Assembly (NCBI GenBank): GCA_903813345.2
Contig: CAIIXF020000001.1
Span: 10,602,001-10,666,000 of the forward strand
Length of the DNA stretch: 64,000 nt
From: Owenia fusiformis
Taxonomy: Eukaryota
Direction: 5' to 3'
This document shows positions 1-64,000 of the stretch, in pieces (position 1 is the stretch's first letter; every line of letters begins with the position of its first letter). The position numbers and the translations under genes are program-made. The notes under the pieces were generated by a model. It was not told where the DNA came from. It ran no database searches and worked only from the letters and a program-made list of their open reading frames with translations.

Positions 1-20
1 AATCTTTCTTTTCTTTTCAG

Positions 21-1989
21 TCTTCGATATGGTTAAAAAGAGTAAGTATATGTAATTTGCTTAAATGCTCATTTAAATGGGAAAATATTTGGCAGCATTG
101 GTGCTGGTAGGGCCAGAATACATGGAAACATATATAGCAGCCACTTACCCTACTATCACACCAAACTAGTTTTCACTACGTTCTCGAAAACGGGCTTCAA
201 CTGTGTACGAACGGACCGGACGTACTTAAAACCGTTTGGGGTCTATTTACAAACGTCATCGAACGTACTCGAACGGGTAGGTCCTCTAGAACTTAGAACA
301 TGCTCAAAATGTTCTCATGGTCGATACGTTGGAGCTGGAGCTGGACGCACTGCGAACGGAACCGTCGTACTTCAATCCTACTAGGGACGTTTTAACAACG
401 AGTTGAACTGTCTGAGGACGTATTGAGAACGAGGTTGAACTAATTGCAAACGGATTGAAACTGATTAAGAACGTATTTAAGACTGTTTATGAACGAGTTA
501 GCAAAAATATAGCTATCACGCCAAACAAATTTCCACTGCGTTCTTCAAAACTGGTTTTAAACTGTGTGCGAACGGAATGAACGTAACTGCAACTTTCTAA
601 GGTCTGTTTACGAACTTCATGAACGTTCTCAGACGGGAATGTGATTTTAGAATTTTGAATCGATTCAAAATTCGATGACGACCACACCGTTCTGTAATCA
701 GGTCATGATGACCTTCTAGACCAAGGGATCAATTCAACATAAAACACCATCGGAATGTAACATTGAAATTTTGAACCGTGTAATACTTGAGCAAAATAGA
801 GCCTCCAAGTGCGCTCCTTCGTGATTTTTAAATTACCTCTTCTGCACCAAGGTTCCAATACACCGTTGGAAAGCTGAGAGTGTCAGCTTTAAGAATCCAA
901 CCTAGTGTTAATTTTGGCCTCTATCTCTACAAGGAAACAAAGGTTTTTCAATCGGATTGTGTCATACTGTTAGAAAATGATTTATCTTTAAAATGATATA
1001 TACTAAGTTTAAGATATATTATATGAATCATTCATCTTTAAATTTGGGTATTGTTTTTGGCCCACCCTGTTTATAGCAAAGTCCAATTGATTGGGAGATT
1101 CAAAGATCAAACTCATTGTTTCAGATCCATGTGCAGTAGGGGAAGTGATTTTAGACAGCCATATGTTGAACCATGAATACTATCTAGGCATAAATACAGT
1201 GATTTTTATTAAAATAATTTGTTTTCTTTTAAGTAAAGTACCCACGATGATAAAAATATCAATCGAACAATTCGAAAATTTATGAATAGGGACCCCATTT
1301 ACTCAAAAGATGATCTTCTTTTTCTGGTTTTTATTGCATGAAAAGATTATTCAACAAGGGGTCTAAAACTTCTTCAAACGTAGAATGGTATCGAAAGTCT
1401 AGTTTTGAAGATATCAATTTCCGATTACCAAAATCGTGCTGAAAACAATGGATAACACGAGTTTTCTCTATGGGAAAATAACATGGGATATGTGTTTTTT
1501 AAGTATAACGGATTTCAATACGCATCCTCTTAAAAGAGACCGACTTGGGCAAGGCTACCTTTTTTCAGAAATCGTTAATATAGTGTAGACGAAACTTTTG
1601 ATATGTTTAAATTGAGAAAAACAAGATCCTCTTTTTAGAAAATGAGCCTAACATTTTTAAAAGTACAATGATGGGGTCCTTACCCATAATTTTTCAGAGA
1701 GTTGGATTGATATTTTACTATCATGGCGACTTTACTTGAAAGAAAACATATTGTTTTTATAAAAAAAAACCTGTATTAATGGCCAGAAAGTACCTATGGT
1801 GAAGGATATGACCGTCTAAAATCACTTGCCATATTGCACATGGACCTTTACGCTTAGATCTTTCACCATGTGTTGTACATAAATGTTGCGTTGCCTAACA
1901 AATGAACAATATGTACAAGATTGTATTGTTTGTTTGCAGAGATTGTAAAACAGACCAACCCATTTCAACTTGTGCCTGAAGAGGATTAA
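21..1989 (+). CDS. 3' part (last two exons) of a putative secreted peptide precursor, family A paralogue 1; 5' exons lie before the window
   Basis: 21-nt microexon 21-41 (ttttcag|TCTTCGATATGGTTAAAAAGA|gtaagt) spliced phase 1 to terminal exon 1940-1989 (tttgcag|AG...TAA) gives xFDMVKKKIVKQTNPFQLVPEED*. AATAAA near 2205. Same exon architecture and similar sequence to the gene at 6369-10782. Confidence 0.7.
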
Positions 1990-3134
1990 ACAACAACGCT
2001 GGCGAATAAGACTAGTACATGTATATACCTCGTCGCAGATTCAAACTATATTCTGACTTGATCAAGGACATTGTATTTATTATTTACTGGATATATTTTG
2101 TATCAATACAAATCAGAGATGAAAGTGATTTTTTAATTGTTTTTATTTTATTTTCTCTCATCTATTCACGTTGAAAATGAATAATAGATCAGGGGGGAAG
2201 AATCAATAAAATCAGAATGATACAAGTACAGTGCATATGCATCTTTCATGGAACAACACCTTATTTTACATGCAAATTAAATGAGAGCCTATTTATCTAT
2301 TAAGTTAAATAGTCCACGAGAACTGTCCCTCCTACGAAATCCAATAATTTCTGATATTCCAAAAGCTCGAATTTTGCATCTTTATGGTGAACTGCTTTTG
2401 CCTATAGCTAATGCTACATTCGCTATCACACATCGCGATAGCATAACTACATTTGTATTTAATTGAAATCCGATTTCTCAAATGAGCTTTTCTTGAATGA
2501 AAGTGATCACCTGAGAAAATTTGGGCATCCACGGATGGAACCTTGAATTATCTATTAAGGAATTATCCTTCAAAAGACAGACCAGGATGCGATCCTACAT
2601 TGATAGCTGGATAGCTGATACCCCTCCCAAGATAAATAATTTGCAAACTTCATATTTTAACAAGTGATCGCCCTTTTACGATTCTCATTTCAGTAAAACT
2701 AAAGGGAAATGCCTTTCAAAGACATTCATAGTCAATTGGGATGACAAACCATCAAGTAGGCCAAGGGATCTCTATGCCCCCATTTCATTTACTTAGTCTC
2801 TCCCCCTACCTAGTAGATCAAGTGCGGTACATAAAGGTGCAGGTACGACCCCTGTTCCATCCCTTTCATTCTCTACTGTGTTTCATAATGACTGTCCTCA
2901 CCAATTACCAATCCTAGATGACATACATACATGTACCTCCATGTGGTATTACATCAGATGAAAGCTGGTTCAATTCTGGACTTTGATTTACTCGTTGCTC
3001 AGGAGGTTTTACAACTTGTAGCATATCTCTACAAAAGGTGTCCATTTGATATCTGGCATGCAATTGAGTAGCCACATTTTTTAAAAATAGCTGTGTGTAT
3101 TGAAAGCAATGATAACCAAGGCTCAGAACACTAT

Positions 3135-3390
3135 CTTGGGGCAGTAAGGTACAATCCTGGGGCATTAAGATTTTATGTTAAATCAATTGAAGATATTACC
3201 AACATGGTATTAATTTATTATGATAATCGTGAACGGTACCAAGTTGGGGCAGTAAGGTACAATCCTGGGGCAGTTAGGTACAATCTTGGGGCAGTAAGAT
3301 TTTATATTCAATCAATTGAAGATATTACCAACATGTTGTTTTAATTGATTATGATATACATAAAAGGTACCACGTTAGGGCAGTGAATTG
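3135..3390. repeat. Short tandem/dispersed repeat, ~21-bp unit TGGGGCAGTAAGGTACAATCC
   Basis: Unit recurs at ~3138, 3245, 3266 and 3287, with duplicated flanking sequence (caattgaagatattaccaacatg). Confidence 0.75.
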
Positions 3391-3746
3391 TACCTGCTAC
3401 TATTCCATTCATATTTATATGAGTTGGGCATAAATACTAGGTTAATCCGGTAGCCGACAGGCGTTGGTTGCATTCGCGAATACAAGGTTAATGATACATT
3501 TGCATAATACTTTCGTCAGAGTTAAAAGATATGTAGCTTTATTTCAAAATACTACCTGTTTCCCTGGGAAATAAAGTCGTAATTGTCCCTCTTGAAATCG
3601 TAAATACTCTAAAAATCGTATTGGGATCGTATTTACCAAGAATTACTTTCTTGGAAATGTAATTATAATCGTAAATCTACCCGGGACACTAGTAGTAGTT
3701 CATTTCAGAATGACCATGGTGCTTCATGTGGTTCTTGCACCATTGC

Positions 3747-3998
3747 AGTGGCGTAGCGTGGGTATTTTGTGAGTACACGCCACGAGTGAGAAGCGAATGG
3801 GCGGAGGGGGTGGGGGATTTGAAAATGGGTTTGCATTTGGAGCTTTTTGGGGCGTTTTAAATTACGAACACGACAAATATGGACTAATAAAATCTAAATT
3901 ATTGCCCATTTTTAAGCATTTTTAAAGTGTGGGGCATTTCAATATAAAAACAAACTTTTCTCTACGCGTTTTATGCGTATTATGACACTACGCCAGTG
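3747..3998. mobile_element. Short hAT-like MITE (CAGTGGCGTAG...CTACGCCAGTG); similar-ended elements at ~12443-12666, 38602-38757 and 60530-60752
   Basis: Imperfect terminal inverted repeats of the CAGKGGCGTAGC type. No clean 8-bp TSD visible. Confidence 0.5.
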
Positions 3999-4349
3999 AT
4001 TGGAAATGATCCTTTTTCAAATATTAGAAAATCAAAATTTAAAAAATATTATTGAATAAAAAGGTCATTTCATGGTTGATTTTCAATGGATTTTATTCCA
4101 TGGGAAATATGACATTGACCTCGGTTAATTATCATATTACCCTGGAATAAAATATTGAGAATCAATCATGAAATACTATTTGTTCAGTGATATTGGCAGA
4201 AATTCGATCGCAAAACTGAAATATTTTTAGGAAAGTTTAGGAAATAAATCTCCGAGCAAGCTAGGGAGGTTTGTGTCGTACTGGATTGAAGGAGAAAAGC
4301 TGCAACTGTCGACTGTGTGGAGTGTGCAAAAAATTGATTTTATATCAAT

Positions 4350-4730
4350 ATATTAATGGAAAATTGATTGTTGTATCAAAGAGCAAAAGTCTTTTCTGGG
4401 TCACCGCGAATGGCATGATTTCCTCGAGTCTTCAGTTGCTAGGCAACCATACTGGGACCGATTCGTGTCGTTCCACTACTGCCCTTGGTGGGGACTCGCT
4501 ACCATACTGTATGACTTCCGGAGTTTACTAAAGTACGTCAGTGGAGGAACCAACCACAGTCTCACAATCTGTCTCCGACAAGAGCAGTCAGAGAACCAAC
4601 CCAAGCCAAGGACCGGGTGTCCTGTAGTGACAATGATCAACAACTCCGTACCTGGGGCTCGAATGCGGGACCTCCGTATCCCACTACATTCGACCACAAA
4701 GTAGCCTCTTCGCCACTAGGCTACCCTGCT
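4350..4730 (-). mobile_element. tRNA-derived SINE
   Basis: Minus-strand head AGCAGGGTAGCCTAGTGG (Pol III A box) and GCATTCGAGCCCC (B-box-like), followed by a GC-richer body. No full cloverleaf. Confidence 0.55.
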
Positions 4731-5731
4731 TAGGTCAGGACCGCTAAAAAATAATGTAGTTGTTATAGTTATTTGCTTAGATAAACATGATGATGTTAAC
4801 ATTTCATAATCGATTAATCCCATTTAGTTTATCAAAACTGACCAACGATCAAGGAAACGCAATGAACCAAACAACTCGTGCAAAAGTTATGTCTACGGAA
4901 GTCTATAAAGCCTTGTTACAGATAATGAGTTTAGCATATAACACAAAGATCCAACTACTGGATGAATATAAGGAACGAAAGTTGTTAAGTTGCATTTGTG
5001 CTAAAATGTCAATTGTGTCTGAAAGAAATGATAAGGGACCATGTGCTTCTGAAAGCCGATGCGTGAAAACATTATGATATTGAGTTGTTCAGATCGGTCA
5101 ATATAACTGTGAGAAGGAATAGATAAATAAGATATCACATGTGAAATTTAAATCCTAGACACATTAAAAAATTTCTACTGATAATTTTGTGCTTTAGTTC
5201 TGTTTTAACACTGTTAAATGCAAACATAATCAAAGCCTTTTTCACATAAATTGATATTCGTAATTGTTAAAAGCAACCATAAAACAGCAAAAGACAAGTA
5301 TGGAATGTCCCTTTATCCTCATCGTGAGATATCACAGCCTTCTCTCAGTTTCCTTTCTAGAACATCCTTGTGCATTGCCAGAGATGGTCTGAGTATCAGA
5401 ATGCTTTATCCTTGGTCCAAGAGTATTTCACTTATTTTCTGAATTGAGTGATAAATGAAGTCCTCTGAATAAAGAATGTGTTCCTTTAACGACTTGACCG
5501 CTTGACCTCAACAGATATTGATCTTCAATGACAGCTTCGTTGACCAAATCAAGACAATTATAATTTCATATTTCATCTTGGACACATGTGCATATCGCCT
5601 CACTGGTGCGAACTTCCAGGTTTACTATTTTTTCTTTTGGTCATGTATACATTTTTCAATTTGTGACAACAATGTCACGCTTTGTCATGGTTTCGGGTGA
5701 TAAGGATTAATAGCAATAATAATTTACTTTG

Positions 5732-5872
5732 TATAAACATCTAATGGGATAGAAAATATGCATCCTGTATGTATAGTAAAACTTAATACACGATTAAAAC
5801 TAAGGTGAGTCGGGTCAAACTGGAGAATAATTAATTGTCACCTATCTAAGACGAAATCTAACTTTAATTAAG
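5732..5872 (+). promoter_or_regulatory. Candidate TATA box and non-coding first exon of family A paralogue 2
   Basis: TATAAA at 5732-5737, followed by strong donors AAG|gtgagt (5804/5805) and AAG|gtaagt (5872/5873). Acceptor at 6348/6349, 20 nt before the ATG. Confidence 0.45.
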
Positions 5873-6368
5873 GTAAGTGATTTATTTGTTACAGTATTGA
5901 ACATTTTTTGTTTCAGCTTTATTAGGGTCACTTGCATAGAACTATTTTGAATGGAAGCAGTACACTAAATCTGTTAAAATTTTTTTTTATCTCTCAGCAA
6001 CTTGAGTATCCTTTGGAAGAATAAATCAAAAATGCATGAAATGATACTAAATATTGAGAAAGAACAATGGAGAAATACTATTACTTATAATACTTTCTAC
6101 CAACGCCGCGAGTTATTGGATAGAAACTCAAGTAAACGTTATATAGTATTTTCCTTCTTCAGACGAATCTTTCAAATCTGCAATTCACTGAAGCAGGTTA
6201 TTTATAGATGTACGATCATCATTTTGAAATTTTCAAACTCCGTCTTACATCCAAGTGTGAGCGATGAAATGGTGCAACTGTGTACTGTATAATGCAGTCT
6301 TGACTGAATACCTTAGTATTATCTTACATTTCATTTGTTTATTTCAAGCTGGAAACCCATAACTAGAG

Positions 6369-9300
6369 ATGATGACAAAATCGTCGATGATCATGATCAT
6401 GTGCATTTTATTATGGATGGCACTTGTTACAAATGGGATTCCGTCACGTCGCAAAAACAACACTAGGACTGTAAAAAACAGTGGATTGAAAATGAAGGTT
6501 AACGATTTATTCAAGGGAAAAGTCAATATCCGGGAAGTTACGTTTCGTTCAGTGTAGTGAGCTGTGGGTGCATGCATATACAGGGGGGGGGGGGGGGGGT
6601 CCCAAAGATGAGCGGTGGTAGTGTCACATTGGATAACCAATGACAGTCTTTTGCCACTGAAATTGATCTCAGAATGTTCGCTCGAGGAGGATTGGCTCCC
6701 AGGATGCAATCCCGATATTTTCAAACAATGAATCCGATCATTGGAGGACGTCTTGATAAAAAAATCGAGTCTTGAAACAGACGCCATTTTTCACTTCAGA
6801 ATTCGAATCGCGAGTTTCGGTTTTATTTCCAAACCAAAAATTTCAAATCACACAAGAAGTGATCAAGATATTTAGCTCAAATATTTTGGATCGCTGATGA
6901 GTTATAATGTCAGAAAATTACGACATTGGGATTTTCAATGTTGATATCGATCAAGGTTAAGGTATTTTACTTCCCTTACCGCTTTTGTTTGTCCGAACTA
7001 CTCAGAAGTGAGTAGGTAGTTACCAGTTTCACCACCAGGTGGCTAATTCGGGCAGATGCTATGGGGGGGGGGAGGTTAGAAAGTTTCCCTTAAGTTACCC
7101 TTAAATGGTTTTTTACACCCTCTAAAGGTTTTTGGGGTCCAAGATATATTTTGCAATTATACTTTGCAACCAGAGAAGCTTTTTTCATTCTGACTTCAGT
7201 TTTACATAGGATAATCTATTGCCTTTCAGAATATGTATGCATTATTTATCATGAATGCATGGAAATATGTGTAAACCTAATCATAAGGGGTCGGGTGTTT
7301 TAGCATTTTGTAACATTTCGTAGCATTTATATATAGCACTGTATTAATTGAATATGGTTCAGTGATAGTGATGTTCTTTGGCCTCAGGTAGCACAAAAAG
7401 TATCATGCGATTTATATCTGGTTTGTTTTATCTGAAAGGAATTGAATTAATTGAGGATAAGATAGAATTTCATGTTGATATAATGATTATTTCTGATATT
7501 ATTATTGCAAAGAATGAGCTCTGGGGTCCAAACGGACCCCAAAAACCATTTAAGGGTTAAACTTGAATATTCATTAGTTTTAGTGGTTCAGTTTTCATAT
7601 TCCCCTTATGTATCTGATAGTTATGCAAATCAAAATATGTCCAGTAAAAGAAAAAATATAAAGTTATATTTCACTTATAACATGGGTCTATGGGGAATCT
7701 TCCCGACCTAGACTTTTTATTCCTACTCACATCTAGTCAATTTCCAACCGTTAGTTTCCGACCGAATACAACACGTCGTTGAGATGATTTAATCGATGTT
7801 CTTTACACCTTTCTTTATCTTGATGTGAAATCTTGATGCTATGTTGGTGGGTTTCATTCCTGCACGGGGCATTGAATTGAGCACATCCCCTTTCATGGCT
7901 AGTGTCTGACTCGTTACATTACAGCTCTCAGGACGAGATTATGATTATGAATTTATAGCAGTCAGTTATAATGTCAGAAAATTACGACATTTGGGATTTT
8001 CAATGTTGATATCGATCAAGGTCAAGGTCGAATATTTTCGTCCCAGGGACGCGTCTCAAAAGCAGATGTGTGTAGATAAAACAAAGACTACAAATCGCAT
8101 GAATTAGTTGAGAATGTTTTTAAAGGTTAATTTGCCTAAAATTAGGAACATATAAATTTGATAAAGAAATACGTTTTTTGAATCACTGTATGCCATCATT
8201 ATCAATTCCATAGTTTTATATGTAATTAAATATGTTTTATATTTAAACTGCCGATGACATGTTTGCTTACGATTTTCAGCTGAAGAAAACCCCAAAAGGA
8301 TTTTTCGAGTTCAAATTTGAGGATGAAAATAACGCAGACACTCCTAAAATTAGTAAGCTCTTTAACTATATAAATATGCAGTCATACGATATACACAACC
8401 TGTTGAAAAAAAAATTCAAAAAGTTTTGAATTCTTCATTTAAGCAGTTTTGATCACAAATTAGGCGAGACCAATGTAAAACTTCACATCTACGGAACTGT
8501 CACAACAAAAAATCTCGAACTTATCTTGTCCCTATCCATTGAAAAAGGTACACTCCCCTCCATAAGTTTGGCAACCTTAGCTCCCCCATTGAACTACTTG
8601 TTAAACTCTTTACCTTTGAATTTTTGTTTACGATGAAAAAACTACTATTGATGGAAACGTAATTTGACTATTTCCAATACCTCCAAATTTTCTCAATTAT
8701 TTTCCTCAATTACAATAAGTCGAAAATTGATGATAAATTTGATAAATTTTTGAAAATCGACATTCCCATGTTAACCAATGGGAAATGGTAGGTTTGCCAC
8801 AAGTCAAATGACAGAATATGCATCCATCCGAATCCATGCAAATAATACGAGTTAGGCAGGCAATTGAATTTGCTAACTTTATCTAACAAAAAACTGATAT
8901 GTTGAACCATTGGTTCAACAAAGTTATAGGGCTTTAAAGTCAAAATTGTTTTTCAAAAAACCTCTCCCATTGAAATAACACAAGAGGCGAAAAATTATTT
9001 TCAAAAATGACTTTGAAGCGCTGTAACTTTAGTATTCATAAACTAAACACTTAGTGTACAAAAAAGTTAGACAATTCAATTTTCTATATAAAAATATTTT
9101 TGCCGAATCTTTTAATGAAAAGATATCCTGATTTCTGATTTGCATCGAACCCTCCATTTCCCATTGGATTACATGGGAATGACGATTTTCAAAAATTCAT
9201 CATCAATTTTCGACCTATTGTAATTGAGGAAAAAATTGAGAAAATTTGGGGCTATTGGAAATAAAGTCAAGTTAGGTTTTCATCAATATAATAAGTTATT

Positions 9301-10782
9301 TCATCGCCGGTTAAGTAAATAAAAATCAAACGTAAAGAGGCTTTAACACGTAGTTCAATGGAGGAGATAAGGTTGCCAAACTTATGGATGGGAGTGTATT
9401 ACCTGAAAGCAATGACACAGTGTGCGCAATTCCTTTTATCGAAGTCCAAAAAATCATTTAGCCTACTAATCTAGTATGAGACGTGTTCCTCAATACCAAC
9501 ATTCCCTTTCGGAATTTACATTTGCAAACAGACCATTGGTAGCAAAATGTTTGACATAAAAAAAGAAATTCAGGCCGGTTCATGTTAATATGTATACTAA
9601 GGATATCTGATCAATTTATTTTCATCCAAATTGAGGCATTCATTTGTGCAATGGATTCCAATTGTATAAGGCTCTTACCATCCTGTAGTTCGTGTTTCTA
9701 GCGGAAATGGCTTTCAAAAATTTCGGAAAAAATGAATGAGTTACTACTTCATTCATGACGAGGAAGATAAGCAAAGAACCAGAAATAGTTTTTATTTCAA
9801 TGGACATTGAAAATACGTTTTCAAAGGTTTGGGCTCAATTTGGCAAGTGCAATAAGATCTCTGAAAACTTCCCCCAAACACTCTTTACCAATTACTTGAA
9901 TTCCGAATTATATATATATATTTCTTTTACCTTACTTTTTCGTGATACTTCTGATGATGTTTTTGTCTAGAAATATAATCAAAATATTATTTACACCCAC
10001 ATACAATGCGTCTCTGACAGACTTTGTAAGATTTCGATCTGGTGCATACAGTACTTATATTTTTGACATTACTAAAATAACTGTAATGTTTCTCCACCAA
10101 ATATTATACTTTCACAAATTGCATCACACCTCAAGTGTTCTAAAACCGCTCTCATTAAAATATGTCTCCAACTTTGATGGAGCAGGTTCTAGCACAAAAA
10201 ACGTGGACACCTTTTGGGCCACCCTGCACATTATGGCTGCATCCGTTCCGAAAAATGATTGCAGCTTTGTTACTTCCTGGTTTGAGTCACTCACCCTGTG
10301 TAAATCAAAGATGTGTGTTTTTATAATTACAAGCCCAAATGCATACTAAAATTATAAGGTATATCTCAAATAGAAACCGTAAATATTTTTTATATTTCAG
10401 CATGGGACCCTGTGAAAAAAAGTAAGTCAATTTTTCTCAATTACCCAAGTTGTTTCAACATGAACACGCATAGGCCAATAGAATTTTTACAAGACTGTAT
10501 TATATTTTAAAATTCACTCTCATGACTGACGATATTGTTTTCCATATTTTCAGCAATTTTCAGAAAATTGGTCGAGTTTTACATCGTCTCTAAAAAAACG
10601 GAGACTCAAATATTTTTCAAAAAGAGTGTTTGGCTGTTTCTACTTAACTTTATAAACCATTTGTGATAATGTACCTAATGAAATATAATAATACCTTTAT
10701 AGTTTATATATGATCGTATTTTACAGAGCACATCAGAAAAATAAATGCTTTTGGCCAGTTCGTTGGAATCGGAAAACGATAA
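6369..10782 (+). CDS. Putative secreted amidated peptide precursor, family A paralogue 2 (~92 aa)
   Basis: Exons 6369-6497 (donor AAG|gttaac is weak; 6536 is an alternative), 8280-8352, 10401-10421 (21-nt microexon) and 10727-10782 splice in frame to MMTKSSMIMIMCILLWMALVTNG-IPSRRKNNTRTVKNSGLKMKLKKTPKGFFEFKFEDENNADTPKITWDPVKKKHIRKINAFGQFVGIGKR*. Hydrophobic signal peptide, C-terminal GKR amidation/cleavage signal, AATAAA at ~10834, 10906 and 10940. Confidence 0.72.
7004..7734. mobile_element. Non-autonomous DNA element with AGATGCGAGTAG-type short TIRs; further copies 26783-27209 and 43009-43405 (inverted)
   Basis: Shared gtaggtagttacc...caccaccaggtggct head and aacatggggtctatgggga segment in three places. 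Ends are inverted repeats; TSD unclear. Confidence 0.7.
8551..9396. mobile_element. Tc1/mariner-type MITE with long TIRs and TA TSD
   Basis: ta|CACTCCCCTCCATAAGTTTGGCAACC...GGTTGCCAAACTTATGGATGGGAGTG|ta, with ~230-bp imperfect TIRs. Second copy at 49184-50054 in the opposite orientation. Confidence 0.8.
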
Positions 10783-11039
10783 ACAGCTTATGAATCAAGA
10801 TTTTGGACGGTATCAACTGTATATGAATACTTTAATAAATCGTCATGCAACGTGAGCGTGCTAGCATACTAAGGAAGTTGTGACATAATTTGTTTTATTT
10901 TTGTAAATAAATACAATTTAATGTATTTAATGTTACCCCAATAAAAAGTCAAATGTGACTTGTATAGAACATTAAGAACTCTTCGTCTTTAAGTACTTAT
11001 GACTGCCTTGTCATTTTGCAATAATTATATCAAATATAT

Positions 11040-11175
11040 GGTCCTACTCTCCATTGATTTATGGTGACCTAAATACAACTCTTTCCCTCATTATCTTATA
11101 CGCAATCAGGGCCAGTAAGGGCCATTAAGAAAGGGGATCATAATCCCTGGGGGATCATCATTTCTTTCACACCTG
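11040..11175. repeat. Interspersed repeat fragment; inverted copy at ~52482-52620
   Basis: ggtcctact...ggtgacctaa...gggccagtaagggcc...tttctttcacacc matches the reverse complement at 52482-52620. Confidence 0.65.
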
Positions 11176-12054
11176 GCTGCCCAGATGAGCCTCCGGGCTC
11201 AGGACCGTCCGCCAGCTCCAGAATCTAGATGGCCTCAGCGAGGAGGCATACCGAAGACCAATCGACGTCGCGTCGCCGTATATCTCTTAGAAATTATACC
11301 TAGTTTTGGCGACATTATACATATTAGACAACTTTAGTAAAAAATAAATGAAAAATTCTTGATATGTCTCGTAATATGTCATGCCTCGGCCATTTTCCAA
11401 AATTAGACGTTCCCACCCCGAGAGATGCACATCGTTCGGACACCATATGGATACAATAGGGGGGGGGGGGGGTCATTTGGTTATAAATTATTATTGCGTA
11501 GAAGTTCGAGACACAAACCTTTCTTAAAGTTTCGTGGTCAATACAGCTACTATAATTCAATGAGAATGTGTTCACAATTAAAAAATAAAAATGAATAATG
11601 CGAGCGCAAAAACACCTCGGTGTGAACTGCTTCATTCCAGTCAAACCAACGTTCGGATTAGACAAGTTTTACTGTAGTCATTGAAAATAAACATTACATT
11701 GAATAAAGATATCTAAATTATAGAACAGATAGCAAGTCAAGCAGATCCACAGTTTTCCATAATTCATCCAGAGTCCTTCAATTATGAATTTATTTCATAT
11801 AAAACTTGACAATGACTTCCTTTTATAAGAGAAATAGTGCTATCAAAGCTAGATGTAAAACATAAAAGAAAAATATGAGGTTTGATCACGTGTATATTAA
11901 CTCGTATATTGAGAGGACTGATATGGTTTACACCACTTTGACTGTATCTCAATGTTACCAACATATAATATGTGAAACTCTTCAATTGAAAATGTGTCTT
12001 TTGAACATTTTAATTCCATTGTTGAATTTGCTACATACAATATGATGAAATATT

Positions 12055-12120
12055 GCTGAGATTGTTCGGCAGATACTGACATTGTTCGACAGACACTGAC
12101 ATTGTTCGGCAGACATTCCC
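12055..12120. repeat. 20-bp minisatellite CTGACATTGTTCGGCAGACA, about 3 copies
   Basis: Direct tandem copies visible. Confidence 0.75.
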
Positions 12121-12768
12121 ATAACATTCTTACATGAGGGACTTGCAGAATATGTTTTGAGAAGATAGAGAGTGGAATACATTTTATTTCAAAATGAGAA
12201 CTAGCATTAGATGGATAAAGAGCAATTCAACATTAACTGCAATTCTCAAGGTTAATGAGCAATGTACAACATATATCTTAGTAATAAAAACATTTATTGT
12301 TTCATGTAATGCAAAAAAATTGAACTTTCTACAATGAAATCTACATAATATAAGAACATGACTTATTTATTGTTCTCATAAGATGAACTGATCACTGTCC
12401 CAGTATTTAAAGTGTGGATCATTAATTCAGAATAAACTGCTCCAGGGGTGTAGCCAGCAATTATCAAGGGGGTGGTCATTTTGGGGTTTGTATCTGCAAA
12501 CGAAGCGAGCCCAAAAAAGGAAGGTACGGGGGAAATTTGTATTGTACATGGTGCATTATTAGCATTTCAAAGTATAATTTGTGAATGATTTTTCAACAAA
12601 TTTTACACAATTGCTTTTTTTCTTTTTTGGGAGGGGTTGGGGTGAGCACCCCCTGGCTATGCCTATGCTGTTCTGTATATTACATGATGTGTGAGTATCG
12701 TGGATCAAGTCCCAGTAGTTCAAACTACTATGCATATTACATATTACAGACCAGTCCCAGTCACTGCT

Positions 12769-15700
12769 CTATGCGAAGCATTCTGATAGTGGAATCTGAA
12801 GTAGATTGTCCTTCAACTTTTCAACATTTGATGGTAAAAACTCCACTGGAACTGTTGGAAAACCTGAAAATATAGAGACACAATAAATGAGTCTAGTAAA
12901 TGCCTATAAACTGAATTGAAGATATGAGTAATATAATACAGCATAAGATAAAACATGCACAGACAAAATATATTGTAATGTATGCAGTAGATGAGCCCTG
13001 TTGAAGATGATATATATTTTCATATGAGAGATCAATCACAAAAAAGGTACAAAAAGGTTAATAACAAGGCTGTTATTCTTTTCTTCTTGCTATTACTTAT
13101 GATGGTCTCAACTTAAAGAGCTAATAGCTATAATGTCCATGCTAAATAATCAAAAAATGCATGTTTGTGGAACTTCACATAATTAGTTTGAGTTGAGATA
13201 TTTTTCAATATTTGACATTGTCAGACATGAAGATTTGTGCCCATGCCCATGTCATGTCAACTGATTGTAGAAGGTATATATCATATCAGTATGAACTAAA
13301 AATATTTAAGCAAAATTGCTTATGAGGTACAGCATATATGACACTTTAGATATTAACTAGAAAGACAACATCGAAGAAGACTAGCAAATTGCACTGAACA
13401 AAACATATTTTCTCCAGTCAGTCCATATTAAAATGTCATACAGTACAAAACATATTTTCTCAAATCATTCCCCTCTAGAAATGTCATACAGAAATGACAA
13501 CTTAACAAGGCAGTATAAGTGTGTCTTTTTGAGAAAAATACAACTACATAAGGTACTTAATCATTTCTAATGCACAAAAATTGAAATTCAAATCACATGT
13601 ATTGGGATTTTGATGGGTGGGTGGTGGGCTTGTGGATGGACAGACAGATAAATTGCTTCTCAATCCCTACACAAACTTCATTCGATGGTATAATTACAAC
13701 CAATAGAGATTATGACTTAATCCATCAAAAAACACTGTGTTATGTGTTAACATAATCATCTTAATGAATCAATATGATAAGTTGAGACATTATTCATTTG
13801 TAGTTTACTTATGAAGCAATTAACCTGAACCAAATGTATGACATAACTAGTTCTAGTGTATGTTTAGTGAGATGAAACATGTGTCTAGAACTGGTGAAGA
13901 ACGATATAGACATGATAGATTTGCTTTTATGATTATTCATGTACAGTGTATATGTCAAGTCAACCTCACTGTATTTGGAGAGGGGGGGGGGTCAATTGAG
14001 AATGAAATGCTGCATACTCATAAAAGCATATTTCATAAGATCATAGATTAAGCACTAATTGTATTATCAAACACATTTTCATACCATATCTGTAGCATAA
14101 TGCACTGTGAATGATGAAGTCCTTATTCAAATAACATTTTCAATATTTTTATATCCTCTTTGCAAATAGCAATGCTCATTTAATTCCAATTACTGTTAAT
14201 CACACCAGTATACTAACAAATTAATGCACATCAAACCAGAGTGGATATTATGTTTTATTCAAGTCAAACAAAATATGATATGGCTACATCTAAACATGGA
14301 GTATATAAAGTACTAAGGGTACTTGGTTAGATGGTGAACAGTACAGTAAAACCAGTGCCAGTGGAACAACTTTTGTACCTTTCCACTTGGCAGGTATTTC
14401 ACCTGCAGAGGTCCATTTAACATTATGTTAATGGGTGATAGCAATTTTAAAAGTGTTACATTTATGGAGGTGTTCAACTTCACATGTTTTTGTACCAGAA
14501 TTTGTAACAAAATGATTAGTCTGATGGACTTAAATTCTTTGTTTCCCATCAAGTAAAATATGGATGCTTCACTACAAAATCTCCAAAAGTAGCGTGGCCA
14601 ATACAACCACAGAGTATATATCCGTTTTTTTCAGCAGTGGACTTTTACATTTGGAAGATATAAAAGTACTTGTAGTTTCAAAAAAGATTTGATCCAAAAT
14701 ATGGGTGACATATTTTTATATAGATAAGTCCTCAAAAGAACAACTATGTTTCTGATGAACTGTTGACTGTAATGACAAGTTGACTAAAACTAACTAAATA
14801 ACTAAAACTGCTACATTTACAAAGGAATGTACAAAAATGTCATATGCATATTGAAAGTATACAAGAGAGGCAGAATATTTGTAAGTGTAATGTACAAAAT
14901 ATGCTGACTATTCTGACTACTTATCTGCTAGATGCATGACAAAACATAAATATTTAAAGTTAGCCTTGAATAAGTATCCATTTAATCATTTATCAAACTA
15001 CCTATCCACTGAAATTGCATCATAAAAACAATAGTTACTAGCGATTATTAAAAGTAATAAAAAAAGTTGAGATTTATTTCATTATTAGAATATTGAGTTG
15101 ATGAGATTTATTTAAATGATTTCATGAAGTAATAGCATCATTTTTCATGACATGAAAAATTAATGTATCACAATCTCACTATTATGATAAATTGACAACT
15201 ACACATGAAAACAACAAAAAAGCAACTTCCCTGAGTAGCAAAACCAATAAAAACACATTTCATATCTCAAATTATCCATCGTTTTGAACATTTCAATATG
15301 AAATAAATATAACCAGGCAGTACAATTGTCCCCTTTTGGCAAAATCTTCACCCATGACATGACATCCACACTATTAGAAACTCCATCTAAAGATGAGGTC
15401 CTTAAGCAAACAAGACATCTAAATCAGCCTTACAATGTTGACCATATTTTACAACTGGTATTTGAATTATCAAAATTAAATTTCTTAGAAAATGGTGGGC
15501 ATTTGAATTGAGTGACCTTGGAAATCCCTTCTTGAGTAGATGCCTAATCAAAAATTGGTATTTATAAAAAAAAATTCAATTTTTTATACAAAATGGTAGC
15601 CATTTTTAATTCAGCAGGCATCTTGAAAATCCTTTAGCAGAGTCTGATGCCCATAAAAGGCGTCGCCATATAACATCTCAAATCTTACAACTAGTATTTG

Positions 15701-18700
15701 GGATATCAAAGATTACAATTTTTACAAAATGGCTGCCATTTCAAATTGAGAGGCCATATTATAAATTCCTTCTTGAGCAGAATTCATATTCTTATATGAC
15801 ATAATAACCATTTGGAAACATCCACCACTGTTGGTATGTAAGTTACAAAAATTTTCCTTTTCATTTTTTGAAAAACAAGGGCCCATTTTTAATTCAGTAG
15901 CCATCTTGGAAATTACTCCATGAGCAGATGTCCCAAAGCATTAGCATAAGGTTTGAAATCTTATCATTCAGTATTCAGAGTTTTTAAAGATAATATACGA
16001 GTGAATGGATGGATGGCTTCACTATATCCTCCTGAACTTCAGTTGGTGGGATAAGAATAATGAATTCAATGCTATTAATGTATTGAATAAATTGATTGTT
16101 TTAATTTACTTAATAACTGCTGTAGTACAAGATCACTTTTCTTAACTTGCATATAAAAATACAACAATAGCAAAACGTTATTATCCAGAAACAAAAAGAG
16201 AACAGAAGATTCCAATCCAATCAAGTTTAATAAAAAAGTTCATAAGGGTCAAGACAAGACAATAGTCGGGAAAAATCCATCTTCTCTACCTTAAACCCCA
16301 GAGGTGTAATAGTTAATACACAACTACTGAGAGCCTCTGTTGAGGAAAAGAAAGGTGAAACTTGTAATGATGTACATTATCAATTTATTACTTTTCCAGT
16401 TCACTTAAATAAAAAGTAATAGACACATTGACAACAATAAAAACAACATGATGTTGAATATCATTTGGAATTGACACTTAAACACATATTTAGTAAACAA
16501 ACTTTATGCCATTAGCACTATAGAAAAACATATTCATGTGTTTAAACTTATGTATCAAATTTCTGATGTTTCATTGAAATTGCAATAATGCTTATTTTTC
16601 TTGAGTATCGATAGCTTTAAAGATGGAATTTTAGACAAAAAACAAAGTTTTGATTTTTTGGGGCTAACATAAACGTTGACTTAACATAATCATTGATCAA
16701 TTATGTTGATATTTTTCAAAGTATGAATACAAAGTGGTCGTAGCCTGTGGATGCCCATAACTTACTTGAATCATGGTACATCTTCTTTTCCATTTGTAAA
16801 ATTGTAAAAAGGATGAACAGTTTTCTTGCTTGGTCTTATTTATATTTTAATTTCATATATAAGCTTACCTTTTACTTTGACACTTGTAGGGATATGAAGT
16901 GAGAGGTCATTGTAAAACAGGGCTATACGGACTGGTTTAGTGTCTGCTTTATACTGAATCTCTAGCTCAATATGGTCATAACTTGCACTATGATGTAAAG
17001 CGACTGCAACACCATACACCTGCTCAAGTTCCTCCTGAAAAAAGCAAAACCATTCTTTAATTACTCGGTCTAAGGTACCATCTCATGTGTTTATATTTAA
17101 CTGATTTTGTAAGTGGTTGGGTGTTAGAAAGGCATTTAGAAAGTATGAACACAGTGTTCTCCACAGGTTTTTTCTCAAGTGGGTGCAAAATTCTCATTTT
17201 CACAATTGGACCAAAATTGATAAAAAATATGCCCATTTTTCATGATTTTACTCATTTTTAAATGGATGCAAATGGATTTGCAGGTGGGTGCAAGCCTATT
17301 TTTAAAATCTCAGGTTGGTTGGGTGCTACGCCGACTTGCTTTAATGCTGAGGAGGTCACTGGATCATCATACAAATTTAAGAATTAAACAAATAATTGAT
17401 ACTTTCAAATAATTATCATTATAACATTCATTGAGAAATGACAAGGATAATTGGAAATATAAAAATATTTTGTTTAGTTTACACCACATAGTTGACAACA
17501 GGGTATACATATTGTGCAGTATAATACAAATAACTCGACAATATCTAAAGCAATTTTCAAAATTACAATAACATGCATTTGTTATTAATGACATTGCAAA
17601 TATACGTAAATATATGCTTTTTATTGAAAAACAAATGTAATTTTTTACTTAAGACAATTTAATGGTTTAAGCACAGTTTAAACATTTACGGTCGTTATAC
17701 TGTTTGTTAATCAGCTATTCAATAATCAACACAAAATGCTTCAATAAATATTGAATAAATATTGAGCCTTATTGTTTTATCTGATGTACTTAATATGCAA
17801 AAATGATCCAAAGATTATAAAATTATCTATACAATCAAATTCAAAGCACACTACTTAAAACTTCTGAAGTGCTTTGAAGATAGTTATAATCAATCAACTT
17901 TATATATATTTATAAACTATTTTAATTAATATAAAATCGAACAGTTTATCTGAGATATTATTGATTAAAGTATCATCCAGCTTGATATTTGTATTTGTAT
18001 AAGAGTGATCTAGGTTAAATGAATCATAACCATAAAATGACAATACAATAATGATGTACCACTAAGGTCAATACTTAATTATGTGTAATTTGTAAAATAT
18101 ACCTTACTACCATGATCTGAATTTACATATTGATAATATCAAAAGCTGAGAATCATTTTCTGTTTTTGATTAGTCTTGCTTCGAGACCCTGGACCTCTCC
18201 CCCGAGACTGTTGTGAAGATAAAAGTGGGGAGGGGGTCCAGGGTTTTGAAGCAAGACTTTTTTTGATACGAAAAGGGTGTATTGGTAAAAATCCTGATAT
18301 TATCACTGAACTTTCTCGGGGAAAGTTAGAAAACTCTGTTTTGCTAGTACTTTGGTTAAGTTTTAAAGCTAGGTTTATACCTTAATGAGTTCAGATTCGC
18401 TATTCCTAACATGATATCCAAAAATATGTCTCTGAACCTCTTGTAAGAAGACATCTTTTTGTTCCACCAGGTTATCTGGGGCTAATTTAGCTATAGGTAC
18501 ATACAATGGCAATGTATGGTTCGTGATCCTCCATCCAGAGTCAGATGCCTCTGTGAAGTCAATGTAAATTGGAGCAAAGTATCGACCTTTGTAGCTTGTG
18601 TCAAGACATACACACAATTTATTTGGAGAGGGTTGCCTAAATGTGGGACCTAAGAATAAAAACAAATAGAAAATACATGTACATGTAGGACACTACAAGG

Positions 18701-21700
18701 AAAATACAAATTAAATGAGCTTCTTCTTTTCCTGAATTCTCTACAGGAAATCATGGGCTTTCACTAGTTGAAAGCCCATGACAAAATAGAATATTTTACA
18801 AGACTTACTTGACAATTTATTGAGGGAGACATCTTTTAACACTATCAAATATAATTGTTTCAAATAAAGACATAGTCATATAATATATGAGTGAAACTAC
18901 TACTATGACATCTTTTAACCATATCAAATCGATATTATTTCAACGAAGTAAGTATATGTACAAGTAATGTGAAATACACAAGTAAAATGACATTTAACCC
19001 AATCAAATAAATATTGTTTCAACTGAAGATATGTTCATATAATATACATGGGGAACTATTTCATTGATATCTTTCTGAATTCCACTTTGCCAGCATTCTA
19101 AAATTTACAGGATTGTAATGTAAAATGACACAGTTCAGAACACAGTACAAATGGTACTAATTTTGAAAGTTTACATAAATCAAGCAACGCTGTTAAAGTG
19201 ACAAGTGTGCGGTGAGCTTATATTGCGGATGCTAATTGACCAATCACAATTTGAATAAACCTCTCTGTCATTTTTGCATGATAGGATACCAACATTAGAT
19301 TTTCCCCAAAACACGTACATTCACTCAAGTTCCAATTTTGATGGTGAGTTCAGAGATTTCTTTTTAACTTCAAGAAGGTAAGTCAAACTAATGCAAACGG
19401 TAAACAATAACATGGCCTAAACAAAAAACGAGTGTGTTTGTTTAAATTCATTTCAAGAATTCGGCCATCTTTTCACATGTGTCATCTTTTTAATCAATAT
19501 GTCCAATCCATTTGTTTCATTTTAATTCTGGCTGTTTTACTCACATAACGCCACATTTTGCTTGCCAGTGTAATGCAGTGACAGGACTTACGTATTAATG
19601 ACAAAAATTAACCATTACATGGTGAAAGATGCATACCTATCATTCTTTGCACATATTGTATGTTTTCCAGCTTTCTGAGTTGGACATTAAGAAGAGAGTC
19701 CCGATCAAGTCTCTCTAACACTTCTTTGTTAGAGCCAGTTAGACTTGCAGCACTGGTTTCCTAGAAAATAGGTTGAGGATATCAGTTTTTTACTTTAATG
19801 AAAGGACCCACGGTCCTATACTCACACAGTTTGGAACCTTCAGAGGAATGTATATCCTGACTTTCAAACCAAAATATTGATTTGGATTTGTAGTCTCGAA
19901 CTTTCACACTACTATACCCCCATGCTGTATCCTGTATTCCTTTAAAAGAAGTACAGGCTACAGGGAAGTTGCAAATGGAGGACGTTTGTTTATTTCCATA
20001 GTTCTGAATGTATACTAGATTTTACACATATTCTAAGTGTTCTACTATACATTGTATAGATTCATCGAGCAGTTTGCAATGTATTATTACCAGAAAAGCC
20101 CAATGGACAAAGATAGAGAATACCCGCACCATTTGCAACTTAACCGTACCCTGTATCATTTTTAAACATTGGGCTAAGTTGGATTAAATCCTCTACATTT
20201 GTATGGTATATAATGGAACAAGATAATTTTATCAAGCTTTGGTACAACCAGTTTGACCTAATATGACTTTAAAATTGCACTCATGGAAGATCTTCATATA
20301 TTCACTTGAAAGAATCTCAAGTTCCTCAAAAAGCTTAGTTAAAATGTTCAGATGCATCCCTTTCAACCTAACAAACAAATACAAGGCATTAAAATGCAAA
20401 ATGTCACCACCTACCGTTTGGGACATATACTGACCATCATTTGTTACAGAAGCTGTTATGGACATCGTACAGCAACCTGAATACACTCCACAAAATAAGT
20501 TGGAGACTATAACAATATGTCACCACTTCTGGTGGTGACATAAAAACAAAACAAACTCACTAATTTCTTTTTCCTTATATGCCTTTGAAGCTTGGACTTC
20601 TGATTGTTGATCTTGAGTAGTTTCTTCTTCATCCTGGATATCTCTGATGTGAGGACCATCTTTCTGTCCTGCTGACTCTGGATACTTGTGGAAACATTGC
20701 CCCTCTTTTCCTTCTCTTGTAGGCGCCTGATTGAACCTAAAGACACACATTAAGGAGAGACAAATATATTAGAGTTGTATTTATTGAATATTTCTAAATC
20801 GACATAACACGATAAGGGTAAACTCACTTAAGAGCACTATGATATTTTCCTCAAATTGTTCTTCAAATATATCAATATTCATTCCATTTGATTTACAAGG
20901 CATTAAAATGCAAAATAACACAATCTGCCATTTGTTACAGACACTGACTGCAAAACACCCAACACCAATACCTGAAGACCAACCATCAAACACCATCCGC
21001 AAAAAAAAAACGATAATATAATGTCACCACTTGTGGTAGTGACATAAAAAACATTTAAACCTTGATATACAGTACAATTGTTAATTATATTCAATTGACA
21101 TGATAAACTAGAAAATGCCAACTCCACCAAAAGAAGAAAGGGTTATAATATTAGATTCACAAACTTTTGGTAAGACAGATATTAAGATTGCATTCATTGT
21201 CATAAGTTATTTCTACCATTAGAACTTATCTCAAGAGAAGATATGTACATAATACATGTACACTGGCTTGGTCATATGAAAAAAATTGTAGTCTCGAGTA
21301 TGTATTATCAGTCAAGCACTTGCAAAAACATGTTGTAGCATTTCAATATACAATGTACAGTATAAGGGTGCTACATGAGACCTTCATCTGATCGAGTTAA
21401 CATGTTTGGATATGTCCCTATCCGAGGATATGCACAGAGTAATGTTACTGATATATTATGTACTGCCCTATAAGTGGACAAGCAAAGCATTGGCTTAAAA
21501 ATATTAAAATCAGACATTTTTTAATCGAATCTGTGAAAATGAAGATGTATAATAATATTATTTATCCCTTAGTCAAATTTGCCTCAACATAGACAAATTT
21601 GCCTCATCAATTCAAATTAACCTCACCTAAATTGAGATGCTGGCTTTGGCCCTGCTTAGGGCAACATATCATATATGTCTACAAATGTCTATTTAGGCAG

Positions 21701-24700
21701 GTCGGTAAGTACAGAAATTGTACTGGCTTCCTAAGTGGACTCAGTATATAATTCAAATATATAAACTCATTCCATACATCTACAATATTCAGTTTTCCAG
21801 AAAGAGATATATTAAGAAAGAACAAAATTTAGTGACCTATATTTTTGTAAAGTAGGTCAATTTCCTTCATTTCATATATTGGAGAAAATCAATGATTCAT
21901 AATTGCAAAACAATTGAAAAGATTTTGTTATTTTGTTCAACATGTGTTTCCACATAAAAATTTTGAAAAACGTAAAATAATTTTTTGCCTAACATGACAA
22001 GGTACATCATTTTTCACGAGATTTTGCCACCTATTTTTACCCAGTGAGAAATTTTACTTTTCTTCGTTTTTGTTTGTTAGTTTGATCATGGGCTTTTAAC
22101 TAGCTAATTGAAAGCCCATGGTTTGATTTTAGCATTGTATTCAACTGCTGTCAAGTCATTATACTACAACACCTTATGTTTAATCCATACAATGAACTCT
22201 AAACCACCCTATGCAGACAGAGCCTGTGGGAAATATTGGGTGCGGCGCAAATGAGCGGAGGGTGCGGAGCTAACGGTCATTTTTGAATTTAAAATTGGAA
22301 TATTTCTGAAACTAAGCCGTTTTGGGACTTCAAATATACCAAGATATGTGTATTTGACACCAAATACCAATAAAATTGTGAAAATAGTAGTGCAATTCAT
22401 TTAATAGCGACGCAGTATGCCTTAAACATTTCCCAGACCTATATATTTTGAGACTATCCTTTTAATACTGTGTCCCCAGCATTCATAAAAAATGGTGTTC
22501 AAGATACACTACCCATGCAAATTATTTTTGCATCTTGGAAGCCAGGCAGTATCTGTGTGATTTTATAAAAATTCGGAAATGTTCTTCAGATATGAGCCCC
22601 CTCTAAATATTGGGTGCGGAGCTACGTTTATGGAGCTGCTCCGCACCCAATATTTAGAGGGGGCTCATATCTGAAAAACATTCCGAATTTTTATAAAATC
22701 ACACAGATACTGCCTGGCTTCCAAGATGCAAAAATAATTTGTATAGTTAGTGTACCTTGAACACCATTTTTTATGAATGCTGGGGACTCAGTATTAAAAG
22801 GATAATTTCAAAATATATAGGTCTGGGAAAGGTTTAAGGCACACTGCGTCGCTATAGAATGAATTGCGCTACTATTTTCACAATTGTATTGATATTTGGT
22901 GTCAAATACACATATCTTGGTATATTTGAAGTCCCAAAACGGCTTAGTTTCAGAAATATCCCAAATTTAAATTCAAAAATGACCGTTAGCTCCGCACCCT
23001 CCGCTCATTTGCTCCGCACCCAATATTTCCCACAGGCTCTGTCTGCATAGGGTGTAAACTAACAATATGTAATACAATTCCCTATCAGACTTCTCTTTGC
23101 TTAATTTATTCTCAGCCTCAGACCTATTATCATAATGATTTAATCATTATATGTAAATAACTGTGAAGGTTTCAATTACAACAGCTTAGATTGGAGGTAT
23201 TATCAATATCCATGACAACACAATGTACGAAATAATTGCATTAAAGAGTGAGAACAAATATTGGGATACATTTACAGACCTTTTTGAAATTAAAACTAAA
23301 GTTACTGTAGCTACCATGGCCAACTCTCAGGTAGTTATTCACTACCATTAAGTAGTTGTGTATTAAAACAACAGTTCAAGTACAATAAGTTACATTGCCT
23401 AAAATATACTGTTTAAAAGTTGAATTACAGGGGCAGATCTGAAAAGTTTTGACCGAATTATTTAAAAATAGGCACAAAATTAAAAATAATGGCTAAGTAA
23501 TCCTAGTTCGCTTTGGCCAATTTTTGAGGGGAGAGGCAGAGTCAGAATGAATAAAGGGCATTCAGAAAGACAGACATATAGAATGAGTGGGTTATTACTC
23601 AAATACACAAATAACTTATGCTCCCATTTGCTTCTCCACTTAGAATTTAAAAAAATTCAGCCATCTGTAAAGACTGAAGGTAAAATGGCTTTAATTGAAA
23701 GTATTAGAAAATATGTGAACTGTGGAATGAGATTCGTAAAGAGGAGTGACTCAAAAAAGTATGTTTTAAAAAAGGTGTTATCAATATTAAACGTGTAAGT
23801 TTTATCAGCATATTTGATAAGAAAAATTTGACTGGTATACAAACTGATAAAATAAAACAAAGCATGCTTCAAGTTAAGGCTATGCACACAATGAGATAAT
23901 GAAAGTAGGACGCATCAAACATGTTTTCCCACAAGACCTGCTGGTATAAATGAGAATCAGGGACCCAAAGACAGAATGATGTAAATCAGAGCAAGATGAA
24001 ACTAGGACAAGAATGCATCAAAAAGTATGTATGCAACTGTAAAAATTCAGGTTCACAATTTGGCAACATATTGACTTAAGTATAATAATTCACATTCAGT
24101 CATTAATTTTTTAGGATTTTCAAACATTTTGAAACTACTTTTTTAAAACATGGGTTTGAGTATTCACTAATGTTAGTACAGTAATAGATCCAACATCTGT
24201 CACTTTTCAAAAAAGTGTAGAAATATTTACATAATGTACTGAATACTCTAAATGTGTACTTATTTCTCCCAGACACTAAAGAACACAAAAATTATAGATT
24301 TACTTAAGAACAGAATAGATTTAACCAGAAGAAAAAGAAAATGTTTAGTTAACCTGGGTACCTATTGATTTTGCAGTTGACTAAGTATATAGACGCGGCA
24401 TCATATAAACAGCCAATCGTTTTCATATTACATATTCACAGGCTAAATTTGATTCTTTCATCACAAAAGTACTAAAATTTGGAGGGAAACGGACAAAATT
24501 GGGTATACTTGAGTCCAATTCAGTCAATAAAGAAGAAGCTAGCTAACAAAAATATGGTAAGTATAAGTAATATATAACAACATTCCTAATTGTATTAAAA
24601 AAATATGAGACTATTATGGGATTAAGACAGATGTAACTCAACAGTCATAATTGAACATTTGAAAATATGATGAAGCTGTGACAATCATGCCCAGGGAAGA

Positions 24701-27700
24701 TTTACAAAATGGCGATTTAATATTTCCTCATGCTGTTAAAATGATAATCATGAAAACCATTTAAAAATATGATAAATTACTCAAAATCAATCTTGATGTT
24801 GTATGGTATAAAATAGTAACATAAAGAAACTAAATGAAAAAATCTTGTAAAATCAGCTGAGTTTTTGATTAAAATGACCGAGGAGAATAACATGTGCAAT
24901 TGATACCCTGTTAATATTTGCATAATGCATTGAAATGTGATCGCTTAATTATCTATTGTCTTAACTTACTTATACTGGCTTGTTATCAGACACCACAGAC
25001 ACAAAGACCTCATTCCTAACTAACCAAACTAAAGAGCACTATAACCAGTTGAAAGCAGGATCATGGGACCTAAGAACATACAAGGGAGGAAGTAGAAAAT
25101 AAGGCATATTATATATTTGAGGTAAATTCATTCTGATTATATTGGTCTCTAATCTTAGGATTCTCAGAGACACAATCAAATTATGCATGCGTTCCATCTT
25201 TTTCAGTTTCATTGTTTAATAAAAGTTTCATGAGATGGTGTGGAATATATATGTCTTACAAAATTAGCTTCAGAATCAGAAGTTTAAGAAAAGTTTCTTT
25301 CTTGAACAATTAAATTGAAGATGATTAATTAAACTGGATGAAGTGAAAAAATATCCAAGATGATCAGTACTTTTAATTTAAACTTCACAACTTGAAATGA
25401 TACAGTTGTTGCAAACTGGGTGAGTCATTGTTTGGGGTATGCAGAGGCATCATGTGTAAGATTGCATGTATAATTTGCTGAAAGATGAATATTTCTTGCA
25501 CAATCCTTTGTGTCCCCAATTTCTCTAAGGTCTGGGTAACTTGGATGAGAAGTGGAGTATGGAGTGAGTAACGAATGACTGAAACCAAAACGGAAAGATG
25601 AAGAAACAACAATATTCAATGCTGACTAACAGGGAATGAATCCAGTTGAATGTAAAGGTCCCTCTTTGAAGGGAGCTCTCTGGGACAATCTGACTTGTAG
25701 AATTGTCATGGAGTTGCTCTCTTTACTGCTCTGGGCCGCTAACATCAGAATCTATCAGAATCTCAACAACAAATAGCACAAAAGACATTTGAAAAAACAA
25801 ACTCAGGAATACCAGTTCAAGTATTTAAGCATAACTTGAAAAGCAAGATTTCATTGATTTGTATATTCTATCAATGGTAAGTAAAGTCTACTTTATTGAT
25901 ACTACACTTCTTACTTTTTAGACTTTTCACAGAATCAAAGTAAACTAGTTGAGTAAACACTTTTTACAATACACATATCTTGACTGTAGACATTTTGTAC
26001 TGTACATGTTCTAAAATAGGCATATGATCTGAGGAAAAAAGAAACTACAGTATATGCATCTTAGGGGCCGGGTCAACATTTCAATGTCCATCAAAAAAAA
26101 CGTAATTAATTAAGTTAGGTCTTAACCCCCCCCCCCCCTTCTAAAGAAAGTGAAAATGTTGATTCGCGCAGTGTACAAGCAGGAGTTCAGCATACAATAA
26201 CCTGCTACTGCTTTTAACAACACATATCAAATTCTCTTACATCACTGTTGCATATTTAATGATCATACCATTGCAGAAGATGAAACTTTTGGAAACTAAA
26301 AATCAATGTCCGTCACCTAATTAAATGGGGCTTTACTCCTCCTCCCTAACATAATTAATTCTGTTTTTTGACGGACATTGAAATATTGACCCTGCCCCTT
26401 ATCACTATTTTTTGAAAATGTTCATACTTATCTAGAATTTAATTCTTGATGTTAATGATATTGTCAAAAAAATCTGTATGATGTCATAAGGATAAAAATG
26501 GAATTCTCTTAGAAATATTTTCTAAGTATGCTTAACTTTCACAATGTGCAATGTCATTAGCTGGACTTAAAAGAAGTATTTGTAATGTTTTAAATTTCAC
26601 ATATCACATTTTGATAATATTAAGACTAGAATATAAACCAAATTGATTTAAGGCACAGCGAGTGGGGGGGGGGGTTGAACTCCTGTGCTTGCGAATTGGG
26701 GGCTTTATGTTAGAATCAATGAAACACAATTGATAAGGCAGAATCTGATCTCCAGAATTGTAGGAAACATGTACAATAACGCAGATGCGAGTAGGTAGTT
26801 ACCAATTTCACCACCAGGTGGCTCGTTCGGGTCAGATAGCATGGCGGCCCTGGCGGGTATGGTAGAAAGTTCCCTTTAATTTAAATTACATCTGTTTTGG
26901 TGGTTCAATTTTCATACAACCCTCATGTATCTAATAGTTATGCTAATTAAAAAATGTCCAGTAAAGGAAAATGATATTTGTCGATTACAAGAAAAGATAT
27001 TTCACTTTTTGTGACTTTGTAACATGGGGTCTATGGGGATTCAACCCGAACTAGAAATCACATTTTCAAAATAAATTAAATTTTCAAAGTTGATAAACAA
27101 TTTTCGAAACCAGATTTCTAGATGTACTTTTACGTGTAGATTTCAAATATGACATCACTGAATTTTGAATATTTAATGACGTAAATCAAGATTATTTCAA
27201 CTCGCATCTAGTTTATTGACCTTCCCTACCAATCTATTCCTTACAATCTCGAATACAATAGTTCCCAAAAGATTCATGGTATGTTTTTTAAGTGGTGATT
27301 GGTGAAATTATTAAGGATTCTTAAGTGCAAAAATGGTAACCATCTTTATAGAAAAATCTAAAGTCTTTAGTTTCCTGAAATAAAGTTAGCATTTGTTTTT
27401 TAGAAAATAGACATGACAAGAAATGACATGAGTCCAAATATATTCGAAAATTGAAACAATTTTTGGTTTAGCTTGCTTGCTAGATCTGATTCTCTTTTTA
27501 ACTCTATGCAATTCAAACAAAACATGGCAAATCTCAATTGGAAAATACACAAATAATGATGGGCAGTACAACAATTCCCACTGACAAACCAAGATACTGA
27601 CAGATTTTTTTTGTTCTGGGATTCACCTGGGAATACAAAATGATGGGAACAGTAACTTCTATTGTCCCATACCAGGCATATGTAACAAGTTAAAATATGT

Positions 27701-30700
27701 CAAACTGATTTCTACCTGTGTGAACTATTAAACATTGTCACATCAGGTGTGCATAAAACAGTACATTGTTGCTATACAAATAAACAATGTAAGCAACATA
27801 CTGTCGTCAGGGAAATATGCACTTAAAAGATGATATAGTTTTTCACAAGGTATTATGTAGTAGTCCATCACAGCAACTAAGACTGTTATTTTAGCAATGA
27901 GGGACAGACATATAAGAATGGACCAAATGACAGACAATTGAGCTGACATTGAAGTTGATTAAAACCATATTTATCACAGTACTGTATCATTTATGTGGTC
28001 TTCAAGCAGAAGTGTTGTAAAAAAATAAAAATGGTGTCTTATGGCTTAGGGGAGGGGGGGCTACTAAGAATAGAATTCTGCATAGTAATGTAGTTTCAGG
28101 TAAATCTGTCAGTTATAACCTCTCTTCACCTTCGTAAAATCTTAAAGATAATACAGCTCTTCTTATTCTTAAACAATAGAAGTCAATATCTTTAAAACAT
28201 GCAAGTGCTGATAACATGTGACAAAGACAGACAATTGAAATCTATTTTAAACAAATGTTGAATTGGTTAAATAAACAAATTTTGAATGATAAAGTTTTCG
28301 CATAACTGATATGTAAAAAGTATATGATTGAAATGTCTTCAAAAATCATCAAATTGACAGGAACATTACACTTCAAGTTTCAGATAATAAGACCTGAATG
28401 AAGGGAGTGTTGGATCCTCAGAATTAAGGACACTTCCTGCAAGTATGGTACATTTCAAGATATATTTTCACATGCATATAAACTAGTATAGTTCGGATAC
28501 TCGAATTAACAAATGAATTTCTTTCAAAATTTAGTATTTCAATGTTTAAGGACAATTTGTTGAACTAGATGGAATATGCAAATATATTTTGTAAAAAACG
28601 AGAAAAATCTCATGAATTCTGGCTTTTGTTTGGTCATATCCGGCATCTCGCAATAATTCGACTCCAAACCCAATCAGAAGTTTCAATTTTGAGTGACAAT
28701 GCATACTACTTCTCAAGTCTCGACCAATATTTCTATGTATACGTTAATAACTGAACCAATGAGTGTTGTCTCAAAAGTGTTGCACTTAATTCTCCACAAA
28801 ATCAACACACAAAACCATATAAGAAAAGAGCAATGACTTTTCAGATAACAAAATAAGCTTTGACCTCAATAGAAAGAATCTTTTATGTGTTGGTTTTAGT
28901 ATTATACAAAAGTACAAACTTGTTTGATGCCACTTGAAATATACAACAATTATACATTTTAAAGTTATATTATGTTATAAAATGTAAGATTGACAGAAAG
29001 ATGGCAGTAGCAGTCTGACTATTGATAAATACTATAACATACATGTTAACAAGTCAAGGAGGATTGGCTCCCAGAGTGCACCACCGATATTCTGTCCCAT
29101 ATATGGTAGCGTGACCTTTGACCTTGTTGACACGTGACAGGTTTCTTTAGCACGGAAGCCATTTTGAAACCTGTGAGGTCAAAGGTCACCGCTACCATAT
29201 ATGGGACAGAATATCGGTGGTGCATTCTGGGAGCCAATCCTCCTTGTTAACAAGTGGTACTTTTACTTTAACTTTAATTTTTGATTTCAATGCCATCTTT
29301 TAGTATATGACAATAGCTCTTGAATGTGTACCTTTATCCTGGCTGTTTTGACCCGCCCTGTATATATCATTAAATAACCTTTAAACTTTCACCAGTTTTA
29401 AAGGCCCCGTATAAAGTTTAAACCACTTTGGCTTATATTGTAGTCTTACCCAATGTTATCAAAGTGTGATATGTGAAACTTTTTTTTTAAATTCCAAAAA
29501 GTGGTTTTTGATAGACTTTTTGTTCCAAAATTTGTGAATTTATTTAAAACCAACTTTTAGAGGTCACTCATATCTTCTTATTAGCCACAATTCATACCAA
29601 TGCATAGCATTCATCCTCCCATGTTTTTTTGCAGAAAAAATTAAGAAAATCGGTTCATAAATAAGCGAGAAATGAACTTATCAGTGCATGAAAATGGTTC
29701 TGAGAAAAATGCATTTCAAAATTTTAGTTCTCATAGAAACCAATAGTACAATGATATCTAAAACATAATTTATTCTTCTTTTTAACCTGGTTAGACAATC
29801 ATCATTGTTTTTTTATGAAAGTCTAACAAATTTAGAAAAGATTGACATCGAAAAAAAAATTTCAATTTTTTTCAAAAAGTTTTTGGTACCTTAGTGACAT
29901 CACTAATGTTTCAAAATATCTTTGATATGCTAAAACATTGAAGTGGCACATTAAATATGGCATTTTATTATTGAAATAGTGTGTCCTTTGTTCAACCTTT
30001 GCATTGGTGTTAAAAAGATAATCTTTTTTGAAATGCATTAAGAAATATTTGATGATTAAGAAATTTCAACTTCTTTTGAAAAATGGCGGGAAATTTGAAT
30101 ATTTGAGAAATGAAATGCTCACAACTTTTTTTTCAAAAATTTTTTTTTGTTCAAAAATCTCTAAAATCACTTTTTAAGTCTTGACAAATAGTAAATGAAT
30201 GATAAAAAAATATTTTCAAACTTTAGACGGGGACTTTAACAGTTATGGGCCAGGCCCGTCAGACACTTCTGCCAAAGGGGATGTGGATTTTTACCCGTAC
30301 CAGAAGTAGTAGTACGATATCAGAGATATAGATCAGGTCCATTATGATCCCTTAATTTCCATTTTTCATCTGAATAGTGAATATGTAGAAGCACACCCTA
30401 CCCCCATAAATGTGGGGTCGATTAGTCGTTATTTAGATAAAAAAAATTCAACCCCAGGATTTCAATACACAAGAAATTTTGAAAAAATTTGAAAAATCAA
30501 CCACATATTTATGGGGGTAAGTAGTAAGTAAGCACTGGGTGTAATGTTGTTAAGATCATCCCCTAATGAGAGTAGTAAATGGGTCAAGTGACTATAAGAT
30601 ATAGGAATAAGGTGTATGATTGAAACACCAAAGCAACAAGTACCCACCCTACATTTTGACAATAGGCTTGCACCCACCTGAGAATCCATTTACACCTACT

Positions 30701-33006
30701 TGAAAATGAGAAAAATTGTGACAAATGGGCATATTTTGACCAATTTTAGTCTGAATTGTGAAATGGAGGATGGATACTGCTGATTGTGGGAATACACAGG
30801 CCCAAGTCTTACTTAAGTCATGTTTGACAATTCTCAGTCTCCGAACGCTAACACTCCAAGACCACATAGACTCCAACACTACCAAAACCTCACCCACAAC
30901 TGAAACCTATTCCAAATTGTGTGGTTGGATACCTTGATGAATTGAAGATGAAAATCAAGACTATGTCAGCAGTTTACTTACCTATTCTCTTGTTTTCTTC
31001 ATATCAGCAATTATTCAGGATTTATATCTAGGTTTTGAAATTGACCACCATTTTGTCTAACTACAAGATTTCAAATGGCTAACATTTGTGGGGGAGTTCT
31101 GCTATTACTAGACTAAATGTCAAAAATAAAAAATTTTAGGCAAAACACCCCCACATTCATGGGGGTATAGCCATAGTGTTGTCGTGATGTGCCATAATCG
31201 TACATCGATGCATCGGCAATTTTCAGTAGTAAACATCGATGTACATCGCGATGTACATCGAGAAAAAGTCCGAGAAAAATGCACTGAAATACCGAACGCT
31301 AATGCACTAAAATACTGAACAGAACAAATTAATAAGAGTACGCTAGTACATCTGGGAACTTCTAGTAACGGTGAAATGAAAGTAAAGTAAATTGTTTTAG
31401 ATTAATGGTTTATTTCGACTAACTAAAACAGTTTAAAAGCGAAAGAATATCAGAAAACATCAGAAAATGAAATAAGACATGAGAAAGGTAAGCGATTTGG
31501 GTCAAAATAAGATAAGAAAGGGTGATTTTTAGCAAATGAAATTTTTTAAAAAAAAATCGATGTTTTGTTTCAGACATCGATGCATCGCCAGAATCAGCTT
31601 TGGCGATGTTCATCGCGATGTATCGATTAATTGCGACAACACTAGTAGATATTAGACTATATCCTATTTAGTCTGAATTACATTCAGACTATAAGGCACC
31701 TATGTTAAAGTTTGGTAATCCTAAATATTTGTTTACATAGGAAGTGCTATTCAAAATGGCCGATTGGGTAAAATTAATTTGCACATTTGTTACTTCAACT
31801 AGCTTTATTTCCACTTGACAATATGCTGTGTTACTTTTTATTGCATTTAATTGTACCTTACTATTTAATTGAAAGGACGATTCTCGGTTTGGAGAACAGT
31901 CTCCTGGGTTAATAATTTTTTTAATGAAAAATATAGAAATATTACCCAAATTAAACTATGAATATTCAAAAGAGGACATTTAAATCTACAAGATGTAAAA
32001 TTAACAAATTGGTCTGAAGCAGGGATAACGTTCAATTTGACCGATTCAATAAAATACAAGTCTCGATTTGGGGAAAGAAGTTCATCAGTGTACTGCGCTA
32101 ATATTTTTTTTGCGAAAAATCTAGAAATATTACCCAAATTAAATTATGACTATTCAAAAAAGGACATTCAAATCTATATTATGTAAAAATATCAAATTTG
32201 TCCAAAGCAGGGATAATGCTCACTTAGATTGATGAACTTCGTTCTCCAAACCGAGAATCGTCCTTTTGTAATGTTTATTTTATTGAAGAAATGGTTCCTC
32301 TAATTGATAATTTTGTGCAAAAAACTTCACTGCAATTTCCATAGGAAAGTAGAGTCCATTTCATTGTTTAACTGCGTCAGTAAAAGCTAAAAAATCGAAA
32401 TATCATTTTGCAATAATATATGGAAAAATATATTCCTATTGTACATGAATGACATTTGTATATCTAGGATTGCTTCTAGTTTGGCTTTTAAAGTGTGTGG
32501 CCTCGTATATTTGGATGCTTCTCTGCCATGTTATTTTCAATAAGATTAACATGGCTGAAATTCTTCAAATTACGGGACGGCACAGGCTTATTGCACAAAA
32601 AACTAAAAAATCTGAAATATACAAATGTCATTCATGTACATTATGAATATACTTTTCCATATATTATTGCACAATGGTCTCCCAATTTCTTATTTTTGCC
32701 GTTCTACTGACGAAATGAAGCAGTGAAATGAACTCTAGACTAAATGTCAAAAATAAGAAATTTTAGGCAAAACACCCCCACATTCATGGGGGTATAGCCA
32801 TGTAGATATGGAAGAGGAATTTCGCATTCATAACTAGGTGTATATAATCAGCTTATAGAGTATAGTAGCCTAGAACTTCTCGTGTAGGCCTAATCATGAT
32901 TTCATGGAGAAAAAAAACAGATGTTAGGCTATGTAGCGCCCTACACTACTCCATATTCCTCCTCAGTCTACTTACCAAACATTGAAATACTGGCCGTGGC
33001 ATCCAT
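12769..33006 (-). CDS. CENPO: Centromere protein O (CCAN/COMA subunit), 286 aa, 6 coding exons
   Basis: Exons 33006-32976, 20736-20561, 19760-19637, 18649-18381, 17034-16869 and 12863-12769, all GT-AG and phase-compatible (861 nt). N-terminal coiled coil, then LCVCLDTSYKGRYFAPIYIDF...WRITNHTLPLYVPIAKLA...FLQEVQRHIFGYHVR and IALFYNDLSLHIPTSVKV, matching from memory the CENP-O/Mcm21 double-RWD motifs (human VCVCISTAFEG..LRIHHHSVPVFIPLEEIA..LLYKDLTATLPTDVTV). The first exon (MDATASISMFG) is the least certain. Confidence 0.88.
13354..13697 (+). mobile_element. Helentron-associated (HINE/DINE-1-like) non-autonomous element
   Basis: AACTAG start, short internal tandem core, GGAT/GACA microsatellite, then a 3' hairpin and ATAAT. 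Confidence 0.45.
15311..16058 (+). mobile_element. HINE-like element with tandem core repeats
   Basis: Repeated aaaatggYRgccatttt cores, (GGAT)n, then TATATCC sub-terminal motif, hairpin and GGGATAA. Confidence 0.55.
17153..17362. mobile_element. hAT-like MITE remnant (CAGTGTTCTCC...GGTCACTG); inverted fragment at ~30660-30770
   Basis: Imperfect TIRs. The internal gggtgcaagcctatt/tgcccatttt segment recurs inverted at 30660-30770. Confidence 0.45.
22205..23054. mobile_element. 850-bp fold-back (near-fully palindromic) non-autonomous transposon, Transib-like ends, 5-bp TSD
   Basis: taaac|CACCCTATGCAGACAGAGC...GCTCTGTCTGCATAGGGTG|taaac. Arms of ~415 bp meet at ~22625-22640. Confidence 0.9.
26064..26398. 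mobile_element. PIF/Harbinger-type MITE
   Basis: tta|GGGGCCGGGTCAACATTTCAATGTCC...GGACATTGAAATATTGACCCTGCCCC|tta, 3-bp TTA TSD. Confidence 0.75.
29055..29246. mobile_element. 192-bp hairpin MITE with 9-bp TSD (MULE-like)
   Basis: ttaacaagt|CAAGGAGGATTGGCTCCCAG...CTGGGAGCCAATCCTCCTTG|ttaacaagt, with ~70-bp near-perfect arms. Related fragment at ~6685. Confidence 0.8.
29402..30235. mobile_element. Kolobok-like non-autonomous DNA transposon (TTAA TSD)
   Basis: ttaa|AGGCCCCGTATAAAGTTT...AAACTTTAGACGGGGACT|ttaa, 18-bp TIR with 2 mismatches. Confidence 0.65.
31174..31644. mobile_element. hAT-like MITE (TAGTGTTGTCG...CGACAACACTA) with CATCGATG sub-terminal repeats
   Basis: 11-bp perfect TIRs and multiple catcgatg/catcgcgatg motifs near both ends. 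Confidence 0.7.
32350..32737. mobile_element. Palindromic MITE
   Basis: TAGAGTCCATTTCA...TGAAATGAACTCTA ends and ~120-bp inverted arms (gcaataatatatggaaaa / tgtacatgaatgacatttgtata). Confidence 0.65.
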
Positions 33007-36000
33007 CTCTAGGTCTGTGTAGTTTTTTCGGTTTAATTGTTCATAAAACAGAACAACGTTCGATAAATCAAGAAAAAGTTATTTTCAAATTTTTAATATT
33101 TACAAAAACCGCCTGAGATGGCAGTCTCTTGTTTCGTACTTTCTACACTAGAAGTACGAACGAAACTCATTTAACTATAACGATGCACCACAGCGCATCT
33201 TCGTTCACTCGGCTCCCGTCGGAACGCAGTGAAGACCGAGCGTGCGAAGATGCCACAGCGAATGCCTCAAGAAAAGTGCTTCAGTCACGATCATGTAGGA
33301 TACCGATCCAAACACAGTAACACTCTGGATTTTCAGTTTCTAATACGTTCACAAGGGAAACGATGAAAGACCCCCAAATTCCAGCTTGTATACGCCAAAC
33401 TGCCAAAAAATCTTCACATTTATTTATAGATGGCAGTGATGAAAAAGTGCATTAAGTACCCAGAAACAACCAGAAAGCTTCTTGAACTGGTAAAATATTC
33501 TTGCAATTTGCCCCCTCTGCCCCCTCTCTTCCCAAAAGGAAAACCATTGAAAAAATAGAATTTCTTAAGATTGTTTCAATTTCTTTTTCAATTGACACTT
33601 TCTAAGTGCCCAGAAATCACCAAATACCATTTTAAAATTGTAAAATTTTCTAGCCATTTTTCCACCAATTTTCTCCCAATAGTAATAGTAACCACCCCCT
33701 CCCAAATAATAAAATGAAAAGAATGTATGCTGTTTTTTCTCAGTTTTATTTATTGTCTAACACCAGAAATAACCAACGGAATGTTGTATCTTGGATTGGT
33801 CAAATTTCCAAGAGAGAAGGGTCACAACTTTTTCTTGCTCACTCTCCTTAGAAAGTGATTTTTGTCCAGAAAAAAGTATCTTGACTTATAATTCTTAGTA
33901 AAATTTTCTAGCATCCCCAAAATAAAAAACAATCGAAAAAATGTTTTATTATTTCCACTGAAACACATTCAGGCCTAAAGTCCGAAATAACCAAATAATA
34001 TCTTGAATTGGTAAAATGTGGGTGACTTGTTACACAATGCACCCAAAAAGATAGGAAACTCAATAAATCTAGTTATGGGGAGGTCAAAGCCATTTTAGTT
34101 TGTTTCGATCCGACAAATTTCAACATTTCAACAATATTTTTGCAATTTTGACTAGGAATGCCTTGGAAGTGTTTAAAAAAAAGATTTTATAAGTTTTGGG
34201 GAGGGGGGGGGGGTCAAACTCAAAACTGGATTTAAAGGGACAAAGTGCGTAAATGAATTCTCACTTTTGATCTTCATAGTATTTCAATGGATTAATAAGT
34301 ACCCGATCTTTCATTTGACACCAAAAAAGCTCAAACAGACCACATCAGAGTTGACACTTGATCATGACAAAATATTTTTGATGTATCAATTTATATATGT
34401 CAAGTTTTTAGCAATGCCATAGAAAGATGGCATTGCTGTTTGCATTAATAATTATCAATTCATTTTTGACAGGATTTTCAAGCATACGCCATTTTTTAAT
34501 CCAAGAGTTATTTAAAACATATATGTACTATTTGTGAAAAGTGGTAATTCACTTTTTTCAATCTCTGAACTTCAAATGTTGTTTTCTATGCAAGTAATTT
34601 TTTTTCACTTCAGTATTATCCCAAATTAAAGTTTTATCATATTTGATTGACTGTGTGAGTGACATGTCTCAAACAATATTTTGTCCTTTTTCATTCAAAA
34701 ATAGGCGCATTGCCTGTTTAATTAGTTTCTTATCCGACGATTAAACTTTTGATGCCTCTCCTTATTCCAGCTTATGCCGAAAATGTTTTCATTTATTTAT
34801 AGATTGCAATGAAATTATTGTTTGTAAAAAATTACATTAGCCTACAACGTCAGAGACATACAGTGTACTAGGAGGCTGGGGTTGAAGAACGGGTTGAGGG
34901 CGGGAGTCCAGCTTGTCGGTGCTCTATATGTCGATCGGGCGTCCTCAGTAAGTTCTGCATCAATGTGGTCGCCCCTGAGAAGCTTAGGGTGTCCAGGTTG
35001 TCTAAGGAGGGACGTACAGGTCCAGGGTGGAAACGCAGCAGACAAGTCCCCATATCGAGCAGTAGCAGGATCACGCCTGTGAATAGGCGTCGGCTTGCAG
35101 CCCTTCCAATAGAGTTGGACTCAACTCTTTTTTTTTTTTTTAAGTCCCAACCCACAAGATAAATTAAAGATAATACAGACTTGTGCAAGGCTATTTGAGA
35201 CCCAATAGTTGCATATTAGGCCTAATTAACCTTAAAATGTTAATGACCTAAAACCCATCCTGGATGACTGAGTTACGTTTTTTGGCTCTCATCTTCACCC
35301 TGTACAAGCCCATATCATCCAACATTTTTCATTTCGTATCTAAGATTATATTTTATTACTTTGCTCTTTAAATATATAGGCCGTTAGATTACATCTTTAC
35401 TTATAATGACAAACTTACATACAGCTCCAGACTGTTTCTTCATTTTTTGTATAAAACTCAAGAATTCCCATGTTGCCTTTATTTGTCTACTTGATTGTCA
35501 ATATAGAGAGACAATATGGGGTATTATCGTATGATCTGTAAAATCAAACCTTCTGATTGGTCAGTTCTTGTGCTGTATTAATCTGTATTGCTACTGAGGT
35601 TTTCCCCGTTGATTATCTCCGTCGCAATACATAAAATATTGGTACGGAGGGGACAATCTCAGTAGCAATACAGAGGATCACACGATAAAAACGTCTCGTT
35701 CCAATACAAAATTTCTCGAACAGAATATATCCTGTATTGCACTTCAAATCATTCAATAACTTATAATGTAATGCACCTTGAATTAAAATACAATTAATTT
35801 GTATAAAAGTATTTTATTAGTTGTAAAGTATACAATTTTATTATTTACATTTAATAGATGTATTTGTCCTATGTTTGTAACCTGGTCATATTTTCACGTA
35901 CCCTGACTCAGTCATCGCACCATTCGTGTGTACAGTAAAACCCGAGCCACAAATATGTTTCCACTGAAGATAGGTGATCATAGGTAATCACGTACAGAGA

Positions 36001-36472
36001 GGGTAGTTTATACAGACGTTAGAGTATGTGCAGAGGAAGGGTATCCACTAGAGTTCACTTGAGAATTGTGTTCATAAGACAGGTTTTACTGTATGTTTAT
36101 ACTGCTAAAGAACACATATTTTCACGTATTGACATTTTGAAATACTTCGAAAGCCTAATCAAGTAAAGTATATAATTGCCATACGGTGGATCCGCCCTTT
36201 ATCGCCGTTTTAATTCGATGTTTTAAAATTAACGAAATAAAATTTTAATTTCCACTTTGGAATCAGATTTTTGGAATTTATATGTTTATGATATATCCTA
36301 TCTTGAATGTAGCTCATACTATGTACAATAATGTACATGATGTTTCACAATATGTACAATATATTGAATGTATGTATATATGTCAATATGGGCATATTTA
36401 TAGCTTGATCGTATGATATAAGCCTTATATATTGGTTAAACTTGTAAGGATTATCTATTGTCACGTGGTACA

Positions 36473-39400
36473 TCATCGACCGGGGCATCCTGGGCATGGG
36501 CGCCTCCTTCGTTGCGCATCAAGAGGAGTAGAGCTAGCTCCATCTTTACCTGAAAAAGCAAAAAATAAATAAGTTGGTTTTCGTAAAAAATTATATAGAA
36601 TTCATTTGAAAAAATTGATATAATTCTTCAAGCAAAAAATCGACTCTGCTCTCAAAGTCATAAAACATCTTCCATTGATAACAAAAAGTGCTCAACAAAA
36701 CTTCGCAATACCGTTTTCTATATGAAACTATTCCATGCGTAGTTAATTTTTGAATGAGATAAATCATGTACTCTAATTTAAAATTCACTATGAGTTATCT
36801 ATTTCCCTTATTTTGTTCCATAATATTGGCGATTTTCAAAAGGTTGTTAAATATTATGAGAAACGCGTTAAGTGACAGCTAACAAGAATTCTTTTCAAGA
36901 ACGTACAAATAACAACTCAACCTCTAAAAGCCGATCACGAGAATTATTGAAAATTAAAGTTGCAAAAATCACACTTATAGATTTACCAGAAACATGGGAC
37001 GTTTACACTTTTCAAAATATTGCCAGAATAACCTTGCAACTGAAGGATTAGGATGAAATAAAGTCAGGACTATTGAACTTTTTAAAAAAGACGAGTTTTT
37101 GAATTCGAATGTTGTGAACAAGACATAGTTTAAAAAGTTGCTTAAAGCTTCAAACATAGACATGTTTCATTAACCTACACTTTCATAAGGAATATCTATG
37201 TCAAAGTTAATAGCATAGGTAGCCGACCTCTATACATCATAACATAGTAGGTAATGTCTCTTTATAAAAACAATATCTCACCTTCAAGTATGTCTATTAG
37301 GAGACGCGCAACTAGTCCAATATTATCTTTCTCGTGTTCCAGCTTTTCTCTCTCTGAAAACAGAACATAAAAAAGAAAAAATTATATAGGATTGCATTAG
37401 GTATCCATTTAATAATGAAAGGAAATGGTATGACTTGGTCAAAAGGGCATTTCTTCATACTCCATGCATGTCGAGCAAAAAAGCTGGATGTGAAGGATAA
37501 ATGGAAGGAAATAAGAAGACATTTCTATGTGAAATGACAATCTTCTAAGTTCTATATTCCATCTCCCTTAATTTCACATACATATCCATTGCGCTTACAT
37601 CCACCCTATGCAGACAGAGCCTGTGGGAAATATTGGGTGCGGCGCAAATGAGCGGAGGGTGCGGAGCTAACGGTCATTTTTGAATTTAAAATTGGGATAT
37701 TTCTGAAACTAAGCCGTTTTGGGACTTCAAATATACCAAGATATGTGTATTTGACACCAAATATCAATAAAATTGTGAAAATAGTAGTGCAATTCATTTT
37801 ATAGCGACGCAGTATGCCTTAAACATTTCCCAGACCTATATATTTTGAGACTATCCTTTTAATACTGCGTCCCCAGCATTCATAAAAAATGGTGTTCAAG
37901 ATACACTACCCATGCAAATTATTTTTGCATCTTGGAAGCCAGGCAGTATCTGTGTGATTTTATAAAAATTCGGAAATGTTCTTCAGATATGAGCCCCTCT
38001 AAATATTGGGTGCGGAGCTACGTTTATGGAGCTGCTCCGCACCCAATATTTAGAGGGGCTCATATCTGAAGAACATTTCCGAATTTTTATAAAATCACAC
38101 AGATACTGCCTGGCTTCCAAGATGCAAAAATAATTTGTATAGATAGTGCACCTTGAACACCATTTTTTATGAATGCTGGGGACTCAGTATTAAAAGGATA
38201 ATTTCAAAATATATAGGTCTGGGAAAGGTTTAAGGCACACTGCGTCGCTATAGAATGAATTGCGCTACTATTTTCACAATTGTATTGATATTTGGTGTCA
38301 AATACACATATCTTGGTATATTTGAAGTCCCAAAACGGCTTAGTTTCAGAAATATCCCAAATTTAAATTCAAAAATAACCGTTAGCTCCGCACCCTCCGC
38401 TCATTTGCTCCGCACCCAATATTTCCCACAGGCTCTGTCTGCATAGGGTGACATCGCGCTGTGATTAATTGCAAACGTATGGAAAGGCATTGGGATCATC
38501 TGGGGATCAACTGATATCTGAGAAATCTGAGAAACGAGTTAAAACAATAATACTAAGTGGGTCATCAAGGATGTAACCATGATGCAATAGCACATCATAC
38601 ACAGGCCCGTAGCCAGCTTTTGCCAAGGGGGTTCACTTTTCAAAAAAGCCAAGGGGAGTTCAAATTTGATAAAATTTGCCCAAAAAGTGCTCAGAATAGT
38701 CAAAACTGATTTTGAAAGAATCATTGGCCACCCCCCCCCCCCCCGACTACGGGCCTGTAAATTCCAATGTTGCAAAGTCCCAAGTCATGCTAAGTTTACA
38801 TTGTAGAGAACGTCATTGATCTCCATCAATGTGAATACACTAAGGTCAACATGACAGTAACACCCCACACAAAAGAAGAAAACCCATAACACAACTTTAC
38901 CACTTGAAACCTTTCCATAAAATTATGAACTGACTTTTTATTGACGAAGATATGTAAAAAACTGTACATAAATCTTTAATTCGCATTTCAAAAAGGGGTA
39001 CAGCATAAGAGAAATCCAGCTGGACGTCTGTTTATAACTCTTATTGTATAATGTTTGTCTGTAATTAATTACCCCGAAATTAAAATGTTTTCGAAAGGTC
39101 ATGTAAGGTCAAATTTCATTTTGAAATGTTTTTATAAGATGACTTCAATTTTCTGTTCCTTCGCCAATTCCTTCGATCACTTCGTGGGTTCAATCCCCAC
39201 TGCGGTGGACTGACTTTTCACACCAACCCTTAGCACAGGATTTAATTCTGTGTTTACATGTACAGTATATTAAATAATTTGAAAATAATTTGAAAACAAA
39301 GTGTAACAGACGTTCTGAGGTTTGAAACAAGTGGTAAATATTGAATACAGTAATAAAGTGTGGAGGGGTTAAATCATATTTTACAATATTTCTCATGCCG

Positions 39401-39895
39401 TAATATGGTACGTCCAACCATCAACAAATAACCCTCCTCAGGGAATAGTATATTTATATTCTTTCTGTTTGGAAAAATACCTTTTGATTCATGTTCAAAG
39501 TATGAAAACCAAGACGTATACATTCCTACGGATTGCTACAACAAAAGACTAGAATAACTTGGTATTTTACACGTACCTTCTTGAATGTATTTTTGAGCGG
39601 CTTTGAGTTCTTGTATTCCTTTCTTTAAAGTTTCTTCTGTGTTAACATCCTTTTCTATTGGTTTATTTAAGTAACTGTCCTTCCCACCAGATTCACTTCC
39701 GACGGATTCACCTTCCGTCCGTTCATTCACCGGGTTAGCATCTTTGTTAGCTCCATTTCCTTTTTTCAGAATGTTTAAGTATTGTTGAAGTATGTTCCTT
39801 AAATCTCCGAGTTCATGTTTTTGTTGTTGGTCAGATTGCACGAGACCAAATGTTAATATACAGCATAGGAATCCTAGTTTAAAGTATAAATCCAT
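36473..39895 (-). CDS. Putative secreted prepropeptide, family B paralogue 1 (155 aa), C-terminal RRRR-PCPGCP-GR*
   Basis: Exons 39895-39577, 37353-37282 and 36549-36473 (GT-AG, both introns phase 1; 468 nt). Signal peptide MDLYFKLGFLCCILTFGLVQS, charged helical pro-region, ending ...EREKLEHEKDNIGLVARLLIDILEGKDGASSTPLDAQRRRRPCPGCPGR*. Upstream non-coding exon donor at 40020/40019, acceptor at 39901/39900. Confidence 0.85.
37602..38450. mobile_element. Second copy of the 850-bp fold-back Transib-like element, in an intron of family B paralogue 1
   Basis: acatc|CACCCTATG...CATAGGGTG|acatc. Near-identical to 22205-23054 but with a different 5-bp TSD. Confidence 0.9.
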
Positions 39896-42800
39896 TTTTT
39901 CTGAAATAGAAATTAAACAATTTCTCTACATTTTTAGTTAAAATATTATATTAACTTGGCTGTAATTATGCAAGTCTAGAAAATATAACAAGATTGAGAG
40001 TGGCTTGAACTTTACTTACATATAGCGGTGTATCTTCACTCTTGTTTCTGTTCAGTTATTACGAATTACAATAATCAAGTTAAATCTTTATTTGACTTTT
40101 ATTCTTTTTAATGTATATTATTAACCTCAGAAAAATCCGGAAGCAGTTGTTTCCAGAAGAAAGGTATGACCAACGTCCAATGAAGTCTAACAAGTGTTAA
40201 CACCCACTCTTAACCATGACAACGAGCAGGCTTTTTATCTGATAATCCACAATCAGTAATCCAGTCAACTGTCACAATCAACTCCCACAAGTTAACAAAC
40301 TACGAAGCTCCATTGGCCATGTCGTCCTTTTAGGTAATTTATTCATTTCATTAGGCCTATATTATATCTGCATTGCAAATATTTTACTTTCTTGCTTGGC
40401 TATTAACCCACCACGACATTCTGCCATCAATGATTTTTTGGCAAGCTGACGTTCAGCTGGGATCCAGATTTAAAACCATGTTTAAAAAACGCACATTTAA
40501 CTCATGTAGTAGTATAAAAAACGTTTGGTTTACATATGGTCTTGTTACTTTGCCTTTAGTAAACAGTCTTCTTATCCTTCAACTTCTTTTTTTCACAAGA
40601 CATATTTTGCAGATCTTTAAGTAGCGCAAAGATATTTCCTCCAAATGATGAGGGTTTCGACAATAAATTCAATTTTATGAGTTCAACAAGTTAAGGCCAT
40701 CTTTCCTCTCGCTTAACACTCAAATTAAAATGCCAATACCTGCAACAAACTTATTTGTTGGAACTAGAAGCTTCTGGAATCTTTAAGGTAGACAAAATAC
40801 ACTTGGGAAGATTAATCTATATTACAACAATATACGTAAGGATACAGGTGTAGCGTGGGCTTGCAAGAAATCCAAAGTGATCTCAATACATGAATAAAAA
40901 AGCCTGAACAAACAAACCTTTTTGGCAAAATTGAATTCGGATTTAGTATCAAAATTTGATGAACTAGTGTGTGTAATTAAAAATAAACCAATGATTTATG
41001 ACTCAAATACGCACTTATTAACCCTATCGTCACAAATTAAGGTGTCGTTAAAAAGGATCAGATCTAGCGAGTAAGCTTAAAAGTTGTTTCAATTTTAAAA
41101 TAATTTTTGCTCATATCATTCCTTGTCATGTCTATTTTCTAAAACTCCCAAAACTGCATACTTTACTTGCGTAAAACTAAAGATTTTTACAATAATGTAT
41201 TATATTTCTATAATTATGGTTACCATTTTATTTTTTGGGAGAATTTAAACATTGCCCCATTTTTGCACTTTGAATTCTTAATAACATCACTAATTTATAA
41301 CACATCACGTATATTTTGGGAGGAATTGTACGAGTATTTGAGGAATTGGTGGGTCAAATATACATTTTGTTTGCGGTTTTATCACCCCCTATCTGATTCT
41401 GCCTTTAAACTTAGGTTCTTGCCAATAGCTTATATTATCAGGTGAATGTTAAAGTTCATAAATAAATTCAATTTGTCAATAATACCCCCTCTGTTTATTG
41501 GTGTTTACTGCTATATTTCCAATTGAGATAACTGGGGGGGGGGGTAAATGTGCATTATATGGTTTACATGTTTTTCCAATGTGTCCCACTGAGTTTGCAG
41601 GAAAATAAATTGTCGAAAACTCTGTCTGAATTCAACCACAAAAATGTTAGCCAAAAATATATTTAGGAATCCAAAACGTTTACCCGAATCAATTTGTCAT
41701 GTTTTATCAATTATCACCGTCGTGTTGGTCTTGGGGGAGAGAGGAGTTTGCGCTCTTCGGATATTTGTAATCTAACTTAGGCGTTGAGATGGTAGTATTT
41801 TTGAATTATTGCACCAGTAGCCATTACTTAGGTTAAGATAAGATTATACTATTTATGCTTCACTTGGGGATCTAATGGGATATTGAAGTGAAAATATTCT
41901 CATATAGCATGTTTAGGCTTTCTTAACTAAAAGCAGTGAGATTTACTAGTATTATTTTGGCATATAACTTATAGTACAGCCCTATTATCACTGTGTCATT
42001 GCCCTCATGGTCAAAGTCTGGGTCTAGAAAATCAGTAGTAAATGAAGCTATTATTTTGAAATTATGATTAAACATTGGTAAGGGAACCACTGACAGTTAA
42101 CATAAGATATGAGTCATACGAGCTTCCCAAAGAACAGAGATGTAACTTGAAGCATTTGCTTGACTTCATTCGGTAGTAGTTCAAGTTTCATAAACAAAGT
42201 GTCGCATTGTTAATAGCATGCTTAGATATGCCGTTTATCATAATAATTCTTTTGTATTTTATTTAACACTTTGTACGCTTTGCAATGTCTATTTTGCTAA
42301 GCATCCATTGTTTTTTTTGAAAATTGTTACACGAACGAGTGTTTGGCTCCATAGGCCACCAGGGACAAATTTCCCATTAAAAAATAGAACCCATTAACCT
42401 AACATGTAGCAAAATATACGAAACATGTCTCTCTTTTATTGCATTCGTAAAGGAACGTTCCTTGACACCACTTCTCTTCTCATTTTGTCATACTTTATCA
42501 AAATGCGTCATTGCTCTTTCAATCTTTTGGAAAGAAGTCAAAACCCTTGGGCCAAGGATGCACCTGACACCTATTATAGTTAAGGAGGGGAAGGGTCCCC
42601 ATGCAACCAAGCTAAATAAATTTTTAATTACCATTTTTCATACCAATAGGATGCCTACTTTCAGAATATTGATGTTAACATTCCTATCAACTTGTAATGT
42701 CCCATGGCGCCCATTATTGAAGGATTATACCCCCAGGATTCACCCCTATTGGGGGCACATTTTGATTTCTTCGACATCATTATAAATTATTTTCATTCAT

Positions 42801-43732
42801 GAAAAACATAGACAAACATTGATAAACCATTTTAAGAAAGATTTATACAATATACAATTATAATATATTAGCAGAAAGTGGTTATTCCAGGAGGCAAAAT
42901 TGTGGGGTGTTTTTACACAATTATGGATATAACTTTTAAAAGCAATAATAGAATTCATGTCAAGAGCTTAGGAGTAAACCTAGATATAGTAATCCTGGAG
43001 AATGATCTGATGCGAGTAGAAATAATTTTGATTCACGTCATTAAATATTCAAAATTCCGTCAAGGTGATGTCATATTTGAAATCTGCATGTAAAAGTACA
43101 CCTAGAAATATGGTTTCGAAATTGTTTATTTTTTGAAAATGTGACTTATAGCTCGGGGAGATTCCCCATAGACCCCAGGTTATAAAATTACAAAAAGTGA
43201 AATATCTTTTCTTGTATAGGACAGATTTTCTTTTAATAGACATATTTCAATTTGCATAACTATTAGATACATAAGGGTGATATGAAAATTGAACTCCTAA
43301 AACAGATGAATATTTAAGTTAAGGGAACTTTCTCCTATACCCGCAATGCTATCTGACCTGAACGAGCCACCTGGTGATGAAACTGCTAACTACCTACTCG
43401 CATCTGAGTTATTGCAGTATTTGCTTCACTAGTGCCTGAGAATAAAATGATGCATTTTCAATAATTGAAAGATCAAATGGATGGATTTCAAGTTTACCTA
43501 CACAGAAGATGCACATCGTTTTAAAAAGATGGACAAAATTGAAATCAGTAAAGAATGTTTTTTTATTTAAATTATTAGAAGCAAGAATTTGTTACAGACA
43601 CCGACCGCCGTCACAAAAAGTTTGAGTTGAAACTAATTAAAAAATTGTTTAGCTTGGGTGCATTAGAAGCCCTCTCCTTCCTTCTTAACTATTATCATAA
43701 ATTTTTCCATATTTAGGAAAACACGGGGAAAT

Positions 43733-44214
43733 CACTGGTGATCCACTCGATTACGCTGGTTACCGAAACGGTTCGTTTCGGTAACAAAATGTCGGAACAT
43801 CGAAGGTACGATTTTTCTTTTTTCCTTATTTCACATGTTGTAGGCAGAATTCCCATGACATTTTTAACACAAACGTGTATCAGTATCATATGTTTAAGAA
43901 AATGTACATATTTGCGAACAAATAGTTCAGAAGACAACAGAATCGTCTATTTAATTCCTCATTTAAGTTACAGAAACGGTTTTTCGAAAAAACAGTTAAG
44001 ATCTGCACTTAACCCAGACCGTTTATGTAACTTAAGTGAGGAATTAAATCGACGATTCTGTTGTATTCTGAGCTATTTTTCCGCAAACATTTACATCTTC
44101 TCAAACATATGATACTGATATACGTTTGTGAGCAAAAACGTCGTGAACATTCTGCCTACAACACGACATTTTGAACCGTTTGAGTAACCAGCGTAATCGA
44201 GCGGATCACCAGTG
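43733..44214. mobile_element. 482-bp palindromic MITE, CAC...GTG ends, 5-bp TSD (Transib-like family 2)
   Basis: gaaat|CACTGGTGATCCACTCGATTACGCTGGTTAC...GTAACCAGCGTAATCGAGCGGATCACCAGTG|gaaat. Confidence 0.85.
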
Positions 44215-46074
44215 GAAATGTTTTAATATGGTCAGTATAATGATCATGAAGTGCTTATAATGCCAGTAAGCTGCCATCTTTTAAGATTTCATACAGAACA
44301 GTTGATGTTATCGTCTCTAAACTTTTATAATCTTTCCCACAGTATTCAGTATTACAGTATAGGAAAGTAGCACAAAATCACTTCAAGACAACTGGCCCTT
44401 TACTTTCTGTGCAAAAATATTTTCAGGGTTTGTCAGTTTGTCTGTCAAGAGAATTTCAAAAGGGTTAAATCAGAAATTGAAAAAGAATACTAGTATCGAG
44501 CACACTGTTTTGAAAATCTTAATAGCTCCTTGCCCAATGCTATATGCAAAGTTGAGAGTCGGTGACATCACTTCCTGTGTGAAAACTTAAAATATTGTAG
44601 CCTACTGGATCGGAATAGAGCACTACATTTTTAAGAGATCAATACTGACCATATTAAAAAAAAGTGTTTTGCTAAATATTGAAAGTATAATACAAATATA
44701 TAACTACCATATTTGGAGAGAGATGGTCTGACAAGGAATATCCCTTTAAGTTCAAGCGCTAAAGCACATTTTTGGTGATCCTTTCTGATTTCACTCTTAT
44801 TGATTACATTAATAAATTCACATTTGAGTTGTCGTTCTGCAATGAATTTGATGAAACAAAAAGAATCACGCTTGAAGAGTTGATACTTAGTAATTAAACT
44901 CTACGGGCCCCTTTACATTAGATCTAACACAATCGTTTACTTTCCGACACTTAGATTAAATTGTGAATTGTTCAACTGTTCGTAAATACTCTTGTTTCAA
45001 AAAGTTTACAAAAATGTAAGTCCAAACTAGGTCCAAAGCAATATGATAACATTCCAACATTTTAAAAGTCTATTTCTTTTAAAGTAATCGTAGAAAAACG
45101 TGTCACTTACCAGATGGGGTATTAAATCAACTGCTTCCTATCTAATCACTCCTACATTGTGTCTAGCCCAGATTATGCTTCAATCCATGCATGACATGCA
45201 AATCAGAAGAGTCGTGTATTTATCGGCTCGTTTCACTTTATGGCTCGGAAACTCTGAAATTTGTCCTCCCAACAGTGTAATTCAATGTGTTTGAGAAAAC
45301 CCGCCCTATACAGCATCACCAGCGAGACACTAAACAGAACGTTAACCGTAACTCGGTACTTGTCAAACTGAACAAGAGAATGAATTTCTCAGAATGAAAG
45401 AAACCTAATAAGCAGCCACTTACATGTCCCTATAAGATTCTAACTAAAAGACAGTTGGATAAACACATCATAGGGGGTCCATTATATGTAAAGTTGCTTT
45501 CTGTTGATAGAATGGAATCATGCACTGTCCCTGGGGATACTGTACAGTTTTGTGGGTTGGTCCCAAGTTAAAAATGGACAATAGGGTCAATTCTCGAATA
45601 CCGTAAAATCTCTTCAGAATAATGTAAATTGATCAGGTTTTCTTATGTTGCCTCTAAATGTTGCCCTCTGTACTTTGTGATCCAGGGAGCACACACACAC
45701 GCTGCAATAACGACAAATTGTCGCACTACTGAAGACCATGACCTAATCTCTACCACGCAGATCCATATTTTTCTCAAGTAAATAGTTCTGTGAGTTCATG
45801 CTGGGAGTAGTATGTTAATTGACACGGGTAAGACGATATGTATTTTGTGGCAGAAGACAGAGCTAATCTTACTGTGTATGTCATCTACTGACAAATTTCA
45901 TTCTAACGCATGCCACCTGTTTAACCCTCTCACACCAAAATTCAGTGATCAGTCAACACTCATAATATTCTTTGTATATCGCCAGACGCTGAAGGGTTAA
46001 GAAGATTTAGAGCCATCTTAAGAACAATAAAGACATGTTCTAGCAGTAACCATTTTTCATAATTTTGGATTTCT

Positions 46075-47582
46075 TGAATTTGAACCTCATATCATGCCTA
46101 TATAATATTGAATTTGAATGTATACCTATTCATATTGAATTTGATTAGATACCTATATCATATTTAAATTGAATACCTGTATATCAAATTCCATATCAAC
46201 TTTAATTTGATTGCTTGTCTATCAACTTGAATTTTATGATATGCCTTTATCATATAAACTTGATTACATGCCTATTTCAAATTGAATTCGATGACATGCC
46301 TATTTTATATTGGACTTAATTGCATGCTTACATCACATTGAACTTGATGACATGATTATAAATATTGAATTTGATTGCATGCCTATATCATGTTGAACTT
46401 GATGGCATACTTAATTTTATTGAGTTTGATTATATACTTGTACATCATATTGTAATTGAATTTGATTGTTTGATTGATGAAATGCCTATATTATATTAAA
46501 CTTGATGACAATCCTATATCATATAGATATATTAATTTGATGACATGCCGATATAATATCGAATTTGATTACATGCCTATATCATGTTATACTTGATCAC
46601 ATACCTATATTATTTTAAATTTGGTTACATGCCTATATTATGTTGAATTTGATGACACGCCTATGTTAAATTGAATTTAATTACTTGCCTATATCATATT
46701 GAATTTGATTATTACATTTTGTATCGTATTTTGATTGTCTATATCAAAAACTTGAATTTGATTACATGCCTATATTATGTTGAATTTGATGATATGCCAA
46801 TATAATGTCGAATTTGATTACTTGCCTGTATCATATTGAATTTGATGACATGCCAATACAATATCGAATTCGATTACATGCCTATATCATGTTGAATTTG
46901 ATGACATGCCAATGTCATATCGAATTTGATTACATGCCTATATCATGTTGAATTTGATTACATGTCTATATTATATTGAATTTGATTACATGCCTATATC
47001 ATGTTGAATTTGATGACATGCCAATGTAATATCGAATCGCTTACATGCCTATATCATGTTGAATTTGATGACATGCCAATATAATATTGAATTTGATTAC
47101 ATGTCTATATTATATTGAATTTGATTACATGCCTATATCATGTTGAATTTGATGACATGCCAATGTAATATCGAATCGCTTACATGCCTATATCATGTTG
47201 AATTTGATGACATGCCAATGTAATATCGAATTTGATTACATGCCTATATCATGTCGAATTTGATGACATGCCAATGTCATATCGAATTTGATTACATGCC
47301 TATATCATGTCGAATTCGATGACATGCCAATATAATATTGAATTTGATTACATGTCTATATTATATTGAATTTGATTATCCCTGCATCATGTTGAAGTTG
47401 ATGACATGCCAATCTTATATAATTAGATAAATTGCCTATCATATTGAATTTGATTATATCACATCTGTGACGTTTTCAATTTGATTGTCTGTCTATTTGA
47501 ACTTGATGACATGTCTATGCCTACATCAAACTATATTAAACTTGACGGCATGCCTGTATCGCATGTATCATGTTGAATTTGA
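46075..47582. repeat. Satellite/minisatellite array, 28-bp unit GAATTTGAT(T/G)ACATGCC(T/A)ATATCATGTT, about 50 copies
   Basis: Direct tandem copies, homogeneous at ~46750-47400 and degenerate at the edges. Degenerate copies resume at ~48030-48160. Confidence 0.95.
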
Positions 47583-49183
47583 CCTTCTCTACCGAATGTT
47601 AACTAGTGGGCAGGTTTTGGAGGCAATTATGATGTCTATTTGCCTGGCAACCTCTTTCAGAACCACGGGTTGTCAACGAAAGATTTGTCCGGCTTGTTGC
47701 TCGCATTGTTTCTTCCTGCTTGTTTCTTTTCACTTCCTCCTCAACGGGGATTACCTGGACGCTGTGATCGTTTATCGGGTCTGAGTTGTCCGGCGTCTGA
47801 CGCGGTTTTATTTATTTATTCACCTCTCTGCGTTGTGTTAGAGTTGGTGACAACCTCAGTCTATATTGATTGGTCTTACACCATTTTCTGATTCTTTCGC
47901 AACCTTCGCATAAATCTCGTCGTCCGTTATCTTTGCGAAGGTCATTATCCGTTGTGTTCTGCCTATGGGACAAGTCTTCCGCCCCCACCCCCTCTTGGGT
48001 CTTCCGGGGAGTATTCGCTAGTTTGAACTGTGGCTTGCATGTTATATCATATCAAATATGATTGCAAGTCTTTGTAACATTTGACAGGATCCTGTTTAGT
48101 ATAAGATGTGTTGCAGAATATTAATGGCATGCCTGTAGATCATACTTAATTTGAAAATTTGTCAATTGTAATAACTTGTTAATTGATATAATGTTCCAAG
48201 AAACTAAATTACTTTGGATGGTTAGACTTTTTAGAGGTCAGGATGGCTTATTTGTTACTGTGGGGTGATAAATGGACGAACCTGTGGTAATCCCACAGCT
48301 ACTCTTTATTCAAGTCAGGACAGATGAACACATTTATCACTATACAATGTGTAATCGTTTTAAACAGTCCGGCGAACATCCCCAATTAATAGGAAATACC
48401 CAGGCGACCCATCAATTGATTTACATAGACCGGTGACATAATACTGTGGCTGGGAGCTTGACTGCAAATTACACAAGCGCACTTGATTGCAGATTTAAAA
48501 AACAAAAAGAAGGTCTATCCGACTTTTACAACTAATGTAGATTAAATTACTACTATTTATTCAAACACATTTTTTAAATGAATTTCAGTATTCACATACA
48601 AAAATTAATGCAACTTTACTGGGTCGAATTTTATGATGAGTTAAATTTTATGATGCGTACAAATAATGTGATTCAATCATTCAACGCTACAAGAGATTGG
48701 TCTGCAATCCATAACTAAGCAAAATTAATCACCCCCAAAGGATAGTTTGCAATCCCTTGGGCCTCATTTTCAGGAAGAAAACCAGTATTTTCATGATGCA
48801 GTAAGTGTACATAATGTATTAATTCATCAAATATCTCATTGATCAATACCGATTTATAATTTATATATTCATTAATTACTTTGATGCAGCCGACTGTATA
48901 AACTACGGAAAGTTTGACAAATACTTTCTAATTTGATCCCGACCTATTGTGTGCCCTGATTGAATTTTATTATTTAATAAGGTGTTATTTTGTTAGTAGC
49001 TCTTTTATAAACATAAGGAAATGGGATGGTCTGACCAAGAGCACGGTGTCCAACCCAAACGCTCTTACACACACGACGGATCGTTTCATTACTGAAACTA
49101 AACAAAGGCTCCGGAGTAGGAAAAATGGTGGGCGGCAATGATGAGCCGTCTGACGATTTCCCCAATAATGGAAATAAGAAGTA

Positions 49184-50054
49184 CAACCCCTCCATAAGTT
49201 TGGCAACCTTAGCTCCCCCATTGAACTACGTGTTAAAGCCTCTTTAGTGTACGTTTAAACATTTATTTACTTAACCGGCGATGAAATAACTCATAATATT
49301 GATGGAAACGTAACTTGACTTTAATTCCAATACCTCAAAATTTTCTCAATTTTTTCCTCAATTACAATAGGTCGAAAATTGATGATAAATTTGATGACTT
49401 TTTGAAAATCGTCATTCCCATGTAATCCAATGGTTAATGGAGGGTTCGGAGCAAATCATCAGAAATCAGGATATCTTTTCAGTAAAAGATTCAGCAAAAA
49501 GTATTTTTATATAGAAAATGGAAATGTCCAACTTTTTTGTACACTAAGTGTTTAGTTAATTTGATGAATACTAAAGTTACAGCGCTTCAAAGTCATTTTT
49601 GAAAATAATTTTTCGCCTCTTGTGTTATTTCAATGGGAGAGGTTTTTTGAAAAACAATTTTGACTTTAAAGCCCTATAACTTTGTTGAACCTGAAGAAAC
49701 ATATCAATTTTTGTGAAATAAAGTTATCAAATTTAATTGCCTGCCCAACTCGTATTTTTTGCAAGGATTTGGATGGATATTCTCTCATGACTTGCGGCAA
49801 ACTTCCATTTCCCATTGGTTAACATGGGAATGTCGATTTTCAAAAAAATCATCAAAATCATCAATTTTCGACTTGTTGTAATTGAGAAAAAAATGAGAAA
49901 AGTTGGAGGTATTGGAAATGAAGTCAAATTACGTTCCCATCAATAGTATAAGTATTTTCAACGCAGGTTAAGTAAGTAAAAATTCAAAGGTAAAGAAGCT
50001 TTAACACGTAGTTCAATGGGGGAGCTAAGGTTGCCAAACTTATGGAGGGGAGTG
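49184..50054. mobile_element. Tc1/mariner-type MITE, second copy (inverted relative to 8551-9396)
   Basis: ta|CAACCCCTCCATAAGTTTGGCAACC...GGTTGCCAAACTTATGGAGGGGAGTG|ta. Interior is the reverse complement of the first copy. Confidence 0.8.
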
Positions 50055-51710
50055 TATGTGCTACTTAATTCGAGTATATCATTCGATGGGTGTGATATTC
50101 ATGTTGTACTTGGTTGGCCGTTGACGTTTGACGCAATTAGGAAGAGCTGTACGAAGCAGTATAGTTATCAAAATTCATAAACGCATTTGTCATTCTACCG
50201 GTCAAACCCCCTTTTGTCGAGAGACGTGATTAGTTGAGTCAAGATTAGAGCATCAGAGTATATTTTGGACAAATTCCAAAGCTCCAACACACCATATATT
50301 ATCGTAATTGTGATTTGATGACCGAAAATCCAGTCTTAAAAATGATGACATTCTGATGACATATTCAAGAAACTCTGAGATCTGGTTAACACAGTGAACT
50401 GGAAACACTGAGGTACTAGTCTAGATATGTTTAGGAATTAACTTGACTTTCCTTTTCAGGAAGAGAAAGAAAAGATCTATTATACCCCTTGGCATCAAAA
50501 GAAGAAAGATTAATTCACACATAAACTTTCTGTTTTGTTGTCAATAGTTTTAGCACACATGTAGGCATAACATCACCTAATGTAGGCTTAAGTCGGCTTG
50601 CACGTATCGCACCACCACGTTGGGACGTTTCAGTTTGCCTAACAAGTACAACACATAGATTCGATTCCGAACTCTTCTCTAATAATAAATAATCTGAAAA
50701 TAATATCAAAACAAAATGGTAAGAGCATTTCTAAAATTGTGTCCAAAATCGACGGAGCGTTTCGGGGAAAACAAGCGATTTCTCGAAAACAAGTAATGGA
50801 TTTGGACTGGGATTTTAGCAAATGAGAATATACGAGTTTGTGATGTACTACTTTGACAGAAAGATTGACGTTTTCATATAAATACTAGTTTAATTCGTAA
50901 TTTGTGGTCAATTCGTCAACTTCCTCGTTCGATCTACACTACGGAGCTTTGATCAAGCCAATAACAGTTTACCACCAGAAGTTAATAAGATCTTTGCTCA
51001 GGGTATTATTCATCGAATGGTACATAATATGTCACCATAACGTATGATATGTAAGTGAAACAGTACTTACGGTCATAGTTGGATCTTCATTAGCCGCCAT
51101 TTTATTTCGCTCCGCAGCGTTTCCGCGTGAATGAAACGCACCGTCGTGCATGTAAGAGCGTTTGGGTTGGATACCGTGAAGAGGCATCTGGCCTTCCCCT
51201 CTGGCTGACTGTTATTCCCTTTGACAATATCCCGGGGACAATATATAGATGAGTAGGGGAGTAGCTTTCAATCAGGGGAGATGCGATCGTGGCATAAGCG
51301 AGCCAATAATTTTTTTCCTTTAAAATTGAGCTAGAAGCTTCAAATAAAAAACATTCACTACGCATATGGAAGTCGCCTATGCATCGCTTGCATCAGCCCC
51401 CCCCCCCCTCTCTCTCTACACGTATATACGTATATCCACGGAGATATACTTGACTAATGTCTGAGTAATTTCATTTTCAAAATGATGGCACAGTTTGACT
51501 GGCGCAGGTAAGTCAAAACTAGAATGACTCATCTTTGTTTGCTCGGATGTCTCAAGCTGAACCAAAGCAAGCGAAGGTGAGACTGACTGACATAACTCAA
51601 CTACGTACATTCTATCATGATAAATGTCGCATTATCCTGAAATCCTACATTTTCGTTTAAAGATTTACATTGAGAAAATGGCACTATTTCACAATATTGC
51701 TGGAGTCCTA

Positions 51711-53647
51711 TCAGGGACAGCCAATACATGGACGTCTTCTTCTGTATGTATTTAACTGCGAGTCATCAATATCTGGAAATTAGAATGAAGATTACTTAAC
51801 TTATATACATAATAGTATTTAAATCAGGAAAGTACTGATACTATGATATATGTTAAAATGACACGTGAAAATTGACAAAGTGATTTATTTTCACTCGGAG
51901 AGACAACTACTTGCAATCATTACAGACCTAAGATTCATCCGATTTATAAATAAACGAGGGGAAAACACGAGTTTCAAACTTAAGACATACTAACAGTACT
52001 ACTTATTTATTAATATAATTCAAACAACAAACGCGTCTTTTGAAGATCTATTGAAACCCTGTCCAAGCTACTAAGAAAATAATAATATTTCATAAGATAG
52101 TACCCTATCTTTATATTCAGCCTATAATAAAAAACGCTTATATCCTTTCATTAATTATATCTGGTTTGAATCATTTAGATTTATCAAAGTCCCTCTTCAA
52201 CTGATTCCGACACCCACTATCTTTGCTCTCTCCCGAAGATAGTAAAGGCTATTGAAGAACCCACGGTGGGTTTGAATGGATTCTGTGATTTTGTAGACTA
52301 AAGGATGGATGGTGGATGTATAGAAAAAATTGAAAAACATCATCTAAATTTCTTTGTTTAACATATTGAGCAAAACGTTGTTCGACATATCACTTAATTG
52401 CCTTTAATTTTTAAGTTCCGGTTTGTGTAAGACCAGGGGTCAACTTAGGCCAGTATACGGCGGGAGGTCAGCTTCAGAAACCCGGTGTGAAAGAAATTAT
52501 GGTCCCCTGGGGATTATGGTCCCCTTTCTAAACGGCCCTTACTGGCCCTAACTGTGTATAAATAATAAGGAAAATAATTGTAATTAGGTCACCATATAAA
52601 TCAATAGAAAGTAGGACCAAAATTTGAGAGGACCATCTACCCTTTTACACCAGGTTCGTTCGTCTATGATATAAAGAAACGTTTCAAATGTTAATGTGAC
52701 TTGTTTTGTCTTACCTCCTTTTACTATGTCTACAAGTATACGAGCAACGAGACTGAGTCGTTCCCTCTCTTGACCAAGTTCCCGTCTCTCTGAAATGATT
52801 GTAAACAGCGGTGGAATACAACATAACGGATAATTGTGAACAACGTTGAAATACAACGTTACGCATAATTGTGAACAACGTTGAAATACAACGTTACGCA
52901 TAATTGTGAACAACGTGGACATTTTGTGAAAAATCTCCGAGTTTGACCTTTGGGAACCTATCTAGCAACAGATATATGTGAACAACGTTGAAATACAACG
53001 TTGGCATAATTGTAAACAACGTTGAAATACATGAACGTTGACATATTTTTGAACAATGTCGACTTTATTATGAAAAATCGTTACAATTAATTAACCTTAT
53101 TGAATTCCCAGAATGACGGATATTTTTGTCACAAATAAAACTCCTTTGGAACCCAGAGCAACAAATCTTTGACAATTTTTATCCAATCTACTCAAATTAT
53201 GTTTTAAAAGGTATGCAATGGGTCTATGTTTACCATTCTTATAAATATCCATCAATTATAAATTTTCTGCTTAAAATAGAAGGACGAAGATTATGATATT
53301 ACAAAACAAAGTAATATTGGCTACTTATTATCTTGTTTACCTTCAAGGAGTTCAGTCTTTTCTTTTTCAAGTTCCTTCATAGCATTGTTCACCTCAGTAT
53401 CAATATGTTTTGACACATCGTTGTCAACTATTCTTTCTCCCGTTGCATCGTCAGTAGAAGCTTTCAATTTGCCGTCTTCCTTTCTTTGTATGTTGTCGCC
53501 TGTATCTGGGACTTTATCATTTAGTCGTTTGCGATATGCTTTTAGTAGTTCTATGAGGTCTCGTTCATCGTTATCTGGTTCGGCAGCCTCCAAATATTGG
53601 ACACTAGCGAGTCCCGAAAGAAGGATTAAAAGTATCCGGAGTTCCAT
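51711..53647 (-). CDS. Putative secreted prepropeptide, family B paralogue 2 (147 aa), C-terminal RRRR-PCIGCP*
   Basis: Exons 53647-53341, 52789-52715 and 51772-51711 (GT-AG, both introns phase 1; 444 nt). Signal peptide MELRILLILLSGLASVQYLEA, ending ...ERRELGQERERLSLVARILVDIVKGDIDDSQLNTYRRRRPCIGCP*. Same exon/phase structure as 36473-39895. Confidence 0.85.
52800..53070. repeat. 35-bp minisatellite GCATAATTGTGAACAACGTTGAAATACAACGTTAC (intronic)
   Basis: Copies at 52863 and 52898, with diverged copies to ~53070. Abuts the acceptor of exon 52789. Confidence 0.8.
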
Positions 53648-53993
53648 TCTGAAATTAGAGGATGCTTGAAGATTTACTAAGAGTGTGTCTTAGTTTGTTT
53701 AAGTGGTGGTAAGATTATATGATTCATTTATATATGAGGATAAACTTTGCCCAGGGCTGGGGGAGGTCTGCTCGAGCTTGGATTCCGATGGCTGTTCAAT
53801 TTATATATGTCGCATAAAAATATTTCAATGCAGCCGTGTGTGTTAGTGGTCGCTATTTACCGAAACAGACATGACACATTAGGAGTAAATCAAATTTTTT
53901 ATGAAAACATATTTATTCTAGTTAGTTCTAATTATCCAAAAAGAGATAAAAAACAAATTGTCCCAAGTAAAAACTGATATCATGATATCTTAC

Positions 53994-54217
53994 CTCTTGC
54001 TAGCGACTTCTCCAAACTAAGTTCTGGTATATGTTTCCTTGGTTCTGTCTTTGTGTATTATCTCTCCAGTCGGAAATACAGGCTAAGTGGCTTGATAGTC
54101 ACTTAATTAATGTCTTGTTGTTTTTTGTGTCACGTTGTATGTTTTGTAAGGCCTAAATCGGCAAATCTGAGATTGAAAAACCCTTACTTAAACTAATTTT
54201 GTGAAATACATTTTATA
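53994..54217 (-). promoter_or_regulatory. TATA box and non-coding first exon of family B paralogue 2
   Basis: Minus-strand TATAAAA at 54217-54211, donor GAG|gtaaga at 53994/53993, acceptor 1 nt before the ATG (53648). Confidence 0.55.
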
Positions 54218-55896
54218 ATCCAGGGCGATTTGATTTTTGCCGTGGTATCGTCCATTTACAATAATGTTACTTTAAGCTTTGTAAGCATCACAATGCCCCC
54301 ATACAATGTACTTCAAATCTGAACGAATTGTCACCTATAATAAATGAATATACTTAACAAAAACGAAGTTTTTTTAATGTCTTTGCTTAGGAGCATATAT
54401 TTATATACGAAGATCAAAAATCATGAAAAAGAAAAGGCGTGTACCGATTTTCTTTTTGTACGAATTCGAAAGAAGTCATGTTGAATGTGCTGTTTAAATA
54501 ATTTTCTACATTGCATTTATTGAATAAAAACGCATACAATCCATGTTTGCCAGCAGTCTCTAAAAGTAAAACATTATTGAAATGAATATATACGGGTGGA
54601 TTATAGACAAGATTAAAAGAATTCGTTGAACACACACTATCAATACAAAAAGTTGTCATTTACAAAAAATATAAAAGCTTTTTAGCAAACAGAAGGGATT
54701 GATACGCGACCGTCTGACACTAACGTGAACTAGTATTTACCATGTTTACATAATTTGTGTGTATTGACTCCTACGCAGATCTATTTGTTGGTTTACCCAT
54801 CCTCATGAATTGTCCTCACAGAGATCCTAACTTTAACATAATAATGTTTTCATGCGCTCAGTTTATTTCAGCTACTTATGATCACTTGGAGTGGTGTTCA
54901 ACTATAACACCATGGTCCAATTTGAAATTGAAGTACAGTCTATATTAATGCGACAAAAATCTTAATGTAACATAATCGTTTTTCTACACTTTGATAATTG
55001 TCATGATTGATTTTTTCTTTTTCATCTCATACCAGAACTCCTACTCGCATTGAACAAATAGCCAGTGGCGAGTCCCATAAATAAAAATATTTTAGTATGA
55101 GGACCATGTTGAGCAGAACTGGACTGGGGGTATACTTATTTTCTATTATAAAGACTTACTTTTTAGTGTCCTGCTGATTCAATAATATATCAAAAATGAC
55201 ATCATTGACATCCGAGAATTTGTTTAGAAGGTGCTTTAATTCTGAGGTTTGGTAGTGCTCTACTACAGTATGGGCCAAAGTGTGAGACTTTGTTATAAAT
55301 TACTAGTACAATAACGTCATTTCCGCGGGCTATATTGCCCTTCGAAATGACGTTATTAGTATTATTACCACCGTTATTCGACCAGGGCTGAAATAGCAGG
55401 AAAATCTTACACACTGAACGATATTTAATTTCCCGGGGAAAATTGCCGGTCATTAATTGCATTATTGACTGCCATTATGGACCACCACTATGACGTCACA
55501 TATTGCTCAGGTCGATATGGTAAAATGAATGCCTTCTAAACTAGCACTAAAACCCCTAGAACTGACCCGGCAAGGTGGTAATAATATTGATTTTTTCAAA
55601 CTGATGCAGTTCGTATTATAATGACAAACGTCATCAGAGATAAGTTCGTCTTTGGAACCCAACCTGCCAACGAGTACGACTATATCTTGTCTTTTTCTGA
55701 GTCCTAACTGAGTCTTGGGTTGGGTAAACCTTTTAAACAGGACTTGTTTCTTTTCCCTTATTCATTTAAAAAATCTAAAACTGCGTAAATTGGAGATCTG
55801 ACAGACGCCGCTAAACAGATTAGAGTGTATGCAAATATTAAAGCTATAATTATGATATGAGAATAGATGGCATCGCGTTTTGCTATCGATGGAACG

Positions 55897-55930
<34 letters not shown>
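55897..55930. repeat. (TTGA)n microsatellite
   Basis: About 8 tandem copies. Confidence 0.9.
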
Positions 55931-57690
55931 TCAATTGATTTCTGCATATAACAAGAATAATATGTAAATGAAAGTTTAAACCATGATTATAAGGTCAATG
56001 ATCGAACGTCAAGTGATCGAGACGCTATATTTGGTATACGGATTTAAAAGATCAATCCATCATGTATATAACATTTTTGCAAAAAGTCATCAAATATTAC
56101 TTTATAGAATGATATACGACCACTGATATTCATGGGTAATTCCATGTTTTTCAAGTATACTATATTAAATCTATTCATGAATAGACGTGGCGTATTTATT
56201 ACCTTAACGCAAATGCATTACCGAAATTACTGAGACATGCTATTAGGAATTTTAGGTGTCCGTGCGATCAATGAGTATACGCGATTATACACGCCATTCT
56301 TGATTATAAATACAGAATGTGGTTTGGTTGACATTGGAGTTCAGTTCTAATTTGTTTCATGGTGGGTTTGTCACGTTATGTATCCTATATATCACATTTA
56401 TTTACAGCAAAATAACGTTCACATATGTTATATATAAGTCGAAGCAGGGATAACACAAAGCAAGGATGTTGATCGTTGCTCTTATAGCCAAAAGGCTAAT
56501 TTGACATGACTTGAATAAATATCGATAAAACTTGAGATATTCAATTTCACCCGAGTAAAAGCAAATATTGTGTTAGTTCGTACTTTTACTTTGAGGTTTA
56601 CAACCCTATTTGCTTCTATAGAAACCAAAAATGGCTGCCATGTACGTGCATTCCCAATAATAGAAAAGCGTAAACAGTCAGATATTCGTCGCAGATAAAC
56701 AGTTTCGTGTAGGTAAGTGGTACAATTTCAAGGTTTTCATGATTTGCACCTTATGGTGGGGTCGCGTGTATTAATGGTATTATGATTAAGGATGAATGAG
56801 TAAAACATATGTGATAGCGAGAGCAAACATTTATTCCAACAAAACTTAATAAATATTTTAATGTGCAGGGACGCTCTAAGCTCTAAGAAAAGATTTGATT
56901 TGACTTTTTAGGCAGGTAAGTGTTCATTTTCAAGGTCTCTTTTAGTCTGAATATGATTCAACACGGCTTTGGAGTCTAGGAATCAATAATCCACTTGCCT
57001 CAGGTCAATCCTATCGCTAATCCAATACAAAGAAATACATCCAGCTCTCAATAAAATTATTAATGTTCATGCAAAACAAAATGGTGGCACAAAGATTGCG
57101 TTTGTCCTGGTGGAATTTCATTTAGGAGTAAGTACTCGGAATAATGGACGTTGGCCATCAAGTGGTGGACCATTCTTATAGGGAACGGTTACTCTTTGTT
57201 GTACAGAGTTGATTTACCAAACCTCGCTATCATTTACTTTTTATCTAAGCTTTCGATTGGGGATTTTTTGTCAATTAATGTAAACCTGAACAGATAACGT
57301 CGAATAACGATTGGTAATCAGATCTTTCCGAAAGCTAAAGAGCTAGAGATGATTGAAAAACTCAAATACAGACTACAGAAAACTATGTCAATGTAAGCGA
57401 TCACATTTTGAATAAGAATTGATAAATCACATTGATCTATTATTGTATTAGGCTACGTGAATAAATAATAAAAAAGATGGAAGACTAGGACACGTACAGA
57501 TTTGTGTCAAAATAACCCCAATATGTTTTGTTGATCGTGTTTATTATGGCAACTGATTTGATTCAGTCACGGATTTATTCCATTGTGATTTGATTAAATC
57601 AACATTCCTTTTTATACCTTAAAAATGTGTTTATTTGTATTTCAGTTGTTCCGCGACCATGGCTGTTCGGAAGAGTAAACCTTTTTTGAT

Positions 57691-58308
57691 ATGGATAAAA
57701 TAAACAAACAAATTCAAAACTATCATAAAGCACAGACATACGCACCGAATCAACAAAAAACTCACACCAAAAACACCATTAAAGTTAGCAGTCATAACAG
57801 CAGAATGCCAGCACCCACCTATAAAGGAAATTTTAGTAACACTAGCAATGGATCTTATGGAGGATTCCATAAAGAATGGAGGCCAACCACACTGGGCCAA
57901 CTACCCAAGTCCCAGAAGAATAAGAAACACATGAAGTTCATTGAAGATCTCCCGAGAGTCAGCGATGAATACGGCTTTTACGCATGGGAGAAAGTAAAAC
58001 AGGATAACGAGAACAAAGAATTTATGTCCGAGTTGGAACGAAATAAGAAAAACAGCAGAGCTTCTGGTCTTTTGGACGAAGAAAAGGGATGGGCCAATAC
58101 ACAGAAGAGAAAGGAATCCTTCTTACCACCAATTAACAATAATAAAAGGGACTCCTTTAAAACCAATGCCAGTTTCAGTGTCACTACGGGCCCCATTGAT
58201 CAGAGTTTCAGACTCCCTGATATTAAACATATTAATATCCAGTTAACATTGGCTGACGACAGACAAGTAACAATAAGGGCAGATCCCAACAAAGCCCATT
58301 TTACGTAG
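57691..58308 (+). CDS. Uncharacterised 205-aa (possibly 216-aa) basic, largely disordered protein, single coding exon
   Basis: Longest ORF in the window, with a GC rise. Acceptor tttcag at 57645 and upstream non-coding donors at 56712/56713 and 56915/56916. Contains FLPPI and RLPDI motifs. No family recognised. Confidence 0.7.
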   Translation: MDKINKQIQNYHKAQTYAPNQQKTHTKNTIKVSSHNSRMPAPTYKGNFSNTSNGSYGGFHKEWRPTTLGQLPKSQKNKKHMKFIEDLPRVSDEYGFYAWEKVKQDNENKEFMSELERNKKNSRASGLLDEEKGWANTQKRKESFLPPINNNKRDSFKTNASFSVTTGPIDQSFRLPDIKHINIQLTLADDRQVTIRADPNKAHFT

Positions 58309-59832
58309 AAGATCAAATCATGGTTAATATGGAATATTGCATCTAGGATGTAGGATATCTAGGATATTGATGTGATGATGATATTGATGATGATAGTGAT
58401 GAGTGAAATGATATGAAAGGATAATGTTCTGGACTCAATGATATTTGTGATGTTCTTGTATGGGATTTAAAGGCTTGCATAAAAGAAACAAGGTCACATT
58501 TTCCCTTATATTAAAGACTACCTTTATCAACCGTGCTTAGTTGTCTGTTAAAGCTCGGCCATGTTGAGCCCTGATTGGCCGAGTGTAATACAGGTCTAGC
58601 TGTATGAACAAACAGTATTGAATAGTATGGCTGTGATTTTAGAAATTGTAAGATAAGATTCAAAAGGATAATTACTTCATCCTGGGAAATCTGAAATCAA
58701 GTATACTGTATGCAACTAGTACATTCTGTCCTTTGAACCAATCAAAACATTAAACTGGTGGGTATAGCCATCCATGAAAATCAGTGTTGTTTGCAGAAAA
58801 CTATGCCACACTTAGCTTGTATATCTCAGCAACATTTTGCTTTGTGATGAAAAAATGCCACATGGACTCCAATACTGATCGAATAATGTCAGAAAACAAC
58901 TGGGATGTTAACCATTTAATCAAATAAGAAACAAAACATGACCAAAATATTGTGTATATAAGTAGTTGCTTGGACATGGTAATACTACATTAATACAAGT
59001 AGGGATAGTTGAGATTATTTTTATATTCTGATATAAACTGTAGAGACTTTACATATGATATATTCATTGAATGATACAATACAGTCTACACACAGTCCAC
59101 ATAAAAATAACCTCTGAGGTAAATGGTCTAGGGAAATAAATGGAGGGTCATCAAGCATTTTTTGTGGTTGTGTGATAGACTGTAGCAAACTACTCAAAAC
59201 AACTAGTAAAATATATATGTTTGATATGTATATTTTATCATTGAGATTTTGCACTACATTTATTTTGAATTATACATCAATTTGTACATTTTTATGAATT
59301 ACACATATAGCATGCAGACTAGAAAAAGCAACTTTTTAGAATTATATTTTTGGTGCTCTACTTTATATATAAAACAAATGATGATTAGAGAGACAAAATG
59401 ATAATTCAATTAATGTAAATCTTTATACATACAATTAAACCTTAACATTTAAACTTAGATCATTTTTAATCTTTCATTTTTATCTACTTTTTTCCCTCTC
59501 ACCATGTTTACATATAACTCTACCAATAGTTCCTACTAAAATATTTAATCGTCATATATTTATAAAAAGACAATGTACATTCATTCAAATTCATATTCAA
59601 AATGACGTAAAGCAAGGGACAATTATTACAGTTCCCTAAAATAAACAATTATTTCAATTTATCAAGATATAAAGATCCCATAGCAAAAAATAGAATATAA
59701 AGGTTCCATCAGACAGAGCCATATGAGTCTCTGCATCAGATAAAGAGAAATGTTGAACATTCTTGAATAAATATTAGTGCGTGTACAAAAACTACAAAAA
59801 TATTTCAAAATATTAAAACAATATAACAAACA

Positions 59833-60301
59833 GGCTTTGTATAAAAAAACTACCTCATACCCACCTACCCACGTATGTGGGACATGATACAGTCTTTGAA
59901 GGGTTCAATTTTAAAGATCTTAGTTTATTAAATCTTAGTTTATGATGAATTATAGATGCATTTGTAACGACCCTTGATAGCAAGTTGCTACTACATCCCA
60001 GCTGGGTTCGATTCCCACTCGGGACATCGAATTTAGCACACTTTCTTTCAATTTCTTTATCTGGCTTGTTGGACCTATGCTCGCAGTCATTTAAATGCAT
60101 CCATATGCCTTTATTTATGGATCTGTCATCTGTCTAGTCATAAAATAAAGCCGGAATTGTAGAAATGTTAATAATTTTTGTTAATTATATTTTGAGATTT
60201 AATAATCTTTAAAATTGAACCCTTCAATGACTGTATCATGTTCCACGTAGGTGGGTAGGTGGGTAGGTGGGTATGAGGTAGGAGGTTTTTTATACAAAGC
60301 C
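59833..60301. mobile_element. Mutator (MULE)-type MITE with 9-bp TSD
   Basis: taacaaaca|GGCTTTGTATAAAAAA...TTTTTTATACAAAGCC|taacaaaca, with ~100-bp TIRs. Confidence 0.85.
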
Positions 60302-61313
60302 TAACAAACATGGTGAATTCAACAGTGTAACAATACCAGTGAAGGTTATATAGGTGATAACTATCAAGTCAAGTCCATTCCGTACATTATGGAATTAAGT
60401 TTTGGAATCAGTTAGATTCCGCACGATCTAATGCTCCCCTCCCCCTCCGCCTTACTTCACTCTATTCTCTTAATTTCATAATTCTGGATAATTTCCCCCT
60501 GGCACTTCTTGTATACTTGCATACAATGACACGGGCGTAGCATTATATTTGAAGTTATACCCCCAGAGAATGGGATGCCAAAGGCTGGCCCACAGGGGGG
60601 TCCATAAGCAGTTCCCTACCCATTCCTAGAAAATGTTGATACTTTCGCCGCAATCTGAGCATTTCTAATACCTGAATTACTTAAAAAATCAGACTGGAAG
60701 TTATTTTCAAATTCTCTGCTATGCATATTCCATAAAGGATGCTATGCCCGTGAATGCATCAAATTCACATCAAGACATACATTGTCTCTGTTCCTTTCAT
60801 TTCTTGCTAATTCCCCTCCTATAAAAACCTGATTTTGAGATTCAAAGTCACCGTATTCAATTCAATAAGTGCCTAAATAAGCAGATTATGCTTCCTACGT
60901 TGTCACGTATTGATAATGCCGATAATTCTTAATAAAGCATGATTGATATAAATATGAGTCTCGTATATTTCTCTAAAAGCTGAGTTGCAGGCACATCTTT
61001 GTCCAGTAAGTATGTAGAGATATTTGAAATGTGTTCAATGATTAAGTGTTCAACACTTCAGTCAATGGTACTTTGAGTATTACCCTTTTAAGTTCAATTG
61101 GCCAAGTTTAAACCCAGTCATTTCTCCTTAGATTTGAATCATGATATGTGATAAGAACATATATTTCAATATGATTTTTGAGCGTCTGATTGTTTTGTTC
61201 ATTGCTATTGATCCTTCATTTTAATATACATTGTTATATCAAAACATGGCCTGTCTTCATGGTTTGTCTTCAATTCCTTATATGGAGCTTCATCCTTTCT
61301 TCCTAATATGGTG

Positions 61314-63725
61314 CTATATGGAGAAGTTGGCATAAGTGCTGAAAGACTCCATGTAGAACTGGGACATGTCATACAGGAACTTGTACTGCTCCTACAATGG
61401 TAAAACCAGTACATAATATATGGACTCCATTATCTCCAATACGAAATGGATGGAGTTATTTGTTTGGTGAATTTCTAATGCAACACAATGATTTATTGAA
61501 TATTGGAGATAATTCAAAAAATGTGAATTCTAACCTAAAATTGAAAAGGATTCTCCTTTTACAAGGATTTGAAATCTTATGATTCACCCATTATGTGCAA
61601 TGCCAAATTAACCACATCAAGCCAGAAGCTACAAGGGATGTAATATAAATTGAGTTACAGTAAAAAACGTAAAATAATGCACGTAAAAATGGTAGCCATT
61701 TTTCAAAATGTACGCCTACGCCCTTAAGTGTCATTAGACAGTGTGCCATGCTTATGGTATTTACATATCAAATATGAACAAAATCGCTCAACTACTTTTG
61801 GAGTTATAGTAAAAAAAGTTATAAAATGACGGCCATTTTTCAAAATGGCCTTTCTTCCAAAAGTGTCATAAGACACTGTACCATGGTATTCACATACTAA
61901 ATATGAAGAAAATCGCTTCACTACTTTTCGAGTTAGAGTAAAAACGTTAAAATGGCAGCCATTTTTAAAAATGGCTGCCTTCTAGCAAAAGTGTCATGAG
62001 ATAGCGTGCCAAGCTTATAGTATTCACATACCAAATATGAACAAAATCACTCCACTAGTTTTCGAGATATACTAAAAAACGTTAAAATGGGGGCCATTTT
62101 TCAAAATGGCTGCCTTCTACCAAAAGTGTCATAGACAGTGTGCCATGCTTATAGCATTCACATACGAAATATAAACAAAATCATTCCACTACTTTTCAAG
62201 TTACAGCAAAAATCATAAAATAGCGTGTTAAGGCCACCATTTTTCAAGATGGCTGCCATGTGTTTCTTTGATATCTACATTTCTAGCTTTATTAAGGTCC
62301 TATATAATTTCTTCCATTTAAAACATATTCACTGGTACTTACGCTGACGATACGTCAGCGTAACAAGATGGAAGAACTTCCGGGCTTTGTTTTCGGTAAG
62401 ATATTTTTATTTCTCGATTCTACACCACATATAAGTCAAATTGTGGACAATAATTTGGCTTATATATACAAAACATAGAACTGCCTGCATATTCTCAAAC
62501 TAGACCATCTTCCTTATCTTTGAGCCAAATTATTGTCCACAAGTTGACTTATAAGTGGTGTAGAATCAAGAAATAAAAATATCTTACTGAAAACGAAGCC
62601 CGGAAGTTCTTCCATCTTGTTACGCTGACATGTTGTCAGCATAACTAGGTGAGTACCAGTGATATTACTATTACAGTTTTACATATTGTACCTAAATTAT
62701 TGTAAAATCGGCACTAAAATGACAGCCATTTTTGAATAAGTGGCCATTTTGAAAATTGGCTTTCGAGCAGAACTTCTACCTCCATAGGGTATATGTGTAC
62801 AAAATATGAACAAAATCGGGCCAATGGTGTTTGAGTTATTGCCCGGATGGACTGATGTATGGAAGGACGTATGTCCATATGGACGGACGGACGGATGGAT
62901 GGATGGACGGATAGAGGCGTTTTCTATATCCCTCCCAACTTCATTTAATGGGATAACAATTAAATCTTATTTATGAAGTTAGAATAGCTTACAACATCAG
63001 TGATGATCTCTGGTCTATGGTTCCTCATATGCTTCACTGTCTGGAAGATGTCTATTTCCTGTTCTATCTTCATCTTTTCTCTTATACAGTTCAATGCTGC
63101 ATAGACACCACTGAACTGGGACCCATTCCTGCAATTAAAGTGCAACATAAACTATATTTCAATGCCATTTGTTCTTCGCGATCTAAGAATCTCTTTTTGA
63201 TTGCTCTGGGTCTAAGTGCATGCAAATGAAGCCATATTTCACAGCAATCAATAGTATAATTGCATTTAAAATACATACTAGTATTCCCCTGGTGATCCCT
63301 CATCTGTTAGTTCATCCAGTATAATCAATCTGATATTCTATTGTTCAAATTCATCCAGTGTAATCCACTACATATTCCCTGTTTTTTTATTTTTTAGTAA
63401 ACATATTTTTTATTTCTTGACAGTTCTCTAAAAAATAATCAATTATCCAAACGAAAACTTTGGAAAATATTCAGCAGAAGGCAAGCCTATGTTCAGAGCT
63501 GCATTGTTATGAAAGAATCCCATTGATTATTATGGGATACATAAAGGTCCCATCATATGCTACTTACACACAGTGAATAACTATGGGTCCATTCTGGGTC
63601 TTCTGCTGCCACTTCTCAACATCATCAAACAAGCCAAGGAGAGACATGTTGGATGTTGGGAGGCTTTTGTCATTGGGCCAGCACTGAAAGTCAAACTGTT
63701 TGATGTCCCTGGGCTCTTCGTCAAC
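61314..63725 (-). CDS. Receptor-type protein tyrosine phosphatase (PTPRA/E-like C-terminus), last three exons encoding the end of the D2 domain; 5' part beyond the window
   Basis: Exons 63725-63568, 63128-62993 and 61391-61314 splice to VDEEPRDIKQFDFQCWPNDKSLP...GPIVIHCVNGSQFSGVYAALNCIREKMKIEQEIDIFQTVKHMRNHRPEIITDVEQYKFLYDMSQFYMESFSTYANFSI*. PTP motifs are present (QF..W, IVIHC, DIFQTVK..R..R, EQYKF) plus the YANF tail. Confidence 0.92.
61619..62960 (+). mobile_element. HINE/Helentron-type element with ~4 tandem ~130-134-bp core repeats and a (GGAC/GGAT)n microsatellite, in the last PTP intron
   Basis: Core motif aaatatgaacaaaatc at 61770, 61899, 62033 and 62167; microsatellite 62880-62910; TATATCCC, hairpin and GGGATAA at the end. 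Confidence 0.7.
62330..62661. mobile_element. 332-bp palindromic MITE, CAC...GTG ends, 5-bp TSD (Transib-like family 3), nested in the HINE
   Basis: atatt|CACTGGTAC...GTACCAGTG|atatt, with ~130-bp inverted arms. Confidence 0.85.
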
Positions 63726-64000
63726 CTGGAGGACAATAAAATATCATAAAAATATTCTGTGTATGTTGATGGAGTGCAACATAACCATACAAACTGACAA
63801 AGGGTCCCATTGAGCCAGTTAGGTTACATCTGGGCCAGCTGATATTTCCAGTATAGGAAAATAACATGACAGCTGATTGAACGGACTTCAAAAACACTTT
63901 CCAAACAATCCATACATTTGATTTACATGCCCCATGTGAATACAACTATTATGAGTTTAATGTTTTAGCAGTTTGATATATGTGTATCTATACAACGAGT

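What the first reader, a model, noticed from the sequence alone, without database searches (positions are those of the whole stretch)
36473..53647. Undescribed prepropeptide family releasing a tiny CxxC peptide: RRRR-PC(P/I)GCP
Seen: two tandem paralogues ~12 kb apart with identical architecture (non-coding exon plus 3 coding exons, phase 1/1) and 21-aa signal peptides. The pro-regions are strongly diverged, yet the ends are near-invariant: RRRRPCPGCPGR* and RRRRPCIGCP*. Established: RXXR/polybasic sites are furin/PC cleavage sites and terminal G-R gives amidation. Inference: mature hexapeptides PCPGCP-NH2 and PCIGCP with a 4-residue disulfide ring (or a redox/metal-binding CxxC). Cleavage before Pro is disfavoured for convertases, so longer cationic forms such as pGlu-RRRRPCPGCP-NH2 (after DA dipeptide trimming) are equally plausible. 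I cannot place it among known cyclic neuropeptides (CCAP, elevenin, AstC/somatostatin, vasopressin/oxytocin, urotensin II).
Basis: partly seen in the sequence, partly recalled or inferred. Interest (0 to 1): 0.85.

Follow-up and report, generated by a model that had tools for sequence, protein, structure and literature searches.

The report
Two orphan secreted CxxC-tailed proteins
Two neighbouring genes of the tube worm Owenia fusiformis encode small secreted proteins, seen in no other organism searched, that share a four-arginine plus Cys-x-Gly-Cys tail and may be precursors of a tiny new peptide, although nothing yet shows that the tail is cut off.

Summary
On the minus strand lie two three-coding-exon genes (CDS 39895-36473 and 53647-51711) with GT..AG introns in phase 1/1 at aligned positions. 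They encode 155- and 147-aa proteins ending RRRRPCPGCPGR* and RRRRPCIGCP*. My models equal two consecutive 'unnamed protein product' records of the annelid Owenia fusiformis. Synonymous sites are saturated, yet the 10-residue tail is 9/10 identical, so it is under strong purifying selection. No Pfam family, no solved structure and no relative among 1.84 billion representative proteins was found.

It is a 44-46-residue helix with Leu/Ile/Val at one heptad position in 6 of 6 heptads, ending LVARxLxDIxxG.

Cleavage, amidation, disulfide state, tissue of expression and the proposed non-coding exon remain untested. RNA reads fall on the exon-bearing bins in an orientation that fits the gene strand, but are too few to show junctions.

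My best reading (about 0.4) is a lineage-restricted pro-protein cut at the tetra-Arg site to release (R)PCxGCP. The main rival (about 0.3) is an uncleaved coiled coil stapled by interchain CxxC disulfides.

The parts
39577..39895 (-). Gene 1, first coding exon (ATG at 39895-39893; 319 nt, ends in phase 1); residues 1-106
   Evidence: identical to P0002
39833..39895 (-). Gene 1, putative signal peptide (residues 1-21, uncharged run 7-21, VQS|D)
   Evidence: hydropathy and -3/-1 rule only; no dedicated predictor
37282..37353 (-). Gene 1, second coding exon (72 nt, phase 1/1); core of the conserved helix ...EREKLEHEKDNIGLVARLLIDILE
39577..39640 (-). Gene 1, start of the heptad helix (residues 86-106); the helix runs on through exon 2 to residue 131
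   Evidence: AF2 helix 86-129 with block pLDDT 85-90 over residues 91-120; L/I at one heptad position in 6 of 6 heptads
36473..36549 (-). Gene 1, last coding exon with stop (77 nt): GKDGASSTPLDAQRRRRPCPGCPGR*
36476..36511 (-). Gene 1 tail RRRRPCPGCPGR (residues 144-155): tetrabasic site, CxxC, Gly-Arg end
53341..53647 (-). Gene 2, first coding exon (ATG at 53647-53645; 307 nt, ends in phase 1); residues 1-102
   Evidence: identical to P0004
53585..53647 (-). Gene 2, putative signal peptide (residues 1-21; uncharged run 5-19; sites after 14, 15 or 21 fit the -3/-1 rule)
52715..52789 (-). Gene 2, second coding exon (75 nt, phase 1/1): RRELGQERERLSLVARILVDIVKG
51711..51772 (-). Gene 2, last coding exon with stop (62 nt): DIDDSQLNTYRRRRPCIGCP*
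51714..51743 (-). Gene 2 tail RRRRPCIGCP (residues 138-147)

Best explanation
The two genes are an old tandem duplicate pair of a lineage-restricted gene, so far seen only in Owenia fusiformis. Each encodes a small secreted pro-protein.

Proposed mechanism, all of it inferred:
1. The N-terminal leader takes the protein into the secretory pathway.
2. The long amphipathic heptad helix serves as a pro-region, for self-association or sorting.
3. A furin/PC-type convertase cuts at or inside the invariant tetra-Arg run.
4. This frees a 6-7-residue C-terminal peptide: (R)PCPGCP-NH2 from gene 1, after carboxypeptidase removal of Arg and use of Gly as amide donor, and (R)PCIGCP from gene 2.
5. The invariant Gly at the third position of CxGC favours a tight turn, which would let the two Cys, the only ones in the mature protein, close a small disulfide ring.
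6. The peptide then acts as an extracellular signal (neuropeptide, hormone or pheromone).

Shown here: gene structure, homology, selection on the tail, and absence of relatives.
For: - Gene models are exact matches to annotated proteins.
- Each protein has an N-terminal uncharged hydrophobic run of 15 residues with -3/-1-compatible sites.
- The tail is 9/10 identical although synonymous sites are saturated: pS is 0.76 overall and pN is 0.09 in the tail, against 0.53-0.66 in the 22-83 segment and the linker. The printed codon list shows 7 of the 9 identical residues on different codons.
- The residues just upstream of RRRR are free to vary (1/10 identical), as is usual next to a processing site.
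- Gene 1 ends Gly-Arg-stop. By recall, this is the standard amidation signal, and Pro-NH2 ends are known from TRH and calcitonin.
- Dibasic sites also stand at aligned places after the leader: KK at 44 in gene 1 and RKR at 39 in gene 2.
- The only Cys of the mature proteins are the CxxC pair.
- The tail is modelled as disordered, so it would be accessible.
- There is a precedent for cutting a tetrabasic site followed by Pro: PC2 cleaves KR|R and processes the KKRR site of POMC (one passage of PMC9070308 read). That CLIP starts Arg-Pro, and that CCAP (PFCNAFTGC-NH2) is cut before Pro, I recall without a call.
- RNA-seq reads fall in exon-bearing bins of gene 1, almost all with the first mate on +. 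That fits minus-strand RNA if the libraries are of the usual stranded kind, which no call showed.
Against: - No evidence of cleavage, amidation or ring closure exists.
- Pro after the last Arg is unfavourable for convertases (recalled).
- Gene 2 lacks the Gly-Arg end, so amidation is not a conserved feature.
- A disulfide ring with only two residues between the Cys has no counterpart among the neuropeptide families I know (recalled).
- The second most conserved element is a leucine-heptad helix. Ordinary spacer regions do not need one, and it fits an oligomeric structural protein at least as well.
- No orthologue with a conserved peptide was found in any other animal, unlike most bilaterian neuropeptide families.
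- Expression in the three RNA-seq runs laid is very low: mean depth 0.22-1.73 in the gene-1 first-exon bin and 0-0.36 in gene-2 bins, with about 6-12 in 100 of each run read. No splice joint of these genes is among the 15 joints listed; 77 more were not shown.
Confidence: 0.4

Rival explanations
1. Uncleaved, disulfide-stapled coiled coil. The heptad helices of two or more chains pair in parallel. The C-terminal PCxGCP then forms interchain disulfides, in the manner of an antibody hinge CPPC, the Cys pair of the COMP coiled coil or the disulfide rings of fibrinogen. The Pro after RRRR protects the tail from convertases. The Arg run binds an anionic partner such as glycosaminoglycan, mucus, or tube or mineral surfaces.
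For: - One heptad position is L/I/V in 6 of 6 consecutive heptads in both paralogues. a/d occupancy by LIVMF is 8 of 13 (reached by 534 of 20000 shuffles) and 9 of 13 (reached by 241 of 20000).
- AF2 models one long helix, residues 86-129, with block pLDDT 85-90 over residues 91-120.
- The helix region is more constrained (pN 0.34) than the rest of the pro-region.
- There are exactly two Cys per mature chain, flanked by Pro as in hinge motifs (recalled).
- COMP is a homopentamer held by interchain disulfides in its coiled-coil domain (one passage of PMC3487892 read); the CxxC spacing there is recalled.
- Pro at P1' is invariant.
Against: - Oligomerisation could not be tested.
- The a positions in the middle heptads are polar or charged (Q, R, K in gene 1), which would make a weak coiled coil.
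- A poorly conserved linker of 10-12 residues, of different length in the two proteins, separates helix and Cys pair.
- An invariant accessible tetra-Arg in a secreted protein is itself a convertase site.
- The conserved Gly in CxGC suits a turn (intrachain ring) better than the extended hinge conformation (inference).
- There is no sequence match to COMP or any other coiled-coil family above cut-off.
Confidence: 0.3
2. Cationic effector tail. The whole Arg-rich end (RRRRPCPGCPGR, net charge about +5) is the active part, released further upstream or left attached. It would work as an antimicrobial or adhesive peptide rather than as a receptor ligand.
For: The tail is short, Arg- and Pro-rich and holds a Cys pair. 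Annelid antimicrobial peptides such as arenicin sit at the C-terminus of larger precursors (recalled).
Against: - No basic or other recognisable site lies upstream of RRRR within the linker.
- In antimicrobial and toxin families the leader is usually conserved and the mature peptide varies (recalled). Here the leader is 4/21 identical and the tail 9/10.
- Ten to twelve residues is very short for membrane activity.
Confidence: 0.1
3. The conserved helix, not the tail, is the hormone. It would be a long amphipathic peptide of the CRF / diuretic hormone 44 / egg-laying hormone style. In gene 1 it is bounded by KK (91-92) and Gly-Lys (131-132), giving a 38-residue amidated peptide that ends ...ARLLIDILE-NH2.
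For: - LVARxLxDIxxG is the second most conserved block.
- Gene 1 has KK before the helix and G-K after it.
- The end of the helix resembles the ...NRLLLDTI-NH2 style ends of CRF-family peptides (recalled, not tested).
Against: - Gene 2 has neither the upstream dibasic site nor a basic residue after the Gly (KGD), and it has RR inside the helix.
- No CRF or other hormone family appears in Pfam even at E up to 10.
- This reading leaves the invariant tail unexplained.
Confidence: 0.07
4. Annotation artefact or decaying genes without function.
For: Very low read depth; no relatives found. The published annotation mixes RNA-seq and ab initio models, so a model alone does not prove a transcript (passages read).
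Against: - Two open frames with identical intron phases are kept after synonymous saturation.
- The tail shows strong purifying selection and the helix moderate selection.
- Reads lie on exon-bearing bins, almost all with the first mate on +, as expected for minus-strand RNA in the usual stranded library.
Confidence: 0.03

Closest known systems
Prohormones with one C-terminal disulfide-cyclised peptide (somatostatin, allatostatin C, urotensin II, MCH)
   Same: A signal peptide, a pro-region of about 100 residues, a basic site, and then a short Cys-bridged peptide at the very C-terminus. Precursor size of about 150 aa is similar (features of those families recalled; features here).
   Different: Only two residues lie between the Cys here, against six or more in those families (recalled). 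There is no sequence or Pfam match, no orthologues, and the pro-region carries a leucine-heptad helix.
Crustacean cardioactive peptide (CCAP, PFCNAFTGC-NH2)
   Same: A small amidated peptide that starts with Pro, holds one Cys pair and is cut out after basic residues. This shows that cleavage before Pro happens in invertebrates (recalled; the papers opened did not show the flanking sites).
   Different: The CCAP ring has five residues between the Cys. The Pfam CCAP family did not match. CCAP has orthologues across protostomes (recalled).
POMC tetrabasic site KKRR-Pro (alpha-MSH / CLIP junction)
   Same: Four basic residues are followed by Pro. PC2 cuts KR|R and processes the KKRR site (passage of PMC9070308). 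By recall, the downstream product CLIP begins Arg-Pro. This is a model for an RPCxGCP product.
   Different: The protein is unrelated. The comparison is an analogy of site chemistry only.
Disulfide-stapled coiled coils and hinges (COMP/thrombospondin N-terminal coiled coil, IgG hinge CPPC, fibrinogen CPxGC-type disulfide rings, Rad50 CxxC zinc hook)
   Same: A heptad helix plus a closely spaced Cys pair flanked by Pro or Gly that links parallel chains. COMP is a pentamer held by interchain disulfides in the coiled-coil domain; the other examples are recalled.
   Different: There is no sequence relation. The Cys pair is 10-12 variable residues away from the helix and sits behind a tetra-Arg run. 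Oligomerisation is untested.

Membership tests
Peptide-hormone / neuropeptide precursor (generic class) | N-terminal signal peptide | tested here: met
   Uncharged hydrophobic runs 7-21 and 5-19, with -3/-1-compatible sites. This is a heuristic only; no dedicated predictor was available.
Peptide-hormone / neuropeptide precursor (generic class) | Conserved peptide flanked by a basic convertase site | tested here: met
   RRRR is invariant and directly precedes the 9/10-identical tail. Pro at P1' is unfavourable (recalled).
Peptide-hormone / neuropeptide precursor (generic class) | C-terminal Gly amide donor followed by a basic residue | tested here: inconclusive
   Gene 1 ends G-R-stop; gene 2 ends at Pro.
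Peptide-hormone / neuropeptide precursor (generic class) | Processed peptide present in tissue; expression in neurosecretory cells | not testable with these tools
   Only bin-level RNA depth was obtained.
Somatostatin / allatostatin C / urotensin II | Family sequence signature (Pfam) and a ring of six or more residues between the Cys | tested here: not met
   No such Pfam family up to E 10; the ring here has two residues.
CCAP | PFCxxxxxC-type peptide; Pfam CCAP family | tested here: not met
   No Pfam match; the Cys spacing is 2, not 5.
Vasopressin / oxytocin | CxxxxC nonapeptide directly after the signal peptide, followed by a neurophysin domain | tested here: not met
   The peptide is C-terminal, there is no neurophysin match, and the mature protein has only two Cys.
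CRF / DH44 / egg-laying hormone | Amidated helix of about 36-46 residues bounded by basic sites; Pfam CRF family | tested here: not met
   No Pfam match; the bounding sites are present in gene 1 only.
Thioredoxin-fold CxxC oxidoreductases | CxxC at the start of a helix within a thioredoxin fold | tested here: not met
   No Pfam match. The model is helices plus disorder, and the CxxC lies in a disordered tail.
COMP/thrombospondin-type disulfide-stapled coiled coil | Heptad-repeat helix | tested here: met
   6 of 6 heptads have L/I/V at one position in both proteins; helix 86-129 has block pLDDT 85-90 over residues 91-120.
COMP/thrombospondin-type disulfide-stapled coiled coil | Homo-oligomer with interchain disulfides | not testable with these tools
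   Complex prediction never accepted the job: queue full, and not available.
COMP/thrombospondin-type disulfide-stapled coiled coil | Sequence homology to the family | tested here: not met
   No Pfam match. The best PDB hits are E 0.21-3.9 to unrelated helical proteins.

The most novel reading that the evidence does not exclude
Zipper-templated dimeric mini-peptide. The leucine-heptad pro-region aligns two precursors in parallel, either as homodimers or as a heterodimer of the two paralogues. The two CxGC pairs then form interchain disulfides. Convertase cleavage at the tetra-Arg run releases a covalently dimeric, doubly bridged (R)PCxGCP peptide. This would be a route to a signalling or defence peptide with no described counterpart, in which a coiled-coil pro-domain dictates the disulfide topology of a product only 6-7 residues long.
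Probability: 0.08. Interest if true: 0.75.

Novelty: new variant of a known kind. Interest (0 to 1): 0.45.

Why it matters
If the tail is released, it would be among the smallest disulfide-cyclised secreted peptides known. It would also be a peptide family born within one early-branching annelid lineage, which would be useful for asking how new peptide signals and their receptors arise.

If the tail instead staples a coiled coil, the pair is a minimal natural example of a helix-plus-CxxC oligomerisation module in a tube-building worm.

Either way, the genes are currently nameless 'unnamed protein products'. Simple tests can settle the matter: a look-up in the existing stage and tissue expression tables, peptidomics, and non-reducing gels.

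Tried and rejected
Searches for relatives:
- Word-based searches with gene-1 exon 1 (1 of 1 candidate, itself), with residues 96-155 (1 of 3 candidates, itself) and with the two-protein profile (2 of 682 candidates, the two genes).
- Exhaustive HMMER search of 1.84 billion representatives. Three proteins had E <= 0.001. The third, P0005 (1144 aa), is a repetitive protein matched in 9 stretches, the best of them to profile positions 15-70, which is not the tail. I judged it spurious.
- ESM Atlas: best feature score 0.77, which is at chance level.
- PDB by sequence: nothing below E 0.21.
- JGI metagenome contigs: 576 pattern matches, none confirmed. The patterns used came from the N-terminal part, not the tail.
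- The search of earlier findings by sequence, by place and by words: nothing.
- No whole genome is held for this window, so further copies elsewhere in the genome could be looked for only through the protein databases.

Expression:
- The look-up of sequencing runs: no RNA holder listed. The guessed-'RNA?' run X1 covers introns evenly at depth about 10-20, so it behaves as DNA.
- Read laying gave too few reads for junctions.

Structure:
- Complex prediction for a dimer of residues 80-155 never ran: queue full, then 'not available'. There is no verdict.

Context:
- Pfam on 10 ORFs of at least 110 aa gave no match. Pfam on 148 ORFs of at least 65 aa gave only a CENP-O exon and one weak recombinase-like match, so the neighbours gave no functional lead.
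- blastn of the two loci and of their upstream regions showed no similarity, so conservation does not support the proposed non-coding exon.

Literature:
- The motif strings gave 2 papers, both irrelevant: perlecan, and a synthetic NatD inhibitor.
- The accessions gave 0 papers.
- Owenia plus neuropeptide or proneuropeptide turned up no Owenia peptide-precursor catalogue. I read passages of PMC10880339 only, which uses four cross-reacting antibodies.

Ideas rejected:
- A thioredoxin-like redox enzyme (no such fold).
- A CRF-like hormone (bounding sites not conserved).

Full report
WHAT IS THERE

The window is eukaryotic, with GC of about 0.29-0.38. A degenerate back-translation of RRRRPCxGCP matches exactly twice, both times on the minus strand, at 36483-36511 and 51715-51743. 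None of 100 dinucleotide-preserving shuffles gave two matches.

I read the minus strand and joined exons by coordinate. This gives two genes of the same build:
- Gene 1: CDS exons 39895-39577, 37353-37282 and 36549-36473 (319, 72 and 77 nt).
- Gene 2: CDS exons 53647-53341, 52789-52715 and 51772-51711 (307, 75 and 62 nt).

All four introns are GT..AG, and both genes are phase 1/1 with introns at aligned positions. The products are 155 and 147 aa and end ...DAQRRRRPCPGCPGR* and ...NTYRRRRPCIGCP*. The finding's coordinates are the gene-1 stop and the gene-2 ATG. The gap between the genes is 11.8 kb.

IDENTITY OF THE RECORDS

The first exon of gene 1 retrieves one protein, 100% identical: an 'unnamed protein product' of the annelid Owenia fusiformis. 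Its full sequence equals my spliced model. The exhaustive search returned the gene-2 product, again letter for letter my model.

The two carry consecutive accessions, CAH1772947.1 and CAH1772948.1, and each is alone in its 90% cluster. The published annotation of this genome merged RNA-seq assemblies and splice junctions with Augustus predictions through PASA (passages of the methods of PMC9977687 read). Agreement with the annotation is therefore support for these terminal exons, but not proof.

ARE THEY REAL, RELATED AND CONSTRAINED?

- BLASTP of the two proteins gives 45.8 bits, E 1e-11, 21/46 identical over the last 46 residues. Whole-length identity is 29%.
- The loci share no nucleotide similarity at all, and synonymous sites are saturated (pS 0.76). 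The duplication is therefore old.
- Against that background the ten-residue tail is 9/10 identical with pN 0.09. The printed codon list shows seven of the nine identical residues on different codons.
- Other segments: the leader is 4/21 identical, residues 22-83 are 11/58, the linker before RRRR is 1/10, and the helix region is 17/46 with pN 0.34.
- The tail is under strong purifying selection and the helix under moderate selection. This rules out a chance ORF or a dead gene.
- tblastn of both proteins on the window finds no third copy.

AlphaFold2 on the two-sequence alignment gives a poor overall model (mean pLDDT 60.1, pTM 0.26). It does give one confident long helix, residues 86-129, with block pLDDT 85-90 over residues 91-120. 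Residues 47-74 and the tail are disordered.

In that helix one heptad position is L/I/V in 6 of 6 consecutive heptads in both paralogues. a/d occupancy by LIVMF is 8 of 13 and 9 of 13, reached by 534 and 241 of 20000 shuffles. The middle a positions are polar. The helix ends in the conserved block LVARxLxDIxxG, which is the most hydrophobic stretch outside the leader. The only two Cys of each mature protein are those of the tail.

RELATIVES AND KNOWN FAMILIES

- Pfam: the three weak matches of gene 1 all lie far below their cut-offs (16.4 bits against 36, 15.8 against 27, 13.6 against 24.4). No hormone, thioredoxin or COMP family appears even at E up to 10.
- The profile search of 1.84 billion representatives finds the two genes plus one repetitive 1144-aa protein. 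That protein matches the N-terminal low-complexity part (best stretch at profile positions 15-70, nine stretches in all) and not the tail. I take it as spurious.
- The word-based profile search passes 2 of 682 candidates, the two genes themselves.
- PDB by sequence gives nothing below E 0.21. The ESM Atlas gives nothing above 0.77. Metagenome contigs give none of 576 pattern matches confirmed.
- The paper library holds neither the motif in a relevant context nor the accessions. My searches turned up no Owenia peptide-precursor catalogue.
- The family is therefore undescribed and, as far as these collections reach, confined to Owenia. Short, fast-evolving secreted proteins can escape such searches, and transcriptome-only species may be missing.

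EXPRESSION

No listed holder of the stretch is on record as RNA. The guessed run X1 behaves as DNA, with even depth of about 10-20 over introns. Three RNA-seq runs of the same species label were laid as raw reads, with about 6-12 in 100 of each run read.

| Bin | Content | X17 | X18 | X19 |
|---|---|---|---|---|
| 39505-40165 | gene-1 first exon | 1.73 | 0.22 | 1.01 |
| 36200-36860 | gene-1 last exon | 0.42 | 0.06 | 1.01 |
| 40166-40826 | repeat-free flank | 0 | 0 | 0 |
| 51403-52063 | gene-2 last exon | 0.23 | 0.03 | 0.36 |

- These depths are for reads with the first mate on +. In the gene-1 first-exon bin, depth with the first mate on - was 0 in all three runs. In the gene-1 last-exon bin it was 0.03, 0.13 and 0.44.
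- In the remaining gene-2 bins depth was at most 0.12.
- First mates on + fit minus-strand RNA in the usual stranded libraries. No call showed the library type.
- No joint at the four introns is among the 15 listed; 77 more were not shown.
- The genes are therefore transcribed at a low level in those samples, in an orientation that fits the gene strand. The junctions and the proposed non-coding exon remain unconfirmed.
- An acceptor-like TTTCAG stands just before each ATG. Gene 2 also has a TATATAAA about 85 nt upstream of its ATG (read), which would allow an unspliced 5' UTR.

HOW IT MOST LIKELY WORKS

The precursor reading fits several facts:
- There is a leader, a variable acidic or helical pro-region, and an invariant tetra-Arg run.
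- The residues before that run are free to vary, and the tail behind it is invariant and disordered.
- Gene 1 ends Gly-Arg-stop.

Pro after the last Arg is unfavourable for convertases. A close precedent exists, however. [quoted passage not shown] From memory, that site is followed by Pro and yields CLIP starting Arg-Pro, and CCAP is cut directly before Pro. I therefore expect RPCPGCP-NH2 and RPCIGCP at least as much as the hexapeptides.

The invariant Gly in CxGC would favour a tight turn and an intrachain ring (inference).

I give the precursor reading about 0.4.

THE MAIN RIVAL

The heptad helix, the exact pair of Cys, their Pro flanks and the invariant Pro at P1' also fit an uncleaved parallel coiled coil stapled by interchain disulfides, with the Arg run as an anion-binding patch. 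COMP is a pentamer held by interchain disulfides in its coiled-coil domain (passage read). The IgG hinge CPPC, the fibrinogen disulfide rings and the Rad50 CxxC hook are recalled analogies.

Points against this rival are the polar a positions, the variable 10-12-residue linker between helix and Cys pair, and the presence of a convertase site just where the staple would be severed.

I give this rival about 0.3. The two readings can also combine: a zipper-templated, disulfide-linked dimeric peptide released by cleavage. That is my most novel reading.

LESSER RIVALS

- The whole cationic tail as an antimicrobial or adhesive peptide: 0.1. The conservation pattern is the reverse of that seen in defence-peptide families.
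- The helix as a CRF/ELH-style hormone: 0.07. The bounding sites exist in gene 1 only, and no Pfam match appears.
- An artefact: 0.03.

VERDICT

The claim of an undescribed family is supported. The claim that a tiny CxxC peptide is released is plausible but untested, with a strong structural rival.

This is a new variant of a known kind, namely a secreted pro-protein with a polybasic site. It is of moderate interest until expression site and processing are known. The stage and tissue expression tables in the supplements of PMC9977687, which I could not open, may already tell neurons from glands.

Noticed in passing
window 34840-35130 (+): A full-length metazoan SRP (7SL) RNA gene: Rfam RF00017, 142 bits, model positions 1-299 of 299. 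It lies about 1.3 kb beyond the gene-1 stop, on the opposite strand.
   Followed up: no
window 25655-25735 (+): A hairpin matching the mir-46/mir-47/mir-281 microRNA precursor family, just above the gathering score (45.8 bits against 44.7).
   Followed up: no
window 18378-18692 (-): An ORF segment matching the CENP-O kinetochore protein family (PF09496, 31.9 bits, E 1.8e-07). It was one of only two Pfam matches among 148 ORFs of at least 65 aa in the window.
   Followed up: no
window 37602-38450: A foldback element inside intron 1 of gene 1: two 417-nt arms, 96% complementary, 15 nt apart. RNA and DNA reads pile up there on both strands, so it is a multi-copy repeat.
   Followed up: partly
window 46097-47456: A minisatellite with a 28-bp unit (also scored as 56 and 84 bp), about 43 copies, in the spacer between the two genes.
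   Followed up: no
window 52798-52916 and 52972-53056: Tandem repeats of 34-35 bp in intron 1 of gene 2. The first ends 9 nt from the exon-2 acceptor.
   Followed up: no
window 57679-58305 (+): An intron-less 209-codon open frame. The ESM Atlas holds it letter for letter from its fifth residue on, read as Met (a 205-aa record). It is low-complexity and N/K/Q-rich, has no Pfam match and no leader, and its function is unknown.
   Followed up: partly
window 61727-61981 (-): A weak, sub-threshold match to a phage-integrase SAM-like domain (20.8 bits against a cut-off of 22.3). It may be a remnant of a tyrosine-recombinase mobile element.
   Followed up: no
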